Shown one piece after another: positions 1-64,000 of a stretch of DNA of 64,000 nucleotides; within the stretch, counting starts at the first letter, position 1; every line of letters begins with the position of its first letter. The notes under the pieces were generated by a model. The model made no database searches. It had not been told where the DNA came from and saw nothing but the letters and a program-made list of their open reading frames with translations. The stretch spans positions 7,299-71,298 of the forward strand of contig CAZROP010000002.1 of NCBI GenBank assembly GCA_964601935.1. The letters are read 5' to 3'. The position numbers were made by a program, and so were the translations under genes. The stretch is from an uncultured Candidatus Saccharibacteria bacterium (GTDB taxonomy: Bacteria > Patescibacteriota > Minisyncoccia > Phycocordibacterales > UBA1006).

Positions 1-179
1 GCGCGAGGGTGCAAAATTACTGCTGAGGTCTGATTCGGTATCACTGCCAGCATATATACTGCCTCTAGCAGGACAGATTAGCGAGGAACAGGTCAGGTTC
101 TATCTAGCTGAAAAAGTTCCTGAGTCTGAAATTACCATACCGATACTGGTACAGTTGTTCGAAGAGCTGTTTTAGTTTT

Positions 180-620
180 ATGCGGTATCTAGCGTTTGAT
201 GTAGGGACAAAGAGAATTGGCGTAGCGCATAGCGACGATGACGGACAGTTTGCCTTTCCTGTGGGGATTATTTCTAATAATGCCCAGCTACAGTCGGAGT
301 TATTCGCGCTGTATGAACAGTACCAGCCTGCAGCGTTCGTTGTAGGATGCTCGGATTCAGGTAGTGCCAGTGAAAATAGTATACAAAAACATATTGTAAA
401 GTTTGCGCGCGACCTGGAGTTACAAACAGGTTTGCCCGTCTATCGCATGAATGAACACGGTACATCTCATGCGGTAAAGCTAATGAACATGGCAATCGCT
501 GGGCAAAAACATACCCAGGCATCAAAGCGATCAATTCCTTCGAATGATACAGTGGATGCAGGTGCGGCTACTCTAATTTTACAACGATACTTGGATTCGC
601 GATCGTATAAGTTAGCATAA
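180..620 (+). CDS. ruvX: Holliday-junction resolvase-like putative pre-16S rRNA nuclease (YqgF/RuvX)
   Basis: 146 aa; N-terminus MRYLAFDVGTKRIGVAHSD matches the YqgF/RuvC-fold signature (GxDxGxKRIGVA). Confidence 0.8.
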   Translation: MRYLAFDVGTKRIGVAHSDDDGQFAFPVGIISNNAQLQSELFALYEQYQPAAFVVGCSDSGSASENSIQKHIVKFARDLELQTGLPVYRMNEHGTSHAVKLMNMAIAGQKHTQASKRSIPSNDTVDAGAATLILQRYLDSRSYKLA

Positions 621-667
621 AGGTTTGAATATTTTGCAAAAGCTTACAAGTATGTATAATCAGGCGT

Positions 668-1039
668 ATGAATACCATATCACTCGACCATTTAAAGCAA
701 TGTGACATTCGCGTAGGAGTTATACGATTTGTAGAGCCAGTTCCTGATTCAGACAAGCTGCTACGCTGTTTGGTGGAGATAGGGGATGATGCTAGCACTG
801 GTGAGTTCGTTAGCGATGATGGAATTATTGTTCGCGTGCGGCAGATAGTGTCTGGAATTCGAGGATATTTCCCGGAGTATCAGCAGCTCGTAGGGCAATC
901 TGCTCTGTATATCATTAATCTGGAACCGCGGACCATAAAAGGCGTGGTGAGTAATGGGATGTTATTGGCGGTTGGTGATGATGACTGCGTATTATTGCAG
1001 CCACATAAACCTGTCACGCCCGGTTCTCAGATTCATTAA
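668..1039 (+). CDS. stand-alone tRNA-binding domain protein (CsaA/Trbp111/EMAP-like)
   Basis: 123 aa; LDIRVGVI...QIVSGIRGYFPEYQQLVGQSALYIINLEPRTIKGVVSNGMLLAVGDD matches the tRNA_bind OB-fold found at the C-terminus of MetRS. Confidence 0.7.
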   Translation: MNTISLDHLKQCDIRVGVIRFVEPVPDSDKLLRCLVEIGDDASTGEFVSDDGIIVRVRQIVSGIRGYFPEYQQLVGQSALYIINLEPRTIKGVVSNGMLLAVGDDDCVLLQPHKPVTPGSQIH

Positions 1040-1094
1040 ACGAAGCAGTAGTGAGGTGGATATTCATACGTGGTCGTAGTCATGCTGGTGTATA

Positions 1095-2072
1095 ATGAGT
1101 CGGACTATTATGTTTCGTATATTCGGATCTAAACATAGAAATACTACTGCACACGATGATGCTGTGCGGTGTATTGCAGTGCAGGAATTGCCGTTGGGAG
1201 GAATACGTACAGTGCGTTATGTGAAAAAATCTGATGGAATACAAATTGTATCAATGGAATCAGGTCATCAGCATCCCGGTCAGAATTCTGCGTATGAATA
1301 TAGTGTATGTCACATGCCCGACGACCAATATGTTCATGGCGTAGTTCATAATCCCCAGGGTTCAGAACATGCCGCATATCGGGACATGCATACGCAAGGG
1401 CATTCTGATGCTGCATTGGTGTCCCTCCAGGCCTGTCATAGCGACTATACTGGGTATGTAGGAATTACCGCAGAGGCAGTGACGCGTGGATTGAAACAGT
1501 ATCCGACCTACACTATTGACTCTGGATTATTGGGGCTGGCAAAGTTGTTTGGATTTGGTAATGACGATATGTTCATCTATGTTGCAATAGAGCGATCGCA
1601 TACTGTGCTGGCTGTGATACGTGGAGAACTGGTGCTAGAATATCGGGTGATACCTATCGGCACTAGCGTGTTAATTCGTGCTGTTGCAGACACATTGGCA
1701 TGCCCTACTGATATGGCGCGTTCCATTGTAGAAAAGTATGGGGTTCGAGATACACATCACGACCCAAGGTTGCGCAACAAGATTATTAATGTACTAGCGC
1801 CTATTCTGAACACTATCAGTCAATTATCAGGGTCAATCCGTGAGCATGCGTACGCGCCGGAACATCGTCGTGGATCAATCAGGTACTGTGTAGTCGGCGG
1901 GGTCGGAGCAAATCTGCCAGGTATTGGTAGTTTGCTGCACATGATGGTTCCAGAGGCAGAGTTATATGAAGGAATCGCTCGACAGTATAAAAAGATGATA
2001 GTAGAACTACCCGATGGGCCTACGCGCCAGGTTTTGCCGCGGTACTATACTGTATTGGGATTGGTGGTATAG
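1095..2072 (+). CDS. actin-like ATPase of the PilM/FtsA family
   Basis: 325 aa; central segment IYVAIERSHTVLAVIRGELVLEYRVIPIGTSVL and C-terminal VVGGVGANLPGIGSLL resemble the PilM/FtsA actin-fold; no adjacent pilNO. Confidence 0.45.
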   Translation: MSRTIMFRIFGSKHRNTTAHDDAVRCIAVQELPLGGIRTVRYVKKSDGIQIVSMESGHQHPGQNSAYEYSVCHMPDDQYVHGVVHNPQGSEHAAYRDMHTQGHSDAALVSLQACHSDYTGYVGITAEAVTRGLKQYPTYTIDSGLLGLAKLFGFGNDDMFIYVAIERSHTVLAVIRGELVLEYRVIPIGTSVLIRAVADTLACPTDMARSIVEKYGVRDTHHDPRLRNKIINVLAPILNTISQLSGSIREHAYAPEHRRGSIRYCVVGGVGANLPGIGSLLHMMVPEAELYEGIARQYKKMIVELPDGPTRQVLPRYYTVLGLVV

Positions 2073-2100
2073 ATAAGGTTTTTGTGTATACTGGTCGTAT

Positions 2101-3468
2101 ATGGTAGTCACACGTTTTGCACCTAGTCCAACAGGGAATATCCATATAGGAGGCCTCCGGACGGCTTTATATGCATATGCCTATGCTCGTCAGAGTAGTG
2201 GAAGTTGTTTTCTGCGTATTGAAGACACTGATCAGAAGCGAGAGGTAGAGGGGGCAGCTGATCGTCTTGTGCCTCTGCTGGAATCCTTTGGGCTCTCATG
2301 GGACAATATTTATGTTCAATCACAACGAGCAAAGGCTGGAATTTATGCAAAGTTTGCACTCCAGCTGCTTGCAGAAGGAAAAGCTTTTTACTGTCAATGC
2401 GAAGCGAAAAATGCTAAAAAGGATGGTTACTCGGTAGAACTTCGTGACCCTTGTCGTGATCTAGGGCTCACTAGCGGTGCTATAAAACTTAGGACTCCTG
2501 ATAATGAAATTGTTACTTATTATGATTTCGTTTCTAAAAAAGATATTTCGTGGAATACGAGCGACGTTCGCGATGCAGCTTTGTTAAAAAGTGACGGAGT
2601 GTTTCCAACCTATCATTTGGCGGTGGCTGTGGACGATCATGAAATGGGCGTAACACACATATTCCGCGGGCATGATTGGCTGCCGAGTACACCTATTCAT
2701 CTACTGGTTTTCAAATATCTTGGATATGAGCTCCCAGCATTGGGTCACCTAACCGATATTTTAGATCCAGAAGGAGGCAAGCTCTCAAAGAGGAAGGGGA
2801 GCACATCATGCGAAGGACTGCTTGCTGATGGGTATTTACCTGCTGCGCTTATTAATTTCGTGGCGCTGTGTGGTTGGGCTCCCAAAGACAATAGCGAAAT
2901 GTATACATTGGAAAGTTTTGTGAAAGCGTTTAGTTTGGATGGAATTCAAAAATCAAATCCTGTTTTTAATCGAGACAAGCTTGACTGGTTTAACCGTGAA
3001 TATATTAAAAAACTTTCACATGATGAGCAGACAGATGCAATCCGTTCGTATCTACTGCAGCTTGATGGTTTCGATGAAGAAGTACTTCAGAAAATAGTTC
3101 CACTATTGATCGAGCGTATTTCCAAATGGTCTGATATGGAAATGATGATTACTGATGGGGAAGTCCAGTATTTTTTCACCGATCCGGTAGTGTCTAACGA
3201 TATGCTGCCAGGTAAAAACAACACCATCGAAGTTGCTCGAGAGAATCTGATCGAGATCGCAGCTTTACTGAATAAATACATGGGGAATTGGGAGGTCGAA
3301 TCTTTGAAAGAATACCTCATGCCGCTCGCAACAGAACTAGGTCGTGCGCAGAGTTTGTGGCCGCTACGTGTTGCGTTATCAGGGCGAGAAAAGTCTCCAG
3401 ACCCATTCACGTTGTTGTCGATACTAGGTGCCGAGACCTCACTACGTCGTATACACGGCTGTATATAA
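2101..3468 (+). CDS. gltX: glutamyl-tRNA synthetase
   Basis: 455 aa; class I motifs FAPSPTGNIHIGG (HIGH) and KLSKRKG (KMSKS); GluRS-like throughout. Confidence 0.9.
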   Translation: MVVTRFAPSPTGNIHIGGLRTALYAYAYARQSSGSCFLRIEDTDQKREVEGAADRLVPLLESFGLSWDNIYVQSQRAKAGIYAKFALQLLAEGKAFYCQCEAKNAKKDGYSVELRDPCRDLGLTSGAIKLRTPDNEIVTYYDFVSKKDISWNTSDVRDAALLKSDGVFPTYHLAVAVDDHEMGVTHIFRGHDWLPSTPIHLLVFKYLGYELPALGHLTDILDPEGGKLSKRKGSTSCEGLLADGYLPAALINFVALCGWAPKDNSEMYTLESFVKAFSLDGIQKSNPVFNRDKLDWFNREYIKKLSHDEQTDAIRSYLLQLDGFDEEVLQKIVPLLIERISKWSDMEMMITDGEVQYFFTDPVVSNDMLPGKNNTIEVARENLIEIAALLNKYMGNWEVESLKEYLMPLATELGRAQSLWPLRVALSGREKSPDPFTLLSILGAETSLRRIHGCI

Positions 3469-3470
3469 AT

Positions 3471-4091
3471 ATGTCAGAAAAGTTTCTTGTCCTCTTTTTG
3501 GGTAATTCAGGTAATGAATATACAGAAACTCGGCATAATGCGGGATGGATTATTGCAGATGAGTTGGTTCGACCTGACCAGTGGCAAGAGAATAAATACG
3601 CAGAAGCGTTGTCTGTTATTGCACCAGGCGACTTTACAGTAGAGAAAGTTCAAAGTGAAGATCCGACTGTACCAGGACTGTATACAGAGCGCGCAGATGT
3701 ATTCTATGCCAAGCCGTTGACATTCATGAATCTCTCGGGCAAAACCGCGCGCTATTACTGCGAAAAGGAGCGCATCAAGCGTGATCAGGTTATCGTAGTG
3801 TACGATGATATAGATATTCCGGTTGGGCAGTTCAAACTCTCGCAGGGAAGAGGTGATGGCAATCATAATGGTATTAAATCACTCATCAAAGAGCTCGGAA
3901 CGAAGTCATTCATACGTATTCGTATCGGTGTTGGATCACCCGACCGTGGTCCTGGTGTTGGATCGTTTGTGCTTGCGCGTTTCCGTCCGGAGGAAGTTAC
4001 GACTATTCGTGCATTGGCCTCAAGGGTGTCACAATGTCTGCATGAGGTTGTGTTGAGGGGAGCCATAAAGGCAATGAATAGTTGGAATTAG
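3471..4091 (+). CDS. pth: peptidyl-tRNA hydrolase
   Basis: 206 aa starting at the ATG 2 nt after the gltX stop; FLVLFLGNSGNEYTETRHNAGW matches the Pth N-terminal signature; the ORF-track 5' extension overlaps gltX and is rejected. Confidence 0.85.
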   Translation: MSEKFLVLFLGNSGNEYTETRHNAGWIIADELVRPDQWQENKYAEALSVIAPGDFTVEKVQSEDPTVPGLYTERADVFYAKPLTFMNLSGKTARYYCEKERIKRDQVIVVYDDIDIPVGQFKLSQGRGDGNHNGIKSLIKELGTKSFIRIRIGVGSPDRGPGVGSFVLARFRPEEVTTIRALASRVSQCLHEVVLRGAIKAMNSWN

Positions 4092-4114
4092 GTTAAACTT
4101 GCTTGATAAATAAA

Positions 4115-4136
4115 TGCCGCCCCGGAGGGGCGGCCA
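4115..4136. terminator. bidirectional intrinsic terminator between convergent pth and rpsA
   Basis: GC hairpin gccgccccgg-agg-ggcggc flanked by A/T tracts. Confidence 0.5.
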
Positions 4137-4159
4137 TATTCTTTGCACTCTTTTCCAAA

Positions 4160-5266
4160 TTATTTTCGTTCTCCAACGTAGGACAGAGCCATGCGCTGTT
4201 CTTTTGGTTCGAATACGGTGATCTTGAAATTGTACGAATTACCGAGTGACAAGTGTTTCTTCAGGTCATCGTCAGATTTGAAGTCAGAGTTATGTACCAA
4301 GCCAGACACGCCTTCTTCGATTGATACCAGTGCACCGTGCTTGTTCATGCGAATGATCACTCCTGTTACTTCACTGCCGATAGTATACTTGTCTGAGGCT
4401 AGTTTCCATGGATTGGTTTTCAGAGCCTTGATGGATAGGCTGATTTTGCCATCCTTGATTTCGATGATTTTTGCGGTGACCTTGTCGCCAACCTTGAACA
4501 ATTTGCGAGGGTCGTCAACCAATGCCCAGTCAATTTCTGAAATATGGACCAGTCCTTCCAGCCCATCTTCAATCTTTAGGAATACTCCGAAATCTACCGT
4601 ACCACTGACAGTACAGGTAACCTCATCACCAATAGAGTAGCGCATAAGGATGTCAGATTTTTCTGCAGGAGTTGTGCCTTTTTCCGAGAAGATGAGCTTA
4701 CCCTCTTTGGCATTGCTAGAAATAATAGTGACCGTAATGGATTTGCCAGTCAATTTCTTCAGCTCGCGTAGGATTGCGTCCTTGCTGCCGTCGTCTACCT
4801 GTGGGTAGTGTGCTTCTGACAGTTGTGAAGCAGGAAGGAACCCTTCGATGCCCTGCCATTCGATAATCAGACCGCCCTTGTTTGCTGCCTTGATAGGTAG
4901 TATGAAAGGTGTTTTGTGCTTCACTGCTTCCTCCGCTTCTTTCCAGATGATTGCCTGACGAGCTTCTTTTAGAGACAATTCAATATAGCCATCTTCATTT
5001 TCCGGGTCGATAACTTTTGCCTTTACGGTGTCGCCGATGTTCAGATTTTTGATAATCTCGCGGGTATTCTGGAATTCGCGTCCGAGGATAACACCCGTAC
5101 CGTACGGGTTGATGTCTATATAGATAGATTTTGGTTGGATTGATATTACGGTTCCTTCGATAATTTCGTCGGCATGAATGATTTTGTGATCCTTGGTATT
5201 GACCAGATTCGCCATCATTTTGCTGGTTTCAGCCTTTGTGGTTTGGATAGATGTTGGATATGCCAT
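4160..5266 (-). CDS. rpsA: 30S ribosomal protein S1 (short, about 4 S1 domains)
   Basis: 368 aa; repeated S1 OB-fold segments (GTVISIQPKSIYIDI..., GDEVTCTVSGTVDFGVFLKI...). Confidence 0.8.
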   Translation of the reverse strand: MAYPTSIQTTKAETSKMMANLVNTKDHKIIHADEIIEGTVISIQPKSIYIDINPYGTGVILGREFQNTREIIKNLNIGDTVKAKVIDPENEDGYIELSLKEARQAIIWKEAEEAVKHKTPFILPIKAANKGGLIIEWQGIEGFLPASQLSEAHYPQVDDGSKDAILRELKKLTGKSITVTIISSNAKEGKLIFSEKGTTPAEKSDILMRYSIGDEVTCTVSGTVDFGVFLKIEDGLEGLVHISEIDWALVDDPRKLFKVGDKVTAKIIEIKDGKISLSIKALKTNPWKLASDKYTIGSEVTGVIIRMNKHGALVSIEEGVSGLVHNSDFKSDDDLKKHLSLGNSYNFKITVFEPKEQRMALSYVGERK

Positions 5267-5395
5267 AGTAAATAATTGTATGCGTAGTTCAGGATGCTGG
5301 CAGCACGAATGATGCCTCTTTATTGCAACCCAAAGACGACGTATATCACTAGATAATCTAACATATATTGGTGTTTTGGCAAGTATATTTGGTCA

Positions 5396-5545
5396 CTCCC
5401 TCTCCCTCTGGGAGAGGGTCGGGGTGAGGGGGTGTTCTCTTAAACATCGCAAAGAGACCTCATCCAAAATTGCTAGAAATATACTCCGCTATCGCTACAT
5501 TGTTTCAAATGCAATTTTCGCCCTCTCCTTTGTAGGAGAGGAGTG
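5396..5545. promoter_or_regulatory. divergent rpsA/rplU leader region with two SD/anti-SD-like hairpins
   Basis: perfect hairpin ccctctccc-tct-gggagaggg (about 5398-5418) followed by a G-run, and a second one cctctcct-ttgt-aggagagg (about 5522-5541). Confidence 0.3.
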
Positions 5546-5594
5546 TCCACCAGATATTGCCTTTTTGATAAAATCTGTTAGAGTATTGCTACTT

Positions 5595-5942
5595 ATGGCA
5601 AAGAAACCAACCACTAACGAGGCAGAATCTAAAGCATTTTCTGTTATAGAAACAGGCGGCAAGCAGTATATTGTGACCGCTGGACAGCCTTTGCGTATTG
5701 AAAAACTTCCTCAGGCAGAGGGCGAAACTATTACCTTTGACAAGGTTCTCCTGACTGTCGACGAATCGGGCGCAATCACTATCGGAACCCCGTATATCGA
5801 TGGCGCAACGGTAACCGCACAGGTAGAAACACAGGGGCGTTACAAGAAGATCCGTGTTATACACTTCAAATCAAAGTCTAACCGCCACAAGACCTACGGT
5901 CATCGCCAGCCATTCACTGCTGTGAAAATAGCTACAAAATAA
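5595..5942 (+). CDS. rplU: 50S ribosomal protein L21
   Basis: 115 aa from the internal ATG; FSVIETGGKQYIVTAGQPLRIEKL...GHRQPFTAVKI is the L21 family; the upstream part of the ORF-track frame contains the hairpins and is treated as leader. Confidence 0.8.
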   Translation: MAKKPTTNEAESKAFSVIETGGKQYIVTAGQPLRIEKLPQAEGETITFDKVLLTVDESGAITIGTPYIDGATVTAQVETQGRYKKIRVIHFKSKSNRHKTYGHRQPFTAVKIATK

Positions 5943-5953
5943 AGAATGTTTAG

Positions 5954-5982
5954 AAACCGCTCTGCTGACAGAGCGGTTTTTG
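5954..5982 (+). terminator. intrinsic terminator after rplU
   Basis: ccgctctg-ctga-cagagcgg followed by TTTTT. Confidence 0.6.
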
Positions 5983-5995
5983 ATATACTAGTATC

Positions 5996-7102
5996 ATGAT
6001 CAGTAATCGAACCATCATAGAGATATCTGCTGATGCGCTATGTCACAATGCGTTGACTCTTCAGAGTCAGTGCCGTCCTGGAACAGATGTTATGGTGGTG
6101 GTGAAATCGAACGCCTATGGGCATGGATTACTGCTGACTGCATGGGCGCTGCAGTCTATTGCAGATTGGTACGCAGTGGATGATATAGAGGAGGCCAAGC
6201 TTCTGCGGCAGCATGGTATCAAGCAGTCTATTCTGATACTGGGTTTTGTTCCCGAGGAGTGGTATCCTTTGGCGCGTACTCTGGGTGTTACTCTGACATC
6301 GCCATCACTGATTGCACTGCGTTGGGCAGTAAACCATGGGGTGCAGACTCATATAAAGATTGATAGTGGTTTGGGTCGTCAGGGGTTCCAGGGTGCTGAG
6401 TACGATGAGATAATCCAGTATCTACAACGACACATACCCGCCACAATCACCGGCGTGTACTCACATTTTGCAGTGGCTGATAATCCTGCAGAGCTAGAAT
6501 TTACGCGGCATCAGTATACTGTATTTATACAACGAAAACTAGAAATAGAGGCATTACTAGGCCGATCACTGCTGACCCACACTAGCGGTACATCGGGTGT
6601 GGTCTATAATCATGAATTTGACTGTGATATGGTGCGATTAGGTATTGGATTATACGGTGTTCTACCGTCACGCGAATTGATGGAGCATAATCCTGGTCTG
6701 CAACTACAGCCAGTTATGCAGTGGCGCGCACGATTATCAGAGATAAAGCATTTGCCAAAAGGGCATTCGATCGGATACGAGCGTACCCATATTCTGACCG
6801 AAGATTCTGTAATAGGCGTAGTTCCTGTTGGATACTGGCACGGTATACCTCGCGCATTATCTAATATAGGATTTGTCGAAATTCAGGGGCAGCGAGCCCC
6901 TGTCATCGGTAATATCTCTATGGATATGATGACGATTGATCTCACAAATATTGCAGGTACGACACTGGTAGGTGATTGGGTAACATTGATAGGGCAGAGT
7001 GTACCTGTGATGGAATTGGCAGAAATATCTGGAATCAGTCACTATGAATTGTTAACACGCATCAATCCGTTGATAGAGCGGAGATATAAAAAACTAGGAT
7101 AA
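5996..7102 (+). CDS. alr: alanine racemase
   Basis: 368 aa; PLP-lysine motif VVKSNAYGHG near the N-terminus. Confidence 0.85.
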   Translation: MISNRTIIEISADALCHNALTLQSQCRPGTDVMVVVKSNAYGHGLLLTAWALQSIADWYAVDDIEEAKLLRQHGIKQSILILGFVPEEWYPLARTLGVTLTSPSLIALRWAVNHGVQTHIKIDSGLGRQGFQGAEYDEIIQYLQRHIPATITGVYSHFAVADNPAELEFTRHQYTVFIQRKLEIEALLGRSLLTHTSGTSGVVYNHEFDCDMVRLGIGLYGVLPSRELMEHNPGLQLQPVMQWRARLSEIKHLPKGHSIGYERTHILTEDSVIGVVPVGYWHGIPRALSNIGFVEIQGQRAPVIGNISMDMMTIDLTNIAGTTLVGDWVTLIGQSVPVMELAEISGISHYELLTRINPLIERRYKKLG

Positions 7103-7126
7103 GAGATAGTTCGGGAATGTATTAAA

Positions 7127-7166
7127 AAACGAATCAAAAGATTTTAGTAATCTTTTGATTCGTTTA
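7127..7166. terminator. bidirectional terminator (alr / convergent membrane-protein operon)
   Basis: perfect 16-bp inverted repeat aacgaatcaaaagatt / aatcttttgattcgtt. Confidence 0.55.
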
Positions 7167-7183
7167 TGTAAAAGGTGGTAAAG

Positions 7184-7636
7184 TTAATCGTTCTCATCAC
7201 CTACTTCCTGAAGTATCCTCACACAGCTACATCGGTTCTGTCCGTAGCTATGACCCAGGAGTAGATTGGGTACTCCTCGGTAGGTCTTTTGCCCAATGTT
7301 GAATGACAGACGGTTGTACCACCAGTAATAATGGAACCCTTCCAGTTGTATGAGCTCTTTCCATTTTGTAGGATCGAACTGTACGAGCCGGCAATTGAGG
7401 TTTCGGCTTGCCGATGTGATACATACCTGTTGGGGGCGGGTATCAATTTTTGTAGCTAGAACCCAGGGTGCTGTTAGGTGATGTCCTGTATGGCTATCGG
7501 GCTTAACTTCGCCTGTGACCAGGTTGTAGGTAATCCCAAACTCGTACTGGTCCGTGTAGTGGTAGAGCGCCAAGTACAATACAAATAGTGATAATACAGG
7601 AACTCCGATTCTGATGAAAAGTTTTCGCTTATTCAT
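7184..7636 (-). CDS. membrane-anchored protein, paralog of the upstream gene (possible SPFH/band-7-like)
   Basis: 150 aa from the internal ATG (MNKRKLF...); N-terminal TM; alignable with the 7629..8129 product (DQYEFGITYNLVTGEV / DSYELGYSFDKTTGRI; DTRPQQVCI / DLRPMQVRI). Confidence 0.4.
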   Translation of the reverse strand: MNKRKLFIRIGVPVLSLFVLYLALYHYTDQYEFGITYNLVTGEVKPDSHTGHHLTAPWVLATKIDTRPQQVCITSASRNLNCRLVQFDPTKWKELIQLEGFHYYWWYNRLSFNIGQKTYRGVPNLLLGHSYGQNRCSCVRILQEVGDEND

Positions 7637-8129
7637 TGTCCTGACTGTTTTGCGACTGACCCCCTGCAGAACCCCCAGTACCGCCCATAATTTCCAAAAA
7701 CAAGTATTTCTCTTGTAGTTTTTGCTGGCTGTATGCTCCTGACCCCATACCCTCATAGGCATAGGACTTGAGGATATCAGACAGTACTGCCTGGGTGTAG
7801 TCTTTTCTTCCATGCAGTTCGAGAAACTGTTCGAGCCCAGCCGGTTTAAATCGGACAAGCATCGCATTGAGGATTCTGTCATTAGCCTCAATGCGAACCT
7901 GCATAGGTCGCAGGTCTACAGTGTGCACTTCTGTAATAAAGGGTTTAACCCAGGCCCAGCCTGTGTGCTCTAATACTGTGATACGACCTGTAGTTTTGTC
8001 AAAACTGTAGCCTAGCTCATAACTATCCACAAGTGTGACAAAAAATGTACGAATAGAGCATCCTCCTACTAAGAGGATGACAAGGGCTGATCCGAGGATA
8101 ACCCACTTTTTTGACCAAATGTTTTCCAT
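7629..8129 (-). CDS. membrane-anchored protein, possible short SPFH/band-7-like
   Basis: 166 aa; TM then LEHTGWAWVKPFITEV resembling the SPFH motif GLHFxIPFIDxV; stop overlaps the next start in ATGAATAA. Confidence 0.45.
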   Translation of the reverse strand: MENIWSKKWVILGSALVILLVGGCSIRTFFVTLVDSYELGYSFDKTTGRITVLEHTGWAWVKPFITEVHTVDLRPMQVRIEANDRILNAMLVRFKPAGLEQFLELHGRKDYTQAVLSDILKSYAYEGMGSGAYSQQKLQEKYLFLEIMGGTGGSAGGQSQNSQDNE

Positions 8130-8311
8130 TGTCTGTAGTTGTTTTTATAGATGATGCAAGGTTGAATTTTGCAATAAAACTACCATGATGACAATGAAAG
8201 TCAATATCAGCGGAACGATTGGCGTACACGGAGAGATACTTGACAAACAGTGATATGTATTTAGTGTTATTGTCAAGGTTTGATTATCTCATCTATTAAA
8301 AATACAAGGTC

Positions 8312-8794
8312 ATGACGAAGACTGATTATTTGATATTCGGGTTAGATCTGATTCTGGCAGGAACTATACTGTTTCGTGCTATCACGCAACTTTTGAGCGA
8401 GTTCCGCGATGTTCAACAGGAAGAAATTGTACCCAGTGATACCACAAAGACCGAGGATGGAGAAGTTGAGGCAAGACCCTTCGTGGAAACCCTCAGCTTG
8501 TTACCTGAGAGCTTCTGTGTCAATGTGCTTGGCCAGTTGCTTGTTAGTTCAGTCTCGGGATTCTTATTCTGGGTATTCATTCTGTGGGCGCTAGAGCCTG
8601 CGTTGGAAGGCGCGGGATACGCAACTACTGCCTATGCAGGATTGATATACACGGGCATTGTAGGTCTGGTGTACACTCCTGCATACCAGGGTTGGAGAAC
8701 CCCGACCTTCGTAAAGGGCTCTCTGATCATTGTGTGCATTATTGCAGCTTTGATGCATATACTTGCACTGGGTGTACTCGCTTTCTACTGGTAG
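8312..8794 (+). CDS. hypothetical polytopic membrane protein
   Basis: 160 aa, about 4 hydrophobic helices, no recognisable motif. Confidence 0.4.
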   Translation: MTKTDYLIFGLDLILAGTILFRAITQLLSEFRDVQQEEIVPSDTTKTEDGEVEARPFVETLSLLPESFCVNVLGQLLVSSVSGFLFWVFILWALEPALEGAGYATTAYAGLIYTGIVGLVYTPAYQGWRTPTFVKGSLIIVCIIAALMHILALGVLAFYW

Positions 8795-8810
8795 TATGTC
8801 ACGAGAGATT

Positions 8811-8885
8811 TTATAAAAACCACAAACATTTTTGTTTCGCTATTCTGAAATAGCTGACAGAATTTGATTGTGGTTTTTGATTTTG
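8811..8885. terminator. nested inverted repeats between convergent genes (probable bidirectional terminator)
   Basis: outer aaaaccacaa...ttgtggtttt, inner gctatt-ctga-aatagc. Confidence 0.4.
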
Positions 8886-8892
8886 TCCAAAT

Positions 8893-9228
8893 CTAGCCTA
8901 ATTTTGATCCATTGGGTACTGATTTATCGGGTACGGCAAGTACTACATTGCCATCTTCGCGGTAGAATCCCGTAGTGAGAACCTGTGATTCGTAGGGGCC
9001 AATTTTCTTGATAGGGAAATTGACCACACATACAACCTGTTTTCCGATAAGCTCTGCTGCGGAATAGAGTGTGGTTATTTGTGCGCTGGATCGTTTGGTG
9101 CTTAGCTCCCCAAAATCAATCACCAATTTATATGCTGGTTTCTTTGCTTCAGGAAAATCCTCGACGTTAATAATAGTGCCGACACGTAACTCTACTTTTT
9201 CAAATTCATTCCAGGAGATTGTTTCCAT
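8893..9228 (-). CDS. stand-alone tRNA-binding domain protein (CsaA-like), second copy
   Basis: 111 aa; [28 protein letters not shown]...[23 protein letters not shown] matches the tRNA_bind/CsaA pattern. Confidence 0.7.
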
Positions 9229-9267
9229 AATCAGTGGCTGTATATTATATTTAGCGTTATTATTAAT

Positions 9268-10173
9268 TTAGTTATTCGCAAAAGCTTGCTCCAGTGTCGC
9301 TATATCAAACTTCTTCATCCCCATAAAGGCTTGGGTGACGCGCGCAATCTGTTCTGGTGTTCCGGCCTGCATCATTTCATTCATGCGTCGTGGAGTGATC
9401 TGCCAGGATACTCCATAGGCGTCCTTTAGCCAGCCGCATTGTTCTGATTCGGGAACTGCAGATAACTTTTCCCAGTAGTGGTCGATTTCTTCCTGAGTAT
9501 CACAATTAACTATGAACGAAACCGCTTCGTTAAACGCAAAATCATGCTGATTTCCGCTATCCATAGCAACAAACCATTGATTCTCTAGTTTGAAGTCAGT
9601 AAACATGGTCGTTCCCTCTGTGTTTGGCTCCATTCCTGCAGGGTAGTGAACAAGGGCGCCGCGTGTGCTGTCTTTGAATACAGAGAGATAAAAATCAGAT
9701 GCTTCTTCTGCTTTGCCGTGTACGATACCAGTAAACAGAAGAGATGGGATAATTAGCGGGCGCTCTTCGCCTTCGGGTTTTGTATAGATCAATTGCCAGG
9801 AGATACCGTATTTGTCCTCTATCCATCCATAGCGTTCGCTGAATGGGTAAGTATCTAGGGGCATGAGTACCTTTCCGCCCGGTAGTAGCTTGTTCCATAT
9901 ATCGTTGATGTCGGTGGGGGCATTTGCGTTCTGTGATGGGTCAAAATTCACCATAAAGGATATCGATGGATTAATTTTGAACAGAGGTCCTGCGCTAATT
10001 GACATAAATGAATACCCCATGACGTCAAAGGCCATAATATCGCAATCACCAGAGGGTGTATCATGAATGACCGATGAGTGGGTGATCTTCGAATTAGGGA
10101 ATACAGTGGTATAGAATTCCGCTGCTTCTTTTGCTTCCTTGTCGAACCATAAATGCGGTATTATCTTTTGCAT
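9268..10173 (-). CDS. tandem-domain VOC/PhnB-like protein (3-demethylubiquinone-9 3-methyltransferase-like fold)
   Basis: 301 aa; two repeats each beginning I(I)P(H/S)L(W/L)F...AEEA..FY..VF, as in the PhnB/YjdN family. Confidence 0.6.
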
Positions 10174-10274
10174 ACACGAGGAGCAGGTGTTGTTTCTTGA
10201 ATAGTATTCATAGGTATGAGGATGTTCGGGTTAGTGATTTGTGTGCTAAAGCTTTCGTGTCTTTTGCAGCACCA

Positions 10275-12653
10275 TTATATATTACTTCTCGTCGCGAATT
10301 GTATGATTGTTGTAGCTTGTGTGCTGGGCTGTAGGGTGATTGTTTTTGTATCAGAAGAGACAACGTAGGACGCATTTGCAGAATCTACAGTTTTGGCTCC
10401 AGCAGGGATGAGAATTGTCATTGGACTGGTGATGCCTTTTGCAGTTATCTCGTATTTTTTCAGTGTTGGGTTGTACGTGGTAGAAATAACGGCACGTTCT
10501 TTTACTGTTATGGTGAAGTCGGTACCATAACGTAGTTTCAGAGCATCTCGTGAAAAGATATTAGTAGAGTTTTTTGTAGTGTTTTCACTCACAATCAAAA
10601 TTCGCCCGTCTGTTTCTAGATCTTGGGTCAATTTTGAAGCAGTCTTTGCTATGGTCATGAGCGTTTGGTTTGCCTTGCCCATTACAAAATGTTTACCATC
10701 AACGTCAGTCACTGTTGCGCCGGATGCTTCTGCTGTGGTGAGAGGCGCCTTTACGATATCAACCGCTGATGATTTATTATGAGGATACAGGATTGATATC
10801 CAGTTGTCTCCTCGTGAGACGGTATTCATTGATAGAACTGTGTGCGTCCCGGTTTTATCATAATCAGTTTCGTGCACAGCCTGGAATGTTTCGCGGTTTT
10901 GACGACTGTTACGTGAAGCAGAAAAGGCTGTGAGACGTGTTACTCCATCAGCACGATCCCATATATCCATGTCGCGTACCTGTGAATAGGTGCCGACACC
11001 ATGCAGCAGAAACTCGGCTCGTCGTCGGGTATTCAGATCCGCGTCATCATTGATAACGAGGAATTTGTCGTTAGTCATTACAAATTCGCGTGTCACCTGG
11101 GCGTTACCGTAATGAGATCGAATGAGAGCCTGTTTGAATACGCCACGGTCAAAATTGTTGAGAAACTCCACGCCCTCGCTCACTTTGCCGTCACCATCCT
11201 TGGGTGCGCCTTGATCCAGATAGATGAGGCTGTGGTTCTTTGCTTTGGATACTTCATCTCTGCGATCCCAACGAATGTATCCAGGGTCATAGGTTACATA
11301 ATCCCCATTGAAAAACATAAAGAAGCTGGTCTCGTCGCCCTGGTTGTGTCCGCCCGCTGTTTCCAGTGCACGACCGCCTTTTGCCTGAATATGTAGATAG
11401 AGCGCTTTTGGATCCCAGCTGCTACGATAGACAATGTCTCCTGATTCTTTGTTCAGCCACCAGGTTGGTCCTGTTGGCGCAGTAGGTGTCTGTAGTGATC
11501 CCAGATACTCGGCACGGAGATCGGTGATTTCGTTGATGCCTGATACTACTGGTTTGTATGTTTGGGTAAAGAATGTACCAGGAACATCAGCAATGGCTAC
11601 CTCTGGCCACGTCATATTGGTAAAGCTGTCCTCGATCGCAGGAATTCTGCCGTCGGGCAGTCTAATCATATTGGCCCACTCGTACAGTCGGGTATAGTCT
11701 CTGTTGTATGCTGGATGCTGATAGGTGTGCGTCTTGCTACCTAGTTTCCAGGTATGTGTACCGTCAGGTACATAATTCTTGAGTGCCTCAAAAAATGGCA
11801 GCATGTTTTTCATTGCGTATTTCAGGTAATAGGGACCCTCTGTATATCCATAAATACCTGGTGGTGTTGATACGCCTGACTTTCGCTTGTGATGCCCGAA
11901 CAAAACCTCATGAATACTCCACATGCCGGCATTGACCCATTTCGAGGCATCTTTGTGTTCGTTCAATACGATGCCGCCCAATCCAATAGCAGAGGCCGTC
12001 ATGAGTGAGTGATTGTTAATAATAGTTGTTGCTATAGACACACCGACAATCCCTTCAGTAAATTTATCATGCAAGTCTCCTGTAAATTGCTCTAGTTTTA
12101 TTCGTGCGTTTTTCAGTCTTTCAGGAGGAACATTAGCGCCGAGAAGTAGATCATAAGCGGTCAAATAATTGATGAGCTCTTTTGATCGCCACTGCCATTC
12201 GGTGTAGTTTATTTTGGAGTCAACCGTATTATTATGCACTTCCAGTAGCATGATCGCTTTTTCGGTGAGTTCGGTAATTTTTGGTTGTAACAAAGGCTTC
12301 AGTTCTTTGTCGAGACCTACTAATAGAATAAATGCTATTGCTTTTGCCTGATCTGAGCGGGCCTGGCGACTGCTGGAAGAAGGCGGTATAGGGCTATTTG
12401 CTAAATCAAATAAATCCTTGTATATACCTAGACGCTCCACACTCGCGAGCGACTTCAGGCCGTTTATCATGCCCGGTAATTCTGATTTTTTAATTATAGT
12501 ACGGGGTCGATCTGAATTTGCGCCAGACGGGTTCCATTGTGCCAGGGTGGGCAAGGGGGCAGAAATACTGCCTACCGATAGAAGTACTACGATAATAGCT
12601 AGGCTAGATCGCATATGATTACTCATTTTTGTAAACGTTGTGGGTAAGGACAT
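10275..12653 (-). CDS. secreted large protein, tentatively heparinase II/III-like polysaccharide lyase family
   Basis: 792 aa; N-terminal signal peptide (SLAIIVVLLSVGSISAPLPTLA); segment AGGHNQGDETSFFMFFNGDYVTYDPGY resembles the gHgHaDalsF...vDpG motif of the Hepar_II_III C-terminal domain. Confidence 0.4.
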   Translation of the reverse strand: MSLPTTFTKMSNHMRSSLAIIVVLLSVGSISAPLPTLAQWNPSGANSDRPRTIIKKSELPGMINGLKSLASVERLGIYKDLFDLANSPIPPSSSSRQARSDQAKAIAFILLVGLDKELKPLLQPKITELTEKAIMLLEVHNNTVDSKINYTEWQWRSKELINYLTAYDLLLGANVPPERLKNARIKLEQFTGDLHDKFTEGIVGVSIATTIINNHSLMTASAIGLGGIVLNEHKDASKWVNAGMWSIHEVLFGHHKRKSGVSTPPGIYGYTEGPYYLKYAMKNMLPFFEALKNYVPDGTHTWKLGSKTHTYQHPAYNRDYTRLYEWANMIRLPDGRIPAIEDSFTNMTWPEVAIADVPGTFFTQTYKPVVSGINEITDLRAEYLGSLQTPTAPTGPTWWLNKESGDIVYRSSWDPKALYLHIQAKGGRALETAGGHNQGDETSFFMFFNGDYVTYDPGYIRWDRRDEVSKAKNHSLIYLDQGAPKDGDGKVSEGVEFLNNFDRGVFKQALIRSHYGNAQVTREFVMTNDKFLVINDDADLNTRRRAEFLLHGVGTYSQVRDMDIWDRADGVTRLTAFSASRNSRQNRETFQAVHETDYDKTGTHTVLSMNTVSRGDNWISILYPHNKSSAVDIVKAPLTTAEASGATVTDVDGKHFVMGKANQTLMTIAKTASKLTQDLETDGRILIVSENTTKNSTNIFSRDALKLRYGTDFTITVKERAVISTTYNPTLKKYEITAKGITSPMTILIPAGAKTVDSANASYVVSSDTKTITLQPSTQATTIIQFATRSNI

Positions 12654-12773
12654 AGTGATGTATTGAGAGATCGGATAACACGCATATTGTACCGCGCCAC
12701 CCTAGCAAACGTATGGGGATATGTGGTGGTCAGCCATGGGTATGGTCATTAGAAGAATAACGATAAAGCAAGA

Positions 12774-13121
12774 TCACTTCCTCAATGCGTTGATGGTCTG
12801 TGTCTGGTTTTCAATAATTTGTAGCATTTTTCTATTCTCATTAATTAACGATTGGTTGACCTCTAATATTTGTTCACGCTCTTCAATTTTTTGAGAATAC
12901 TCTTTGTAAGTCACAGAATTTATATGAAAAGAATCAATGACTAGTGTTGCCACCATAATTATCATCGTAATGAATGCCACAATGAAAATTCCTATAATTA
13001 GGTTGGTCTGCGTATCGTATCTTGTCAGGATTGCCTGTATTTCAGACTTGGGGTCAGAAAATTCAATTGAGGGATTATTGTTTTCTTTAAGATCTTTAGA
13101 GAATGTAATACTCTTTTTCAT
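12774..13121 (-). CDS. hypothetical small membrane/coiled-coil protein
   Basis: 115 aa; one TM (IIGIFIVAFITMIIMVATLVI) then a heptad-like C-terminus. Confidence 0.3.
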   Translation of the reverse strand: MKKSITFSKDLKENNNPSIEFSDPKSEIQAILTRYDTQTNLIIGIFIVAFITMIIMVATLVIDSFHINSVTYKEYSQKIEEREQILEVNQSLINENRKMLQIIENQTQTINALRK

Positions 13122-13125
13122 AAGT

Positions 13126-13341
13126 TTAGTAGACGCCTTTAATTACAATTACCTCTCCATCGACGTCCACTTCAAAATCTCGATTTCTGAATTGTGTGAA
13201 ATCTACCCCAGATATATTTACACCTTGTCCAAATCGAACCCCAGGCCCAAAAGTAACACCGCCTACGCGAGTGCGCTGCCTTGGCTCCACTGAGCCATCC
13301 GGATAAGTATTAAAGAGTGATTCAAAGTTAAGCCTTGCCAT
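13126..13341 (-). CDS. hypothetical Gly-rich small protein
   Basis: 71 aa from an internal ATG (the track start is GTG); 4-nt spacing to the next gene. Confidence 0.25.
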   Translation of the reverse strand: MARLNFESLFNTYPDGSVEPRQRTRVGGVTFGPGVRFGQGVNISGVDFTQFRNRDFEVDVDGEVIVIKGVY

Positions 13342-13391
13342 ATAGCAATCATTATACACCTTTTATATATTTAAAATCCGGTTTGTAGTCA

Positions 13392-13401
13392 CCCCCCCCC
13401 C
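13392..13401. repeat. homopolymeric C10 tract (G10 on the coding strand of the flanking – strand genes)
   Basis: read directly: acccccccccc immediately 3' of the stop of the 13401..13757 gene and 40 nt upstream of the next start. Confidence 0.85.
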
Positions 13402-13757
13402 TAGTCCGCAGTTTTGAAAGTCCATTCATTAATATTTAGTAAGACCAAAGCATCATCAGGCTCTCCCCAGATTGAAGAGCTTTTATCCCAATAAAAGAAG
13501 TGTGAGTTGTTGCTCTGGTTTTTGCTAACCTTGTATGAGCCTGCTTTAGTATAAATAACAACCAGGTCGTCTTTTTTAACTTCCTGATCTTGAAACCAGA
13601 AGGTTTCAGACACCCGACTGGAGACACTTGTCTCAGAAGATTTATTAGACTTAAAAATAGCATATTGCCCTACGTCAGTATCTTCCAAAACCCTCAGAAC
13701 AACGCGTTCCTTTTGTATATTGCCGATATCTTCAATTCCCATAATTTTTAATCGCAT
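13401..13757 (-). CDS. hypothetical protein
   Basis: 118 aa, no motif recognised. Confidence 0.3.
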   Translation of the reverse strand: MRLKIMGIEDIGNIQKERVVLRVLEDTDVGQYAIFKSNKSSETSVSSRVSETFWFQDQEVKKDDLVVIYTKAGSYKVSKNQSNNSHFFYWDKSSSIWGEPDDALVLLNINEWTFKTAD

Positions 13758-13760
13758 ACA

Positions 13761-14210
13761 TTATTTTTTTCTATGTAACCAGTCAGGATCTATGAAAGCT
13801 AAGGCAAAACTTATTACACATAATACAAAAATTCCTAACCGATATTGCTCCAAATCTGAGACAAAAATTAAGCCCCCCAATAATCCGCCTATAGCGTATA
13901 GAAGAGATCTGACTGTTACAGAATCTTTTAACCCTATTAAGCGTTCAGTTAATACGGCAAGTTCTTCACTTTTTTTATAATAATCTTCTTTAAATATTTT
14001 TAATTCAGTCAGATCGCGTCCTAGACGGGAAATTTCGCCTAACAGGATCTTGGTCACTAACCTTAAGTTTTTCGCATTTTTTATTTCCTCTTCCGTTATA
14101 ATGCTGTTCAGACCTGACCATGGAGTTTTGGCGTTTGCAAGGGACTTGATATCTTCGGCTTCAAATGAGACTGTCGGCTCCTCGTCAGGTTTTCCTATTT
14201 TTCTAGCCAT
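13761..14210 (-). CDS. hypothetical protein with C-terminal TM hairpin
   Basis: 149 aa; coiled-coil-like middle, C-terminal GGLLGGLIFVS...IFVLCVISFALAFI. Confidence 0.35.
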   Translation of the reverse strand: MARKIGKPDEEPTVSFEAEDIKSLANAKTPWSGLNSIITEEEIKNAKNLRLVTKILLGEISRLGRDLTELKIFKEDYYKKSEELAVLTERLIGLKDSVTVRSLLYAIGGLLGGLIFVSDLEQYRLGIFVLCVISFALAFIDPDWLHRKK

Positions 14211-14751
14211 ATTATATTAAGCTGCAGTTTAAATGTAAATACATAAAATAAGTAAGAGTTGTTTTGCCAATGTTGCCACAAGAGGACTTAGCTCGAAGTT
14301 TTGAAGTTTTTATCAATAATATAGGCTTATTTCAGACGTGGACCGAAAATATGCGCAATTTTATGACTAAAGATAGGGAAGAGTCAGTTTCGACTATTAA
14401 ATTATAGGGCACCCGTGATATAATTGCTATATATGATTACAAATAGGAAAGATAATCTCACAGATGTTATACAAGCTTCGCCGACAAAACCGAGCTCAGT
14501 CCCATCTACTGATTCGCCCAGTAAACCTGGTCCTCAGCAGGTGGTAGATAATACCGGACAGGTTGTAACATTGGGAAAATAGGGGTGTTCTAATCGTTTT
14601 TAGTATATAGGAAAAAACACTCGAAGTTTTACGGGTTTTCTATTGTGTATTTTAAACAAGCGAATACAGGCAAGGCAAATTCTTTTCCCAAAAAGAAGAA
14701 TTTGACGATGTCTGTAGATTCGCTTGTTACAAAATTTATAAACTCCTACGA

Positions 14752-15561
14752 TTATGGGGTGTCTGGCCTACTAGGATGAGTCTCTTCGGTAGCTGGTTCA
14801 GCGCGAGTGGCAAACAGTCCTGACTCAAATTCAAGCTTACGAGCTGGTATTATCACTTTTGTTAAATAGGTAATCAAGTTGTCTAGAATGTCTTTACATT
14901 CTCCAGTGAGGTTTTGGTACTTTTCAGATACTTGTAAATCCATAAAATTCCATTCGAGTCCTACTAGACCCTCAGCGGTTACTAAAAGTATTAATTCTCT
15001 AATGTAATTCTCAGCTTCCCCCTGATTTTTCACAAGGAGGTGTCGAGTAATCTTTAGGTATAAAAGTATAATTTTGTCTGAGGATTCGTGGAAAATATCC
15101 TTACTTAGAGAGTCAGTTTTTTCTGACATGTACATATATTGGTCAAACTTTTCATAATCTCCGGTTAGTAGTAATGCCTCGCATAGGTTCGTAAAAATAC
15201 GTGGATCCGGTCTTATGTAGAATGCTTCCACCCACTTTTTACCAGCGTGTACGTAGTGGTGTCTATGAAGTGCTTGTGCGGCTGCTTCATCCAGGCTAAT
15301 AAATCGAGTTTCAACTAACTGTCGTAATGCATAATATGCCGCAAATATCCCGAGCAGTAAGGTGGCAGCTTGGATCATTAGATTAAGTATAGCTACTTTC
15401 TCTGATAGGTCAGAGGGCTTAGTCGCTAAAAATATGATATATGTGATTACAGAGAGAATAACTAAAATCCCTATCAGTACGGTCTGAAATCTTTTATTAA
15501 ATGAGGGGTAGGGGAGTATCTTTTCCCAAAAATTCTTCGCCACTTTCTTCATACTACTCAT
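14752..15561 (-). CDS. hypothetical membrane protein
   Basis: about 269 aa from the ATG (the track start is TTG); two N-terminal TM helices. Confidence 0.4.
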   Translation of the reverse strand: MSSMKKVAKNFWEKILPYPSFNKRFQTVLIGILVILSVITYIIFLATKPSDLSEKVAILNLMIQAATLLLGIFAAYYALRQLVETRFISLDEAAAQALHRHHYVHAGKKWVEAFYIRPDPRIFTNLCEALLLTGDYEKFDQYMYMSEKTDSLSKDIFHESSDKIILLYLKITRHLLVKNQGEAENYIRELILLVTAEGLVGLEWNFMDLQVSEKYQNLTGECKDILDNLITYLTKVIIPARKLEFESGLFATRAEPATEETHPSRPDTP

Positions 15562-15775
15562 CAAGATTAAAAATTACTTTCCCTTTACCAAAGGCAGCAA
15601 TTCGTTCTAGTGAAGAAGGCAGCATTCTGTGGCAATTGCGTATTATTAAGGTCGCACCTGATTGCGCTGCAAGTGCAGCAAAACGCTCCAGCGTGGCTGG
15701 AAGATACTTTGGAGCATCGACAGATACTCCGCCCCCAAATGCAATTATTCTTTCTATCGATTGAGGTAAAAACAT
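15554..15775 (-). CDS. small internally repeated protein (hypothetical)
   Basis: 73 aa; two copies of S(I/L)ERI(I/A)AFG(G/K)G; overlaps the downstream gene by 8 nt; competing +strand ORFs make it uncertain. Confidence 0.25.
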   Translation of the reverse strand: MFLPQSIERIIAFGGGVSVDAPKYLPATLERFAALAAQSGATLIIRNCHRMLPSSLERIAAFGKGKVIFNLDE

Positions 15776-15824
15776 ACAAAGGCCAAGGTGAATTAGCTAC
15801 GTAATCTTACCATAACGCCCGTGT

Positions 15825-16607
15825 TTAACAATTCAATGCCTTCCTCCATCCAGCCTGGATCGCATCCTGTTCAGAGCAAAACCACTTCTCACCCTCTGAT
15901 TCGTCGATGATGGTAGCATTATAGGACCTGCATCCTTGGACATGGTAGATCTTCTCTTTCTTTGCATTGGTACTGATATTTCCTTTGATGGTACAAGAGG
16001 AGGTTGGAGCAGGTACGGTAGCTTGAGCTACTGGAGTAGCGACAATTGCTGTAGGTACAACCGTTTTCAGTGTCCCAGAAGCCGTATTTTGACACGTAGA
16101 GCCCCATAATCCTTTCTTTTGGTCTGATGCCTGTTTCTGTGCACTCTTGAATTCTACTTGATATTTGTAGGGTAGATCATAGGTATACTCGTAAGCATAT
16201 CCATCCTTGATCATAGAGAGGTTTACATTGGTCCCATTTGATAGGAGTACATATCGTAAAAGACGGCCGTACTTGTCTTTATCCCCCTGAGTATCATCTT
16301 TTTCTAGGAATACCTTTTTACCAGTCAGCAAAGACTTTGCCTTATTAGATGCTTCTTTACCAAAACACTCTACTGGTTTACGAGGATCTACCGTTTCTGG
16401 TGTGTTTACACCAATGAGACGTATACGTTCTTTTTTGCCACTGATCATTACATCGATGGTATCTCCATCCACAACCCTTACTACTTTGTAGAGTTTGGAT
16501 GATTGAGCGGTCTGGGTGGTAATAGGCACTGTACTGGTTGTTTGAGCCAGTAGCAGGCTCGGGTTAAATGTGAGGGCGAGGGTTAGGGTGATGAGAAGGG
16601 TTTTCAT
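15825..16607 (-). CDS. secreted thermonuclease (staphylococcal nuclease/SNase-like) with C-terminal Cys-containing domain
   Basis: 260 aa; signal peptide; VVRVVDGDTIDV...RIRLIGVNTPE...YGRLLRYV matches the SNase motifs; C-terminal IYHVQGCRSY...WFCSEQDAIQAGWR. Confidence 0.75.
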   Translation of the reverse strand: MKTLLITLTLALTFNPSLLLAQTTSTVPITTQTAQSSKLYKVVRVVDGDTIDVMISGKKERIRLIGVNTPETVDPRKPVECFGKEASNKAKSLLTGKKVFLEKDDTQGDKDKYGRLLRYVLLSNGTNVNLSMIKDGYAYEYTYDLPYKYQVEFKSAQKQASDQKKGLWGSTCQNTASGTLKTVVPTAIVATPVAQATVPAPTSSCTIKGNISTNAKKEKIYHVQGCRSYNATIIDESEGEKWFCSEQDAIQAGWRKALNC

Positions 16608-16612
16608 ATTGA

Positions 16613-17224
16613 TTATTTAATATTAACTTTAGCATCACAAGAGTTGCTTCCTGTAGGTTCAGCCTTTAAGAAGTCGCACAACTTGTAAACTTCAAAGTTC
16701 TGCCAGTTTATCTTTTCGAATAAGTTTCGGTCCATTGAATAGTATAGCGCTAAATTATTTGAAACATTGCCATACTTGTCAGTAGTGTCAGCGTAATAGT
16801 GGATATCTATATCCTGAACCTTAGGATATATGGAGTATATATCCTGGAAGAGTTTGCCAGAGACTTGTCCTGTCTCTCGATAGAGCGATTTAGCAGTAAG
16901 AAAGTCTCCAACATGTAATTTCACAATAACTTGCTTTGAATCTACTCCAGAATCAACCATCTCTGCATGTACATAGGTAAAGGTTTTTGAAGTGCGAGAT
17001 ATGGTTGTCGCCGTTCCTCGTTCAAAAGATTGTGCATATATTGATACTATAGGGGTTGCATCTACTTTTTTCTGAACCTCCTTAGCTTCTTCGCCTGGAT
17101 CAAAGAAATTATTAATACGACCTATTACAATAATGAATAGAATAATTCCTCCTATGAGTGTGAGGATTGGGTGTTTTTCAAACCAGGTGGGTTGTTCTGA
17201 ATCTGGGGTTGGGTGTGGGTTCAT
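16613..17224 (-). CDS. membrane-anchored hypothetical protein (first gene of the nuclease operon)
   Basis: 203 aa; single N-terminal TM; 5-nt gap to the nuclease gene. Confidence 0.4.
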   Translation of the reverse strand: MNPHPTPDSEQPTWFEKHPILTLIGGIILFIIVIGRINNFFDPGEEAKEVQKKVDATPIVSIYAQSFERGTATTISRTSKTFTYVHAEMVDSGVDSKQVIVKLHVGDFLTAKSLYRETGQVSGKLFQDIYSIYPKVQDIDIHYYADTTDKYGNVSNNLALYYSMDRNLFEKINWQNFEVYKLCDFLKAEPTGSNSCDAKVNIK

Positions 17225-17513
17225 AAATGGTGCTTGATAGGGCTTTTAATAAGTTCATGAAAGGCTTCATACAAAAAGCCCGCCACGAGTAGAGACCGAA
17301 GTCTCTCATACCTGTTTCCAGGTATGGCCTATCAAGCAAACCCCATGACGGGTTCTTTATGCTTGATAGGGCTTACAAAAATTGACCATGCCTAGCGGGT
17401 TTCGCTAGGGTTAGGTCCCTATTAACTTGTCCAAGGTAGTATATACCTTTTTGGTCCAAAATCTATGGGTGTGCGTTAAAAAAGATAGGTGTATAATGAA
17501 TAAGCGATAGCTT
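17225..17513. promoter_or_regulatory. structured divergent intergenic region with a repeated TGCTTGATAGG motif and three hairpins
   Basis: motif at about 17232 and 17361 (direct) and about 17326 (inverted); hairpins gagaccgaagtctc, catacctg-tttc-caggtatg, cctagcg-ggttt-cgctagg; TGTATAAT -10 at about 17490-17497. Confidence 0.35.
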
Positions 17514-17909
17514 ATGAAGTGCCAATTTGTCAAAGCAAATAAGGACCAATGCAGATGTCATGCGGTAAGCGGTGATAGCTTTTGCTTTAATCATTCTGAA
17601 AAGACAAAAAACCAGAAGCTGAATGCGGTTCGTAAGGGTGGATATGCCATGAAGTTTAAACCCAGCATTATGACCAGTCCGATACCTTTGCGTACAGGAG
17701 CGGATATTCTGGGCCTGCTTGAAGATATTGTAGGCGGTCTCAAAGTTGGCCCCATTACACCACAAAAAGCTAACTCTCTAGTGAGTATTGCAGGACTTGC
17801 GTTGAAAGTGCAAGAAACAAGTCAGGGGGTGAAAGAGCCTATGACGGTGTTTGATTTGTTGAAGGAGAAGTTGCATAAGGATAAAGTAAAAGAGCAGGCT
17901 CTAATTTAA
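17514..17909 (+). CDS. hypothetical protein with N-terminal Cys/His cluster (possible Zn-ribbon regulator)
   Basis: 131 aa; CQFVKANKDQCRCH...CFNH; first gene of a tightly spaced 4-gene operon. Confidence 0.35.
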   Translation: MKCQFVKANKDQCRCHAVSGDSFCFNHSEKTKNQKLNAVRKGGYAMKFKPSIMTSPIPLRTGADILGLLEDIVGGLKVGPITPQKANSLVSIAGLALKVQETSQGVKEPMTVFDLLKEKLHKDKVKEQALI

Positions 17910-17927
17910 TATACTAATAGATAAATT

Positions 17928-18836
17928 ATGAATAAATATAAAATACAACAAATAATCTCAACAATGGCAGAGTGCGCTGTTCTGAGCGGCAGCAGCGACT
18001 CCTCTTTTGTGGAGGGTATGTATAAGTTTTCACATGTTGGTTATTCACCATCCAGTGGTTGGCGGGATCGTGCTTGGGTTGCAGAGGCTGTGGTCGAGGG
18101 TTTAGACATTAATGACGCGTATCGTAAATTCTCTCAAGGTCTTACTAAAATTACCTCAAGGATTTCACTCGTTGGTCAAGCTTGTATTGATTATCATAGA
18201 GAATCTTTCTTGATCCATAAGATGGGGAGTTCTGTTGCACTTTTTCGTTATATCCATCGAGGAGAAGGTGTTGGTTTAATGTTTATGGATAAGGAAGTTA
18301 AAGCCTTAAGGATATTGCTGTTAGATAAATTTTTGCCCGATAACTTTTTTCTATACTGGAACGAAGCTACGAATATAAGTAATTACTCTGCAAAGCTTCT
18401 ATTAATGTTTTCAGCGCTTGAGACTATTATCACAAAAGATCAGACTTCTAAGAATTGGCAGTTATTAAACGATATTCTGGGCAGTAACGTGGTAAAAGAC
18501 TGTTTTGGGGAAAGGGGTAACTCAAGCATAGGATTAAGAAATCGCTTAGTACACGGAGAATACTTCTCAGTGGGAGACTTTGATAAAGATTATGTAACTC
18601 TTATACATGACGGTGTGATTAAATATATAAATAACAATATTTTGCAGGCTAAACTAATTGAGGAAGACGTCGTCTCTCCACAGCGAGGTTTTGAAGAGGT
18701 CGATCAATTGAGGTCTTATATAAAGTTAGCTGATAGCACAACTGAATTTTCAATTGAAGCTCTTGTCAGAGACGCCTCAAAAGACTTTCAAAATCCTGAA
18801 ACCTTTGAGTATGTGGCGCCAGGTCTCCATTATTAG
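17928..18836 (+). CDS. HEPN-motif protein A (putative RNase, toxin-like)
   Basis: 302 aa; C-terminal IGLRNRLVHGEY fits the HEPN Rx4-6H motif; paralogous to the next gene. Confidence 0.5.
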   Translation: MNKYKIQQIISTMAECAVLSGSSDSSFVEGMYKFSHVGYSPSSGWRDRAWVAEAVVEGLDINDAYRKFSQGLTKITSRISLVGQACIDYHRESFLIHKMGSSVALFRYIHRGEGVGLMFMDKEVKALRILLLDKFLPDNFFLYWNEATNISNYSAKLLLMFSALETIITKDQTSKNWQLLNDILGSNVVKDCFGERGNSSIGLRNRLVHGEYFSVGDFDKDYVTLIHDGVIKYINNNILQAKLIEEDVVSPQRGFEEVDQLRSYIKLADSTTEFSIEALVRDASKDFQNPETFEYVAPGLHY

Positions 18837-18844
18837 AATATATT

Positions 18845-19891
18845 ATGAAAAAAATATTTATTGGATTTGTAGGTCAAAGTGACGAGCTCACTGAAAAAAT
18901 CTTAGAAATACAAGAGGGTTATGAGATATGGAATTTGAAACTGTTTAGTCTCGAAGAATTCACCAAAATCGTTAAAGACAGAATACCGCCCGTGAATAAT
19001 AACGTTATAAATAATTATATTGTTGAGGAGTATAACGAGAACTATGGTATCACAGAAGAGTATTTTTCTCGCTGTACGTGGGGCTTATTTATACCAGATA
19101 GCTTGGGTGATGTTTCTGGTGATAGTTTTTCAGAGACTATGTTTTTATTAAATCTTTTTTCGCCATCTTTCCTGTATCCAATATTCTACGTAACTGACTT
19201 CGGTGTAACGGTAAAAAGGTATGATAATAGAAAGATACTCTCCTTTGGAAACTCACAAGGACAGGCAAAGTTATTTACTTCTTCGAACTTCGTAGACTTT
19301 TTTAAAACCCTGCTTCCGTCATCGGCATATAGCGGTACTTGGCAGCTTGATCGTGTTCAGGTTTGGAAGAAAGAAGACTGGAGATTGTTCGTTGCAGGCA
19401 TGCTATTCTCTGACTTACGAGTCTATGATAATAGCAAAAGTGCGCTGACGTGGCAAAGAGAATCAGTGGAAATGAGTATGGTACTAGAATCACTATTTAT
19501 AGCTGATGATACCAATAGTGAAGAAATAGGGTACAGGTTAAGGAAAAGAATTGCTGTACTGCTTTCAGTGTATTTTCCTAATATTGAAAATGATATTAAA
19601 GAACTTTATAAGGCTAGAAGCGAGTTTGTTCATGGATCATTTTATCTTAAGCTTGCAAAGAGTAGTGACCAGTTACCTACGCCCAACTTTAACTTGTTAC
19701 ACCAACAAACGGAGTTTGTGCGTTGGTCGTTAATTGGGTGCCTTCATTTGTTTCAAGTTATCAATAACGGTTCTAAATACCCCCAGAAGTCAGTAATGAG
19801 TGTGTTAGAAGCTGCTATCGTTGACGTTAAACTTCGTGAAAGTATATTAAATGATGTAAGTGAAGTGTTTTCTCTCTTGCCAACTATTTAA
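18845..19891 (+). CDS. HEPN-motif protein B (paralog of A)
   Basis: 348 aa; C-terminal ELYKARSEFVHGSF (Rx4HG) in the same relative position as in A; 8-nt spacing. Confidence 0.5.
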   Translation: MKKIFIGFVGQSDELTEKILEIQEGYEIWNLKLFSLEEFTKIVKDRIPPVNNNVINNYIVEEYNENYGITEEYFSRCTWGLFIPDSLGDVSGDSFSETMFLLNLFSPSFLYPIFYVTDFGVTVKRYDNRKILSFGNSQGQAKLFTSSNFVDFFKTLLPSSAYSGTWQLDRVQVWKKEDWRLFVAGMLFSDLRVYDNSKSALTWQRESVEMSMVLESLFIADDTNSEEIGYRLRKRIAVLLSVYFPNIENDIKELYKARSEFVHGSFYLKLAKSSDQLPTPNFNLLHQQTEFVRWSLIGCLHLFQVINNGSKYPQKSVMSVLEAAIVDVKLRESILNDVSEVFSLLPTI

Positions 19892-19915
19892 ATTGGCTCA
19901 TAATTGCTTTATCCT

Positions 19916-21079
19916 ATGAAAAAACCGCAAAAAGAAGCAAGTAAGCCTCCAATAAAAAGGAAGACAAGATCATCCAAATCTGCTTTGAGTTATATAAGTG
20001 ATTATGCAGGTAGGTGGCTGGATGATCAGATAGGATTCTTTAAGGAGTGTAAGATTTCTCAAGAAGAGGTAGACAGTGCGAAATTGCATTGGCATGAGCT
20101 TGCCAAAATATACGATGACCATAAGTCTAGGGAAGTTTTGCTATCGACAACAGCAAATACGATCTCTCAAATCATCCAGGGAATGTCAAAGGTCCACAGT
20201 GTTCGTTTAAGAATAAAAGATCCCGCTAGTCTGATTGGAAAAATTGTAAGAAAGCGCAAGGCAGATCCTAATAGAGATATAAATTATAATAACTACAAAG
20301 ACGAAATTACAGATTTAATCGGAATAAGGATACTACACTTGTTAAAATCGGATTGGGAAAGTATCCATAGAGGTCTTTTTGATCATTTCTCTGCTAAAGG
20401 GAAGCCAGTAGCTTATATTCGTGAGGGCGATTCTAATGAGTGGATTACTATGTATAAAAACGCAGGTTGTAGGGTTGAAGATCACGAACGTAGATATAGG
20501 TCAGTTCACTATGAGGTGAAAGTAGGTATCACGAAAGAGCCTATAATTGCTGAAATTCAGGTCAGGACAATCCATGAAGAAAGTTGGAGTGAGCTTGATC
20601 ACGCCATCAATTATCCCGTACAGGCGTCACTAATCATCCAGAATCTTTTGAGCACCCTAAACCAACTTGCTGGGATATCAGATGAGCTAAGCGCATACAC
20701 AATGTACGTTTTTAATGCGTTCGAAGAACAAAAGGCGGAAATAGAGATGCTCCAAAATAGTTACTCAGCAAAACTTTCTGAAACGGAGGAGTTAATCAAC
20801 AGGTTAGAGGTTAAAGAAGCAGAAAAGACTAAAATAAAAGAAAAGCTTAAAGATTTAGAAACAAAAGGTAACTCAGCTATGGGCTTTTCAGAAAGTAATA
20901 CCGTTTTTTCGACCTCAGGTTTGCAACTTAGGACAAACTTTGCTGCCCCTATCTTTGGCAGCAATAACCACGACCCGACATCAGCTGTAAGACGGTGCGC
21001 AAGGTGTAAAGGTTTTTTGTTTGGTGGTTCCATCGGGAGTAATTTATGCGCTGTTTGTTCCGTTGCTTATAGAGTATAG
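19916..21079 (+). CDS. RelA/SpoT-homolog (RSH) synthetase-fold nucleotidyltransferase with C-terminal Cys4 element (toxSAS-like)
   Basis: 387 aa from the ATG (the track start is TTG); motifs SLIGKIVRKRK, DLIGIRILHL, RYRSVHYEV, EIQVRTIHEESWSELDH match the RelA_SpoT synthetase core; then a coiled-coil and CARCKG...CAVCS. Confidence 0.7.
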   Translation: MKKPQKEASKPPIKRKTRSSKSALSYISDYAGRWLDDQIGFFKECKISQEEVDSAKLHWHELAKIYDDHKSREVLLSTTANTISQIIQGMSKVHSVRLRIKDPASLIGKIVRKRKADPNRDINYNNYKDEITDLIGIRILHLLKSDWESIHRGLFDHFSAKGKPVAYIREGDSNEWITMYKNAGCRVEDHERRYRSVHYEVKVGITKEPIIAEIQVRTIHEESWSELDHAINYPVQASLIIQNLLSTLNQLAGISDELSAYTMYVFNAFEEQKAEIEMLQNSYSAKLSETEELINRLEVKEAEKTKIKEKLKDLETKGNSAMGFSESNTVFSTSGLQLRTNFAAPIFGSNNHDPTSAVRRCARCKGFLFGGSIGSNLCAVCSVAYRV

Positions 21080-21135
21080 GTAAGTATGCTAATTAGACTT
21101 TCTACTTAACTCTTCTCTTGATACCGAAAAATCAT

Positions 21136-22761
21136 ATGGACATTAACATTTTAATGGATAGTTTGAACAGTGATAGGCAGAGTGTGGAAGACGCTAAGGA
21201 TATTAAGTATGTTATCTACGCCCGGAAGTCTACGGATGACATGGGTAAGCAGGCTCGGTCCTTGGCAGATCAGGTGTCAGAGTGTCAGCAATACGCACTC
21301 ACCCACAATCTGCGTTGTGACCCGACCCCTATTATAGAGTCTGAGTCAGCAAAAGAGCCCGATATTCGACCCAAGTTTAGACAAATGATGGAAGACCTCA
21401 AAAGAGGAAAGTATGGAGGAGTTATTGCCTGGCACCCTGATAGATTATCTCGAAACATGAAGGACGCAGGGGAGATTATAGATCTCGTGGACAAGAGTGT
21501 TATTCGTGACTTGAAGTTCGTAAGTTTTGTATTTGATAATACTACTAGCGGAAAGATGCTTTTAGGTATGACCTTTGTACTATCTAAACAGTACTCAGAT
21601 GCTTTAAGTGACAACGTTAACCGTGGTAATAGAAAGAGTGTTGAAGAGGGAAAGTATATCAATAAAGCGAAACACGGTTACTACAAGGACCCTAACCAGT
21701 ATCTAAGACCTGATACCCATAATAATAATTTTATTCTGATAAAAACTGCTTTTAGAATGCGCCTGGATGGAGCTGGGTTGGATGAAATTGTTAAGTACCT
21801 AAACGAAAATAACTACTCAAAAGCAAATACTGGTCAGTATAGAACAATATTTAAAATGACGAAGCAGCGTGTATCAAGCTTTCTCTCTGATCCGATTTAT
21901 ACAGGTGTATACCGTTATGGCGGAATAGAAGCAGTTAACCTTGTTGAAAAGTATCATTTTGAGCCAATGATAACTGTTGAGGAGTTTGCAAAAATAAATA
22001 AACGAATATTCCCAAGCCTTGGTAGGTCCGCTCGTAAGAAGGATGGGGTACGAGCAGATTTTATGGTTAAAAGAGTTCGCTGTAGTTTTTGTGGCGAAGC
22101 AATGTCTACAGGTATTAGTGGAAGCAGAGCAGATTCCGGCGAAAAGACAGAGTACTTCTATTACCGATGTGAGACCGAAAAGTGCGTCAGGCATAACAAG
22201 TCGACTCGCGCAAAGGTTATTGTTGATTATGCAGTTGAGTTCCTGCAAACATTACCGTTCTCATCAGAGGCAAGTTACGATCACTACTTGAAGGAAATGG
22301 ACAGGTTGAGTACACAAAAAGTAACCAAATCTAAAGAAAGGGTAAAAAGTTTGCAGACAAAGAGAGTATTTTTAGTAGAAAGAGAAAAAAAGGTAAAAGA
22401 AATGCTACTTAACGAAAAAGATGGTCGTATTAAAGATGAGTTTCGAGGGGATTTTGAACTGATAAAAGATCAGGTCTCTAAAATAGAACAAGAAATAACT
22501 GATCTAAAAGAGATAATTACTGGCGGTAAAACTGCTCCGGCTACCTATAGCGAGTTCCTCGAAGTTTTAAAGAAAATGCCTTTATTTATTAGGGAAATTA
22601 AGAGTTTAAGCGAGTTAGATTTTTTTATGAAAAAAATCTTCTCGAACCTCACTGTTAATGGTAAAAAAGTCATAAAAACAACGCTTGCTGCGCCCTTTGA
22701 TAAGTTGTATAAACTAAGTAATCCTGCTTTGTTGCCCGATAAGGACTCGAACCTCAATTAA
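21136..22761 (+). CDS. large serine recombinase (integrase)
   Basis: 541 aa; resolvase catalytic motif YVIYARKSTDD, recombinase domain, Zn ribbon CSFCGE...YYRCETEKC, coiled-coil C-terminus; last 10 codons overlap tRNA-Gln. Confidence 0.85.
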   Translation: MDINILMDSLNSDRQSVEDAKDIKYVIYARKSTDDMGKQARSLADQVSECQQYALTHNLRCDPTPIIESESAKEPDIRPKFRQMMEDLKRGKYGGVIAWHPDRLSRNMKDAGEIIDLVDKSVIRDLKFVSFVFDNTTSGKMLLGMTFVLSKQYSDALSDNVNRGNRKSVEEGKYINKAKHGYYKDPNQYLRPDTHNNNFILIKTAFRMRLDGAGLDEIVKYLNENNYSKANTGQYRTIFKMTKQRVSSFLSDPIYTGVYRYGGIEAVNLVEKYHFEPMITVEEFAKINKRIFPSLGRSARKKDGVRADFMVKRVRCSFCGEAMSTGISGSRADSGEKTEYFYYRCETEKCVRHNKSTRAKVIVDYAVEFLQTLPFSSEASYDHYLKEMDRLSTQKVTKSKERVKSLQTKRVFLVEREKKVKEMLLNEKDGRIKDEFRGDFELIKDQVSKIEQEITDLKEIITGGKTAPATYSEFLEVLKKMPLFIREIKSLSELDFFMKKIFSNLTVNGKKVIKTTLAAPFDKLYKLSNPALLPDKDSNLN

Positions 22762-22802
22762 CGGTACCAGAAACCGCTGTCCTACCATTAGACGATCGGG
22801 CA
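22732..22802 (-). tRNA. tRNA-Gln (anticodon CTG)
   Basis: hand-folded cloverleaf: acceptor TGCCCGA/TCGGGCA, T-arm TGAGG-TTCGAGT-CCTTA, anticodon loop TTCTGGT; no encoded CCA. Confidence 0.8.
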
Positions 22803-22869
22803 ATACTGTATCATGTTTGCACACGAATACGTCTACTAGAATACACTGTTGTATGGTAGAGTGCAAGTG

Positions 22870-23142
22870 ATGAAAACCTCCGAAATACTGCAACGTGTGA
22901 CACTGATACTGATACTCGGAATCCTGGGGTATATGGCTCCGCTGTGGGTTTTGGTCGTATTTGTGGCTGTTGCGGTGTTTTTCGTACCTGCATTTGTAGA
23001 AGGAGCCATTATTGTGATGACAATAGAATACATAGGTCGAGATTTCGCCAGTATGGGATACGTGGGATGGGTACTGGTCGCATGGATACTGATGTGCGAG
23101 GTTGTGCGGACACGATTCCGTATGAATGGGAACAAGAAATAA
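22870..23142 (+). CDS. small polytopic membrane protein (possibly MreD-like)
   Basis: 90 aa from the ATG; about 3 TM helices; immediately precedes the PBP2-like gene. Confidence 0.3.
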   Translation: MKTSEILQRVTLILILGILGYMAPLWVLVVFVAVAVFFVPAFVEGAIIVMTIEYIGRDFASMGYVGWVLVAWILMCEVVRTRFRMNGNKK

Positions 23143-23145
23143 CAT

Positions 23146-24987
23146 ATGATGAAGCGTAATCGTAGGCGACTGTCATCGCCGGGCCTGAATATAGAGGAAT
23201 TGATCGCAGATGCAGAGTTTGCTGGCAAGGATTTGTCCGGGAAAAGTATTATGCTGACGCGCCTAGGGCGCGGACCTATCAGCATGCTGATAGGGATTAT
23301 GATTGTAGTAGGGGTCATATTCCTGGGCTATGTGATATTTCTCGTGAACAAGTCGCCCGACAGCTACGCGCGTACACTGTATCGCAATCGTCTGGCGAGC
23401 GAAATCGTGTTTGCTCCACGTGGTGCTATTCTGGACCGCAATGACCGTCAGTTGGCTGCCAGTACGTACAATTCAGTATCAGGCAGATACGAACGCGAGG
23501 TGGCGGATATCCCTGGGATTGGTTCGTTGATGGGATTTATTCGCTATCCAGAACAAGATGCCTCGGGGTATTACTGGCGTTTTTCTACCGAAGGCGTGTC
23601 AGGATTGGAAAAGTTTGCCGATAGCATGCTGAAAGAATATCCAGGATATCGTCTGCGTACTCGTGAACGTTCGGGGCAGGAATTGGTATTCCCTGAAGAC
23701 CGCGTGGTATACCCGCAGTCAGGAAAACCACTGAAGACAACACTAGATTATGATCTGAACAAGAAACTAGGGGAATCTATGGTGAGTTTTATAAAAGCGA
23801 ACAACTACGAGGCAGGCGCAGGTGTGATCATGAATGTACGCACAGGAGAAATACTGGCAATGGTGTCACTACCTGACATTGATCCTGATGCGCTCAGTAA
23901 TAACGAAGAAGGGATTGCAGAGCAGTATCTGAATGATCCGAACAAACCTATGCTGAACCGCGTGGTATTCGGGGGGTATAACCCGGGATCGACGGTAAAG
24001 CCATATTTGGTGACTGCATTTTTGAACGAGGGCACCATCACACCAACATCAGTAGTAAACAGTGTGGGCAAAATAAAGGTTATCAACCCCTATACAAAAG
24101 GTCAGGACTATACATTCCGCGATTGGCGACCACTGGGGCATGGTGTGACCAATGCGCGCTGGGCGTTGGCGGATTCTGTCAACACATTTTTCTATGTATA
24201 TGGGGGAGGATACGGCGGGGTGAAGGGCCTGGGAATCAAAAAGATAAAAGAATACATGCAAAAGTTCGGGCTGGGCGAACGGGTGCCATTCGTACTGCGG
24301 GGTACACAGCCGGGACAGGTGCCTGACCCTGCATGGAAGATGGAGACATTCGGTGAATCATGGAGAGTGGGGGACACCTATAACTCGTCGATTGGGCAGT
24401 ATGGATTTGTCGTGACGCCGTTGCAGCAGCTGCGTGCAGTGGCAGCATTGGCAACCAGCGGACTGATGATACAGCCGATTATTCTATCAGGACAGGCATT
24501 AGTAGTGGACCGTATTCCGGGTATAGAAGAAGCCTGGTATCAGGAGGTACGCGCCGGTATGCGCGATGTGGTAACCATTGGTACCGGTCAGAGTATGAAT
24601 GTGCCTGCAATAGAGTTTGCCGCAAAGACAGGAACCGCACAGGTACTGAACAAGACGAAAATTAACTCGTGGACCATAGGATTCTGGCCCTATAACGAAC
24701 CGCAGTATGCATTTGTATTGTTGGCAGAGCGTGGACCCAAGGAGGGTGCGCCCAACGTATCACATGCATGGCGTACGGTTATTAATTGGATGATTGATGA
24801 GCGTACAGAATACTTTATTCCGGCGCCAGGATACGAGGCTCTGAAGGCAAGCCCGAAAAAGATGTCAGTGCCTGTAGAGGTAAAAGAAGATGGCGTAAAA
24901 ACGGTAGATGCTCTGGAGATCCCTGCAGAGGAAGAAGAGACTCCAGTTGATGCGATTCTTGACCCTGTAACTGCTCCTGTGGAGTAA
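23146..24987 (+). CDS. mrdA: class B penicillin-binding protein (PBP2/MrdA-like transpeptidase)
   Basis: 613 aa; N-terminal TM; STVK (SxxK), SVN (SxN) and KTGTA motifs. Confidence 0.75.
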   Translation: MMKRNRRRLSSPGLNIEELIADAEFAGKDLSGKSIMLTRLGRGPISMLIGIMIVVGVIFLGYVIFLVNKSPDSYARTLYRNRLASEIVFAPRGAILDRNDRQLAASTYNSVSGRYEREVADIPGIGSLMGFIRYPEQDASGYYWRFSTEGVSGLEKFADSMLKEYPGYRLRTRERSGQELVFPEDRVVYPQSGKPLKTTLDYDLNKKLGESMVSFIKANNYEAGAGVIMNVRTGEILAMVSLPDIDPDALSNNEEGIAEQYLNDPNKPMLNRVVFGGYNPGSTVKPYLVTAFLNEGTITPTSVVNSVGKIKVINPYTKGQDYTFRDWRPLGHGVTNARWALADSVNTFFYVYGGGYGGVKGLGIKKIKEYMQKFGLGERVPFVLRGTQPGQVPDPAWKMETFGESWRVGDTYNSSIGQYGFVVTPLQQLRAVAALATSGLMIQPIILSGQALVVDRIPGIEEAWYQEVRAGMRDVVTIGTGQSMNVPAIEFAAKTGTAQVLNKTKINSWTIGFWPYNEPQYAFVLLAERGPKEGAPNVSHAWRTVINWMIDERTEYFIPAPGYEALKASPKKMSVPVEVKEDGVKTVDALEIPAEEEETPVDAILDPVTAPVE

Positions 24988-25031
24988 AAGGTTTTAATAT
25001 AGTTCCCAATAGATGCCTAAAAGGGCATATT

Positions 25032-25508
25032 ATGATACAATTTTACTTTATGGAACCAATTTTCATGACACAGCAGGGCCGAGACGATATGGTGGCAGAA
25101 TTGCACGAGCGCACCCACGTGATACGTCCCGAAATATCTCGGCGTATGGCAGACGCGCGAGCGCTGGGTGATTTGTCCGAAAACGCAGAGTATCACAGTG
25201 CACGTAGTGAGGCCCGCAAAAACGAGGGACGTATCGAAGAGCTCGAAGAAACTCTCAAGAGGGTCAAAATCATTGCTTCAAAATCCCATGATACTGCAGA
25301 GTTGTCGGCGCGTATTACCCTGCTAAAAAACAATGAGACAGAGGTGGTGTATATCTTGGTATCAGCAGCCGAGGCAGACATACGCGCAAGCAAATTATCT
25401 ATCGAATCTCCCATAGGTCAGTTATTAGTAGGAAAGAGAGTAGGTGACGAATTCGTTCATACTACTCCTGCAGGCGACATACAGTATTGTATTATTGGTA
25501 TAGAATAA
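25032..25508 (+). CDS. greA: transcription elongation factor GreA
   Basis: RALGDLSENAEYHSARSEA...coiled-coil then FKBP-like C-terminus; start could be one of two downstream ATGs. Confidence 0.8.
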   Translation: MIQFYFMEPIFMTQQGRDDMVAELHERTHVIRPEISRRMADARALGDLSENAEYHSARSEARKNEGRIEELEETLKRVKIIASKSHDTAELSARITLLKNNETEVVYILVSAAEADIRASKLSIESPIGQLLVGKRVGDEFVHTTPAGDIQYCIIGIE

Positions 25509-25525
25509 AGGGTGTAAATAAAATT

Positions 25526-25888
25526 ATGGAAGCAGAAAAATCAAAATCCCTAGAATTAGCTAAACAATTTCTTGGGAAGGAGGTTGAGATTGTTTTTGAT
25601 AGACCGCTTGGAAGCAGTCATCCAAAACACGGATTCATTTATGAGGTGAATTACGGTTATCTTGATGGAATTAAAGCCCCAGATGGAGAAGATCTGGATG
25701 CGTATTTTCTAGGAACAGATCAATCACTCGAAAAGGCTAGGGGTGTTGTAAAAGCTATTATTCATCGAGTTGAAGATGATGATGACAAGCTGGTTGTTAT
25801 GCCAAAAGAAGTATCAATGAGTGATGAAGAAATTAAACGAGCGGTGAATTTTCAGGAGCAGTGGTTTAAGCACCAAATTCTTCGATAG
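25526..25888 (+). CDS. miniature family-I inorganic pyrophosphatase-like protein
   Basis: 120 aa; FDRPLGSSHPKHGFIYEVNYGYLDGIKAPDGEDLD and ARGVVKAIIHRVEDDDDKLVVMP align to the PPase core motifs (YPxNYGxI...DGDPxD; RxIGxLxMxDExGxDxKxxAV) but the N- and C-terminal segments are missing. Confidence 0.5.
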   Translation: MEAEKSKSLELAKQFLGKEVEIVFDRPLGSSHPKHGFIYEVNYGYLDGIKAPDGEDLDAYFLGTDQSLEKARGVVKAIIHRVEDDDDKLVVMPKEVSMSDEEIKRAVNFQEQWFKHQILR

Positions 25889-25944
25889 AGTCTAAGGCGT
25901 TACTCTACTTGCATTTCGCCCCTGACTCGTCATAATGGGCGGAT

Positions 25945-27426
25945 ATGGCATCACTTGATGAATTGCGCTCTGTGCGTTTGGGAAAATTAACAACACTACG
26001 TGAATCAGGCGAGCAGCCGTACGAGGTGGTATCTGCACGCACACATAGTATCGCAGAGGTGATTGATCAGTTCGAGGTATTGTCGACAGGAGGAAATAGT
26101 GTGACCTTAGCTGGGCGCATTATGGCTATTCGGGGTCAGGGGGCAATACTCTTTGTATCGTTATGGGATGGGACGGATCATTTCCAGTGTGTATTTCAGC
26201 GTGACCACATGGAGGCAGATCGTTTCGAATTGTTCGGCGAAACCATTGATGTGGGTGATTTTATCGAATGTACAGGAACATTGTTCACAACCCAGCGGGG
26301 CCAGGACAGTATCCAGGTGTCTGGTTGGAAATGTCTCACCAAATCGTTGTTGCCGTTACCTGATAAATGGCATGGACTCGCAGATGACGACGAGCGATAC
26401 CGTAAGCGTTATTTGGAAATGATTAGTGATACAGAGGTGTTCGACCGATTCAAATTACGATCCCTGGTTATCCGCTATATTCGTAATTTCTTTGATTCTC
26501 GTGGGTTTTTGGAGATAGAAACACCGATATTGCAGTCACAGGCAGGTGGCGCGATGGCGCGGACGTTCGATACGTTCCATGCAGATTTACAGATGCCTAT
26601 GGTGCTACGTATTGCATTGGAACTGGAGCACAAAATGTTAATGGCAGGCGGACTACCAGCAGTCTACGAAATTGGCAAAAACTTCCGCAACGAGGGCAGT
26701 GATCCAACACATATCCAGGAATTCACCATGATGGAATGGTACTGGGCGTATCACACATTAGCAGACAATATGCAGCTGACAGAGGATTTGCTGAAAGGCA
26801 TAGTACGAGATGTGTGTAATAACCAACAGGAATTCACAGTCTATGACAAGCAGGGTGATGCACAGATGGTATCGTTCGGAGGAGAATGGGGGCGTGTACG
26901 ATTCGATGATCTGCTACGGGTATACGCGCGTATTGATATTGCAACAGCGAGTCTCGACGATATTCGTAGCCACGCAGTCGAACACGGCATGCCGACTGAC
27001 GAGGCGGAGGCTACAGGTCGCGGCAATCTGTTGGATTACATATTCAAGAAAACTACACGTCATCGCATCATCAATCCAACATTCGTCACCCATTACCCAG
27101 GAGATTTGAAGCCATTGGCACAGCAAAACCCAGATGGTACCGCATCGGTGGCACAGTTGATTATCGCAGGGGCAGAGATCACTAATCAGTATGCAGAATT
27201 GATTGATCCATTGGTGCAACGCAGTTTGTTGGAATCGCAATCCGCAGCGCGCGCAGGCGGTGATGATGAAGCAATGGAGATTGACGAGCGATTCCTAACT
27301 GCAATGGAGCACGGCATGCCACCTATGACGGGATTTGGTATGGGAATTGATCGCCTGGTTGCAATTCTGACAGAACAGCGCAATCTCCGCGAAACCATCT
27401 TCTTCCCGATTATGCGGCCGGAGTAA
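25945..27426 (+). CDS. lysS: lysyl-tRNA synthetase (class II)
   Basis: 493 aa; N-terminal OB anticodon-binding domain, RKRYLEMI, class II motifs. Confidence 0.9.
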   Translation: MASLDELRSVRLGKLTTLRESGEQPYEVVSARTHSIAEVIDQFEVLSTGGNSVTLAGRIMAIRGQGAILFVSLWDGTDHFQCVFQRDHMEADRFELFGETIDVGDFIECTGTLFTTQRGQDSIQVSGWKCLTKSLLPLPDKWHGLADDDERYRKRYLEMISDTEVFDRFKLRSLVIRYIRNFFDSRGFLEIETPILQSQAGGAMARTFDTFHADLQMPMVLRIALELEHKMLMAGGLPAVYEIGKNFRNEGSDPTHIQEFTMMEWYWAYHTLADNMQLTEDLLKGIVRDVCNNQQEFTVYDKQGDAQMVSFGGEWGRVRFDDLLRVYARIDIATASLDDIRSHAVEHGMPTDEAEATGRGNLLDYIFKKTTRHRIINPTFVTHYPGDLKPLAQQNPDGTASVAQLIIAGAEITNQYAELIDPLVQRSLLESQSAARAGGDDEAMEIDERFLTAMEHGMPPMTGFGMGIDRLVAILTEQRNLRETIFFPIMRPE

Positions 27427-27442
27427 GTAATACGATAGATTA

Positions 27443-27476
27443 AAACCGCCAGCAGCACTAGCTTATGGCGGTTTTT
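27443..27476. terminator. intrinsic terminator after lysS
   Basis: aaccgccagcagcactagcttatggcggttttt. Confidence 0.5.
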
Positions 27477-27504
27477 GTTTAGATGGTGATTTTGTTAGTT
27501 TTTA

Positions 27505-27831
27505 CTACCAGACTCGGGAAGGTGAAAGCTCTGTCCCTACCCACCAATGCCTATACGCCCATCCTATGGGGACACAGGGTATGGTTGTGTCTTGTGGAAG
27601 GGTATTAACTTGGTGGTAATCCGCGGCGCTTTTCATAACAAATATATTCGTAGACCTTGCAGAGAAGTCTGTGTAATAACCTATCGTAAACTCGTCTTTT
27701 TGTAGAAAACTTGAGGGCAGCGGGTACAATTCTTTTGCTCTCAGCGAGGCAAATAGCGTATTGGGATCTGCTATCTCTTCCTCTTTGACTTGGTAGGTAA
27801 GTATGACGCTATTGAGATCTTCTCTTTTCAT
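27505..27831 (-). CDS. hypothetical protein
   Basis: 108 aa from the internal ATG (the track start is GTG). Confidence 0.3.
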   Translation of the reverse strand: MKREDLNSVILTYQVKEEEIADPNTLFASLRAKELYPLPSSFLQKDEFTIGYYTDFSARSTNIFVMKSAADYHQVNTLPQDTTIPCVPIGWAYRHWWVGTELSPSRVW

Positions 27832-27947
27832 GGTTGTTAATTTATGAGTGAATAATTTACAAAACACTATACACCATTTTATTTAAGAGTCTAGGTTTGG
27901 TAGTAGTTCAATTATTAATAGTTACCCACATCCCCTAATATAGTGGG

Positions 27948-28006
27948 TTGTGTAACTTTGTGGCAGGGAATATAATGGCTGTGGGGCAAAGTGGGGCATT
28001 CGGGGG
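27948..28006 (+). promoter_or_regulatory. mraZ promoter (TTGTGT-17-TATAAT) with a downstream array of three GTGGGG-type boxes at 10-bp spacing (putative MraZ operator)
   Basis: tataat at about 27971-27976; GTGGGG 27981, GTGGGG 27991, CGGGGG 28001. Confidence 0.5.
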
Positions 28007-28137
28007 AATGTTCAGACTGTGTCGGCCCTAGATTATTCGTCATTCACCATTATTCTGTGGTCTCCTGCCCCCGCTTTACGAGACCACCGAATAGGGGTGA
28101 ATACTAATGATGTATACGCGCTGTAATTGTCCTCTAT

Positions 28138-28572
28138 ATGCTGATCGGAGAATACATACACACCATTGATGATAAAAAGCGTATTGCTCTACCTGCCCGA
28201 TTCCGTACTGAATTAGGGAAAAAGGTAATAATCACGCGTGGATTGGATGGGTGTCTGTTCGTATACTCTGAATCACAGTGGCCTGTTCTGGCTGCAAAAC
28301 TGGGTGAATTATCCATGGGTGGCACTGATTCTCGTGCATTCAACCGATTCATTCTGGGCGGAGCAATCGAAACTGATGTAGATGCAAGTGGGCGCATATT
28401 GATACCCGATTTTTTGCGCACCTTTGCACAATTGGAGGAACGAGTAGTGGTTGCTGGGGTGATGTCACGCGTAGAAATCTGGAACGAAGAGTCATGGAGA
28501 CTGTACACAGCACAGGTCGAATCTCGCGCTGATAAACTGGCTGAAAAACTCAGCGAGGTCGGAATGATTTAA
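28138..28572 (+). CDS. mraZ: transcriptional regulator MraZ
   Basis: 144 aa; duplicated MraZ halves (IDDKKRIALPARFR... / VDASGRILIPDFLR...). Confidence 0.85.
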   Translation: MLIGEYIHTIDDKKRIALPARFRTELGKKVIITRGLDGCLFVYSESQWPVLAAKLGELSMGGTDSRAFNRFILGGAIETDVDASGRILIPDFLRTFAQLEERVVVAGVMSRVEIWNEESWRLYTAQVESRADKLAEKLSEVGMI

Positions 28573-28580
28573 TAATCTAT

Positions 28581-29465
28581 ATGTCACACATCTCTGTACT
28601 ATCACATGAAGTTCTCGAGCATTTGAATATCCAGCCTACGGATACTGTATTGGATGGTACTGTGGGTGGAGCAGGACATAGTGTATTGATGGCAGAACAA
28701 CTATCAGCAGGCGGGCATTTGATATGTTGTGATTTAGATCAGACTGCGCTCGATGCTGCGGTCCCGTTGCTGGCTGATGTGCGTGATAGGGGTGTGCAAG
28801 TGAGTATGTATCATGGTTCATTCGCTGATATTGGGGAAAGTGACGAGTATAATAACGTAAAGTATGACAAAATACTATTGGACCTAGGATGGAGCAGTAA
28901 TCAGTTCGAGAATCCAGACAGAGGATTTTCATTCATGCACGATGGTCCACTGGATATGCGTCTGTCATTCCCTGGTACCGGTACCACTGCGCGAGATATT
29001 TTGCATAACAGTACAGAATCGGAACTCATAGAATTATTGGAAACATTTGGAGAAGAGCCGCATGCAAAGAAAATAGCTGCAGCCATTATCCATGAACGGA
29101 TTCACGGCACGCTCGAAACAACGCATGATTTAGCACGAACAGTAGAGTCTGTTGTTGGTAGAAGAGGCAAAACACATCCTGCCACGCAGACATTTCAGGC
29201 TTTGCGCATCGCAGTCAATCATGAAATAGATGCAATTGTTCGGGGAATTCCTATACTTTTAGATCACTTGAATACAGGAGGGAGGATGTCAGTCATTACT
29301 TTTCATAGTTTAGAAGACAGATTAGTAAAACGAATACTGAGCGACCATGTGACAACAGAGAAATTCCGACTGATCAACAAACATGTAGTAGTTCCTTCTC
29401 GGTCAGAGTTTGTCAGGAATCCTCGCAGTCGCAGTGCAAAGTTACGAACTATAGAACGCATATGA
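28581..29465 (+). CDS. rsmH: 16S rRNA m4C1402 methyltransferase RsmH
   Basis: 294 aa; HISVL..EVL, DGTVGGAGHS, SLEDRLVK motifs. Confidence 0.85.
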   Translation: MSHISVLSHEVLEHLNIQPTDTVLDGTVGGAGHSVLMAEQLSAGGHLICCDLDQTALDAAVPLLADVRDRGVQVSMYHGSFADIGESDEYNNVKYDKILLDLGWSSNQFENPDRGFSFMHDGPLDMRLSFPGTGTTARDILHNSTESELIELLETFGEEPHAKKIAAAIIHERIHGTLETTHDLARTVESVVGRRGKTHPATQTFQALRIAVNHEIDAIVRGIPILLDHLNTGGRMSVITFHSLEDRLVKRILSDHVTTEKFRLINKHVVVPSRSEFVRNPRSRSAKLRTIERI

Positions 29466-29800
29466 AATCAGCTATAAAAATACATAAACAACGAGATTGG
29501 ATGGTGTGGGCACGTCTAGGATGGACGCGTTTGTTGACCGTTGCTGCCATTGTACTGTTTTGCGCACACATGGCACTGTTATTCCATGTGAATTCACTGG
29601 GCTCTGAAATCCAGAATATGGAATTAGCGACGCGTACGGTAGAGCGAGATTCCACAGAAGTACAAACGCAGATCTATACCATTACGCGCGATATGACATT
29701 TATGCAGTTAGCGAGTGTTAATCAATTAGAACTTCGAGAACCTCGAGATATTGCTATCTTGTATATGCAGTTACCGGATCACGCTCTCGTACTGCGATAG
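29462..29800 (+). CDS. ftsL: FtsL-like cell-division protein
   Basis: 112 aa; single TM plus coiled-coil; ATGA overlap with rsmH; canonical dcw position. Confidence 0.5.
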   Translation: MKSAIKIHKQRDWMVWARLGWTRLLTVAAIVLFCAHMALLFHVNSLGSEIQNMELATRTVERDSTEVQTQIYTITRDMTFMQLASVNQLELREPRDIAILYMQLPDHALVLR

Positions 29801-29809
29801 GATACTGGT

Positions 29810-31600
29810 ATGGCAGTACTCCAGCACAAGCATTACAACCACAAACCAGAATCGTTCAACGGTCGGCTCCTCCTTCTGCTGGGTATTATTACGTTATGTT
29901 GTTTATTTATACTGGCTCGGCTGGTATTTTTGCAGGCAATCAAGGGTCCCGCCTATCGTGCCATAGCTGAGCGCATGTACAGCGGTACTACACAAAACGC
30001 CGGGTCGTCTGACAGGGGAGACATCATCATGGTGAACAAAGAAGGTACACGCTATATGCTCGCAGGGCAGCGTGTTCAGTACTTTGCAGTATTGGATCCT
30101 GCAAAGGTGGTCAGTCCCGCAGAGGCATACCAGCAAATCAGTACACTATTGCCTGACATTAGCCAGGGAGAGTTTGATGGATATATGCGCGAAAAAAGTC
30201 GCCATAAGTTCCAAAGTATTCCTTTGGATAAGCAGTATGTAGAGCAGGTTACGGGCAAAGCTGCAAAGGCAGGTATCATTTCGCCCGGCGTGATGCTGGT
30301 CTCAGAAAAAGTCCGCCACTATCCAGGAGGGACCTTGGCAGCGCATGTGCTGGGGTTTGTAGGATATGTAGGAGACAGATTGGAAGGTCGCTATGGGCTA
30401 GAGCGTCAGTATGATGAAATACTGCGCGTGCAGGATAATAATCTGTATACTAATTTCTTTGTTGAGTTGTTCTCTACTCTCCGTTCATTATCATCGGAGC
30501 CCGCGCAATTGTCAGGACAGGCAACATTGGTAACTACGTTAGAACCAGAAATCCAAAACCGTACAGAAAAATTGCTGGACAGTATCGATAGCAAATTCGC
30601 GCCTCAAGAAGCTGGAATTATTATACTGGATGCGGCAACGGGCGCTGTGCGATCGATGGCACGCACGCCATTGTTTGATGTAAATAATTTTCGTGATGTG
30701 GGCGATATAGATGTGTTTACCAATTCGTCAATACAAAAGGTCTACGAGGTAGGCTCTATCATGAAGCCGCTGGTGATGGCATATGCATTGGAAGAGGGAA
30801 AAATAACGCCCGAGACCGAATATGTTGATAAGGGTTCGGTGGTAGTACATGATCGCACTATCTATAACTTTGATAAAAAAGCTCGAGGGCGCGTGAATAT
30901 GGAACAGGTTTTGATCCAGTCGCTGAACACAGGAATGGTATTTATAATGGACAGGCTGGATAGGAAGGGGTTTAAAGAGTACTTTGAATCATTAGGGTTG
31001 CGTGGTCTCACGGGGATAGATTTGCCCTATGAAGCGCGCGGACTGACAAAAAACATAGACAGTCTCCGGCGTGTTGAATATGCAAATATTTCATTTGGTC
31101 AGGGTGTCGCAGTGACACCTATTGCGATGCTGCGTGCCCTGTCTATACTGTCTAACCATGGCAAATTAGTGCAGCCGTATATCGTAGAGAAAATAGAATA
31201 CCCCTACGGAACATCGCGTGATCTGGGGCTGGTGGCACGATCGGCACAACAACAGATACTATCACCAAAGACTGTCGATGAGGTTGCGGATATTATGGTC
31301 AAACTGGTTGATACTAATTTCAAAAATAGTCCCCATTACCTGAAGCATTATTCAGTTGCCGCAAAAACAGGTACTGCACAAATCGCAAGTGGTTCGGCAG
31401 GATATTCAGAAGGGCGTCGGCTGCATACATTCTATGGGTTTTTCCCTGCACGCAATCCTCGATTCTCGGTATTTCTGTATGCGGTGCAGCCGCAGGGGGT
31501 GCAGTATTCAGCGCAGACTCTGGCGGAACCATTTCTCGAGTTGTCGCAGTTTCTTGTGAACTATTACAATATCCCGCCTGATAGAGGATTGTTACAGTAA
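29810..31600 (+). CDS. ftsI: class B penicillin-binding protein (FtsI-like)
   Basis: 596 aa; SIMK (SxxK), SLN (SxN), KTGTAQ motifs; dcw position. Confidence 0.8.
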   Translation: MAVLQHKHYNHKPESFNGRLLLLLGIITLCCLFILARLVFLQAIKGPAYRAIAERMYSGTTQNAGSSDRGDIIMVNKEGTRYMLAGQRVQYFAVLDPAKVVSPAEAYQQISTLLPDISQGEFDGYMREKSRHKFQSIPLDKQYVEQVTGKAAKAGIISPGVMLVSEKVRHYPGGTLAAHVLGFVGYVGDRLEGRYGLERQYDEILRVQDNNLYTNFFVELFSTLRSLSSEPAQLSGQATLVTTLEPEIQNRTEKLLDSIDSKFAPQEAGIIILDAATGAVRSMARTPLFDVNNFRDVGDIDVFTNSSIQKVYEVGSIMKPLVMAYALEEGKITPETEYVDKGSVVVHDRTIYNFDKKARGRVNMEQVLIQSLNTGMVFIMDRLDRKGFKEYFESLGLRGLTGIDLPYEARGLTKNIDSLRRVEYANISFGQGVAVTPIAMLRALSILSNHGKLVQPYIVEKIEYPYGTSRDLGLVARSAQQQILSPKTVDEVADIMVKLVDTNFKNSPHYLKHYSVAAKTGTAQIASGSAGYSEGRRLHTFYGFFPARNPRFSVFLYAVQPQGVQYSAQTLAEPFLELSQFLVNYYNIPPDRGLLQ

Positions 31601-31607
31601 TATAAGG

Positions 31608-31698
31608 CAAAATTCGTACTTTATATTCCAAAATCCTGCAAAACTCGCCCAAGGCTCAAAACAGTTTCAGATTTTTCCATACTAAAGTACGAATTTTG
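31608..31698. repeat. intergenic repeat element, copy 1 (core AAATCCTGCAAAACTCGCCCAAGGCTCAAAACAGTTTCAGATTT flanked by 15-bp inverted repeats)
   Basis: flanks aaaattcgtacttta / taaagtacgaatttt; second copy at about 37361-37445. Confidence 0.5.
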
Positions 31699-31896
31699 CA
31701 ATAATCTTACTTTTTTCGTCAAAGAAATTTCAGAATAGCACTAAAACATGAACGCGAGATAGGAGATACACATACCAACTACTACTAAAAAGATGACTAC
31801 TACTCTGATAAGCTTTACCTTTTTCATGCGCTGGGTGTTATACATGTTGAATGACATAGATTGCTGAAGTATACTACAATAGATTACAAATTCAAT

Positions 31897-32271
31897 ATGA
31901 TCATTTCACGCAAGCATCGTATCCCGCAACACTGGAAAGTAGTCATAAATGCTGCTGTTGTTTTCTTGTGCGTAGTATTTGTAGTGCGTATTGGCGAACT
32001 ATTGCACGGGATGCGTGTATCGCGTGAACGTCTAGAGCATGTGCAAAATGCTCATAACCAGGCAGTGCAGCAGCATCAGGATTTGGTGCAGGAATACACG
32101 GATCTCACCACGCCTGATGGGGTAGAATACTATGTACGTAACCATTATCGCGCTATTTCCGAAGGTGAGGAACTGGTCGTAGTCGTTGACCCGCGCGCGG
32201 TAGTAGAACCCAAACCTATAGCGCCTCTCACCTGGCAGGAGCGATTACGACTATTTTTCCATATTCCGTAA
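31897..32271 (+). CDS. FtsB/DivIC-like septum formation initiator
   Basis: 124 aa from the ATG; TM (VVINAAVVFLCVVFVV) then coiled-coil then YYVRNHYRAISEGEELV. Confidence 0.5.
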   Translation: MIISRKHRIPQHWKVVINAAVVFLCVVFVVRIGELLHGMRVSRERLEHVQNAHNQAVQQHQDLVQEYTDLTTPDGVEYYVRNHYRAISEGEELVVVVDPRAVVEPKPIAPLTWQERLRLFFHIP

Positions 32272-32353
32272 TGACGTACACTTATTGGATGCGGTGGGAT
32301 GTAGGTGGTATACTGATATCTATTATTCATTTAAATTAACCTTGAACATACAT

Positions 32354-32683
32354 ATGGCGAAACATGAAGTCACTATTTACTCAACGTCTACGTGCCATTA
32401 TTGTACTGTGGCAAAAGACTTTTTCCGTTCTCACAATATAGAGTATACCGAATACAACGTAGGATTGGATGCAGAAAAGCGTATGGAAATGGTAGATTTA
32501 ACAGGGCAAATGGGTGTACCTGTTATAGTGGTAGATGGTGTGGCGACGGTTGGATTTAACGAGTCTCATTTGCGTGATGCATTGGGTATGAATGGTCATG
32601 GTAGATCTGACACAAATAGTCCAGATGGTGAAGCTGGAGGATCGGTATGGTCCCGCGTCAGAAGCGTGCTGGGATTGGAATAG
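32354..32683 (+). CDS. glutaredoxin/NrdH-like thiol-disulfide protein with C-terminal extension
   Basis: 109 aa; VTIYSTSTCHYCTVAKDFF with a CxxC active site. Confidence 0.55.
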   Translation: MAKHEVTIYSTSTCHYCTVAKDFFRSHNIEYTEYNVGLDAEKRMEMVDLTGQMGVPVIVVDGVATVGFNESHLRDALGMNGHGRSDTNSPDGEAGGSVWSRVRSVLGLE

Positions 32684-32732
32684 TGTCGATATTGGTATAT
32701 ACTGCACAGGATGTCTGTCACAGATACAGCAT

Positions 32733-32804
32733 CCTTTCGTAGTTCAATGGATAGAACGGTTCCGTCCTAAGGAAAGAATGTAGGTTCGATTCCTACCGAG
32801 AGGA
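32733..32804 (+). tRNA. tRNA-Arg (anticodon CCT)
   Basis: acceptor CCTTTCG/CGAGAGG, D-arm GTTC-AATGGATA-GAAC, anticodon loop GTCCTAA, T-arm GTAGG-TTCGATT-CCTAC; one G·A mismatch in the anticodon stem; no CCA. Confidence 0.7.
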
Positions 32805-32908
32805 CACGTAACGAGAGTTTCTCTATCTCAGAAAATACACCGTCTTATCGTTAGGGTAGAATCAAAACCAGGACGATCCAATTATCAGAATAGTTTAATT
32901 ATAATTCT

Positions 32909-33730
32909 ATGAAAAAAATATCATTTAATAACATTAGTCCATCGGATGCGTTGATGGGGTCAGGAGCTCTATTTTTAGTAGTTCTGACGATTGCAGCAGT
33001 AACACTATTGGTAATGCAAATCGCAAAACCAAGTAACGATTATCAGGGGCGTACTATTACCGTGTCAGCGACGGGCGATGCGTTCCAGACGCCAGATGTT
33101 GCGGAGTTTACCTATACCGTTCGCAAGGAAGGCAAAGATGTTTCTACTACTCAGACAGAGGTTACCAAACAGTCTAATGCTGTATTAGAGTCCCTGAAGG
33201 AAATCGGTGTCAAAGAAGAAGACATCCAAACACAGAATATCTCTGCGAATCCTCGCTATGAATGGCAGAATAGGGCGGTCACCTGTCCTGTAGGCAATTA
33301 CTGTCCGCCTGAAGGTAGAAATGTTCTCGTTGGATACGAATCTTCCATTACTGTAGCGGTTCGCACACGTGATTTCGATTTAGCGAGCAAAATACTATCA
33401 ACGCTAGGAGCGGCAAATGTCTCTGACATCCAGGGTCCACAATTCACTACAGAAGATCCAGACCAGGCACAAAATGAAGCTCGCGAAGAAGCTCTTGTGC
33501 GTGCACGCGAAAAGGCAAAGTCTATGGCTTCCGCAATGGGGGTTCGTCTGGGTCGTGTAGTATCATTTAGCGAGGGGGGCGATGTATATCCTATGTACGC
33601 TCGTGCAGAATCAGCTGCATACGATATGGCGGGTAATATGACAAAGTCGGTCGCCGCTCCGGTACCAGTGATTGCTGCAGGTCAGGACAAAATATCGGTA
33701 TCAGTGAACGTGGTCTATCGTATTCGTTAA
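32909..33730 (+). CDS. SIMPL-domain (YggE/DUF541-like) membrane-anchored protein
   Basis: 273 aa; N-terminal TM; TITVSATGDAFQTPDVAEF...ISVSVNVVYRI resembles the SIMPL domain. Confidence 0.5.
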   Translation: MKKISFNNISPSDALMGSGALFLVVLTIAAVTLLVMQIAKPSNDYQGRTITVSATGDAFQTPDVAEFTYTVRKEGKDVSTTQTEVTKQSNAVLESLKEIGVKEEDIQTQNISANPRYEWQNRAVTCPVGNYCPPEGRNVLVGYESSITVAVRTRDFDLASKILSTLGAANVSDIQGPQFTTEDPDQAQNEAREEALVRAREKAKSMASAMGVRLGRVVSFSEGGDVYPMYARAESAAYDMAGNMTKSVAAPVPVIAAGQDKISVSVNVVYRIR

Positions 33731-33890
33731 TCTAATTAACAATGATACAAGATTTCGATTTATTACAACAAAAGCACCTGCAAAAGGTGCTTTTGTTGTA
33801 TGATTCGTTTGGATGGCTAGTTATAGAATGCAAGTACTTTTGCACAGTAAAAAGTGCGTTGTTTGGCTATAGAGTGATACTATAGATGGT

Positions 33891-34979
33891 ATGGGTTCAC
33901 TCTTTGATGACATGAAGGCGCCGCGTTTTTGGTTAGCAGGACTGCTCGTTTTTGGCTTGGGATTGGCACTGTGGAAGGCATCGTCCATGATCATCATTGT
34001 GATGTCAGCAATTGTTCTCTCTATTTTTATAGAATCGCTAGCAGAATATATACAGCGATTTTTGCGATTACCTCGATTTCTATCAATCATCATTGTGTTT
34101 GTCCTGGTACTGCTCATGTTCGGATTTCTCATAGCGTCCGCAATTCCTGTGTTTATAAAGGAAATCAGCGTTCTCGCCCCATTGATTCCTGATGGGGATA
34201 GTTTGGGTAAAATTTTATCAGCATTCGGAGTAGGTGCGGAATCAACCGATTCAGTTCTATCATTTTCTCCTGATTTATTGACACAGGTTTCGGGTGGCGT
34301 CAAAACCGCTTCGCAGGGTATTTTCAAAGTCGTCATATCAACATTCGGTGGCTTTGCTAATATGGTCCTGTTGGGAATGCTGTCGCTGTATCTGGCACTG
34401 GAGGATAGGGCAATAGAGCGATTAATTTTTGCCATTGCTCCAAAACAGTCCGAGGTATATATTGCTTCTCTCTGGAATCGAATTCGAGCCAAGACTGAGG
34501 GCTGGTTCCGCGGACAGGTAGTAGTAGCCGGCATTGTGGCGGTGTGTACGTATATCGGTTTGACATTATTAGGTGTACCGTACGCATTTCTACTGGCTGC
34601 ACTGGCAGCAGTAATGGGAATTATTCCTTTCGGTATTGTAGTTGCATTTTTGCCGGCACTTGGAATTGCACTATCAAAAGGTGGTGTTTTGACACCGGTG
34701 TATGTCACAATACTCTATGCATCGATACAGTATATTACTGACTATATTGTACAACCACTGGTAACACGTCGTGTCACAGGGCTACCGCCATTGTTAGTGA
34801 TTATATCAGTGGTGGTATCAGTGACCCTATTTGGATTCCTTGGATTCTTTATCGCTATTCCAGGATCTATATTCCTGCTGGAAATAGTACGTGATATAGA
34901 GCGACAAAAAGGAGAGTTGGACAATAATGCGCTTTTGGAAACTAATTTTTCTGAAGAAGAGGCGGTCAGCAATAGTTAA
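33891..34979 (+). CDS. AI-2E family transporter (PerM/YdiK-like)
   Basis: 362 aa; 7-8 TM helices; C-terminal MGIIPFGIVVAFLPALGIAL typical of the family; the antisense ORF 33821..34708 is rejected. Confidence 0.6.
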   Translation: MGSLFDDMKAPRFWLAGLLVFGLGLALWKASSMIIIVMSAIVLSIFIESLAEYIQRFLRLPRFLSIIIVFVLVLLMFGFLIASAIPVFIKEISVLAPLIPDGDSLGKILSAFGVGAESTDSVLSFSPDLLTQVSGGVKTASQGIFKVVISTFGGFANMVLLGMLSLYLALEDRAIERLIFAIAPKQSEVYIASLWNRIRAKTEGWFRGQVVVAGIVAVCTYIGLTLLGVPYAFLLAALAAVMGIIPFGIVVAFLPALGIALSKGGVLTPVYVTILYASIQYITDYIVQPLVTRRVTGLPPLLVIISVVVSVTLFGFLGFFIAIPGSIFLLEIVRDIERQKGELDNNALLETNFSEEEAVSNS

Positions 34980-35063
34980 TAATTTTTTGTAATCGGACCT
35001 GAAAACAGGTGCTCTTTTGGAGTGCCTATGAAAACACTCAGTAATCATGTATGATAGGAGTAT

Positions 35064-36518
35064 ATGGAAGCATCTCCTCGTTATATCACAACTACGTTGC
35101 CCTATGTCAATGCAGAGCCTCATGTGGGTTTTTCTATGGAACTCATTCGTGCTGATGCTATTGCACGATTCCATACTTTGTTAGGTCGTGATGTATTTTT
35201 TAACACGGGTACCGACGAGCATGGACAAAAACTGCTCGATGCTGCTATTACAGCTGGGGAGCCTGTCGAAAACTATGTGGGCAGACATGCCCAGCTCTTT
35301 CGGGAATTAGCGGGAATTCTGGGCGTTACGCCTGACGTACATTTTATACGAACTACTGATACACACCATATGCAGGGCGCTCAGGAATTCTGGCGTCGTG
35401 TATATGATAATGGCTATATCTATAAATCTACTTATCAAGCAAAATATTGCGTAGGGTGCGAGTTAGAAAAATCAGATTCTGAATTGGTCGATGGTCAGTG
35501 CCCAATTCATCCTACTATGCAGGTTCAGTTTATTGACGAGGAAAATTACTTTTTTAAATTCTCGGCATTTCAAGACAGAATCCTAGAGTTATATACCGCG
35601 AAGCCTGATTTTGTAGTTCCTGATTCCAGGATGAAAGAAATTACCTCATTTGTGCAATCGGGTCTGCGAGATTTCCCGGTCTCTCGGTTGAAATCAAAGA
35701 TGCCGTGGGGTGTTCCGGTACCAGGCGATGACGATCATGTTATGTATGTTTGGTTCGATGCTTTGACGAATTATATTACTACGCTCGGTTGGCCCCATGA
35801 TATGGATCAATTCAATCGCTATTGGGTGAACGGTTTGCCGGCTCAGTACTGCGGTCAAGACAATGTACGTCAGCAGTCTGCTATATGGCAGGCAATGTTG
35901 ATGGCCGCTGATTTGCCGCTGAGCAATCAAATTCATATTAATGGTTTTATTGTAGGAGCTGATGGTCGCAAAATGTCGAAATCGATAGGCAATGTGATTG
36001 ATCCTTTGCCATTGGTTGATCACTATGGTTCGCAGGCATTGCGGTATTTTCTTCTGCACTATATTCATCCGTATGAAGGCTCACCTATGAGCTACGAAGC
36101 GTTCCATGATCGCTATACAGCAGATTTGGTAAATGGTATCGGCAATCTGACATCACGTTTGTTGAATATGTCTGAAAAGTATCTAGACAACTGCCCCGAA
36201 CTACCTGACAGTTCGATTCCCTTGGACTGGTTGGAGGCATTTGAATCATTCCGTCCGGACATTGCCTGTGGTATAGTTCTGAAATGGGTGGCGGATCTGG
36301 ATGGAGATATTACGAAAACAGAACCTTTTAAGCTGATAAAGGTTAACTCAGAAAAAGCAAAACATTTAATATCCGAATATGTTGTGCGCCTGTATACTAT
36401 TGCTCGTATGCTGAACCCAATTATGCCAGAGATTTCGAGCGCTATAAAATCGTATGTAAAGGCAAATAAAAAACCCGAAACACCGCTGTTTCCGCGTGTA
36501 GACATGATAGAGGTGTAG
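35064..36518 (+). CDS. metG: methionyl-tRNA synthetase, minimal form lacking the C-terminal tRNA-binding domain
   Basis: 484 aa; PYVNAEPHVGF (HIGH-like), GTDEHGQK, KMSKSIGN. Confidence 0.9.
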   Translation: MEASPRYITTTLPYVNAEPHVGFSMELIRADAIARFHTLLGRDVFFNTGTDEHGQKLLDAAITAGEPVENYVGRHAQLFRELAGILGVTPDVHFIRTTDTHHMQGAQEFWRRVYDNGYIYKSTYQAKYCVGCELEKSDSELVDGQCPIHPTMQVQFIDEENYFFKFSAFQDRILELYTAKPDFVVPDSRMKEITSFVQSGLRDFPVSRLKSKMPWGVPVPGDDDHVMYVWFDALTNYITTLGWPHDMDQFNRYWVNGLPAQYCGQDNVRQQSAIWQAMLMAADLPLSNQIHINGFIVGADGRKMSKSIGNVIDPLPLVDHYGSQALRYFLLHYIHPYEGSPMSYEAFHDRYTADLVNGIGNLTSRLLNMSEKYLDNCPELPDSSIPLDWLEAFESFRPDIACGIVLKWVADLDGDITKTEPFKLIKVNSEKAKHLISEYVVRLYTIARMLNPIMPEISSAIKSYVKANKKPETPLFPRVDMIEV

Positions 36519-36547
36519 ATCGTCGCAGTTTCTTCAAGATTTATTAT

Positions 36548-37330
36548 ATGTATATAGACACACACTCGCATCTGAACCTTGATCAGTTTACCGATGATAT
36601 CGAGGCGGTTATTGACCAGATGCGTACCATGCAGATACGTACACAGACAGTCGGAGTAGATGTATCAACCAGTGTACGTGCCCTAGAAATCGCTGCACAG
36701 TTTCCAGAACTATCCCGAGCACTCGTGGGCATGCATCCTGCCTATGTACAGTCAGGAGTTGAGTATGATCACGACCTGCTGCAGTTACGAAGTTTTCTGG
36801 ATAATCCTCTCTGCGTTGGAATAGGGGAATGTGGTTTTGATTATTTCCGGTCTGCAAAATCGGAAGTATATGATGCACAGCAATTCATATTTCATACTCA
36901 GATGGGATGGGCTCAGGAAGTGGGGTTGCCGGTAATGCTGCATATTCGTCCTACACGCGACACATATGATGCCTACGATGATGCACTGGAGGTACTGCGA
37001 GGGTATCCTGGTGTTCGAGGTCAGGCGCATTTTTTTGCAGGGACTCTCGCTCAGGCGCAGCAGTTTTTGGACCTGGGATACCACATTTCATGTACGGGAG
37101 TTGTCACATTCACGCATGATTATGACGAGGTGGTGCAATACGTGCCTATCGATAGATTGTTACTAGAAACTGATGCGCCGTATGTCGCACCCGCACCGTA
37201 TCGCGGTGCACGATGTGAGCCGTGGCATGTGATTGAGGTTTATAAACGGGTTGCGGAGCTGCGAAATATACCCATCGCAGATCTGCAGGATCAGATGTCC
37301 TCTAATGTGAGTACGCTCTATGGTTGGTAA
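36548..37330 (+). CDS. tatD: TatD-family metal-dependent DNase/hydrolase
   Basis: 260 aa; N-terminal IDTHSHL; GECGFDY. Confidence 0.8.
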   Translation: MYIDTHSHLNLDQFTDDIEAVIDQMRTMQIRTQTVGVDVSTSVRALEIAAQFPELSRALVGMHPAYVQSGVEYDHDLLQLRSFLDNPLCVGIGECGFDYFRSAKSEVYDAQQFIFHTQMGWAQEVGLPVMLHIRPTRDTYDAYDDALEVLRGYPGVRGQAHFFAGTLAQAQQFLDLGYHISCTGVVTFTHDYDEVVQYVPIDRLLLETDAPYVAPAPYRGARCEPWHVIEVYKRVAELRNIPIADLQDQMSSNVSTLYGW

Positions 37331-37360
37331 TAACGCGAGATATCCACTAGATATACCAAA

Positions 37361-37445
37361 CCCAATTTGAGCTTTCAAAAATCCTGCAAAACTTGCCTAT
37401 GGCTCGGACAGTTTCGGATTTCAGAAAGTCATAAATTGGATTGAT
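37361..37445. repeat. intergenic repeat element, copy 2
   Basis: AAATCCTGCAAAACTTGCCTATGGCTCGGACAGTTTCGGATTT with short flanking inverted repeats ccaattt / aaattgg. Confidence 0.5.
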
Positions 37446-37531
37446 TAAGTTAATGCGGTAGTCGCTTTTAATCCTATAGAATATTTGTTATCAACATGAT
37501 TTTTGGATAAAACAATGTATAGTAGTAAAGT

Positions 37532-38101
37532 ATGAAAAATATAATCCTTATCGTTGTTATTCTTGTTGCTATTGCATTATTGACCCATTTTGTGGTAAAA
37601 AAGCCGGGGACCGGAGAAGTTCTTCTCGGTGATGGTACTCAGTCTTCTCTAGATACCATCGATCCTTTATCAAATAATACGACTACATCTGTAGCACAAC
37701 AACCAACTACTATGAATACGCCATCATCAGAAACAACTCAAAAAGTAAAAATGACTACTACACCTTCCGGTCTACAGTATGGAATATTAGTATCAGGAAC
37801 CGGTGCAGAGGCTGCGTCGGGTGATTTGGTTACCGTTCATTACACGGGTACTCTGACCGATGGAACCAAATTTGATTCCAGTGTAGATCGCGGAGAGCCT
37901 GCAACATTTCCTATCGGGGTAGGGCAGTTGATCAAAGGGTGGGACGAAGGTATCCCAGGTATGAAGATTGGAGAAAAGCGCCTCCTAGTAATTCCTGGCA
38001 ATCTCGCATATGGCGCAACTCCTCCTCCAGGATCTCCTATAAAAGTAAACGACACATTAGTGTTTGAGGTAGAGCTACTAGCTGTTCAAAAAGCAAGATA
38101 G
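37532..38101 (+). CDS. membrane-anchored FKBP-type peptidyl-prolyl cis-trans isomerase
   Basis: 189 aa; TM then VTVHYTGTLTDGTKFDSS...GVGQLIKGWDEG...LVFEVELL. Confidence 0.8.
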   Translation: MKNIILIVVILVAIALLTHFVVKKPGTGEVLLGDGTQSSLDTIDPLSNNTTTSVAQQPTTMNTPSSETTQKVKMTTTPSGLQYGILVSGTGAEAASGDLVTVHYTGTLTDGTKFDSSVDRGEPATFPIGVGQLIKGWDEGIPGMKIGEKRLLVIPGNLAYGATPPPGSPIKVNDTLVFEVELLAVQKAR

Positions 38102-38139
38102 TATAAAATACATACAGTCTTCTCATAAAATCTCTTAGT

Positions 38140-38955
38140 ATGAAGAAAATAGCCAGTCATACTACGAATCGTACACGCCCACGTCGCCGTCCACCAACTG
38201 GCGAGTGGGTGTTTGCGTTGATTCTCTGCGGAATTTTATTTCTCTGTTGGGTAGTATGGGGTAGGCCGTTATCAACGGGGTCTATTAGTGTAATTTCAGA
38301 TTCCAATATTGACACTTCTGACGAGAGGGTTGATTATACGGCGCTGGAATCTATCATAGCCGACGTTGATGACATGCTGCGTCTGCCTTCGGATTTGGTC
38401 ATACATATGACTGGTTGTGATGGAGACCCGAATGCGTATTACGAGCCGGAAAAGAAAGAAGTTGTTGTCTGCACAGAGCTTATTCATGACTTTAATACGA
38501 TGTTCGAGAAGATATACGATAATCCTGTCGATGTTCGTGATGCTTCTACGAATGCGCTTGTATTTATTGCGCTACATGAAATTGGTCATGCTCTCATAGA
38601 CATTCTGGAATTACCTATCACGGGCAAGGAAGAAGACGTTGCCGATCAGTTGTCCACGTATCTACTGATTCAGGCGTTGGAGAGTGGAGGGCAGTTAGTC
38701 CTGGATGGCGCCGTATGGTTTGGTGTTGTTGCAGAGCAGTATGATGTTGCTGAAATAGACTTTGCCGATGAGCATTCACTCGACGTTCAGCGGTATTATA
38801 CGTTGGCCTGCTGGGTGTATGGTTCGGATCCGGCTACTTTTGGGGACATTGTAAGTGATGGAATACTATCACCAGAACGTGCTGAATTATGTCCAGAAGA
38901 ATTCCAGAGATTCTCGCGTAGTTGGTTAGTCTTGCTGGATGGTTATATACAATAG
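38140..38955 (+). CDS. putative HExxH zinc metallopeptidase (DUF4344-like)
   Basis: 271 aa; TM; HEIGHAL motif. Confidence 0.45.
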   Translation: MKKIASHTTNRTRPRRRPPTGEWVFALILCGILFLCWVVWGRPLSTGSISVISDSNIDTSDERVDYTALESIIADVDDMLRLPSDLVIHMTGCDGDPNAYYEPEKKEVVVCTELIHDFNTMFEKIYDNPVDVRDASTNALVFIALHEIGHALIDILELPITGKEEDVADQLSTYLLIQALESGGQLVLDGAVWFGVVAEQYDVAEIDFADEHSLDVQRYYTLACWVYGSDPATFGDIVSDGILSPERAELCPEEFQRFSRSWLVLLDGYIQ

Positions 38956-39023
38956 GGTTTAAGAGTCGACTCTGAACTTTTTGCCCTTGCTCATTTGAAA
39001 AAAATCAGTATAGTTACCATTAT

Positions 39024-39287
39024 ATGCCAAATCTAGCAGCAGCAAAAAAAGCAGTGCGCCAATCAGACGCACGACGTATAGTAAACGACAAACGCCGTCG
39101 CGCTATGCGTGAATCGGTAAAATCTCTTCGCGAAGCTGCAAAAACTAATGCCAGCACCCCTGAGCAGTTGTCCAAGGCGTTCCAAGCTCTCGACAAGGCT
39201 GCAAAACGTGGTGTTATAAAAAAAGGTACCGCAGATCGCAAAAAATCTCGCCTTTCAAAAATGGTAGCAGTTGCAACTGCAAAGTAA
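39024..39287 (+). CDS. rpsT: 30S ribosomal protein S20
   Basis: 87 aa; MPNLAAAKKAVRQSDARR... Confidence 0.85.
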   Translation: MPNLAAAKKAVRQSDARRIVNDKRRRAMRESVKSLREAAKTNASTPEQLSKAFQALDKAAKRGVIKKGTADRKKSRLSKMVAVATAK

Positions 39288-39298
39288 TGAACGTATCA

Positions 39299-39325
39299 AA
39301 TCGCCGTACCGGGGCGATTTTTGAT
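39299..39325 (+). terminator. intrinsic terminator after rpsT
   Basis: atcgcc-gtaccgg-ggcgat then TTTTT. Confidence 0.5.
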
Positions 39326-39352
39326 AAATGTAGTCTAAGTTGGATAGTTGAA

Positions 39353-39381
39353 TTGACATGTCGGTAGATGTATAGTAATAT
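39353..39381 (+). promoter_or_regulatory. near-consensus sigma70-type promoter TTGACA-17-TAATAT
   Basis: read directly; transcribes toward the 39521 ORF with about 130-nt leader. Confidence 0.5.
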
Positions 39382-39520
39382 GGTATGAGTAGTTTTTCGC
39401 GCTAGGGTAGAACAATATCGTTCATAAAAATTTCGACGTTGAAGGTTACAGACAGTAATTTTATCGTAGGAATTGAACAATGGCTTGCTTATATTTTATT
39501 GTTCACAAAAACCTTAAGCA

Positions 39521-39928
39521 ATGAAAAACTACAGATTCTTTTTCCTCAGCAGTACGGATGATGGCGGCGAGGTTATGTGCCTTAGAAGGCATAAGCCGCA
39601 TAAGCCGTACAAGTTCGCAACCTTCTTCAGTAGCATTGGAGGGTGTGGTCAGGGAGACTTCACGCTAAAGGAGGTTGTTGCTGCAATTTGCATGCACGAC
39701 ACCCACGGAGGCCTAGAGTTTTTCCCTGATGGAGATCCCGAGTCTGCATTTATCGTACACGTCGGGGATGGTGGTGATCATATCCATTTTTGGCGCGGTC
39801 GTCATCGTCGTGCGTGCGCAAGGATCGCTCGGGAGGATCATCAGGATGTATCCTGGTTAAAAGCCCTGAAGCTCTTGATCTGGCACGCGAACGAGGTGAA
39901 CTATGAGGCCTACTACGAGGAAGAGTGA
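39521..39928 (+). CDS. hypothetical His/Gly-rich protein
   Basis: 135 aa; locally GC-richer; no motif. Confidence 0.3.
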   Translation: MKNYRFFFLSSTDDGGEVMCLRRHKPHKPYKFATFFSSIGGCGQGDFTLKEVVAAICMHDTHGGLEFFPDGDPESAFIVHVGDGGDHIHFWRGRHRRACARIAREDHQDVSWLKALKLLIWHANEVNYEAYYEEE

Positions 39929-40059
39929 GAGGAAAAAAGCACAAACGCATCGACCTATTTTTAGGGTCGGTGCGGTTTTTTATTACACAACTAAATCGAG
40001 AAAGGAGAATTACTTTGAAATATGGTCAGTAGGGTGTTTTTATGGTAATGTGACACCAC

Positions 40060-41838
40060 ATGAGTACTATTAGGAACTTTTCCATAATTGCCCATATCGA
40101 CCATGGGAAGTCGACGTTGTCTGATCGTATGTTGGAAATGACCGGTACGATCGACAAGCGTAGTATGCAGGACCAGGTTCTAGATTCCATGGAGCTCGAG
40201 CGTGAGCGAGGTATCACTATCAAAATGCAGCCAGTACGCATGAAATGGAAATATTCTGGGCAGGAGTATGTTCTGAATCTCATTGACACGCCGGGACATA
40301 TTGACTTTTCTTACGAAGTATCACGAGCAATTCAGGCGGTAGAGGGGTCGCTGTTGCTAGTGGATGCTACACAGGGTGTTCAGGCACAGACATTTACGGT
40401 TTTGGAAATGGCGCGCGCGAATAATTTGGTGATTATTCCGGTGGTGACCAAGGTTGATTCTTCATTAGCGCGTGTCGATGATATCATCCTGGATCTATGT
40501 CAGCTGCTATCCTGTTCGCCGGATGATGTGATCGCGGTATCAGGAAAAACAGGTGAAGGGGTAGACACATTGTTAAATGCTGTCATTGATCGTATCCCTG
40601 CACCACAGTCATCAGCGAATGAACCTCGTGCGCTGGTATTCGATTATGAGTACAGTAGTCATCAGGGGATTATTGTCTACGCACGTATGATAGATGGCGC
40701 ATTATCAAAAGGCGACAATGTCGTATTCCGTGGTTCAGGAACACGATTCACAGTTACCGAGGTGGGGCATTTAACTCCAAAAAAACAACAACGCGATACG
40801 GTGGTGGCAGGAGAAATCGGATATATCGTGACCGGTATAAAGGATGCTGCAATAGCGGCAGTAGGAGACACTATTACGCGCACTACTTCGCAGTTACCGA
40901 TGCTGCCCGGATATCAGGCGCCAACTCCGATGATCTGGGCGAGTGTGTATCCTGAATCTCAGGATGACTTTGTGGAATTGCGCTCTGCATTGCATCGGTT
41001 AAAACTGTCTGACTCGTCTCTATCATTCGAAGAAGAAACCTCGGGGGTGTTGGGCAGAGGATTCCGTTGTGGATTTCTGGGTATGCTTCATTTAGAAATT
41101 ATTATCGAAAGGTTAAAACGTGAATACGATATAGAGCTTATCATCACGCAGCCCACCGTTACTTATCGCGTAATGACAAAGCGTGGTGTGTCTACGGATA
41201 TTTATAACCCACACATGCTCCCTGACTATGGCGATATTGAATATATCGAGGAACCCTGGGTGATGGCACATATTATTGCACCCTCGCATTATATGGGTGA
41301 CTGCATTCAGTTGTTCCATGAATTTGAAGCTGACGATCCACGTATAGAGACCCTGTATGGAGGTAGTAATACAGAACTACTGGCTGCAATGCCTCTACGA
41401 GAGCTCATGAGAAATTTCTTTGACGCGTTGAAATCTGCTACGAGCGGTTTTGCATCATTATCATACGCGCCTCTGGAGTATCGACGGGCAGACGTAGTGC
41501 GTATGGATGTGTTGGTTGCTGATGAAATCCAGCCTGCATTTACCAAGGTGGTTTCGACAAAAAAGATGCAGAAAGAGGGAGATGAATTAGTGGAGAAACT
41601 GCACAAACATATTCCTCAGCAGTTAATCGTGGTCAAGATTCAGGCTCGTGTAAATGGTCGCATCATTGCATCGCGATCTATTTCTGCTATGCGCAAGGAT
41701 GTGACGGGATATTTGTACGGAGGCGATGTGTCGCGTAAAAACAAGCTGTTGGACAAGCAGAAAAAAGGAAAGAAAAAAATGCAGGCTCGTGGTAAGGTGG
41801 ACATTCCACAAGAGGTATTTCTGAAGATGATGAAGTAG
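40060..41838 (+). CDS. lepA: elongation factor 4 (LepA)
   Basis: 592 aa; G1 AHIDHGKST, DTPGH, LepA C-terminal domain. Confidence 0.9.
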   Translation: MSTIRNFSIIAHIDHGKSTLSDRMLEMTGTIDKRSMQDQVLDSMELERERGITIKMQPVRMKWKYSGQEYVLNLIDTPGHIDFSYEVSRAIQAVEGSLLLVDATQGVQAQTFTVLEMARANNLVIIPVVTKVDSSLARVDDIILDLCQLLSCSPDDVIAVSGKTGEGVDTLLNAVIDRIPAPQSSANEPRALVFDYEYSSHQGIIVYARMIDGALSKGDNVVFRGSGTRFTVTEVGHLTPKKQQRDTVVAGEIGYIVTGIKDAAIAAVGDTITRTTSQLPMLPGYQAPTPMIWASVYPESQDDFVELRSALHRLKLSDSSLSFEEETSGVLGRGFRCGFLGMLHLEIIIERLKREYDIELIITQPTVTYRVMTKRGVSTDIYNPHMLPDYGDIEYIEEPWVMAHIIAPSHYMGDCIQLFHEFEADDPRIETLYGGSNTELLAAMPLRELMRNFFDALKSATSGFASLSYAPLEYRRADVVRMDVLVADEIQPAFTKVVSTKKMQKEGDELVEKLHKHIPQQLIVVKIQARVNGRIIASRSISAMRKDVTGYLYGGDVSRKNKLLDKQKKGKKKMQARGKVDIPQEVFLKMMK

Positions 41839-42007
41839 TCGGCACGTTTCGGTACTTGCGTTTAATAAAGATATCTGTTACTATCAAATCACTATGAATT
41901 TTATTCAGAGCACTTATCGTCATTTCCGTTGGCACACCAGCTCCCGAGGAGAGTCGATATTTGCTATGGAATAATAATTACTACTTGAATTATATTGTCT
42001 ATAGCAA

Positions 42008-42037
42008 AAACCGGCTCTTCGCGAGCCGGTTTTTGTT
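42008..42037 (+). terminator. intrinsic terminator about 170 nt downstream of lepA
   Basis: aaaaaccggctcttcgcgagccggttttt. Confidence 0.55.
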
Positions 42038-42074
42038 TTCACTGCAACTTTCACAATCAAAAATCAACAAAATA

Positions 42075-43292
42075 ATGTATCCACTCAAAATTACTGCTGA
42101 TTATTCTTTGTCTTTGCAGGACCTTATTCGCCTCCATAAGGAGGGCCACGGTGTATACCGTAGCTCCCATGCCGGGAACTGGAATATGTACAAGCTCATC
42201 CTTTCACAACTAGGTATTCCAGATTGCATATGGGACGTAACCTGTATGAATAAAGACCGCAACAATCAACCGGAATACCGAATTATGGGAGGCACGAAAG
42301 AAAAGCTTATACAGCGACCTGTCGCTGTGGGTGGGCTCAAGTACAAGTATTTGACTGCATACCAAAGAGTTGGTAGTCAAAGCTTGGCACAGTACCATGT
42401 TGCGCCGCTACTCCAGATGTATGGTTCGAATGTTATTACGACACAGTCGAGGGCATTGCTTCAGTTTCCTGATTACTTGAAACGCATCTTTGATATTGTG
42501 GCGACTTATATGCCGCAGCAATTCGGTCGTTGCGTACTGCCCTGTGGTTGCATGACTGAGCTCAAGTATGACAAAAATTGCTACAAAGCAAAGTGTGCAC
42601 ACCGATCATTAGTAGTTCCAAGAGCGGGATTGGCTGAAAGCGCCTTTGCGACTCTACAAGAGCTGGAAAGCCTTGTCTTTAACTCAGAAGGTTATGAGCC
42701 GCATGGTGGAGCCTTATATTCCTTCGAATTAGTAGTTGCTGCATATTACTTATGGAGTTACTGGAAATTTGGAGATAAGCTAATTTACGAATTAGCTGGT
42801 CCAGACATGTTAAAGTACGCAACAAAGCAAACTTTTATTGCAGGAGTTGCAAAAGTACTTAAATTACTTTCTGAGTGCGCGCCTGACCTGGTTCCTGGAC
42901 GGATTGAAGCAAAGATCGTACCTGTCACAGGATTTCGATTCGCGTACCCTACGCGAAACTACGACGCTCAGCGTGTAATGAATGCGCATGATTTGATTAA
43001 GAGGCTGCAGAAAATTAAACGAGTACATTACCTAGAAACGTACGAAAGTAGGCGCGGTATCAATGTCGCAATTACCGAGGCACTTGGTACGATTGACGCT
43101 CTCCCGTTATGGGATCTCTTTCATAATCCTGCTACAGATGCTTTTTATTCGCAGCACGATTTATTTGCTTCGGGCGATAGCCTAACTATTATGGCTGAGT
43201 TTATGGATGTTCCTCTCGGAGAGGTGAGTGAGATACTTAAAATTCAAAAGCAGCGGATTGAGCAGTTAGGCAGACACTTACTTGTTCGTTAG
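42075..43292 (+). CDS. hypothetical protein (C-terminus faintly sigma-factor region-4-like)
   Basis: 405 aa from the ATG downstream of the terminator (the ORF-track start at 41961 spans the terminator and is rejected). Confidence 0.4.
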   Translation: MYPLKITADYSLSLQDLIRLHKEGHGVYRSSHAGNWNMYKLILSQLGIPDCIWDVTCMNKDRNNQPEYRIMGGTKEKLIQRPVAVGGLKYKYLTAYQRVGSQSLAQYHVAPLLQMYGSNVITTQSRALLQFPDYLKRIFDIVATYMPQQFGRCVLPCGCMTELKYDKNCYKAKCAHRSLVVPRAGLAESAFATLQELESLVFNSEGYEPHGGALYSFELVVAAYYLWSYWKFGDKLIYELAGPDMLKYATKQTFIAGVAKVLKLLSECAPDLVPGRIEAKIVPVTGFRFAYPTRNYDAQRVMNAHDLIKRLQKIKRVHYLETYESRRGINVAITEALGTIDALPLWDLFHNPATDAFYSQHDLFASGDSLTIMAEFMDVPLGEVSEILKIQKQRIEQLGRHLLVR

Positions 43293-43383
43293 CAAGAGCC
43301 TGTAACGAAGAGTTGGATGAAAACAAATTAATTAACTGGGAGCAAGTCATGATATACTTTGGCTTGCTCCTCAATACTTTTTT

Positions 43384-44307
43384 ATGAATATAATTGATTT
43401 ACATCAAGATTTAATGTTGTATGTTACTCGTCCTAACCTGTATCCTAATGATAAAAGTCAACAGACGAGTTTTGAGCAATTAAAGAAAAATAATATAAAG
43501 GTTGTCTTAGCCTCTACTTTTGTAGTGCCTGATGATGAAAACTATTTCGACCCACTAATCAATGAAATGATTGAAAGAGATATTATTGCATATACTAACT
43601 ATTGTGAGTCTGATTCAGAGTTTACTATTATAAAAAGTAACGTTGATCTGGACCGCGCAATAGCTACAGAGGATTTATATGGAATTATCATTCACATTGA
43701 AGGATTGAATGTTTTTAATCCGGAGATTGATTGGGTAATGATCGAGAGATGGTATGAAATGGGTTTACGATCAATCGGTCCTGTGTGGAATCATACCAAT
43801 CCGTTTGGCGGCGGAACCTTTGAAGAAGGTGGTTTAACGCAGTTAGGGCGCCAACTTATTGCTTGGTGCGAACAAAGAGGAGTCATTATTGATTTAGCGC
43901 ACATGAACCAGAAAACATTTTGGGATACTGTTCAGGTGGTTACCAAACCGCTTTTTGTAAGTCATGGAAATTCATATACTGTTTGTCCAAATGTGCGTAA
44001 TTACACTGATGAACAGTTAAACAAAGTTGCTGAGACAGGAGGTTGTATTGGCATGTTCTTTTCAAAGAAGTTTTTGGGCGCTACAGAACATGGTATTGTA
44101 GAAAGTCATATTCAAAGAATTCTAGATATAGGTGGCCCCGAACTGCTCGCCATTGGATCTGATTATGGAGGTATTGTTTCGGGTTTTGCGGATGGTTTTG
44201 ATAATGTAAATTCGTTGCCGTTACTTATCCAAAGCTTGGATGAGAGTATTAGAGAAAAAGTCGCCTATCAAAATGCATTACGAGTTATATCAAAACACTT
44301 ACAATAG
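43384..44307 (+). CDS. membrane dipeptidase family protein (peptidase M19-like)
   Basis: 307 aa; IIDLAHMN, FVSHGNSY, RNYTDEQLNKVAETGGCIGM. Confidence 0.65.
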   Translation: MNIIDLHQDLMLYVTRPNLYPNDKSQQTSFEQLKKNNIKVVLASTFVVPDDENYFDPLINEMIERDIIAYTNYCESDSEFTIIKSNVDLDRAIATEDLYGIIIHIEGLNVFNPEIDWVMIERWYEMGLRSIGPVWNHTNPFGGGTFEEGGLTQLGRQLIAWCEQRGVIIDLAHMNQKTFWDTVQVVTKPLFVSHGNSYTVCPNVRNYTDEQLNKVAETGGCIGMFFSKKFLGATEHGIVESHIQRILDIGGPELLAIGSDYGGIVSGFADGFDNVNSLPLLIQSLDESIREKVAYQNALRVISKHLQ

Positions 44308-44430
44308 TTCAATAACTATAGGTCGTTCCGCGGTTTGTTTCCTGACTACTACCTACCCCGCACAGCGAACGAGGATAATTGTGAATATAAGTAGATAGTT
44401 GGTCTATACGAGTGATATACTATACATTAT

Positions 44431-45840
44431 ATGGCAGATGCAAAACCAGAAACCCCTCCTGTAGCTCCTACTCCTGGTTTTTTTGATGCGGATGCAGGAG
44501 AATGGTTATGGCGAATAGCTATTATGGCTGGAGTAGTAATTGCGCTGGTAGCGATATTCAAATTTATTGTACCAATTGTGGTTGCTGTTCCCGCCGGAAC
44601 ATGGTTCTGGAGAATGCTGATGGGGGCTATTTTGGTATTGGGGGTTTATAAGGCTGCAAAAGTATGGGTAGCATACATCCAGAATAACCATATTGAAAAT
44701 CTGAAATGGAGCTTGCTGTACGTAAAGTTACCACGTTCTGCACCGCGCTCTATAGCGGCTATGGAAATGGTGTTAAACGCGTTATGGGATACTGGTGGCA
44801 CTGGTACGTGGAGACATTTGTTTTGGGATGGTTCGGTGCGCAAATACGGAACCCTGGAAATAGTATCAGTAGAGGGCAAGATTTACTACTTCTTTCGTGT
44901 GCAGGCAGGAGTTGTTGATTTCTTAAAAGCACAAATATACGCTCAGTTTCCAGAAGCAGAAGTCACAATTGTAGATGATTATGTGAAATATGTTCCACAG
45001 TATTCAGCAAAAGACCCTGGCTGGGTGTTGAATGGATTTGAAATTGAATATGAACGAGAGGGCGAACAAATGTTTCCAATAAAAACCTATATTGATTATG
45101 GGCTAGAAAAGCCAGGCGAACCCGAAGAGCGTATCAACCCAATGGCGAATTTGTTAGAAATATTAGCTTCACTTGGACCCGGGGAACAGTATTGGATTCA
45201 GATACATGTACGTGCTGCTGCAGATCGCTATCCAGTAAAGGGTGAGTCGTATAAAAAGCAGTCCTGGCAAAAACAATTTGCAGGAAACCTGAAAGCATAC
45301 GAAGAAGAAGTAAAGAAAACAGTTCAGTCAGGTGTAGCAACAGAGATAGAATTCGGTAAAAAGCGTGTGACAGAATACATGACCGATCACGAAAAACGAA
45401 TATACGAGAGTATTCAACGTAAAATGAGCAAGCGCGCATTTGATGTCGGTATACGTTGTATCTATATTGCAAAAAAAGAGCTTGCAAAAAACTTTGCACA
45501 TGGAGCAGTAGAAGGAGCGTTACGATTGTTCAGTGCTCCGGGGCTTAATGGAATCAAGGCCATGAACGGGACATTTTTCGCTGCTCACCCGTGGAATGAT
45601 GTATTTGGTGCTGGCGGCACGGCACGTAGAGATAATTTATATAATGCATATGTAGAGCGTTCGTACTTTTACCCGCCATATAATACATGGATTGATGAAA
45701 AGCCACGTAAAATGATGCTTATGTCAGCTGAAGAAATAGTGACGCTATTCCATTTCCCTGGAGAAGAGGTATCAACAGGTAATCTGTCCCGCGTGGAAGC
45801 ACGCAAGGCACAAGCACCTGCAAATCTGCCAATTTCATAG
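44431..45840 (+). CDS. hypothetical membrane protein
   Basis: 469 aa; two N-terminal TM helices and a large soluble domain; no motif recognised. Confidence 0.4.
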   Translation: MADAKPETPPVAPTPGFFDADAGEWLWRIAIMAGVVIALVAIFKFIVPIVVAVPAGTWFWRMLMGAILVLGVYKAAKVWVAYIQNNHIENLKWSLLYVKLPRSAPRSIAAMEMVLNALWDTGGTGTWRHLFWDGSVRKYGTLEIVSVEGKIYYFFRVQAGVVDFLKAQIYAQFPEAEVTIVDDYVKYVPQYSAKDPGWVLNGFEIEYEREGEQMFPIKTYIDYGLEKPGEPEERINPMANLLEILASLGPGEQYWIQIHVRAAADRYPVKGESYKKQSWQKQFAGNLKAYEEEVKKTVQSGVATEIEFGKKRVTEYMTDHEKRIYESIQRKMSKRAFDVGIRCIYIAKKELAKNFAHGAVEGALRLFSAPGLNGIKAMNGTFFAAHPWNDVFGAGGTARRDNLYNAYVERSYFYPPYNTWIDEKPRKMMLMSAEEIVTLFHFPGEEVSTGNLSRVEARKAQAPANLPIS

Positions 45841-45852
45841 TACACTACAATT

Positions 45853-46866
45853 ATGGACACAGAACAAGAATCACAATTACCAGAGGGGTACACTGTCTCT
45901 GAAAAACTGATCCGCACAGCGTGGATACGAGAAAAAACTGCTCTGAAGATTGTATTAGGCATTGTTTTGGTGGCATGTGTACTGCTGGTACTCCTGATAA
46001 CCCCCCCAAAGCAGCCGCAGAAAATAATTATATTCCGTGTATCAGAAGGCCAGTCTGTCGCTAGTATTGCACAAAGGCTAGAACAGCAATCTCTCGTACG
46101 TTCAGGAGCATTTGTGCGTGCAGTGTTAGCAATTACACGGACATCGGATAGGGTCCGCTCGGGTGATTATATATTCCAGCCACGCGCAAACGCATTCTCT
46201 ATCGTTACCTCGCTGATTCGCGGTGACTACGGAGATGCTTATGTGTGGGTCACTATTCCTGAAGGTGCTACTAATCAGAGTATTGCATCTCTACTTAATT
46301 CTAAGATTCCTTCGATATCGCGCCAAAAATTTATAGAACTCGCAGAATCAAAAGAAGGATATCTATTCCCTGATACGTACCACTTCTCCCGCCTGTCAAC
46401 AGAAGAGGACCTAATAAAAAAAATGCATGATAATTTCCTCAGCAAAACATCTGCTTTGCGACTACAGGTAGGAACAAAGTCGTTTTCAGATGCAATTATA
46501 ATTGCATCTATGTTGGAACATGAAGCGGTTAATATTGATGATGCACGTGTAATTTCTGGAATCATTCGCAATCGATTAGCACAGAATATGCGTTTGCAGA
46601 TTGACGCCACTCTGAAGTACATAACAGGGCGAGGTAGTGCGGATATTACTCGTACGGATATGCGAAATAAATCACTGTATAATACTTATCGCTACGAGGG
46701 TTTACCGCCTGCACCTATCGGGAATCCTGGAATGGAGATGATAACAGCTGCTCTTTATCCAAATAAATCTAATTACATCTATTACCTGCACGCCCCTGAT
46801 AGAACAGCCTATTATGCGGTAACTCATCAGGATCATGTAAAGAACAAGCAGAAATACCTAAGATAA
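45853..46866 (+). CDS. mltG: endolytic murein transglycosylase MltG (YceG family)
   Basis: 337 aa; TM; EGYLFPDTY, ASMLEHEA, RNRL, LPPAPIGNPG motifs. Confidence 0.8.
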   Translation: MDTEQESQLPEGYTVSEKLIRTAWIREKTALKIVLGIVLVACVLLVLLITPPKQPQKIIIFRVSEGQSVASIAQRLEQQSLVRSGAFVRAVLAITRTSDRVRSGDYIFQPRANAFSIVTSLIRGDYGDAYVWVTIPEGATNQSIASLLNSKIPSISRQKFIELAESKEGYLFPDTYHFSRLSTEEDLIKKMHDNFLSKTSALRLQVGTKSFSDAIIIASMLEHEAVNIDDARVISGIIRNRLAQNMRLQIDATLKYITGRGSADITRTDMRNKSLYNTYRYEGLPPAPIGNPGMEMITAALYPNKSNYIYYLHAPDRTAYYAVTHQDHVKNKQKYLR

Positions 46867-46880
46867 AATATCTTTAAAGA

Positions 46881-46911
46881 AAAACCAGAGACTGTACAGT
46901 CTCTGGTTTTA
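46881..46911. terminator. bidirectional terminator between mltG and the SulP gene
   Basis: ccagagactg-ta-cagtctctgg flanked by A/T runs. Confidence 0.55.
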
Positions 46912-46958
46912 AGTATTTTCTTCACTTACATTGGTCTTTATTGTAGTTTAGTAAAGTA

Positions 46959-48590
46959 CTAATTCAGTGTGAGGGCATATTCCAACGCCTGGTCAGAGTT
47001 GTAGAAAATGCGACCTGATTTATCCAGGTGAGTAAACTGTTCGCTCATATGCATCATAGGGAGAGACTTTTCTGGAATACTACAAACTAGTACCGTACAG
47101 TCCATATCTGTCAGAGTATCAATAATCTCGTCAAAGGCGTCCACGCCATCACTGTCTATCACCGTCGTTTCTCCCATACGAAGAATTATTATTCTGTTTT
47201 CTACGTTTAGCTTTTTGAGATTCGCAATATGCGACTGAGCGCTGATGTAGATCAAGGCGCCTTTTATTGTGTAGGTTACCACATGGCAATTGGCCCCATC
47301 GCATTCCTGGAGAGAGTACTGGGTTGAATGTGTAGTATCTGAATTTTTGGTAGTAACACGTAGGCTGTATGACCCTCTCGATACACGTTCTACAAACATG
47401 AGAAGCGATATAGCAGAGCCGGCGGCAATTGCGATCAAGGGGTCTTCGAAAATCATAATAATAGCGACAGCGTAGGCAATCCAAAAGCTCATAACCTCGT
47501 GTTTGATGTATCGAACAAAATGATGAACTTCAACCATGCGAATAGCAGTAAACCATAGAATTGCCGCTACCACAGCCAGAGGGAGATATTTGAACGCCCC
47601 TAAAAAGAGGATAGAAACGATAGCTATGACGACAGCGTTGATACCCTGTGATGTCCGATGGTTAGCACACGACTTTGCATTCAGTGATGTACGGGCTAGT
47701 ACTGCAGTTGCAGGGAGTCCACCACAGAGACCTGCTCCTATATTTGCTAATGAGAGACCAAATAACTCTTTGCGTTCATCAAATCGAGTTTTTGTGATAG
47801 TATTTGCGACCTTGCCACAGAGAAGAGTTTCGAGCATGGCAACAATGGCGACTGTTACAGCTGTCGATAGCACTGGGTAGGTTATAGTGAATGACGGAAC
47901 TTGAATTAATGCAGAATTAATCTGGGGAAACTTATCGGCTAGTGTTAATACCGTAAAAGGTAGCCATCCATGAGCGCTTGCGTATCCAATCAGCATACCT
48001 ACAGGGGTTAATAGAATGACTGCGGGGACTTTGGGAAGTTTCTTTAGTAAAAGGAACAACCCTGCTAAAAAGAGGATAAACAATGCGGTAGTAGGGATAG
48101 AGAGCGTGGGTAGTGCAGAAATCGAAGCAATCAAATTGTCTATAAAGACCTCATGTTTGGGAATATTCTCTAATCCAAACGCAAAGTTTAATTGCGAGAA
48201 TGCCAAAAGCATCGCAACCCCGAGAGTGAATCCATGAATGACACTCGACGGGATAAATACTAGATACCTATTAACTTTGAATACATACGAAATGAATATG
48301 ATAACTCCCGTAACTATAGCTAGAATAGGGAGAAGGGCAGCTCCATGAGTAAACGCAAATGCAGCTAAAATACCAGTGAGAGCCCCGGCAGGCCCTACAA
48401 TGTTAAAGTTGCTACTACTAAAAAATGCCGCAATCAGTCCCGCCCAAACGGCAGTAATAATTCCTGCGGTAGGAGTAGATCCTGATGCGACACCAATAGA
48501 CACGGACATAGGCAAGGATACGAGGGCGACGGTGAGTCCTGATTTCCAGTTAGCTTTTAATAATGGCGCGAAATGAGAAAGAAATTTCAT
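46959..48590 (-). CDS. SulP-family anion permease with C-terminal STAS domain
   Basis: 543 aa; N-terminal GLTVALVSLPMSVSIGVASG; about 10-12 TM; soluble C-terminal domain. Confidence 0.8.
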   Translation of the reverse strand: MKFLSHFAPLLKANWKSGLTVALVSLPMSVSIGVASGSTPTAGIITAVWAGLIAAFFSSSNFNIVGPAGALTGILAAFAFTHGAALLPILAIVTGVIIFISYVFKVNRYLVFIPSSVIHGFTLGVAMLLAFSQLNFAFGLENIPKHEVFIDNLIASISALPTLSIPTTALFILFLAGLFLLLKKLPKVPAVILLTPVGMLIGYASAHGWLPFTVLTLADKFPQINSALIQVPSFTITYPVLSTAVTVAIVAMLETLLCGKVANTITKTRFDERKELFGLSLANIGAGLCGGLPATAVLARTSLNAKSCANHRTSQGINAVVIAIVSILFLGAFKYLPLAVVAAILWFTAIRMVEVHHFVRYIKHEVMSFWIAYAVAIIMIFEDPLIAIAAGSAISLLMFVERVSRGSYSLRVTTKNSDTTHSTQYSLQECDGANCHVVTYTIKGALIYISAQSHIANLKKLNVENRIIILRMGETTVIDSDGVDAFDEIIDTLTDMDCTVLVCSIPEKSLPMMHMSEQFTHLDKSGRIFYNSDQALEYALTLN

Positions 48591-48883
48591 AAATAATTAT
48601 ATTCTATGCAATGTTTGATGCTACTCCCGTGGCATAGATTTGTCAAAACAATTATGTGTACTGACACAATACACAGGGCGACAAGCGATTCCGATCTAGG
48701 TACGTCGATACCTACACAGTCTTTTTTGTATTTTTAGAAGCTTTACAAAATCTGGCTACACTTCAAACGGTTTCCGACTTTTGGAGGTCATAAGTCGGGC
48801 CTGATATAGATTGCTTGAAACCAGATTTTCAAATTGCCTTTTGGGTATTTTTGGGTATAATCCAGGTATATTGTGAATTTCGT

Positions 48884-48960
48884 GCAGCTGTAGCTCAGAT
48901 GGTTAGAGCGCGTCACTGATAATGACGAGGTCCCAGGTTCGATTCCTGGCAGCTGCACCA
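48884..48960 (+). tRNA. tRNA-Ile (anticodon GAT) with encoded CCA
   Basis: GCAGCTG-TA-GCTC-AGATGGTTA-GAGC...CGTCA-CTGATAA-TGACG...CCAGG-TTCGATT-CCTGG-CAGCTGC-A-CCA; ends 10 nt before atpB. Confidence 0.85.
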
Positions 48961-48970
48961 AGGTCGTAAT

Positions 48971-49801
48971 ATGGATGAGCACACTGCACTACATGCCAGT
49001 CAGGAGGTACATCATGAGCATACGCTGTATGCTGAGACACTTTTTAATATAGGCGGGTTCCCTGTCACGAATTCAATTCTGACAAGCTGGATTGCAGCCC
49101 TGGTTATTATCATTATAGGTACCGCTATTCGTGTCCGCATTACTACTATTCCTGGTAAACTCCAGGGTGCATTCGAGGTGTTGATAGAAAGTTTCCTGGG
49201 TCTGTGTGATCAGGTTACCGGCAATAGGCAGACATCAGAAAAGGCATTACCCATAGCTCTGGCACTGTTTATATTTGTGCTTGTTAATAATTGGCTTGGC
49301 ATCGTGCCTGGTGTGGGGTCAATCAGTATTGCGACTGACCATGGTATGGTCTCACTGTTGCGTGGGGCAACGGCAGATTTGAATGCTACATTAGCATTGG
49401 GAATTTTTTCGGTTGTAGTAGCGAATGTGATCGGTATTGCAACGGTTGGGGTGTGGGGTACTGCAACAAAGTTCATTGCTGTTCACGAATTAGTTAATAT
49501 AAAAAATGTCTTCAAAGATCCTACACAGTTAATACAGATCCCCGTGAAGATATTCGTAGGATTACTGGAGCTACTAGGGGAGTGCGCAAAAATAGCATCC
49601 TTATCATTTCGTTTATTCGGAAATGTATTTGCAGGCGAGGTGTTGCTGGCATCAATGTCGGCACTCATTGCGTATGGTGTTCCGCTACCATTTTTATTCC
49701 TGGAATTTTTTGTCGGAATTATCCAGGCGTTCATTATATCTCTATTGACAGTGGTATACATTACTCTGGCAAGTATTAATCACAACGAAGGTCATCATTA
49801 G
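48971..49801 (+). CDS. atpB: F0F1 ATP synthase subunit a
   Basis: 276 aa; 5-6 TM; conserved Arg-containing C-terminal helix region. Confidence 0.8.
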   Translation: MDEHTALHASQEVHHEHTLYAETLFNIGGFPVTNSILTSWIAALVIIIIGTAIRVRITTIPGKLQGAFEVLIESFLGLCDQVTGNRQTSEKALPIALALFIFVLVNNWLGIVPGVGSISIATDHGMVSLLRGATADLNATLALGIFSVVVANVIGIATVGVWGTATKFIAVHELVNIKNVFKDPTQLIQIPVKIFVGLLELLGECAKIASLSFRLFGNVFAGEVLLASMSALIAYGVPLPFLFLEFFVGIIQAFIISLLTVVYITLASINHNEGHH

Positions 49802-49843
49802 ACAGTATTGTTCTCGTTATCAGTCACCCTGGTCACGAGATAG

Positions 49844-50116
<273 letters not shown>

Positions 50117-50133
50117 CTTTGTATAGTCATTAT

Positions 50134-50628
50134 ATGCAAGAAATCCTGAGCCTCTTTCATGTTGATGCACAGCTGCTGATAGCACAGCTGATCAATTTTG
50201 CTGTGCTCATGGTTTTGATCGTATATGTTGTGGTTCGCCCGTTGCGTAAGGTGTTGGATGATCGCGAGGCCACTATTCGCGAAGGTATCGATAACGCTAT
50301 CCATGCTGAAACAAAATTAGCTCAGGCAGTATCAGAAGCTGGTGGTATTATTACAGAGGCAGAGCGTGATGCACATTCTATTCGTGTACAAGCTCATAAT
50401 AAAGCCATCGAAATGCGTGATATTCTAACAGCAGAAATGCATCGAGAACATGATCGTATGCGTTCTGACTTCGAATCAGAATTAACTGCTCGCCGAGTAG
50501 GGGATCTGCAAACATTCCAGAATGATTCTACTAATTTAGTAATAAACTCAGTACAGAAGATTTTGAACACTACATTTTCCGACCCTGATTTTTCTGCGCG
50601 GTATATATCCGAAATCACCAAACACTAG
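50134..50628 (+). CDS. atpF: ATP synthase subunit b
   Basis: about 164 aa from the ATG (the track start is TTG); TM then a long charged helix. Confidence 0.7.
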   Translation: MQEILSLFHVDAQLLIAQLINFAVLMVLIVYVVVRPLRKVLDDREATIREGIDNAIHAETKLAQAVSEAGGIITEAERDAHSIRVQAHNKAIEMRDILTAEMHREHDRMRSDFESELTARRVGDLQTFQNDSTNLVINSVQKILNTTFSDPDFSARYISEITKH

Positions 50629-50631
50629 TAT

Positions 50632-51027
50632 ATGATAGCGTCCCATCGAAATGTTACGAATGCTGCGTTGTATTTGCTGGAATCAGGCATGTCTGTATCG
50701 GCTGTCGCATCCGCTGTCAGTGATTTGCTGGCAAGGTCTCGATTGCAGGCAATCTTCCCTGGTGTAATCACAGAGCTCGATCGTAGGCTAGTACAGTCTC
50801 GTGAACAGGAGAAAGTCAAATTACTAGTTGCGCGACCTTCAGATGCAGAGGATAGACTGGTTGCTCGCATGGCAGAATATATCGCAGGATCTTCTACTGT
50901 AGAATATAGTGTGAGCATTGATCCTGATCTTGTTGGGGGTTTCGTCGCTCGACATAAAAGCACATGCCATGACTATTCGATAAGGAATTCCTTGGTCCAG
51001 TTGGAGCATCATTATAAATCAAACTAG
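50632..51027 (+). CDS. atpH: ATP synthase subunit delta (short)
   Basis: 131 aa; C-terminal [12 protein letters not shown] matches the delta/OSCP C-terminus; about 50 aa shorter than typical. Confidence 0.55.
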
Positions 51028-51038
51028 CAACAATATTT

Positions 51039-52547
51039 ATGAACAGAATTACAAAACAAGTCGAAGAACTTTCGCAGGCTCTCAAGTCATTCAGCGTATT
51101 ACCTTCGGTATTTGAAGAAGGGGTTGTAGTTTCAGTGAGCGATGGAGTTGTTAGAGTTTCAGGGTTACGCAATTGTAAAATGTCAGAGCGATTAAATATC
51201 GTGACGCGTACTGGGGAGTTAGTTGCTGCATTAGCATTGAATCTAGAGCATGACACTATCGGCGCAGTAATACTGGGCGCGAGTATGCGCGTGCGGGAGG
51301 GCGACAGTGTATTAGCGACGGGCGAAGTGCTGTCAGTCCCCGTAGGGATTAATATGTTGGGGCGTGTTGTTGATGGGTTGATGACTCCGATTGATGGAAA
51401 AGGTTCAGTTCAAAACGAGAAACGCTATCCTATAGAACGCATTGCTCCAGGGGTGATGGCGCGCCAGAGTGTTAATCAACCGCTGCAAACGGGTATAAAA
51501 GTTATTGATGCATTAGTGCCGATTGGACGTGGTCAGCGCGAATTGATTATTGGTGATCGACAGACAGGAAAAACAGTATTAGCTATTGATACTATCATCA
51601 ATCAGCGATCCACGGGGGTGAAATGTATTTATGTGGCAATAGGTCAAAAACAATCAAAGGTGATGCGCGTAGTACAAGATTTAGAAGCTGCGGGCGCGAT
51701 GAAATATACTACCGTTGTTTTGGCGAGTGCATCGGATTCTGCCAGTTTGCAGTATCTTGCACCCTATGCTGGCGTGACTCTTGCAGAATACTTTATGGAT
51801 CAGGGTGACGATGTATTAGTCGTATACGATGACTTGTCAAAACATGCAAACGCGTATCGTGAAATGTCGTTGTTGTTACGCCGTCCACCGGGACGCGAAG
51901 CATATCCCGGAGATGTCTTTTATCTACACTCTCGTTTGCTCGAACGTGCATGTCGGCGTAATGTTCAGCATGGTGGCGGATCCATTACTGCCTTGCCGAT
52001 CATAGAAACACAGGCGGGTGATATTTCTGCGTATATTCCGACCAATGTAATTTCTATTACTGATGGTCAGATATTTTTGGAGTCCAACCTGTTTAACAAG
52101 GGTGTTCGCCCGGCGATCAACCCAGGTTTATCGGTATCGCGTGTCGGTGGTAGCGCTCAGATAAAGTCTATGAAAAAAGTAGCGGGTCCATTGAAGTTAG
52201 GTTTGGCCCAGTATAGAGAGCTGGAATCGTTTTCCCAATTCGATTCTGACCTCGATTCAGAAACCAAAAAGACGATCGAACGTGGCAAGAGATTGAGCGA
52301 ACTCATGAAGCAGGGCATAGGTCAGCCAATGCGCACGGGGCATCAGGTAATAGTTTTGTATGCAGGATCAAAGGGGTACTTTGATGGCACAGCATTACCT
52401 GGTGTTGCTGAATCTGCAACTAGTTTGATCGAATATGTCACGACAGGAGAATCTGATCTTGTTGATACTTTAGAGGCTGAATGGAGTGACGAGGTGGAGA
52501 GCGCACTCAAAAACGTACTGGAACGCTGGTCGCAGGGTTTGCAGTAA
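51039..52547 (+). CDS. atpA: ATP synthase subunit alpha
   Basis: 502 aa; Walker A GDRQTGKT. Confidence 0.9.
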
Positions 52548-52553
52548 AGATGT

Positions 52554-54810
<2,257 letters not shown>

Positions 54811-54820
54811 TACATTACCT

Positions 54821-55225
54821 ATGAAGAAAATTCATTGCACTATTATTACTCCGGAACGCGTGGTCTATGATGCCGAAGTGGATCAGGTCAGTGTGACAAC
54901 AGCGCAAGGACAGATTACATTATTGCCCGATCACGAATCGCTGATGTCGGTAATTATACCGGGAGACATCACGGTGTGGCACAATGGTACCGCTATCGGG
55001 TTTGTAGTGGGTCAGGGGACATTGGAAATACACAATAACGTATTGCGTATTTTGGCGAACACCACTGAATCCCATGATGATATTGATATAGTGCGTGCAG
55101 AGGCAGCCCTGGAACGTGCACGCCAGGCAATGGAGGAAAAGGCAGGTGTATACGACGAGGAGTATGCTCGGCTAGAGGCGATAATTGCTCGTAATCTCGC
55201 GCGAATCAAGATAAAACGGAAGTAG
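54821..55225 (+). CDS. atpC: ATP synthase subunit epsilon
   Basis: 134 aa; beta-sandwich N-terminus plus helical C-terminus. Confidence 0.8.
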   Translation: MKKIHCTIITPERVVYDAEVDQVSVTTAQGQITLLPDHESLMSVIIPGDITVWHNGTAIGFVVGQGTLEIHNNVLRILANTTESHDDIDIVRAEAALERARQAMEEKAGVYDEEYARLEAIIARNLARIKIKRK

Positions 55226-55300
55226 GAGTTAGTCAATAGATTGTATACTGTTTTTGATGTATAGTAGGGAAAAATATTTTCTTACAAAAACATCCTGTAT

Positions 55301-55654
55301 ATGAAAGGTATAAGCCGTGCTGCCATGGTCGTAGCGATAAGGCATTGCTTGCAAAGGATTTCTCTGGTGAATCCTACTGCGGATATCGTAGTAAAAACTA
55401 TGAATCACAGCGAGATCCACCTGTATCAGCCACGAGATGATCGCCGATCTGTTACTATTGGCTTGCCTGACAATGAGCACTCGTATTGGACCTTGCATAG
55501 GAAGCCGACCGATGGCGAGCCCTATAAATTATCAGATCCTCACGAGCTGGATGACCTAGAAAATAGAACCATTTTGAGCGACGAGGAGGTCGAGCGCGTG
55601 TTTGTCTTCTTGGAAGAATCAGGGTTCTTGTTCTGTGAGATTGATCTTCCGTAG
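55301..55654 (+). CDS. hypothetical protein
   Basis: 117 aa; no motif. Confidence 0.3.
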   Translation: MKGISRAAMVVAIRHCLQRISLVNPTADIVVKTMNHSEIHLYQPRDDRRSVTIGLPDNEHSYWTLHRKPTDGEPYKLSDPHELDDLENRTILSDEEVERVFVFLEESGFLFCEIDLP

Positions 55655-55784
55655 GGGTAGATGGCCTAGGCAGAGAATAATTAAATAGTCGCCGGAATTG
55701 CAATGCGAAGCATGTGCAGTTCTGGCGTTTTTCTGTTAAAAAGCAGCTCGAAAAGTGCTTAATTATCAGTATAATAAACTCTAT

Positions 55785-56345
55785 ATGTCACTTGATACCA
55801 AACACAATCTTGCTTTTATCGATGTAGAAACAACAGGATTCGACCCCTATACTCAGGAGGTGATTGAAATAGGGTGTATCATTATGAGTCGTGACGACAA
55901 GGATCCGACAAAACTGACACTGGTAGAAGAAATCGACATGAAGGTTCAGATGGAACATCCCGAAACAGCGGACGAGGGTGCATTACGCGTAAACGGCTAT
56001 GATCCATCCGCATGGATATTCGCCTATACACAACAGCAGGCATTCGAGCTATTAGCACAAAAAACAAAAGGCTGTGTATTCGTGGCACATAATGTTGCGT
56101 TTGACTGGAACTTTGTAGATACATCATTTCGTCGTCTGGGCATAGAACATAATTTTGAACGTAATAAAATTGATACATTGTCGATTGCATATGCAAAATT
56201 TTCAGGTATGAACACAGACATACGTCATTTATCGCTGCGCGCATTGTGTGAGCATTTCGGTGTCAAAAACGAGGCGGCACATAGTGCATTGCCCGACGTG
56301 CGGGCAACTATAGAGGTATACAAGAAACTCATGGCGATGAGATAG
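55785..56345 (+). CDS. DEDDh 3'-5' exonuclease (DnaQ/epsilon-like)
   Basis: Exo I FIDVETTG, Exo II VAHNVAFDWNF, Exo III HSALPDVRAT. Confidence 0.7.
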   Translation: MSLDTKHNLAFIDVETTGFDPYTQEVIEIGCIIMSRDDKDPTKLTLVEEIDMKVQMEHPETADEGALRVNGYDPSAWIFAYTQQQAFELLAQKTKGCVFVAHNVAFDWNFVDTSFRRLGIEHNFERNKIDTLSIAYAKFSGMNTDIRHLSLRALCEHFGVKNEAAHSALPDVRATIEVYKKLMAMR

Positions 56346-56353
56346 TTATAGTT

Positions 56354-57214
56354 ATGAAAATCGCAACATTCAACGTAAGAGATTTGAAAGAAGATTCATG
56401 CTTGTTAGAAAGGCTGACTCAGCTCAGAGAAATTATTTCAGTAGCAGAGGCCGATATTGTTTGCCTTCAAGAGATAGGTAGTGCCGATCTCCTGAAGCAG
56501 ATCACTCCTGACTATGAGTATCAATTTATCGGAGCAGCAGATATGCGAGGTATTGCCAGTGCCATGGTCTCCAAGGTTCCACTAGAGTTTAGTAATATTC
56601 CTTTTGATCTACAACTTTCTGGCTATGTAACACAGGAGGCTTTGGGTGAGTTAACGAAATATCCAGGAAGATCGTGTGTCCAAGGCGTCACAACATATAA
56701 AGGCAGGCCTCTTACTGTACTAGGAGTTCACTTGAAAAGTAGCGGGCCTATGTCAGTGCGTGACAGCAATGGTGTTAAGCTTGAAAGTAATTCGCATTTA
56801 CGAGTGGCACAGGGGCGTTTTAGAACAGGGATACAAAAATTGGCACAGGCGTACTTTCTGCGTGCATATGCTGATAGAATATTCCAGGCACACGGCAGCG
56901 AAGCACAACTGGTTATCGCAGGTGATTTCAACGATTATGAGTTTTCGTTATTGCATCATATTATTCAGGGTGATGCTAAATATTTTGGCGGGCCAGGCTT
57001 ATTATCTTCTACGGTCAGCATGATTTCTGAGGAGTCACGGTTTACTCATATAAAGGATACTGGTGCAAAGAGGTTTATTGACGGAGTACTACTATCTGAA
57101 TCACTCAAAAATAGTGTTATATCTGTGGCTGTAGAAAACAGCCATTTAGTTTTTGATATAAAATGGTCTGAGTTGGTGAGTGATCACGCATTATTATCAG
57201 TAACACTTGCGTAG
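56354..57214 (+). CDS. endonuclease/exonuclease/phosphatase (EEP) family protein
   Basis: 286 aa; N-terminal IATFNVRD...VCLQEI; C-terminal SDHALLSV. Confidence 0.65.
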   Translation: MKIATFNVRDLKEDSCLLERLTQLREIISVAEADIVCLQEIGSADLLKQITPDYEYQFIGAADMRGIASAMVSKVPLEFSNIPFDLQLSGYVTQEALGELTKYPGRSCVQGVTTYKGRPLTVLGVHLKSSGPMSVRDSNGVKLESNSHLRVAQGRFRTGIQKLAQAYFLRAYADRIFQAHGSEAQLVIAGDFNDYEFSLLHHIIQGDAKYFGGPGLLSSTVSMISEESRFTHIKDTGAKRFIDGVLLSESLKNSVISVAVENSHLVFDIKWSELVSDHALLSVTLA

Positions 57215-57259
57215 GCTGATCTCTATAGAGTTTTGTATTAATTCTGCTACACTGTTTGC

Positions 57260-58480
57260 ATGCAGCATGAAATAGGTAAGAAAACTGTATTCGTAGGCCT
57301 ATCGGGTGGGGTGGATTCTGCTGTTTCTGCGTACCTATTGCAGCAGGAGGGGTATGATGTACATGGAATATTTATTCAGACATGGACACCTGAATGGATG
57401 GAATGTGGATGGCGCGAAGATAGGCGTGATGCAATGCGGGTTGCTATACACCTGAATATTCCTTTCCACGATCTAGACCTTAGTCGTGAATACAAAGAGG
57501 GTGTTGCTGATTATATGATTGCAGAGTATCGTGTAGGACGTACACCGAACCCAGATGTTATGTGTAATCGCGAAGTGAAGTTTGGCGGCTTTTTACAATA
57601 TGCATTATCGTGTGGTGCAGACTATATAGCAACAGGTCATTATGCTCGTGTCGGGCTTCTCCCCCTAGAAAAGGGGGAGACCGAGAGGGGGTTTGAAAAG
57701 GTTGCACTAGCATCAGATGGTATATTAGATTCAAAGGTTTCAAACCCCTCCTTAATCCTCCCTTTTTCTAGGAGAGGAGACCTGCATCTCCTAAGAGGCA
57801 TTGACTCATCCAAAGACCAATCCTATTTCCTCTGGACACTTACAACAGAGCAGTTGAAGCATATACTGTTTCCAGTTGGTTGCTTACCAAAATCAGAAAC
57901 CCGCAGTATTGCCGAAAGGGCAAAGTTACCAGTTGCGACTAAAAAAGATTCACAAGGAATTTGTTTTCTTGGTGCGGTTGATATGGAAGAGTTTCTTTCT
58001 CATTATATAAAGCACAAAATTGGAGACGTATTAGATACTACGGGAAACAAGATTGGGATACACACAGGTGTCTGGTTTGTTACGCTGGGTCAGCGGTTTG
58101 CTGGTGATATTGTTGATTCACGTTATCGTGGCGTACCGCTGTATATCGTAGCAAAAGACGTCGACACTAATTCTATAATTGTTGCCGACACTCCTAATCC
58201 AGACAGAGGTATGGGTAGTAAACATAAAACATATACTACAAAAACAGGTGGAAGCACCAAGCTAGTGAATTGTGTCATTCGTAATTCCGAATTCAAAACA
58301 GGGTACGTCTGCACGGCTCAAATTCGTTATCATGGAGAACTTTTAAAATGTTCAGTCGTTAGTATTGATGGGGATGAAATTTTATTAGACTGGTTTACTC
58401 CGCCAGTGATTGTTGCACCCGGCCAGTCAGTGGTGCTCTATGACGGCGATATTTGTATAGGTGGAGGCATCGTTGTGTAG
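57260..58480 (+). CDS. mnmA: tRNA-specific 2-thiouridylase MnmA (with internal insertion)
   Basis: 406 aa; PP-loop SGGVDSAV; KDQSYFL; about 35-aa insertion after ATGHYAR. Confidence 0.85.
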   Translation: MQHEIGKKTVFVGLSGGVDSAVSAYLLQQEGYDVHGIFIQTWTPEWMECGWREDRRDAMRVAIHLNIPFHDLDLSREYKEGVADYMIAEYRVGRTPNPDVMCNREVKFGGFLQYALSCGADYIATGHYARVGLLPLEKGETERGFEKVALASDGILDSKVSNPSLILPFSRRGDLHLLRGIDSSKDQSYFLWTLTTEQLKHILFPVGCLPKSETRSIAERAKLPVATKKDSQGICFLGAVDMEEFLSHYIKHKIGDVLDTTGNKIGIHTGVWFVTLGQRFAGDIVDSRYRGVPLYIVAKDVDTNSIIVADTPNPDRGMGSKHKTYTTKTGGSTKLVNCVIRNSEFKTGYVCTAQIRYHGELLKCSVVSIDGDEILLDWFTPPVIVAPGQSVVLYDGDICIGGGIVV

Positions 58481-58576
58481 CACGGCTTGTCATTAGTCCG
58501 TCTGTATAGTAGTATCTCAATGAGATCGAGGTCGTGCAGAAACCGTATCTACTTAATAACTTTTTAAGTATATTAT

Positions 58577-59581
58577 ATGGAAACAACACAGCCAAAAGAG
58601 CAAATAACAGTTAATACATTACTACTACAAACCGATTGGGAATATGGAGTAGTGTTGTTCTATCGATATGTTCGTATAGAAAACCCAGAGGAATTTCGTG
58701 ATATCCTACGAAGTAAGTGCGAAGAGTTAGGTATTACCGGCCGATTTATTGTTGCAGAAGAAGGTATCAACGGTATAGGCGAAACTGACTGCGCGCGCAT
58801 CTACGAATTTTGTCAGTGGATGATGTCAGACCCTTCGAGAACCTCAGGAGAAACTTCTCGGTTCGCAGATATTCACTGGAAGTTCTCGCGTAGTAACGGG
58901 GATTCATTCCCTCGGTTATCCGTAAAAGCACGCAAAGAAATAGTGTCTCTCCATTTAGGTGATGAAGACTTTGATCCTAACCAGGTGACAGGCAAACGGC
59001 TAACACCTGAAGAGCTACATGAATGGTATACTAAGGGCAAGGAGTTTACCATTGTTGATATGCGTAATAATTATGAGCATGAAATCGGACATTTTGTCGG
59101 GTCAGTACTGCCGCCGTTGAATAATTTCCGAGATCTTCGACAGACCTGTGATTCACTGCAAGAATTGGATAACCCAGAGAAGCCCATCCTAACAGTATGC
59201 ACGGGTGGTGTGCGCTGTGAAAAGGCAAGCGGGTATTTAGTCAAAAAGGGTTTCCAGAACGTGTATCAACTAGATGGTGGCATGGTGTCCTATATGGAAA
59301 AGTTCCCAGGACAGAATTTCCGCGGAGGAATGTACACGTTTGACGGTCGTCGAGTAATTGATTGGGATGGTGGAACACATGAGGTTATTGGTAAGTGTGA
59401 ACATTGTTCTAATCTTTGTGAGCGATTGGTAGATTGTTTGAATCCGCTCTGTAACCGCCAGTATATCGCCTGCGAGGGTTGTAGTCCTGATAGACATGAT
59501 ACATTCTGCTCTGACGATTGCCGTACCCATGGCCCAGCCAAGAAAAAGACTGGCGCATCTGCGAAGAATAGTAGAGTATAA
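58577..59581 (+). CDS. trhO: rhodanese-domain tRNA uridine(34) hydroxylase TrhO/YceA-like with Cys-rich C-terminus
   Basis: 334 aa; GRFIVAEEGINGI; rhodanese active site VCTGGVRCEKASGYL; C-terminal multi-Cys tail. Confidence 0.7.
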   Translation: METTQPKEQITVNTLLLQTDWEYGVVLFYRYVRIENPEEFRDILRSKCEELGITGRFIVAEEGINGIGETDCARIYEFCQWMMSDPSRTSGETSRFADIHWKFSRSNGDSFPRLSVKARKEIVSLHLGDEDFDPNQVTGKRLTPEELHEWYTKGKEFTIVDMRNNYEHEIGHFVGSVLPPLNNFRDLRQTCDSLQELDNPEKPILTVCTGGVRCEKASGYLVKKGFQNVYQLDGGMVSYMEKFPGQNFRGGMYTFDGRRVIDWDGGTHEVIGKCEHCSNLCERLVDCLNPLCNRQYIACEGCSPDRHDTFCSDDCRTHGPAKKKTGASAKNSRV

Positions 59582-59589
59582 TAATTTAT

Positions 59590-60243
59590 ATGAATTCTTT
59601 GGAATGGCGACAGAATCAATGGAGTCATATACGTCAGATTCTGCGCGCACACTTTCCGAATCGCAAGTCAGAATTGAATTATAATACCCCGTGGGAGTTA
59701 TTGGTTGCGGTTATACTGTCTGCGCAGTGTACGGATGACCAAGTGAACAGGGTCACAGAAAAGCTATTCAAAAAGTATCCAACATTCCAGGATTATCTTA
59801 ATGCAGATGTGTATGAATTCGAGAGGGGTATTTATAGTACAGGATTCTTCCGGGCAAAGACACGGCATGTGTTGGGTAGTGCCGCCAAAATCGCTCGCGA
59901 CTTTGGCGGCGAGGTTCCCAGCACTATGGAGCAGTTACTGACACTGCCTGGTGTGGCGCGCAAAACCGCTAATGTGATTCTACAAAATGTCTTTAACGTA
60001 ATGGATGGAATTGCGGTCGATACGCATGTGCGACGTTTTGCCCTGCGTTTTGGGTTGACGGAATCCCAGAATCCCGAGAAAATAGAGCAGGATTTGATGC
60101 AGGTAATGGCTCGGGACGAATGGATGGTGGGTGCCTACTGGATCAAGGAGCATGGGCGCAAACACGGGAAATCAGCAAAAACGGGCTATACACCAGAAAA
60201 AGACCCTCTGTTGGGGCAGTTTGTAATCGATAGAGCTGTTTAG
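59590..60243 (+). CDS. nth: HhH-GPD DNA glycosylase (endonuclease III-like, no Fe-S cysteines)
   Basis: 217 aa; LLVAVILSAQCTDDQVN, LPGVARKTANVIL, VDTHV; no C-terminal Cys cluster. Confidence 0.7.
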   Translation: MNSLEWRQNQWSHIRQILRAHFPNRKSELNYNTPWELLVAVILSAQCTDDQVNRVTEKLFKKYPTFQDYLNADVYEFERGIYSTGFFRAKTRHVLGSAAKIARDFGGEVPSTMEQLLTLPGVARKTANVILQNVFNVMDGIAVDTHVRRFALRFGLTESQNPEKIEQDLMQVMARDEWMVGAYWIKEHGRKHGKSAKTGYTPEKDPLLGQFVIDRAV

Positions 60244-60352
60244 CCTAGTCCTTGATGTCAACTTTTCTACCTCACCTCGACCCTTGCTCACGCGGGAGAG
60301 GGTGTAAGAAAGAGCTTGCAAAATTACAAAAAATACGTAGTATGAGGGGCAT

Positions 60353-60562
60353 ATGGTAGTACGCATGCGCCACACTAGTGGTCACACAGCCAATCGTCGC
60401 AGTCATCACGCTCTTAAACAGCTTCCCCTGGTAAAAACAGAAGCTGGCACTATTCGCCGTTCACACCACATGGATCCAGTTACTGGGATGTACCGTGGTC
60501 GTGTCGTTATCGATATGGCTGCACGTGCTTTGAAGGCCCAGCAAAAACAAGCTGAAAAATAA
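60353..60562 (+). CDS. rpmF: 50S ribosomal protein L32
   Basis: 69 aa; MVVRMRHTSGHTANRRSHHAL...GMYRGRVV. Confidence 0.7.
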   Translation: MVVRMRHTSGHTANRRSHHALKQLPLVKTEAGTIRRSHHMDPVTGMYRGRVVIDMAARALKAQQKQAEK

Positions 60563-60618
60563 ACCTCGAGAAGTTTTCCACTTCTCTTTGCAGCTGTAAA
60601 ATTCCATACTAGGTATAT

Positions 60619-61518
60619 ATGTCATCACGATCCGCTGCTCGACCAGTTATAGTGTCGGTACTGTACGCCTTGGGACAAAACAAGGCATATTCTGATAACG
60701 TAGAAGATGCTCTTTCGTATGTAATATCCGAATTCGGTGAGCCAGGATTAGATACAGGCTTTGTCCATACTATTGTAGATGGAGTATTGAAAAAGCAGTC
60801 AATTCTCGATGAAATTATCGCTAAGGCTGCGCCTCGCTGGACCCATGATATGAACATGATGGACAAGGCAATTTTGCGGGCGTCAATCTATGAGCTGCTA
60901 TTCGAGTCAGCACAAACTCCTGCAAAGGTGGTAATTAGTCAGGCTGTTGCACTGGCTGACCAATATGCATCGCCCGAGAATCGACGATTTGTGAATGGTG
61001 TTCTAGGGTCTGTTTATCGAGAAATAGAAAACTCGTCTCTAGATGCTGGAGGAGCTACTACAGCATCTGTGGATGAGCCTGGCGTTACTAATGAATACAA
61101 GGTTGCTGCAGCGGTATTCTCTCGTCATGATGATAGTATCATGATCGCATTAGTACATGATATGTGGGGTTACTGGACGTTTCCAAAAGGCTCTGTTGTT
61201 GCTGGGATGACTCAGACAGAATCATGTGCATTCAAAGTTGAGGAAGAAATCGGGGTTCCTATAACGGTTGTTGAAGAAGTAGGCACTAACACCTACACTG
61301 CCCAGCATCCAGTAAAGGGTACTGTTGCCAAAAATGTTACCTATTTCGTTGCTGTGACGCAGTACGCACCGTTAACACTGACAACGAGTGGGGGACTGGA
61401 TGATGTACGCTGGTTCCCTATTGGGAAGATAGAAAAACTGCACATGTACGACGACATTACCCAGATGGTTATAAAGGCGTTACCTATTGCAATGAATTAT
61501 CCCTTTGAAACAAAATAA
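60619..61518 (+). CDS. nusB: NusB antitermination factor fused to a C-terminal Nudix-like domain
   Basis: 299 aa; N-terminal 140 aa NusB-like (RSAARPVIVSVLYAL...FVNGVL); C-terminal WTFPKGSVVAGMTQTESCAFKVEEEIGV is a degenerate Nudix box. Confidence 0.65.
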   Translation: MSSRSAARPVIVSVLYALGQNKAYSDNVEDALSYVISEFGEPGLDTGFVHTIVDGVLKKQSILDEIIAKAAPRWTHDMNMMDKAILRASIYELLFESAQTPAKVVISQAVALADQYASPENRRFVNGVLGSVYREIENSSLDAGGATTASVDEPGVTNEYKVAAAVFSRHDDSIMIALVHDMWGYWTFPKGSVVAGMTQTESCAFKVEEEIGVPITVVEEVGTNTYTAQHPVKGTVAKNVTYFVAVTQYAPLTLTTSGGLDDVRWFPIGKIEKLHMYDDITQMVIKALPIAMNYPFETK

Positions 61519-61527
61519 TATACTACT

Positions 61528-62223
61528 ATGATGGCACAATTTGATAAATTACAAAAAGACTTGAATGTGCAGTTCGAGTCGATGGACTTATTGCGAACAG
61601 CATTTACGCATCGTTCGTATATTAACGAGACAAATGACACCACTCTGGAACATAACGAGCGTATGGAATATCTGGGTGATGCCGTGATTGAGTTGATCAT
61701 TACACATTACTTGTTCGAGCGGTTTCCCGAAACTCCAGAAGGCCAGTTGACAGCATACCGTGCAGCATTGGTGCGTACGGAGTCATTATCCAAAGCGGCA
61801 CAAGATCTGGGATTTAATGAATACCTATTGTTATCAAAGGGGGAGGCGCGCGACATTGGGCGTGCACGTAATTATATTTTGGCCAATACATTCGAGGCAT
61901 TCGTGGGTGCGCTGTATCTAGATCAGGGCTATGTTGTTGCGCGAGAGTTTGTGATAGCTCAATTAGCACCGTTTATGGATATCGTGTTGGAAAAGTCACT
62001 ATGGCGTGATGCAAAATCATATGTTCAGGAGAAAGCTCAGGAGATTCTCAATGTTACCCCGACCTATGATATGGTTGATCACAAAGGTCCGGATCACGAC
62101 AAAACATTCGTAGTCGTGATCAAATTTGGTGAAGATGTTATTACGACTGGTGAGGGTCCTAGCAAGCAAGAGGCTCAACAGGAGGCAGCGCGAAAAGCGC
62201 TGGATATCATGAAGTGGCATTAA
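61528..62223 (+). CDS. rnc: ribonuclease III
   Basis: 231 aa; signature ERMEYLGDAVIEL; C-terminal dsRBD. Confidence 0.85.
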   Translation: MMAQFDKLQKDLNVQFESMDLLRTAFTHRSYINETNDTTLEHNERMEYLGDAVIELIITHYLFERFPETPEGQLTAYRAALVRTESLSKAAQDLGFNEYLLLSKGEARDIGRARNYILANTFEAFVGALYLDQGYVVAREFVIAQLAPFMDIVLEKSLWRDAKSYVQEKAQEILNVTPTYDMVDHKGPDHDKTFVVVIKFGEDVITTGEGPSKQEAQQEAARKALDIMKWH

Positions 62224-62600
62224 TCTTCTACTACTTTAATAACAAATTTATATGTCTGGACAAGAAGGGAAATTTCACCAATATGGTTTTAATGGGGTTG
62301 AGTCGTTCGTGGTGTTGCCAGTCAAAAAAGTCATTGATTATTGACACCATAGAGGCGTATCAAGAAGGAGCTCTTCGCATAGTCGAGAATATTATTACTC
62401 TTGATATCTGGTGGAATAAGTCAAAACTATGCTCTACATTTACAATTAACGATCCAGAAAGTGCTGGCGTTTCTTGGGATTCCAGGGGTATTAAGCTAGG
62501 TCATGTTTACGAAGATAATTTACCTGAATTTGAATCAGAAGAAGGGTGGAAGAGGGTTCTCCAAAGGGAAGTTGGAGAGCTTCTCGATGGATTTGCATAA
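62214..62600 (+). CDS. hypothetical protein (start uncertain)
   Basis: 128 aa ORF overlapping the rnc stop by 10 nt; no motif. Confidence 0.25.
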   Translation: MALIFYYFNNKFICLDKKGNFTNMVLMGLSRSWCCQSKKSLIIDTIEAYQEGALRIVENIITLDIWWNKSKLCSTFTINDPESAGVSWDSRGIKLGHVYEDNLPEFESEEGWKRVLQREVGELLDGFA

Positions 62601-62649
62601 TTAAGGGGTTCATTTCTAAAATAGTAAGGTCGTGTTAATATAGTACTCT

Positions 62650-64000
62650 ATGAACACCGCAGACATCCGCCAGGCATTTTTGGATCATTTTGCATCCCAC
62701 GGGCACGCTATTGTTCCATCGAGCCCTATTATTCCGCAGAACGATCCTACAACACTATTCACGGGTTCGGGAATGCAGCCCATGGTTCCATATTTACTGG
62801 GACAGCCGCATCCTATGGGAGCACGCATTTGTGATTCTCAGATTTGTTTTCGCGCAGAAGATATCGAAGAAGTGGGCGATAATCGCCACACCACATTTTT
62901 CGAAATGCTCGGTAATTGGTCATTGGGGGACTTTTTCAAAGAAGAACAAATTACAATGATGTGGGAATTTCTTACGAAAAAAGTAGGAATTGATGCTTCT
63001 CGTCTCTACTTTACGTGTTTCGAGGGTTCTCCGGATATTGGAATACCTCGTGATGAATTTTCTGCAGGCAAGTGGGTAGAGTTATTTGCTGGCGTGGGTA
63101 TTGATGCGAAAGCTTATGCAGATAATCCAACAGGGTTAGATATTTCAGAGCTAATCCCTCAGGGCTACCGTGTTTTTTTCTACCCTGAACGCAAGAACTG
63201 GTGGAGTCGCGCAGGCGTACCAGGCAATATGCCTATCGGTGAGCCGGGCGGTCCTGATACAGAAATGTTTTATGATTTTGAACCGGAAGAATCGATGCGG
63301 GTATTACATAAAAGTTCACAATGGGCAGATGAACCTTGTCATCTCAATTGTGATTGCGGTCGGTTTGTCGAAATTGGGAATAACGTATTCATGCAGTATG
63401 TTCGCCGCGAAACCGGATTTGAAGAGCTACCACAGCGTAACGTTGATTTTGGTGGAGGGCTCGAACGTATCGCAATGGCTGTGAATAATGACCCGGATGT
63501 CTTCATGATTGATGTGTTTAATAATGCACGCAGCACGCTAGAGAGATTATCCGAGGATCATAAATATACTGATGTGAAGGGCAAAGGGCCTTCAATTGCT
63601 ATGCGTATAATATTAGATCATTTACGAGGTGCTACATTTCTAATTGCTGATGGTGTAGTTCCTGCTGCGAAGGACCAGGGATATTTCACTCGTCGTTTAA
63701 TTCGGCGCGCTGTTCGATTTGCGCGTGATTTGGGTATTACACAAAACTTTTGTGCACTGATAGCGGATTCTTATATTCAAACATACCAGTCGCATTATAC
63801 TCACTTGGCAGATAATCGTGCAAATATCTTGAGCGTCTTAGCTCATGAGGAGGCAAAGTTTCGAGAGACTCTGGATAATGGCTTAAAAGAGCTTACTAAA
63901 AAACTAAATTCTCTTGGTCGAGTCCCTGATTCGTCTATTAACGCTATGCGTACTATAGATTCACATTTTGTAGCTGATCTGTATACCACCTATGGGTTTC
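62650..64000 (+). CDS. alaS: alanyl-tRNA synthetase, N-terminal catalytic part (runs off the window)
   Basis: hand-translated open frame with no stop to the window edge; TTLFTGSGM, FRAEDIEEVGDNRHTTFFEMLGNWSLGDF, FGGGLERI. Confidence 0.85.
   Translation, partial: MNTADIRQAFLDHFASHGHAIVPSSPIIPQNDPTTLFTGSGMQPMVPYLLGQPHPMGARICDSQICFRAEDIEEVGDNRHTTFFEMLGNWSLGDFFKEEQITMMWEFLTKKVGIDASRLYFTCFEGSPDIGIPRDEFSAGKWVELFAGVGIDAKAYADNPTGLDISELIPQGYRVFFYPERKNWWSRAGVPGNMPIGEPGGPDTEMFYDFEPEESMRVLHKSSQWADEPCHLNCDCGRFVEIGNNVFMQYVRRETGFEELPQRNVDFGGGLERIAMAVNNDPDVFMIDVFNNARSTLERLSEDHKYTDVKGKGPSIAMRIILDHLRGATFLIADGVVPAAKDQGYFTRRLIRRAVRFARDLGITQNFCALIADSYIQTYQSHYTHLADNRANILSVLAHEEAKFRETLDNGLKELTKKLNSLGRVPDSSINAMRTIDSHFVADLYTTYGF

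Follow-up and report, generated by a model that had tools for sequence, protein, structure and literature searches.

Our analysis suggests that the genes stacked ahead of a large serine recombinase in this candidate-phyla-radiation (Patescibacteria-type) genome are probably a mini defence island, composed of modules with independent evolutionary histories and probably also independent functions, on an element inserted at tRNA-Gln by the recombinase. Three unrelated toxin-like genes would thus be stacked on one small element, with defence-type roles that are predicted from sequence and context.

ORF calling revealed five + strand ORFs at 17514–22761, separated in order by intergenic gaps of 18, 8, 12 and 38 nt (Table 1), and the coordinates verified an earlier description of four + strand genes, spaced by 8–38 nt, upstream of a serine recombinase and tRNA-Gln. 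Full-length homolog families were found for all four cargo ORFs (ORF1–ORF4), which are therefore real genes. Within the window (the whole 64 000-nucleotide stretch that was analysed), this segment makes up the cargo-bearing end of a small integrative element. It is AT-richer, as described previously, with a GC content of 0.37–0.41 over 17–23 kb compared to 0.49–0.50 at 23–25 kb, although the AT-rich zone begins further left than had been claimed, at ~12 kb.

Table 1. Genes, RNAs, domains and motifs of the element, in window coordinates
Feature	Position	Strand	Description	Basis
LOOT RNA (Rfam RF03000)	17291..17417	-		Rfam match
ORF1	17514..17909	+	131 aa, small CCCH zinc-finger protein	Family alignment
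ORF2	17928..18836	+	302 aa, beta-rich N-terminal domain then MAE_28990-like HEPN domain	
ORF2 motif	18537-18563	+	RNRLVHGEY	
ORF3	18845..19891	+	348 aa, alpha/beta N-terminal domain then helical HEPN domain	
ORF3 motif	19616-19636	+	RSEFVHG	
ORF4	19904..21079	+	391 aa (387 aa from alternative ATG at 19916), stand-alone RelA/SpoT-homolog synthetase	
ORF4 SYNTH domain	20210-20623	+		
ORF4 D137	20312-20314	+	ITDLIGIR	
ORF4 E217	20552-20554	+	AEIQVRT	
ORF4 coiled coil	~residues 253-321			Pfam coiled-coil matches
ORF4 zinc ribbon	20996-21058	+	CxxC-x13-CxxC	
ORF5	21118..22761	+	547 aa, large serine recombinase (integrase)	Pfam, PHROGs, NCBIfam
tRNA-Gln (CTG)	22731..22802	-		ARAGORN; Rfam tRNA 57 bits

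The recombinase and tRNA-Gln site were confirmed. ORF5 carries the Pfam domains Resolvase, Recombinase and Zn_ribbon_recom, it matched the integrase family phrog_95 in PHROGs (2.5e-62) and XisF/Ccr-like models in NCBIfam, and its 3' end overlaps the tRNA gene by 31 nt. The tRNA-Gln is the probable integration target of the element; recombinases homologous to ORF5 adjoin or overlap tRNA genes of five identities (Tyr, Asp, Ala, Ser and Gln) in other loci. A search for an att repeat detected none, which leaves the element without a defined left boundary. The distance from the LOOT RNA to the tRNA is ~5.5 kb, which makes the element very small. The divergent intergenic region 5' of ORF1 has the LOOT RNA at its left edge; the RNA was matched over its full length by Rfam at 80.9 bits (gathering score 46.4), and at 107 bits by a covariance model built in this analysis. 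Association statistics in related loci linked this orphan RNA class strongly to serine-recombinase elements.

Homologs of the cargo were surveyed in 182 other fetched loci using tblastn and profile-HMM scans, which found the ORF2 family in 87 loci, the ORF3 family in 25, the ORF4 family in 69 and the ORF1 family in one. No two of the ORF2, ORF3 and ORF4 families occurred together in any of these loci, leaving the window as the only place where they meet, and the sole other shared locus (L165) was so by a weak zinc-finger-only match to ORF1. The sampled homologs were only 35–55 % identical, and the four-gene array could recur in a closer relative outside the collections searched. The first-pass annotation had proposed one new operon-level system, either HepT/MntA-like with an RSH enzyme in place of the MNT or a toxSAS toxin neutralized by HEPN proteins, and had suggested a neighbourhood survey of homologs as a check. 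This survey found no conserved adjacency in any other sampled genome. A single four-gene system is disfavoured because neighbours are not conserved and each family has recurrent contexts of its own.

Both HEPN calls were upheld, as the R and H of the Rx4H motif were invariant in 30-sequence family alignments of ORF2 and of ORF3, and the models of both matched HEPN folds. Their proposed paralogy was not: a BLASTP comparison returned an E-value of 1.8, hhalign of the two family profiles gave a probability of 0.2 %, and the N-terminal domains are unlike. The two proteins have only the HEPN superfamily fold in common. ORF2 is best described as a solo, MAE_28990-like HEPN protein and a predicted RNase. 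Its best Pfam match was PF18737 (MAE_28990/MAE_18760-like), at 20.7 bits, short of the gathering cutoff (26.8), and only one of 30 family members matched this model. In neighbour clustering, ORF2-family genes were often flanked by hsdM and hsdS in type I systems, or they followed an EcoRI-like methylase and a ParB/GmrSD nuclease; a Nocardia island and a 3.8-Mb genome each carry the gene on its own. ORF3 is likewise a predicted RNase and a solo HEPN protein, from a second family described in none of the libraries; its sequence had no match among HEPN models and no Pfam model exists for its family. A serine recombinase was found within 8 kb of the ORF3-family gene in 11 of 25 loci, and other neighbours included R-M, DUF4209 (HEPN), SduA_C (Shedu-like) and NucS_C (NucS-like) genes.

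ORF4 is predicted to be a self-contained, small alarmone-synthetase-type RSH enzyme. The RSH fold, catalytic Asp/Glu and CxxC...CxxC tail noted previously were all substantiated, by a match to Pfam RelA_SpoT (E=1.8e-16), by the invariance of D137 and E217 in the family alignment, and by cysteines verified at C365-x2-C368-x13-C382-x2-C385. ORF4 also matched phrog_2211 in PHROGs (1.8e-42). ORF4 itself had no match among PADLOC models, while 23 of 35 family members weakly matched the PADLOC single-gene candidate PDC-S33. In the family alignment the enzymatic N-terminus is conserved and the C-terminus hypervariable, with the zinc ribbon found in only a few members. The family occurs as single genes on plasmids pXO1 and pMARC1, on prophages and on 63 IMG/VR contigs, and in varied chromosomal contexts; a conserved adjacent partner was found for 0 of 48 long members. 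ORF1, which belongs to a family of 371 representative homologs, is probably a nucleic-acid-binding regulator. C3, C13, C24 and H27 are invariant in its family alignment, weak matches of family members were to zf-C3Hc3H and DUF5763, and the protein also has an AVxKGG motif and a helical C-terminus.

Taken together, we favour independent modules, and the following mechanism is suggested. Each HEPN protein would be a latent RNase held off by its N-terminal domain, and its release by infection or loss of a partner would lead to RNA cleavage and a growth stop, by analogy with abortive-infection proteins. The coiled coil and the variable C-terminal tail, in this protein a zinc ribbon, would keep ORF4 inactive until it is triggered, when it may pyrophosphorylate a nucleotide or the 3' ends of tRNAs in the manner of fused CapRel. 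ORF1 could have a regulatory role as a small zinc-finger protein. The tight spacing would come from the stacked cargo being transcribed together with the recombinase and would be no sign of a common mechanism, although such spacing is also compatible with a functional operon. A toxSAS-like role for ORF4 also has to contend with a sequence nearer to non-toxic RelP/RelQ than to any solved toxSAS.

This last observation bears on an alternative that we consider unlikely, yet the best placed of the three weighed here, in which the cargo would benefit the element and not the defence of the host. In that case the HEPN proteins would be addiction-type toxins that stabilize the island, and the RSH enzyme would make (p)ppGpp to tune the physiology of the host, like the housekeeping small alarmone synthetases RelP/RelQ, the nearest solved relatives of the ORF4 family. 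Members of that family on TA-bearing plasmids, such as pMARC1 with its BrnTA genes, and the frequency of ORF3 homologs on recombinase elements are consistent with this reading. However, no conserved antitoxin-like partner lies beside any of the three families, the placement of the ORF2 family inside R-M operons is a defence context, and a hypervariable RSH C-terminus fits an arms-race sensor better than a metabolic enzyme.

It is improbable that ORF2 and ORF3 pair up, independently of the RSH gene, to build a hetero-oligomeric RNase site from two HEPN proteins. HEPN RNases are active as dimers that form composite Rx4-6H sites, only 8 nt separate the two genes, and DUF4209, a different HEPN-clan protein, lies directly upstream of the ORF3-family gene in two of 25 loci (an in-frame fusion in L018 and an adjacent gene in L029). 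This upstream partner is not of the ORF2 family, however, and the remaining 23 loci have no HEPN neighbour, while none of the 87 ORF2-family loci contains an ORF3-family gene. Least probable of all, and by our estimate very much so, is one four-gene system in which two HEPN RNases receive a modification or a signal from the RSH enzyme (HepT/MntA-like or cyclic-nucleotide-like), or the HEPN proteins neutralize a toxic RSH: the closely spaced, co-directional genes are probably on a single transcript, the extra N-terminal domains of both HEPN proteins could bind a ligand, and HEPN toxins under nucleotidyltransferase control are known (PMC7641770), but no pair of families co-occurs elsewhere in the survey, the RSH family is without a conserved partner, both HEPN families occur without a nucleotidyltransferase neighbour, and the proteins, 302 and 348 aa long and carrying additional domains, differ from matched HepT chains of 130–150 aa.

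Compared to known systems, the element resembles tRNA-targeting large-serine-recombinase elements in its Resolvase/Recombinase/Zn ribbon architecture, in a recombinase gene adjoining a tRNA and in the small cargo between, and is unlike them in its size, in the lack of a detected att repeat and in a LOOT RNA gene on the recombinase 5' side, which was seen in 8 elements. HepT/MntA (HEPN/MNT, type VII toxin–antitoxin) differs in several respects: the neighbouring enzyme here has an RSH fold, not that of a minimal Pol-beta NTase, the two genes are not conserved as a pair, the proteins are 2–3 times longer than HepT, and HGEY or HGSF follows in place of HxY at the His. ORF2 is closest to the MAE_28990/MAE_18760-like HEPN proteins, by its best Pfam match, conserved Rx4H and HEPN fold. 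Its family members behind a methylase and a ParB/DUF262-type nuclease stand in the operon context listed for MAE_28990 HEPN, namely a DNA methylase with such a nuclease (Anantharaman et al. 2013, PMC3710099), whereas the family's own beta-rich N-terminal and C-terminal parts, and its frequent position between hsdM and hsdS, set it apart. The solo Abi HEPN and R-M-embedded RNases (AbiA C-terminal domain, AbiD/F, AbiJ and AbiU2; PrrC/RloC logic) are kinds with which ORF2 and ORF3 were compared, and neither belongs to an Abi family at the sequence level in Pfam, PADLOC or PHROGs.

For ORF4, the comparison is with toxSAS (FaRel, FaRel2, PhRel, PhRel2 and CapRel; PMC7229694, PMC9712102) and fused CapRel (CapRelSJ46). 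The differences are a long coiled coil that parts the enzyme from its tail, no conserved YXXY motif in the family alignment, and PDB matches to RelP/RelQ only, with no solved toxSAS chain among them and no PADLOC match. The plasmid matches of the ORF4 family span Bacillus, Clostridium, Fusobacteria and alpha- and beta-proteobacteria, a spread that fits the distribution of the fpRel small alarmone synthetase subgroup (Atkinson et al. 2011, PMC3153485), a survey in which CPR members are not described; from this distribution we infer that the family may be the fpRel subgroup. The likeness to CapRel and toxSAS lies in an RSH SYNTH domain with its catalytic residues, encoded by a single gene on mobile elements, and in the CapRel pattern of an enzymatic N-terminus that is conserved and a C-terminal extension that varies, the extension being a true zinc ribbon in ORF4 and a zinc-finger-like 'pseudo-ZFD' in CapRel (PMC9712102).

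The region is best read as a small tRNA-targeting serine-recombinase element that has gathered three defence-type genes as cargo, each a module independent of the others, an interpretation that we regard as rather probable. The island encodes a CCCH zinc-finger protein (ORF1), two HEPN-type proteins (ORF2 and ORF3), an RSH (RelA/SpoT-homolog) enzyme (ORF4) and a large serine recombinase (ORF5), with successive gaps of 18, 8, 12 and 38 nt, and ORF5 overlaps a tRNA-Gln gene by 31 nt. The gene positions, the 8–38 nt spacing, the recombinase and the tRNA-Gln of the first-pass annotation were all borne out by ORF coordinates, ARAGORN/Rfam and domain matches. ORF1–ORF4 were accepted as real genes, since homologs matching over the full length were found for every one of these cargo ORFs. 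The AT-richer segment described by the same annotation is also real, with a GC content of 0.37–0.41 over ~12 kb to 23 kb compared to 0.49–0.50 immediately to its right, but it reaches ~5 kb further left than had been given. A promoter and terminator scan returned a signal no better than shuffles, and the other contigs with exactly these proteins represented the same organism and the same island.

Coordinates of the island genes, and of LOOT RNA matches in the window and in other fetched loci (L numbers)
Feature	Locus	Position	Strand	Details
ORF1	window	17514-17909	+	131 aa
ORF2	window	17928-18836	+	302 aa
ORF3	window	18845-19891	+	348 aa
ORF4	window	19904-21079	+	391 aa (387 aa from ATG at 19916)
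ORF5, large serine recombinase	window	21118-22761	+	547 aa
tRNA-Gln(CTG)	window	22731-22802	-	ARAGORN + Rfam
LOOT RNA (RF03000)	window	17291-17417	-	Rfam 80.9 bits vs gathering 46.4, model positions 1-121 of 121
LOOT RNA	L013	9635-9780
LOOT RNA	L016	3991-4114
LOOT RNA	L018	10647-10772
LOOT RNA	L028	9822-9941
LOOT RNA	L035	2302-2428
LOOT RNA	L036	5475-5596
LOOT RNA	L052	4420-4540
LOOT RNA	L043	1396-1516

ORF5 displayed the domain set of a large serine recombinase integrative element (Pfam Resolvase, 1.3e-22; Recombinase, 1.2e-12; Zn_ribbon_recom, 1.6e-3) together with the YARKST motif containing the catalytic Ser, and it also matched phrog_95 ‘integrase’ (2.5e-62) and XisF/Ccr-like NCBIfam models. 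Homologous recombinase genes at other loci abut or overlap tRNA-Tyr, Asp, Ala, Ser and Gln. In the window, in L013 (tRNA-Tyr 1784–1870, recombinase ORF 1802–3448) and in L028 (tRNA-Asp 4728–4804, recombinase ORF 4777–6345), the 3′ end of the recombinase ORF overlaps the 3′ part of the tRNA gene, an overlap suggesting that the 3′ end of the tRNA is contributed by these elements when they integrate. At the left end of the island, neither an att repeat nor a tRNA remnant was detected by a direct-repeat search or by short-word blastn with the tRNA region; serine recombinases require only a few bases in common. On the minus strand, 12700–17224 holds a run of ORFs with the same GC content as the island (0.37–0.41), without family matches and several with hydrophobic segments, and the element may extend to ~12.7 kb, which would place the LOOT RNA and a divergent promoter region midway along it. 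The AT-rich block also contains, downstream of LOOT and on the strand opposite to ORF1–ORF5, a gene (15825–16607, minus strand) for a secreted or lipoprotein-like staphylococcal nuclease with a C-terminal extension; this SNase-LTD protein matches the PADLOC candidate C3a212 ‘SNc+LTD’ (E=1e-50).

The LOOT RNA of the window lies at the left edge of the island, 97 nt upstream of ORF1, and all loci were searched for further copies using a covariance model from six instances. Of the non-redundant loci, 7 of the 13 bearing a recombinase contained LOOT, compared to 1 of the remaining 85 (Fisher p=9e-7), and among loci of at least 9 kb it was present in 7/12 with a recombinase and 1/27 without (p=4e-4). 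It was always 5′ of the recombinase gene, at a distance of 0.2–6.2 kb and divergent in seven of eight elements, and in the LOOT-bearing elements the 3′ end of the recombinase gene abuts a tRNA. A co-oriented ORF begins 5–89 nt downstream of all nine instances; the encoded proteins are mutually non-homologous, and eight of the nine have an N-terminal hydrophobic segment, so that most are apparently anchored in the membrane. LOOT could belong either to the element or to a flanking host gene. Its name refers to the lineages OD1, OP11 and TM7, which fits the candidate-phyla-radiation (CPR) affiliation of the homologs. The association of this orphan motif with tRNA-targeting serine-recombinase elements provides a first genetic context for LOOT, and this side observation may prove more useful than the cluster itself. 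The region upstream of ORF1 also contains a 22-nt imperfect direct repeat (TGCTTGATAGGGCTT...) at 17231–17252 and 17360–17381, 129 nt apart, with one copy inside the LOOT match and the other between LOOT and a 203-aa ORF.

ORF4 was confirmed as an RSH-fold protein with the core motifs previously ascribed to it. Pfam RelA_SpoT covers residues 103–240 (E=1.8e-16), and R103, K105, D137 (ITDLIGIR), Y198-R-S-x-H202 and E217 (AEIQVRT), which include the catalytic D137 and E217, are invariant across the 35 sequences of the family alignment. The enzyme domain is followed by a coiled coil and by a low-complexity tail, the latter varying between homologs. The CxxC...CxxC ending was likewise found as described (C365-x2-C368-x13-C382-x2-C385), and a comparable zinc ribbon occurs in only ~5 of the 35 aligned family members. 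Genes of this family occur singly, on B. anthracis pXO1 and the 5-kb Paracoccus plasmid pMARC1 as well as in prophage-type contigs and unrelated chromosomal settings, and a weak match (27.5 % identity) was seen to mycobacterial prophage ‘GTP pyrophosphokinase’ genes. ORF4 itself matched no PADLOC model; the PADLOC single-gene candidate PDC-S33 was matched by 23 of the 35 family members (best E=2e-6), which lends weak extra support to the reading as independent defence-type modules.

The closest solved structures to ORF4 are the small alarmone synthetases RelP/RelQ, which were its only PDB sequence and profile matches, with no toxSAS structure among the profile matches. This relationship is consistent with an alternative in which the cargo serves the element, the HEPN proteins acting as addiction toxins and ORF4 making (p)ppGpp in the manner of RelP/RelQ; we consider this explanation unlikely, although worth keeping in mind.

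A short (<280 aa) RSH subfamily was also encountered in 22 viral IMG/VR contigs (L158–L181), where a ParA/MinD-like ATPase gene is always directly upstream and the two genes overlap by a few bases; one such pair, in L165, was located at 6761–7864 and 7875–8573. The long subfamily that includes ORF4 consists of single genes, whereas here two genes form a conserved module. An apparent ORF1-family match beside the RSH gene of L165 was rejected, as it was a 64-aa lipoprotein-like ORF sharing the CCCH knuckle alone. The ORF1 family itself comprises 371 representatives of ~120–130 aa each, with invariant C3, C13, C24 and H27 and a conserved AVxKGG motif. Members weakly match zf-C3Hc3H (‘potential DNA-binding domain’) and DUF5763, and a tblastn search of ORF1 against phages gave no match. 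A small nucleic-acid-binding regulator would be the most economical guess for ORF1.

The HEPN assignment of ORF2 and ORF3 held, as both have a helical-bundle HEPN fold and an Rx4-6H motif that is invariant in 30 sequences of each family. In the ORF2 family (~200 clusters, full-length identity 37–46 %), R204 and H209 of this motif, and likewise R206, G210 and Y212, are invariant within the stretch G-L-R204-x-R206-L-x-H209-G-E-Y212, and the AlphaFold model (pLDDT 86.6) combines a helical core with a beta-rich domain on its N-terminal side and a small beta/alpha part at the C-terminus. No curated Pfam HEPN model matched ORF2 above its cutoff; the sub-threshold matches were to HEPN_MAE_28990 (PF18737; E=5e-4, 20.7 bits vs 26.8), HepT-like (E=0.016, 15.4 bits vs 23.5) and DUF4209 (0.088), and the first two were matched by only 1–2 of the 30 family members. 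Family genes were found within type I R-M operons, where they sit between hsdM and hsdS with 3-nt spacing, and alone in one Nocardia genome and one 3.8-Mb genome. In a second context they lie directly 3′ of an EcoRI-like methylase and a ParB/GmrSD-HNH nuclease, an arrangement that appears in Anantharaman et al. 2013 (PMC3710099) as a context for MAE_28990 HEPN. ORF2 would work like the MAE_28990-type HEPN proteins and probably belongs to this group as a divergent representative; its fold, motif and context fit, although its sequence-model score does not reach the cutoff.

ORF3 represents a HEPN family without any library model, with no match in Pfam, NCBIfam, PHROGs or PADLOC and a marginal RiboL-PSP-HEPN match (E=0.049) in one of 30 family members. 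R258, H263 and G264 are invariant in these 30 sequences (motif R258-S-x-F-x-H263-G264), and the family spans ~150 clusters with full-length identities of 40–55 %. Its model (pLDDT 88.5) shows an alpha/beta N-terminal domain followed by a long helical C-terminal half. A homologous serine recombinase lies within 8 kb in 11 of 25 family loci, and neighbouring genes include a BsuBI/PstI R-M system, type I R-M genes, a Shedu SduA_C-like fragment, a NucS_C-like nuclease and unknown proteins of 694–830 aa. ORF2 and ORF3 had been regarded as paralogs, which was not supported by BLASTP (E=1.8), by hhalign of the 30-sequence profiles (0.2 % probability) or by their differing domain layouts; they share no closer kinship than common membership of the HEPN superfamily. 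By our account of independent modules, both would be latent RNases of the abortive-infection type, with their N-terminal domains possibly serving as gates.

That ORF2 and ORF3 instead work as a two-HEPN pair appears improbable. A little support comes from a DUF4209 (HEPN-clan) protein adjoining the ORF3-family gene in two loci. In L018, a single 965-aa ORF (6177–9074) joins a ~600-aa DUF4209 protein in frame to an ORF3-family protein, with an EcoRI-like methylase and a GmrSD-type nuclease encoded upstream, and in L029 the two genes are separate and adjacent (6173–7990 and 7884–8879). However, no such partner was present in 23 of the 25 loci with the ORF3 family or in any of the 87 with the ORF2 family. 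A tblastn search of ORF2 and ORF3 against plasmids gave no match.

Whether the cargo genes belong together was judged from loci collected family by family: 80 from metagenomes for ORF2, 21 from GTDB species genomes for ORF3 and 63 from IMG/VR (viral) for ORF4, with the addition of two plasmid loci and contigs looked up for individual homologs. Every locus was scanned by tblastn and by profile HMMs from the four family alignments, the sampled homologs being 35–55 % identical to the window proteins. Outside the window, 87 loci carried the ORF2 family, 25 the ORF3 family and 69 the ORF4 family, and any two of these families occurred together only in the window among the scanned loci. Scans of viral contigs with ORF4 alone and with the ORF2- and ORF3-family alignments (A1 and A2) gave no match.

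The novel four-gene toxin/defence operon proposed in the first-pass annotation, which had itself named a lack of conservation as neighbours among the grounds for refutation, is thus not supported as a new multi-gene architecture. A single system was envisaged as a HepT/MntA-like module with the RSH in place of the MNT, as a toxSAS toxin with HEPN partners, or as a signalling arrangement, and taken as a whole it seems very unlikely, since no co-occurrence was found elsewhere and each family is self-sufficient. No conserved adjacent same-strand partner gene is shared by the 48 loci with ORF4-family members of at least 280 aa, and the HEPN–RSH pairing was absent from the scanned loci outside the window. 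The lack of co-occurrence makes a new kind of working unit in this lineage, in which the RSH makes a nucleotide signal, or pyrophosphorylates a target or modifies it in another way, and so switches on both HEPN RNases through their N-terminal domains, highly improbable; such a unit would share the logic of cyclic-oligonucleotide signalling to Csm6, with an alarmone synthetase as signal maker. Tight co-directional packing on a mobile element need not mean one system.

The immune repertoire of CPR bacteria is poorly charted. If the reading as independent modules is true, the gain is modest: two under-described HEPN families, one MAE_28990-like and one without a library model, and an RSH family of CapRel-like layout carried by plasmids and prophages would join the likely single-gene defence or abortive-infection effectors, as mobile cargo in CPR bacteria. 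PADLOC v2 recognises none of ORF2, ORF3 and ORF4, which makes them reasonable candidates for screening.

Among known systems, HepT/MntA (type VII TA) is defined by a minimal (Pol-beta) NTase partner; the neighbour in the window is RelA_SpoT and not MNT, and no NTase was found as a neighbour of the HEPN genes in the 87 and 25 homolog loci. In addition, ORF2 and ORF3 are 2–3 times longer than HepT and carry HGEY/HGSF after the His instead of HxY; given these differences and the lack of conserved pairing, neither is a HepT/MntA member. ORF4 shares with toxSAS (Jimmy et al. 2020) a SYNTH domain with intact catalytic residues, whereas the conserved bi- or tricistronic antitoxin arrangement of toxSAS is missing from its family. 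The plasmid-borne relatives of ORF4 occur in Bacillus, Clostridium, Fusobacteria and alpha- and beta-proteobacteria, a distribution that matches the host range of the fpRel subgroup (Atkinson et al. 2011, PMC3153485). Fused CapRel (PMC9712102) joins an N-terminal toxSYNTH to an autoinhibitory, zinc-finger-like C-terminal domain with a conserved YXXY, a motif not conserved in the 35 aligned ORF4-family sequences. However, the ORF4 family resembles fused CapRel in being a single gene with a prophage or mobile-element location, a conserved enzymatic N-terminus and a hypervariable C-terminus, and by this analogy ORF4 may be an effector of the same type, kept inactive by autoinhibition.

Follow-up and report, generated by a model that had tools for sequence, protein, structure and literature searches.

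The window analysed here, a stretch of 64,000 nucleotides, contains a cluster of closely spaced genes that all read in the same direction. Two adjacent genes in it, here called A and B, each encode a predicted HEPN protein. They are followed by genes for a RelA/SpoT homologue (RSH) and a large serine recombinase, and by a tRNA gene on the opposite strand.

17514..17909, + strand: open reading frame of 131 aa with a Cys-rich N-terminus, the first gene of the co-directional cluster
17928..18836, + strand: gene A, 302 aa, predicted family-A HEPN protein; a β-rich part (residues ~1-111 and C-terminal strands 257-296) is arranged around a central all-α HEPN core (~119-245)
18420..18422, + strand: E165 of A, the acidic residue of the SAxE motif, in the upstream helix (model helix 153-168)
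18537..18554, + strand: RNRLVH of A, the predicted Rx4H catalytic motif (R204...H209), at the end of model helix 203-208
18845..19891, + strand: gene B, 348 aa, predicted family-B HEPN protein; an N-terminal α/β domain (~1-125), a helical linker and a C-terminal HEPN core (~196-348)
19487..19489, + strand: E215 of B, the acidic residue of the LExLF helix, invariant in the close and extended B alignments
19616..19633, + strand: RSEFVH of B, the predicted Rx4H catalytic motif (R258...H263), at the end of model helix 247-262
19904..21079, + strand: RSH, a SAS-like nucleotidyltransferase, 391 aa
21118..22761, + strand: large serine recombinase (Pfam Resolvase, Recombinase and Zn_ribbon_recom; phrog_95 integrase, 2.5e-62)
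22731..22802, - strand: tRNA-Gln(CTG), identified by ARAGORN and by Rfam tRNA

Gene cluster and island

Both open reading frames were confirmed at these coordinates on the forward strand, with 8 nt between A and B. The same-strand gaps from the 131-aa gene through A, B and the RSH to the recombinase are 18, 8, 12 and 38 nt. None of these gaps contains a terminator-like site, although there is one inside B. The tight spacing and the lack of terminator-like sites in the gaps make co-transcription and some functional coupling possible. Scans of the cluster for promoters and terminators found sites no more often than in shuffled sequence. The 131-aa protein has no family match in Pfam, PADLOC, NCBIfam or PHROGs, and none of its relatives is found among the loci that carry A or B homologues.

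Across about 12-23 kb of the window the GC content is 0.37-0.41, compared with 0.43-0.50 on either side. At its 3' end the recombinase gene overlaps the tRNA-Gln, which is probably the attachment site and the right-hand edge of a low-GC island. No direct repeats of at least 16 nt were found marking the island ends, which is compatible with a serine recombinase. The island also encodes an SNase+LTD protein, which matches a PADLOC defence candidate (9.9e-51).

The HEPN module

HEPN domains are defined by an Rx4-6H motif, usually with a polar N, D or H after the arginine, located at the end of a helix where it enters a loop, and by a further acidic residue on the N-terminal side of this motif that is likewise conserved and often takes the form Ex3[KR] (PMC3710099). 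The plain Rx4H pattern is common, at about 0.6 per 300 aa, and because 23 of the 50 open reading frames of at least 150 aa in the window carry one, it is uninformative by itself. The extended pattern R[NDHS]x3HG is found, within the whole window, in A and B only.

The relevant peptides are KLLLMFSALETIITKD (residues 156-171) and LRNRLVHGEYFS (203-214) in A, and VLESLFIADD (213-222) and ARSEFVHGSFYL (257-268) in B, the two motifs being 31 aa apart in A and 34 aa apart in B. In the alignment of family A (37 sequences), R204, R206, H209, G210 and Y212 are invariant and E165 is at least 90% conserved. The alignment of family B (39 sequences) has E215, R258, F261, H263 and G264 invariant. When this clade was extended to 30 sequences, 22 of them distant relatives, E215, Y255, R258, S259 and H263 were still invariant, and RSxxxH was kept in all 37 distant relatives of B that were examined. 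The residue after the motif arginine is N or H in A and S in B; serine is polar, yet not the N, D or H typical of HEPN. The acidic region has the consensus SAIEALVKK in A, which is Ex3K, and in B the helix after E215 carries a nearly invariant E227x3R231. The helical linker of B additionally has the family-specific motifs WxxEDWRLF and WQRE.

The position of the motif relative to the helices was judged from the AF2 secondary structure of confident models. The model for A has helix 203-208, a loop, and then helix 222-239, while in that for B a loop or short helix connects helix 247-262 with helix 282-307. By secondary structure, both proteins thus place the motif at a helix end entering a loop; both have a conserved Rx4-6H with a polar residue after the arginine, and both have a second acidic residue N-terminal to it. 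The two genes, the quoted peptides and the E...Rx4H module described in the sequence-only reading are therefore all borne out, and the module is conserved in each family. This conservation indicates that the HEPN module of A and B is real and, together with the models, makes both proteins predicted HEPN-type RNases.

Relationship to known families and to each other

Neither A nor B has a family match above threshold in Pfam, NCBIfam, PADLOC or PHROGs. Curated HEPN families gave a sub-threshold match to one of the 37 members of family A, and to none of the 39 members of family B. Protein A itself aligns over the whole HEPN core (residues 119-236) with Pfam HEPN_MAE_28990 (PF18737; E = 5e-4, 20.7 bits), and B does not match this family. 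Membership of A was rejected, on the grounds that the score is below the gathering threshold of 26.8 bits and that only 1/37 family-A members match at E<0.01. Sequence searches of the PDB, using full-length profiles and a broadened HEPN-only profile of the B clade, produced no meaningful matches, and no Pfam domains were found in ten distant relatives of the B HEPN core. Foldseek found nothing significant for B in the PDB; the HepT structures 7ae2, 8xdj and 5yep are among the best structural matches of the A and B cores. No CARF- or SAVED-like sensor was detected in either protein, which sets them apart from Csm6/Csx1-type effectors.

A and B had been described as paralogues with unrelated N-terminal domains. 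The second half of this description holds, with an hhalign probability of 0.9% for the N-terminal parts. The first half does not: BLASTP finds no match between A and B, and the hhalign probability is 1.3% at full length, 8% when restricted to the HEPN regions, and 17% once the B profile is broadened, all of the alignments being confined to the E...Rx4H module. As far as sequence comparison can tell, A and B are two separate uncharacterised HEPN families with no detectable paralogy. Each family has more than 150 homologues, mostly in bacteria of the candidate phyla radiation, a group in which, to our knowledge, little defence biology has been tested experimentally. The window itself probably belongs to a genome of this radiation (Patescibacteria).

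Genomic context of A, B and the RSH

Family A is found mainly in restriction-modification (RM) operons, and of the 35 informative A loci left after dereplication, 13 carry an RM-type gene no more than 3 kb away. Among 23 such B loci, five have an RM-type gene and eight a large serine recombinase; B typically comes last, after a variable set of nuclease genes, or lies next to serine recombinases. The immediate neighbours of A and B include N6_Mtase, N6_N4_Mtase, Eco57I, HsdS, GmrSD/HNH, EcoRI methylase, Mrr, Vsr, MutH-like and Shedu SduA_C genes. The commonest coupled partners of B are a protein of ~700 aa (four loci), Shedu-like, Vsr and MutH-like nucleases, and small membrane peptides. Scans of IMG/VR, and tblastn against PLSDB plasmids and INPHARED phages, found no A or B, so that these look like chromosomal or island genes rather than phage or plasmid genes.

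The RSH matches Pfam RelA_SpoT (1.8e-16) and phrog_2211 (1.8e-42). Its catalytic motifs TDLIGIR, YRSVHY and EIQVRT are invariant in 32 homologues. It has a variable C-terminal coiled coil and a CxxC...CxxC, and its C-terminus may be a fused antitoxin. The homologues are solo in three genomic contexts, or come after an Xre-type HTH gene, and relatives are present at 76 loci in IMG/VR as well as in prophage records. PADLOC gives no match. The only PDB sequence matches are to the housekeeping SAS proteins RelQ, RelP, YwaC and YjbM (E of 1e-5 to 4e-3), with none to CapRel or FaRel2. CapRel was rejected as an identity for the RSH for lack of a profile or PDB match; more generally, the RSH has neither a conserved adjacent antitoxin nor a CapRel/FaRel-type profile match by which it could be classed as a toxSAS.

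Of 115 A/B loci (85 A, 30 B), none contains both families and none contains an RSH. Of these, 43 A loci have at least 1.2 kb downstream and 26 B loci at least 1.2 kb upstream; the power of this test is limited by the shortness of many metagenomic contigs. The closest B homologues (54% identity) lack A, and include ones that come after the ~700-aa protein in a C5-methylase/BsuBI RM operon; the closest A homologue comes after a DUF5677 gene and lacks B. An obligate two-gene system should have A and B adjacent in most genomes having either, and this is the case in 0/115 loci. Conversely, neither A nor B turned up in 81 RSH loci, also when sub-profiles of the HEPN part alone were used at E<=0.01. 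Judged by its neighbourhoods, the RSH is a separate cargo module and not a conserved partner of A or B.

These counts bear on the suggestion in the sequence-only reading that A and B form a heterodimeric RNase with two half-sites, which finds no support, B being absent from all 85 A loci and A from all 30 B loci. The link suggested to the adjacent RSH fares no better, as the RSH profile finds nothing in the 115 A/B loci, nor the A and B profiles in the 81 RSH loci. The idea of HEPN pairing survives in a weaker form: the specific A+B pair does not recur, but unlike HEPN genes are enriched beside A and B. HEPN-motif genes make up 7 of the 77 open reading frames adjoining A or B, against 3 of the 709 others (Fisher p = 6e-6), and are thus about 20 times commoner there than elsewhere in the same loci.

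Possible functions

On the basis of these observations, we propose that A and B are independent single-gene HEPN RNases of the abortive-infection type, stacked as cargo of the island, and give this a probability of roughly 0.6. The observations behind the proposal are the genes themselves, their conserved motifs, the lack of conserved pairing, and the defence and mobile-element contexts. Each protein would be self-contained, with its own non-HEPN domain and a HEPN core carrying an intact E...Rx4H site, and most likely cleaves RNA without a metal ion, as an enzyme of abortive-infection or toxin type. Judging from other HEPN enzymes, it is probably a homo-oligomer, with the active site between two copies of the same protein. 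The extra domain probably keeps A or B inactive until there is a cue from infection, upon which the activated protein would cleave host or phage RNA and so halt growth. The A and B genes appear to travel independently among RM operons, defence islands and integrative elements. Here they would have been stacked together with the SAS-like RSH, as a third independent module, beside the recombinase in a roughly 10-kb low-GC island at the tRNA-Gln.

The enrichment of HEPN neighbours speaks for an alternative in which A and B would cooperate, as a hetero-oligomer with a composite site to which each contributes one Rx4H, or with one protein regulating the other; in a generalisation of the heterodimer suggested in the sequence-only reading, B would pair with whichever HEPN gene precedes it. 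HEPN active sites generally form at dimer interfaces, and A and B are on the same strand and 8 nt apart. There are several comparable arrangements: an in-frame DUF4209::B fusion puts two unlike HEPN cores in one polypeptide (L014), a DUF4209 gene directly precedes B with a 4-nt overlap (L026), and a gene directly upstream of B encodes a 376-aa protein with an A-like HEPN core (L021; BLASTP E = 7e-4, hhalign 33%). In three loci A is followed by DUF3644 (L001-L003), and small RNxxxH open reading frames flank A in others (L092, L114, L107, L113/115). However, the specific pair is absent from the 115 other loci, the majority of A and B genes lack a neighbour of HEPN type, and the commonest coupled partners of B are not HEPN proteins. 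With an obligate heterodimer interface one would not expect the partner family to vary as it does. The enrichment is moreover based on motifs, with only DUF4209 and DUF3644 confirmed by Pfam, and may also stem from defence genes accumulating at shared insertion hot spots. We consider cooperation unlikely. It is still less likely that tandem unlike HEPN genes (A-B here, the A-like gene with B, DUF4209-B and A-DUF3644) form a functional class of RNases that assemble as hetero-oligomers around a composite site. Such enzymes would be the split-gene counterpart of the two unlike HEPN domains in Cas13, and B would be a promiscuous second half that various first-half nucleases recruit behind them. 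If the enrichment did reflect hetero-oligomeric enzymes, and not island crowding, it would represent a new way to build HEPN RNases.

A toxin-antitoxin system, in which A and/or B is a toxin neutralised by a neighbour (the 131-aa protein, or the RSH acting like the MNT nucleotidyltransferase by which HepT is modified), has a precedent in HepT-MntA, where a HEPN toxin is paired with a nucleotidyltransferase antitoxin. Tight gene packing fits this, and a SocA/Panacea antitoxin domain occurs in one of 31 open reading frames adjoining B homologues. The cluster nevertheless has no MNT gene; in HepT-MNT modules the MNT gene lies upstream, and the RSH here is downstream. Elsewhere the RSH, the 131-aa protein and A/B are never found together, A and B are often alone with no candidate antitoxin, and the HepT tyrosine spacing of Rx4HxY is replaced by HGEY in A and HGSF in B. 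The system is thus improbable. A catalytically inactive role is a shade more so: non-catalytic HEPN domains do exist (PMC3710099), and those of A and B might bind nucleotides or other ligands, or be regulatory, like the nucleotidyltransferase-fused HEPN or MtlR. Non-catalytic HEPN domains have, however, lost Rx4-6H wholly or partly (PMC3710099), whereas the arginine, histidine and acidic residue are invariant over wide divergence in A and B, and the contexts are those of defence or mobile elements, not metabolism. The least probable of the alternatives is three-gene signalling, with an alarmone-like messenger made by the RSH binding the non-HEPN domains and switching on the RNase of A and/or B. 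That small nucleotides can activate HEPN RNases allosterically is well established, with cyclic oligoadenylates acting on Csm6/Csx1. For ApeA the activators are deoxydinucleotides (bioRxiv 10.64898/2026.01.26.701840). The catalytic motifs of the RSH are complete, and its gene begins 12 nt beyond B. In one locus a gene for a protein with HD_4, the domain type of RelA/SpoT hydrolases, lies 285 nt downstream of a B homologue, but this is one locus out of 25 groups. Against signalling are the mutual absence of the RSH from 115 A/B loci and of A/B from 81 RSH loci, and the nature of the RSH homologues, which are stand-alone, variable at the C-terminus and often found in prophages, and in this resemble toxSAS-type effectors, fused or solo.

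If A and B are indeed independent abortive-infection RNases, two uncharacterised families would join the candidate single-gene members of this class. The addition would be useful yet incremental, HEPN proteins with variable sensors having been familiar from RM operons and defence islands since 2013.

Comparison with known systems

HepT-MntA (HEPN/MNT), a toxin-antitoxin of type VII, is the classic case in which the toxin is a HEPN protein and the antitoxin a nucleotidyltransferase (PMC3710099; PMC7641770). The likeness is that HepT structures rank among the best structural matches of the A and B cores and that a gene with a nucleotidyltransferase fold lies nearby. In contrast to HepT, A and B are 2-3 times larger and have extra domains, the HxY tyrosine is out of register, and there is no conserved MNT gene adjacent and upstream.

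HEPN dyads have been catalogued (PMC3710099). The arrangement here likewise has two different HEPN modules side by side, which was the basis of the two-half-sites idea. In Cas13 and some Csx1 proteins, HEPN domains of two different kinds come together; A and B differ from such dyads in being separate genes, from families that almost never co-occur, with no crRNA or CARF. The RSH resembles toxSAS and CapRel proteins in being stand-alone and SAS-like, with intact synthetase motifs, a variable C-terminal extension and a family frequent in prophages, but it differs in having no PADLOC match and PDB matches to housekeeping SAS only.

MAE_28990 genes occur in operons with genes for a ParB-type nuclease and a DNA methylase (PMC3710099). 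Similarly, the A homologues in the three loci with DUF3644 come after EcoRI-type methylase and GmrSD_N/HNH genes. The difference from the HEPN_MAE_28990/MAE_18760 clade is that A in the window is sub-threshold and B unmatched.

Genes of the AbiJ, AbiU2, AbiD/F and ApeA type are solo HEPN genes, often inside RM operons (PMC3710099, Table 1). A and B share with them a HEPN core with Rx4H, a family-specific non-HEPN domain, and similar contexts, and ApeA demonstrates that such a protein can be activated by a small ligand binding at a distance from its active site. They differ in that no Pfam or PADLOC model of these families matches A or B, in their family sizes of about 305 and 355 aa, and in their N-terminal domains, which are new.

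Gene organisation

The two predicted HEPN-type proteins, A and B, are encoded within a run of five plus-strand ORFs, arranged head to tail over 17514-22761 with intergenic gaps of 18, 8, 12 and 38 nt. They are followed by a RelA/SpoT homologue (RSH) and a large serine recombinase.

Features of the gene cluster and its surroundings
15825-16607, minus strand: secreted-looking SNase-domain protein; match to PADLOC defence candidate PDLC01096 'SNc+LTD' (9.9e-51)
17291-17417, minus strand: LOOT RNA (RF03000); full-length Rfam match, 80.9 bits (gathering score 46.4)
17514-17909, plus strand: ORF 1, 131 aa
17928-18836, plus strand: A, 302 aa
18845-19891, plus strand: B, 348 aa
19904-21079, plus strand: RSH, 391 aa, RelA_SpoT synthetase domain (Pfam 1.8e-16; phrog_2211 1.8e-42)
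21118-22761, plus strand: large serine recombinase, 547 aa
22731-22802, minus strand: tRNA-Gln(CTG), overlapped by the 3' end of the recombinase gene

The GC content is 0.37-0.41 across approximately 12-23 kb (island at about 12000-22800), compared to 0.43-0.50 in the flanking DNA. Given this low GC content, and a recombinase gene that overlaps tRNA-Gln(CTG), the A/B/RSH cluster is therefore recombinase-proximal cargo of a low-GC island. An att-type repeat was sought for the island, which ends with the recombinase gene, and no long one was found.

The SNase+LTD protein is another defence-type gene of the same island. The LOOT RNA is located in the 290-nt divergent intergenic region directly upstream of the cluster, and a 15-nt direct repeat, TGCTTGATAGGGCTT, occurs at 17231 and 17360, beside and within this RNA.

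The conserved module and its probable assignment to HEPN

The peptides of A and B quoted in the sequence-only reading were all found where it had placed them. A bare Rx4H motif is common by chance, being present in 23 of 50 window ORFs of at least 150 residues; the extended motif R[NDHS]x3HG occurs there in A and B only. Full-length homologues are numerous (198 hits for A and 154 for B). Within family A, R204, R206, H209, G210 and Y212 are invariant and E165 nearly so, while family B has invariant E215, R258, F261, H263 and G264. Searching 1.84 billion representatives with a profile yielded 282 B relatives; those that are distant match in the C-terminal region alone, which sits within other architectures. 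RSxxxH is kept in all 37 distant relatives examined, and when 22 of them are aligned together with 8 B-family sequences, E215, Y255, R258, S259 and H263 are invariant. Because these residues are conserved across both families and the distant relatives of B, the sequence comparison indicates that the E...Rx4H module is real and under selection. Each family also has invariant motifs of its own outside this module, WxxEDWRLF and WQRE in family B and YWNDA and PQR in family A, and these are candidates for a ligand pocket or interface.

Two B homologues, P0207 and P0209, are about 540 residues long. P0207, the longer form, carries Pfam AIG2_2/GGACT (gamma-glutamyl cyclotransferase-like) domains, making it a fusion variant of family B.

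AlphaFold2 models generated from the alignments are confident (pLDDT 88.5 and pTM 0.87 for A; 90.1 and 0.91 for B). In both, a helix ends with the Rx4H motif, which continues into the following loop; the conserved Glu belongs to a preceding helix. HEPN domains have been described in these terms, with a helix-end motif running into a loop, a polar residue after the Arg and an upstream acidic residue (PMC3710099). Fold-comparison scores were moderate, and Foldseek returned no significant match for B. On the conserved motif and model geometry, the earlier assignment to HEPN holds for both proteins as likely, not proven. A has a single sub-threshold match to HEPN_MAE_28990, found in one of 37 family members; neither B nor its relatives match any curated HEPN family; and PADLOC, NCBIfam, PHROGs and PDB sequence searches found nothing for either protein. 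A and B are thus two unannotated families of an already known kind, neither covered by any curated family.

The two proteins had also been described as paralogous, with divergent N-terminal domains. The N-terminal domains are indeed unrelated (hhalign probability 0.9%). Paralogy fares less well: BLASTP finds no similarity between A and B, and hhalign gives probabilities of 1.3% at full length, 8% for the HEPN regions and 17% with a broadened B profile, aligning each time exactly the E...Rx4H module. These results rule out a tandem duplication, and leave at most a common ancestry at the superfamily level.

Testing for a partnership of A, B and RSH

Genomes and metagenomes yielded 85 loci encoding a homologue of A and 30 encoding a homologue of B. 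None carries both families or an RSH relative, with flanks of at least 1.2 kb downstream in 43 of the A loci and at least 1.2 kb on each side in 26 of the B loci. Conversely, neither A nor B was found in 81 RSH-relative loci (76 from IMG/VR), even with HEPN-only sub-profiles. Those B homologues that are closest (54% identity) are preceded by a protein of about 700 residues within a C5-methylase/BsuBI operon, or occupy a different island that lacks A; the closest A homologue follows a DUF5677 gene. Among the loci collected, no other element therefore has the A+B+RSH arrangement. The earlier interpretation thus stands as regards HEPN and the divergent N-termini, and falls as regards paralogy, an A-B heterodimer (0/115 loci with both families) and a link to RSH.

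RSH relatives are stand-alone genes, often in prophages, and are common in viral contigs. They keep the synthetase motifs TDLIGIR, YRSVHY and EIQVRT within a conserved catalytic N-terminal part of about 260 residues, followed by highly variable C-termini (in the window, a coiled coil and CxxC...CxxC). PADLOC has no match, and PDB sequence matches are weak and to housekeeping SAS enzymes only. RSH would seem to be a third module of cargo, independent of A and B, and is plausibly a toxSAS-like protein.

A connection between B and alarmone metabolism is hinted at by one other locus only. In L012, a close homologue of B lies in an island that has no RSH synthetase and is followed, after 285 nt, by a gene for an HD_4 protein (7345-8028), HD_4 being a domain of the kind present in RelA/SpoT hydrolases.

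Genomic neighbourhoods

A restriction-modification (R-M) type gene lies within 3 kb in 13 of 35 dereplicated informative A loci, the commonest immediate neighbours being N6 and N4/N6 methylases, Eco57I-type enzymes, HsdS, GmrSD/HNH, EcoRI methylase and Mrr. Within 3 kb of B there is a large serine recombinase in 8/23 loci and an R-M gene in 5/23. B is typically the last gene, behind a variable gene and often separated from it by 0-13 nt or overlapping it by 4 nt; the preceding genes encode the 700-residue protein (4 loci), Shedu SduA_C-like, Vsr, MutH-like or GmrSD proteins, small membrane peptides or a recombinase. Both families are absent from IMG/VR, INPHARED and PLSDB. Such neighbours, together with this absence, are the signature of accessory defence genes.

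Genes for the 700-residue protein, 1-8 nt upstream of B
L015, 3825-5984
L016, 943-3030
L017, 3885-5987
L198, 2915-4999

This protein is conserved in the four loci (two copies are 53% identical), has no Pfam or PDB match, and in L198 lies within the C5-methylase/BsuBI R-M operon. With B, it may form a two-gene system of its own.

Similar proteins of 81-90 residues with a C-terminal membrane helix (...KLTWWIVGLT...) are encoded directly upstream of B in L013 (2909-3154) and L033 (2162-2434), each preceded by a Vsr or MutH-like nuclease gene. A block consisting of DUF559, a 147-residue protein, DUF5677 and the closest A homologue (L199-L201, 4181-5924) recurs in three different flanking contexts, which suggests a mobile cassette.

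Unlike HEPN genes beside A and B

The motif R[NSDH]-x-h-h-H[GDNS] was scanned for in every other ORF of at least 120 residues in the dereplicated A/B loci. It is present in 7 of 77 adjacent same-strand ORFs, against 3 of 709 others (odds ratio 23.5, Fisher p = 6e-6), an enrichment of roughly 20-fold directly beside A/B genes. DUF4209 (C6orf70-type HEPN) is a HEPN family according to PMC3710099. In L014, a single ORF of 965 codons (4177-7074) encodes a DUF4209 protein, with the motif RNDFAHG, fused in frame to the whole of a family-B protein; the two are separate genes in L026, where they overlap by 4 nt. In L021, a DUF4209-like gene is followed by a gene for a 376-residue protein with an A-like HEPN core (BLASTP E = 7e-4; hhalign 33%) and then by B. 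Adjacent to A, ORFs of 148-325 residues, some cut by contig ends, carry RNQLAHS, RNRYVHS or RHAMAHG (L092, L114, L107, L113/115), and DUF3644, another HEPN family, follows A in L001-L003. Only DUF4209 and DUF3644 are confirmed by profile, the remaining neighbours being motif-based.

This enrichment could be read as cooperation between unlike HEPN proteins, which we consider improbable. It does not restore the case for an A-B heterodimer of the obligate kind. Alternatively, HEPN genes, as defence genes from a superfamily that is abundant, may pile up at the same insertion points.

Possible function and comparison with known systems

From their invariant catalytic residues and fold, A and B would each act as a metal-independent HEPN-type RNase and, from what is generally known of HEPN proteins, each is probably homo-oligomeric. 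In ApeA, a ligand activates the protein via a pocket distant from the catalytic centre (bioRxiv 10.64898/2026.01.26.701840); by analogy, the extra domain of each protein probably serves to sense a cue or to keep the site blocked until infection occurs. A, B and RSH would be carried together because the island gathers defence cargo beside its recombinase.

The RSH family, which no known model matches, resembles the fused sensor-effector toxSAS proteins in combining a conserved catalytic part with variable C-termini. The contexts of A and B are like those of AbiJ, AbiU2, AbiD/F, ApeA and other HEPN families found in R-M operons, with the same R-M/defence signature (PMC3710099).

Follow-up and report, generated by a model that had tools for sequence, protein, structure and literature searches.

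The DNA analysed here is a stretch of 64,000 nucleotides, hereafter the window, from an uncultured Candidatus Saccharibacteria bacterium. Within it, an intact tRNA-Gln(CTG) gene faces the gene of a large serine recombinase (LSR, or integrase), whose stop codon falls inside the tRNA. To the left lie further genes of low GC content, in two blocks that diverge at a LOOT RNA. On the right, housekeeping genes for PBP2 (Transpeptidase), GreA and LysS resume, as the preliminary description had indicated. The features of the locus are collected in Table 1.

Table 1. Features of the tRNA-Gln locus, with positions numbered from the first nucleotide of the window
Feature	Position	Strand	Basis or remark
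Left limit of island DNA, without recognisable att site	12700..12773		Break in homology with relative L090, and GC
Low-GC ORFs of 115, 77?, 118, 149, 270 and 73 aa	12774..15775	-	ORF list
Secreted staphylococcal-nuclease-like protein with C-terminal 'sunset' domain	15825..16607	-	Pfam SNase 6e-27
203-aa protein with N-terminal transmembrane helix	16613..17224	-	Directly downstream of LOOT RNA
LOOT RNA (Rfam RF03000)	17291..17417	-	Divergent from integrase operon
131-aa Cys-rich protein, gene 1 of integrase operon	17514..17909	+	L018 homologue directly upstream of integrase
302-aa protein, weakly HEPN_MAE_28990-like	17928..18836	+	Pfam 5e-4, below cutoff
348-aa protein	18845..19891	+	Without Pfam or PHROG match
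RelA/SpoT-type nucleotide pyrophosphokinase domain protein, small alarmone-synthetase-like	19904..21079	+	Pfam RelA_SpoT 1.8e-16
Large serine recombinase (LSR, integrase)	21136..22761	+	Stop codon within tRNA variable loop
Hairpin then T-run, likely tRNA-Gln terminator	22680..22694	-	Terminator scan; inside LSR coding region
tRNA-Gln 3' tail, inferred to be element-supplied	22732..22746	-	Analogy with related loci
tRNA-Gln(CTG), intact	22732..22802	-	ARAGORN and Rfam

The integrase frame opens at TTG 21118 (547 aa) or ATG 21136 (541 aa) and ends at 22761 on the + strand. Its N-terminal catalytic domain, with the catalytic serine, matches Pfam Resolvase (PF00239, 1.3e-22, residues 32-180), and in a Y-A-R-K-S-T motif R36 and S38 are invariant across 26 family members. 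The Recombinase domain follows (PF07508, 1.2e-12; 48.4 bits, cutoff 21.1). Zn_ribbon_recom (PF13408) scores 19.2 bits, under its cutoff of 25.3; four Cys (C322, C325, C351 and C356) do not vary across the aligned family, and a precomputed PF13408 match exists for most homologues. The protein also matches the PHROG integrase family phrog_95 (2.2e-62) and has 1591 homologues, mostly from Patescibacteria, the best of them about 55% identical. It is distantly similar to SprA/YokA (9dxh, E 1.4e-6) and to the TP901-1 integrase, its identity to solved members being very low.

The tRNA is predicted by ARAGORN as tRNA-Gln(ctg) at 22731-22802 on the - strand and by the Rfam tRNA model at 22732-22802 with 57.1 bits and a perfect acceptor stem of 7 bp. 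It is convergent with the integrase gene and overlaps it by 30-31 nt. As had been noticed at the outset, the last ten codons of the recombinase are encoded by the 3' part of the convergent tRNA: the last nine sense codons and the stop (22732-22761; TTG CCC GAT AAG GAC TCG AAC CTC AAT TAA) are its exact reverse complement, and the 3' end of the gene reads …CTGCTTTGTTGCCCGATAAGGAC. The end of the integrase gene is thereby antisense to the discriminator, the acceptor 3' strand (22733-39), the two strands of the T-stem (22740-44 and 22752-56), the T-loop (22745-51) and the part of the variable loop that provides the stop codon. That the integrase ends inside the convergent tRNA-Gln is confirmed.

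This overlap is a trait of the family. Among the 76 related loci in which the LSR stop codon lies within the fetched sequence, 59 have that codon inside a convergent tRNA, and five more overlap a tRNA where the tblastn match had ended early, giving a total of about 64. Since the same overlap recurs in this way with various tRNAs, chance is excluded and the arrangement is a family design rather than a coincidence. The overlapped tRNAs belong to at least 12 isotypes (Pro, Lys, Leu, Met, Gly, Glu, Asp, His, Gln, Val, Ser and Ile). Counted from the last conserved motif of the protein, P[FYW], the tRNA 3' end lies 38 nt away in 31 of 52 loci (range 35-50), and the window has the same spacing of 38 nt. 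An integrase shares its tRNA isotype with its nearest-neighbour integrase in 41 cases out of 59; permutation gave 9.7 on average and at most 21. Tandem arrays at one tRNA occur at three loci (L067, L071 and L020), and between the genomes of L036 and L039 the integrase module is 92.6% identical, against 76-82% for the host flanks. Species-representative genomes contain at least 582 loci of this clade.

Inside the integrase coding region, and antisense to it, lies the hairpin with its T-run, likely a terminator of tRNA-Gln supplied by the element. In the family, folding of the 60 nt that follow the tRNA yields a mean of -14.2 kcal/mol, against -8.8 in control windows within the LSR (Wilcoxon p 3e-9); the values for the window itself are -8.2 and -6.3.

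The genes upstream of the integrase bear out the earlier mention of nuclease and toxin-like cargo, through the SNase match, the RelA_SpoT match and the weak HEPN-like match. The SNase-like protein is also hit by NCBIfam NucI-like (8e-36) and PADLOC C3a212 (1e-50), in addition to its sunset domain, and it is recurrent cargo: in L021 and L040, homologues of 61-62% amino acid identity precede the integrase by 1-2 kb. The RelA/SpoT-type protein matches phrog_2211 (1.8e-42); it contains a coiled coil, and Cys residues cluster at its C terminus. The 302-aa reading frame, with 224 homologues of which many are full length (P0242 is 43% identical over residues 1-296), is a genuine gene. The 131-aa Cys-rich protein has no family match in Pfam or PHROG. 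The leftmost ORFs, with a GC content of 0.33-0.43 and a 540-nt non-coding stretch at 14211-14751, gave no match in Pfam, PADLOC or PHROG and no homologue in 80 related loci. No phage structural or packaging genes were found, PHROG matches on ten island proteins being confined to integrase, nuclease and unknown-function families; Pfam detected no relaxase, coupling protein or type IV secretion gene among the island ORFs, and the only recombinase of the island is of the serine type, tyrosine recombinases being absent. An IMG/VR search for an excised or phage form returned only two relatives of the integrase, both with a full tRNA attached.

The LOOT motif has reportedly been described only from metagenomic sequence, without an assigned function. 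In the window it is matched over model positions 1-121 of 121, scoring 80.9 bits (E 2.2e-14) where the gathering score is 46.4. It occurs in 13 of 81 LSR loci, on the element side in 12 of them, and its helices covary. In all 12 LOOT loci examined, a same-strand ORF with an N-terminal transmembrane segment begins 6-140 nt after the motif.

Composition sets the island apart. Its GC content is 0.387 (12654-22731), against 0.447 on the left and 0.442 on the right (SD 0.022 in 1-kb windows), in agreement with the AT-richness first reported for about 12.7 to 22.8 kb. The preliminary description had suggested that the left boundary could lie near 12.7 or 17.3 kb, and of these the first stands: homology with relative L090, which includes an 80% identical (aa) homologue of a 792-aa protein, covers only 10274-12699 of the window, and GC falls from 0.45 to 0.33 at 12774. 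Upstream of the homology break, L090 carries a gene for an FtsX/MacB-like permease. The 792-aa gene that abuts the junction itself looks acquired. What lies at 17.3 kb is the LOOT RNA, from which the two gene blocks of the island diverge; it is not a boundary. LOOT, the membrane-anchored ORF next to it and the SNase recur beside related integrases, and the RNA belongs to these elements. Homology and composition support the view that the DNA from about 12,700 to about 22,746, roughly 10 kb, is foreign.

Displaced tRNA tails, expected at the far end of an element that has entered a tRNA 3' end, are found in some relatives. Locus L038 has an exact 22-nt copy of the tRNA tail at 4.3 kb, with a terminator hairpin and host genes before it, and from this locus an attP can be reconstructed (…CGTTCGTGGTCGGGGTGACAGGACTTGGTCACCTCTGGCGACCCCGC…). 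In L026, a copy that is exact over 16 nt (18 nt with one mismatch) lies 7.8 kb away and is likewise preceded by a terminator hairpin; copies of 12-14 nt mark the far ends of L032, L060 and L017. L085, from a relative of the window organism, shows an attL-like scar 158 nt past its tRNA-Gln, in which an inverted acceptor comes after TTcCCCGACATGGAC.

No such copy was recovered from the window. The tRNA 3' segment had not been seen a second time by eye, and computation agrees: searches of the 64 kb with a 34-mer and a 15-mer at up to three mismatches found none, and a 24-mer scan compared with shuffled sequence, a blastn-short search of either strand and a general repeat search, for direct or inverted copies alike, returned only chance-level matches. 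One match, at 54923, sits in an ATP-synthase-epsilon-like ORF. The 11-mer TTGCCCGATAA at 18333-18343 begins exactly at the tRNA end and was weighed as a candidate attL, yet it lies midway in the 302-aa gene and is a chance match, because that gene has many full-length homologues. Within the 540-nt non-coding stretch, GTTGCCACAAGAGGAC at 14272 matches at 12 of 16 positions, inside the null distribution, and its pairing with the tRNA 5' strand is impossible. The island contains no P'-like inverted acceptor (CCTT..CGGGC) and the window no remnant of an LSR pseudogene; none of the searches located an attL carrying displaced target sequence there. The left att site is thus missing or unrecognisable, and the copy in the window may therefore be immobilised, no longer able to excise. 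The absence of a direct repeat of the tRNA 3' end had been proposed as part of the evidence that would overturn the island reading. This reasoning does not hold, because a serine integrase needs only a 2-bp common core, as in sites of the phiC31 and Bxb1 types. Moreover, a tail copy within 10 kb is visible in only 3-5 of 60 related loci, and its absence is therefore weakly informative.

By analogy with related loci, the tail at 22732-22746, that is the discriminator, the acceptor 3' strand, the T-stem 3' strand and the first two nucleotides of the T-loop, would be element-derived. Identity blocks between element ends in L038, L026, L085, L060 and L017 extend from the tRNA 3' end to the border of the T-loop, so that the crossover is placed most likely at the T-loop/T-stem border, at the dinucleotide AC (22745-22746). 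The evidence on this position is conflicting: the repeat of L020 stops at +9 and L059/L060 diverge past +8, which suggests instead a crossover near 22736-22737, and a palindrome-centre test supports AC in only two of four reconstructed sites.

An uninterrupted version of the site was sought among relatives. The tRNA-Gln of L087 is 100% identical to that of the window over 77 nt, and the DNA past its 3' end differs from the first adjoining base (26 nt available). L085 has a tRNA-Gln without an LSR, in a rearranged context. No close relative with an empty site was found: the nearest ones (PBP2 64-74% identical, aa) have rearranged neighbourhoods, and the four loci compared (L085, L086, L087 and L090) show rearrangement or do not extend far enough. 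Look-ups of the exact proteins (PBP2, a 90-aa gene product and the 792-aa gene product) returned the same arrangement only, which is identical in two samples and of which no variant was found, and a metagenome scan with PBP2 detected no close relative. Elsewhere in the family, a block of element and tRNA located between the same host flanks has opposite orientations in L038 and in L010, L016 and L061. This inversion is unexplained by simple integration.

Taken together, these data make it probable that the DNA from about 12.70 to 22.75 kb is a non-phage island that integrated through its serine integrase at the 3' end of tRNA-Gln, the element supplying the tail of the tRNA; we infer that it arrived as one unit. 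In the proposed mechanism, the attP of this clade would overlap the 3' end of the integrase gene, and this half-site of the element would hold substitutes, in antisense, for both the terminator hairpin and the 3' tail of the tRNA. Recombination within the 3'-terminal part of the tRNA would swap ends: the body of the host tRNA would join the tail of the element, so that the tRNA stays intact, and the native tail would end up at the opposite end of the element. The integrase frame would then continue into the tRNA body until a chance stop codon, here in the variable loop. The original proposal of an element that enters the tRNA 3' end and restores it gains weight from the geometry of the family and from the displaced tails of L038, L026 and L085.

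The island may have integrated in just this way and have since decayed or been domesticated, its far att site deleted or rearranged away and the whole now fixed, with an integrase that is either vestigial or useful only for taking in further elements. This is a serious possibility, held at somewhat below even chances. It would account for the failure of every search of the window to find attL, for a left junction that adjoins an acquired-looking gene, for the rearranged synteny near tRNA-Gln in relatives and for the invariant arrangement of the two samples. Against it, the integrase frame is full length and, by construction, has all residues invariant in the 26 aligned members; the cargo operon and LOOT are intact, and most related loci likewise have no detectable tail copy within 10 kb.

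A different explanation, which we regard as improbable, is that the tRNA gene travels with the mobile unit, whose true attachment site would be somewhere else, such as the tRNA 5' end together with the end of the cargo. High-identity DNA between elements indeed ends a few to 45 nt from the tRNA 5' end, and its other limit lies 0.2-0.55 kb upstream of the LSR (L033/L041/L048, L036/L039 and L059/L060); L044 contains two full tRNA-Pro genes 6.6 kb apart, and the inverted block between identical host flanks comprises cargo, LSR and tRNA. However, identity over the tRNA is non-discriminating since tRNA sequences are conserved anyway, the far ends of L038 and L026 are partial tails (16-22 nt) adjoining a native-looking terminator and host genes rather than whole tRNAs, and L087 has the identical tRNA-Gln with no LSR tail beside it. 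In the small genomes of CPR bacteria, moreover, tRNAs are usually single-copy. It is far less probable still that the integrase frame is merely open into a neighbouring tRNA and that the overlap has no functional meaning. The protein tails antisense to tRNAs are not conserved and vary in frame and length (overlaps of 13, 22, 31 and 58 nt, among others), but a meaningless protein tail is itself a prediction of the integration model, while the adjacency is fixed to the nucleotide across the isotypes listed above and tRNA tails are copied at element far ends. As the cause of the adjacency, read-through is refuted; it holds only in the sense that the last residues of the integrase have no function.

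Extended to the family, the island reading becomes a joint one, which we favour slightly: a mostly patescibacterial clade of serine integrases would use tRNA 3' ends as attB, carry in the 3' end of the integrase gene an antisense spare tail and terminator, and switch readily between isotypes, and in a subset of its elements LOOT would be the leader of a membrane-protein gene. If true, this would be an undescribed class of target choice by serine integrases, with natural sites among the most conserved sequences in biology, and LOOT would be set in a biological context for the first time; the link to islands makes this orphan RNA motif testable. Literature searches returned no description of serine recombinases at tRNA genes in Patescibacteria/CPR and nothing relevant on LOOT. 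Targeting of tRNAs is regarded as a hallmark of tyrosine integrases, and a clade of serine integrases that reads the acceptor and T-arm DNA of tRNA genes and repairs the gene that it cuts would mean that the 'safe harbour' strategy arose by convergence in an unrelated enzyme family. Patescibacterial genomes are very small, and such a clade would also account for a large share of the DNA that varies between their strains. The principal tools for placing large DNA in genomes are serine integrases, whose known natural sites, in protein-coding genes or between genes, are idiosyncratic; the clade would yield candidate enzymes whose sites can be predicted. In annotation, a convergent recombinase ORF that runs into a tRNA would signal an island boundary, even without a direct repeat.

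Among known systems, the integrases of phiC31, Bxb1, TP901-1, A118 and SPbeta (SprA) have the same order of domains, with resolvase, recombinase, zinc ribbon (putative in the window's protein) and a long C-terminal region. As in phages and ICEs with large serine integrases, the integrase gene stands at one end of the element beside the att site. To our knowledge, characterised large serine integrases target protein-coding genes or intergenic DNA; the target here, unlike that of phiC31-type integrases, is the 3' end of a tRNA gene, with many isotypes across the clade. LOOT (RF03000), whose full model is matched here, is placed in patescibacterial LSR islands upstream of genes for membrane-anchored proteins.

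In streptococcal ICEs that enter rumA with a single serine integrase, one copy of a direct repeat of 2-21 bp lies within the target gene, and the copy at the opposite end within the gene of the serine integrase (Ambroset et al. 2016, PMC4701971). Their integration therefore swaps the 3' parts of both genes, the same logic as that of an integrase frame ending in host DNA. In those elements the target is protein-coding and the element conjugative, whereas here the target is a convergent tRNA, no conjugation genes are recognisable, and the integrase gene also encodes, in antisense, a terminator and the tail of a tRNA. Elements with tyrosine integrases, such as P4, pSAM2 and mv4, resemble the island in another way: they integrate at tRNA 3' ends and restore the tRNA, their integrase gene adjoins it, the tail that they displace reappears at their far end as a direct repeat, and tandem accretion at one tRNA occurs. 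The island differs from these elements in its unrelated recombinase, which is of the serine and not of the tyrosine type, in identity blocks that are short or undetectable, and in an integrase gene that physically overlaps the tRNA and converges with it.

The gene that ends inside the convergent tRNA-Gln(CTG) is assigned by its architecture to the large serine recombinases (LSRs), given its Pfam matches to Resolvase (1.3e-22) and Recombinase (1.2e-12), with Zn_ribbon_recom below threshold, its match to the PHROG integrase family phrog_95 (2.2e-62), and its closest solved structures, SPbeta SprA/YokA (E 1.4e-6) and the TP901-1 integrase. The reading frame runs on the plus strand from TTG at 21118 or ATG at 21136 to 22761, and encodes 547 or 541 amino acids. 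ARAGORN places the tRNA at 22731-22802 on the minus strand and the Rfam tRNA model at 22732-22802 (57.1 bits), with a perfectly paired acceptor stem. When reverse-complemented, the final ten codons of the LSR (22732-22761, TTG CCC GAT AAG GAC TCG AAC CTC AAT TAA) give the tRNA's discriminator, acceptor 3′ strand, T-arm and variable loop, so that the overlap given in the preliminary description is exact to the base.

The arrangement in the window belongs to a large family that shares a consistent design. Homologues of the LSR number 1591, the best being ~55% identical; those with names come, nearly without exception, from Patescibacteria/CPR, and their C-termini resemble translated antisense T-arms (…GGRGGTRTLNP…, …GRGERT, …GNRTPNLS). 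Eighty loci from species-representative genomes (L001-L080), taken from at least 582 matching loci, were all analyzed with ARAGORN. Of the 76 loci in which the fetched sequence includes the LSR stop codon, 59 have this stop within a convergent tRNA gene; five more join them once the frame is extended beyond the end of the tblastn match. The tRNAs concerned are mainly Pro (22 loci), Leu (9), Lys (8), Met (4) and Gly (3), with Asp, Glu, His, Gln, Val, Ile and Ser also represented. The last conserved motif (P-F/Y/W) is 38 nt from the tRNA 3′ end in 31 of 52 loci (range 35-50), and also in the window. For 41 of 59 LSRs the closest LSR relative sits at a tRNA of the same isotype (permutations give 9.7 on average and 21 at most), which indicates that target choice tracks the enzyme. 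Isotype switches nevertheless exist among close LSRs, and two that are 98.5% identical (L059/L060) are found at tRNA-Leu(tag) and tRNA-Leu(gag). Comparison across these loci identifies the LSR/tRNA overlap as a family trait rather than a product of chance.

Far-end copies of the tRNA tail, a scar in a relative of the window's organism, tandem arrays and module similarity together support an element that would integrate into the tRNA 3′ end and provide a replacement tail. In L038, the 22-nt GTGGTCGGGGTGACAGGACTTG, which spans tRNA-Pro from its 3′ end as far as the T-loop, is found again 4.3 kb upstream; directly before this copy are host genes, L28 among them, and a terminator hairpin, and after it comes GTCACC…GACCCCG, which mirrors the acceptor in inverted form. 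L026 has a tail copy 7.8 kb upstream (16 nt exact, 18 nt with one mismatch) behind a terminator hairpin, and copies of 12-14 nt occur in L032, L060 and L017. The relative L085, whose PBP2 is 72% identical to that of the window, has a tRNA-Gln(CTG) without LSR; TTcCCCGACATGGAC lies 158 nt past the tRNA end, followed by CCTTCGGGCG, inverted relative to the acceptor. This tail copy, within the stretch 3544-3720 on the 3′ side of the tRNA, matches at 15 of 16 nt and looks like the attL-like scar of an almost wholly deleted element. The 3 kb past the scar contain variable genes, one of them for an Mrr_cat nuclease. Tandem LSR arrays occur at single tRNAs in three loci, and their sequences indicate that a newer LSR element at the tRNA displaced the older LSR, or its last 46 nt. 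Between L036 and L039, the integrase module is 92.6% identical and the host flanks 76-82%, a difference that points to transfer. The far-end copies and the arrays bear out the core of the preliminary description, namely that the element integrates at the tRNA 3′ end and restores the tRNA.

The high-identity module common to related elements measures 2.0-2.2 kb (0.2-0.55 kb of upstream DNA, the LSR and the tRNA), with unrelated cargo, and its left edge in L033/L041 shows a 9-bp perfect inverted repeat, CTGCGAGGA…TCCTCGCAG. Pro-targeting elements also contain a ~45-nt conserved stretch 170-220 nt inside the left end. This stretch may mark where a small ORF begins (…LLELFKYIIE.P…), and is a candidate for encoding a small regulator or directionality factor.

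The replaced segment appears to extend beyond the tRNA itself. The 60 nt located 3′ of the tRNA, on the tRNA strand, sit within the LSR coding region and contain a hairpin and a U-tract. Across L001-L080 their mean folding energy is -14.2 kcal/mol, versus -8.8 kcal/mol for other windows of the same genes (Wilcoxon p 3e-9), and the DNA palindrome is kept although the peptide varies (LNPPYD.MVDL versus LKEPWQGFL). These features define a terminator-like hairpin for the convergent tRNA, embedded in the C-terminal coding region of the LSR. An incoming element would thus bring a new tRNA tail and a new terminator for those it displaces.

The GC content of 12654-22731 is 0.387, against 0.447 and 0.442 in the flanks (SD of 1-kb windows 0.022), in line with the AT-richness noticed earlier, and the drop starts at the ORF ending at 12774. 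Another relative, L090, carries the 792-aa heparinase-like gene at 80% identity; the homology of L090 to the window is confined to 10274-12699, -10 box included, and is followed by an FtsX/MacB-like permease gene where the window has the island. Window-specific DNA therefore begins at ~12,700, which fits one of the two left boundaries proposed in the preliminary description. On the right, homology with relatives returns at ~22,810 with a 90-aa gene and with PBP2, GreA and LysS, the last three being the housekeeping genes already recognized there. The other proposed boundary, near 17.3 kb, is rejected: this position is a LOOT RNA, and LOOT lies inside the delimited 4.3-kb L038 element and, in L001, L023, L028, L021 and L038, precedes the LSR by 76-424 nt; homologues of the SNase-type nuclease (L021, L040) and of the 131-aa protein (L018) are a short way upstream of related LSRs. 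By the same recurrence, 15.8-22.75 kb is classed as element-type DNA. For the 12.7-15.8 kb segment, composition is the only sign of foreign origin, and this segment may be what is left of an older element. Apart from the 80% relative, homologues of the 792-aa protein are ~32% identical, and the named ones are all Bacteroidota, mostly Hymenobacter, so that this island-flanking gene looks horizontally acquired too. Two independent Logan contigs (L081, L092) end at a run of ten C, 13393-13402; this homopolymer probably broke the assembly and does not mark a biological boundary.

The island consists of two divergent gene blocks, a plus-strand operon (131-aa protein, 302-aa HEPN-like protein, 348-aa protein, RelA/SpoT-domain protein and LSR) and a minus-strand block (LOOT RNA, 203-aa membrane-anchored protein, secreted SNase-type nuclease and several unknown ORFs). 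Nuclease and toxin-like cargo, as first described, is represented by the SNase-type, HEPN-like and RelA/SpoT-domain proteins. The nuclease matches the PADLOC candidate defence family C3a212 (SNc+LTD, 1e-50). The RelA/SpoT-domain protein, which shares its operon with the HEPN-like protein, has no match in PADLOC and may act as a small alarmone synthetase of the toxin or defence type. LOOT is present in 13 of 81 LSR loci (window included), with 12 copies on the element side; the 12 copies checked with Rfam all exceed the gathering threshold. A same-strand ORF with an N-terminal transmembrane helix begins 6-140 nt past LOOT in 12 of 12 loci (all but L067), which suggests that the islands carry LOOT as the 5′ leader of a gene whose product is a membrane or secreted protein.

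Features of the island and of related LSR loci
Feature	Location	Strand	Remarks
792-aa heparinase II/III-like protein	window 10275-12653	-	flanks island
SNase-type nuclease	window 15825-16607	-	signal-like N-terminus, C-terminal 'sunset' domain
LOOT RNA	window 17291-17417	-	RF03000, 80.9 bits
RelA/SpoT-domain protein, 391 aa	window 19904-21079	+	coiled coil, C-terminal Cys cluster
Weaker terminator-like hairpin, then T-run	window 22680-22694	-	terminator scan and folding
LOOT copies	L001 5405-5525; L002 8814-8932; L005 7899-8018; L012 13168-13283; L021 9475-9597; L023 9806-9925; L028 9640-9766; L038 9457-9577; L040 3540-3659; L053 1523-1641; L066 1440-1561; L067 5520-5644		
Shared module	L033/L041/L048 ~9440-11640; L036 9822-11738 vs L039; L059 4553-6687 vs L060		
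~45-nt stretch	L038 7495-7548; L010 7499-7548; L013 6365-6456; L017 3831-3879; L061 2343-2386; L014 50-93		
Tandem LSR arrays	L067 10001-21479; L071 1443-13457; L020 1849-1903 and 11577-11631		

Searches of the window for anything like the tRNA-Gln tail, for an inverted acceptor and for remnants of an LSR found nothing, and a repeat search of its 64 kb was as negative as the earlier inspection by eye for a second tRNA 3′ copy. An 11-mer at 18333, which matches from the very end of the tRNA, is a chance match, since it falls mid-gene and this gene has 224 homologues, many of which are full length. The preliminary description named the lack of a direct repeat among the signs that would refute integration; this is not valid for a serine integrase, since a shared 2-bp core suffices at phiC31- and Bxb1-type sites and most related loci have no tail copy within 10 kb. 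In the clean cases (L038, L026 and L085) the native tail was left behind by a fresh insertion, and its absence from the window suggests that the left site was lost by deletion or rearrangement. Rearrangement around the island is plausible because the tRNA-Gln of L085 has another orientation relative to PBP2 and other neighbours, and because the block of cargo, LSR and tRNA-Pro(ggg) at L038 7305-11684 has the opposite orientation in the related Saccharimonadales genomes of L010, L016 and L061, between the same host flanks (L28/202-aa and, at the other end, 237-aa). Simple integration does not account for this block inversion. In the two source samples the present arrangement was the only one found, and a search for an empty site in close relatives found none.

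Counted from the encoded CCA end of the tRNA, the identity blocks span -1 to +21 in L038, -3 to +18 in L026, +8 to +21 in L060 and +10 to +21 in L017; these, like that of L085, stop at or just past GGAC, at the T-stem/T-loop border. The attP reconstructed for L038 is symmetric about the AC of GGAC, that of L085 less clearly so, and the symmetry test fails for L026 and L060. A crossover in the acceptor stem is suggested by the L020 repeat, which ends at +9, and by the near-identical modules of L059 and L060, which diverge after +8. Exchange at the T-loop border is judged moderately probable, and its position may differ between sub-clades. With the T-loop border as the crossover, AC at 22745-22746 would be the favoured position in the window; 22732-22746 would be element DNA, and the final four codons and stop of the LSR would be host DNA.

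The LSR/tRNA overlap is real and constitutes a family design for which no description was found: a limited literature search for serine recombinases at tRNA genes in Patescibacteria returned none, which does not prove novelty. The weak points are the left site, undetected in the window, the crossover position and the missing empty site. Elements that enter a tRNA 3′ end and restore the gene classically use tyrosine integrases, whereas the window enzyme is a serine recombinase. In the literature covered, serine integrases are reported in protein-coding genes; an actinomycete element, for example, uses thiC in place of a tRNA (PMC2440964), and the specificity of ICE serine integrases has been described as poorly known (PMC4701971). 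The nearest published parallel comes from streptococcal ICEs with a single serine integrase targeting rumA; their repeats are located within rumA and within the integrase gene, and the 3′ ends of the two genes are exchanged on integration (PMC4701971).
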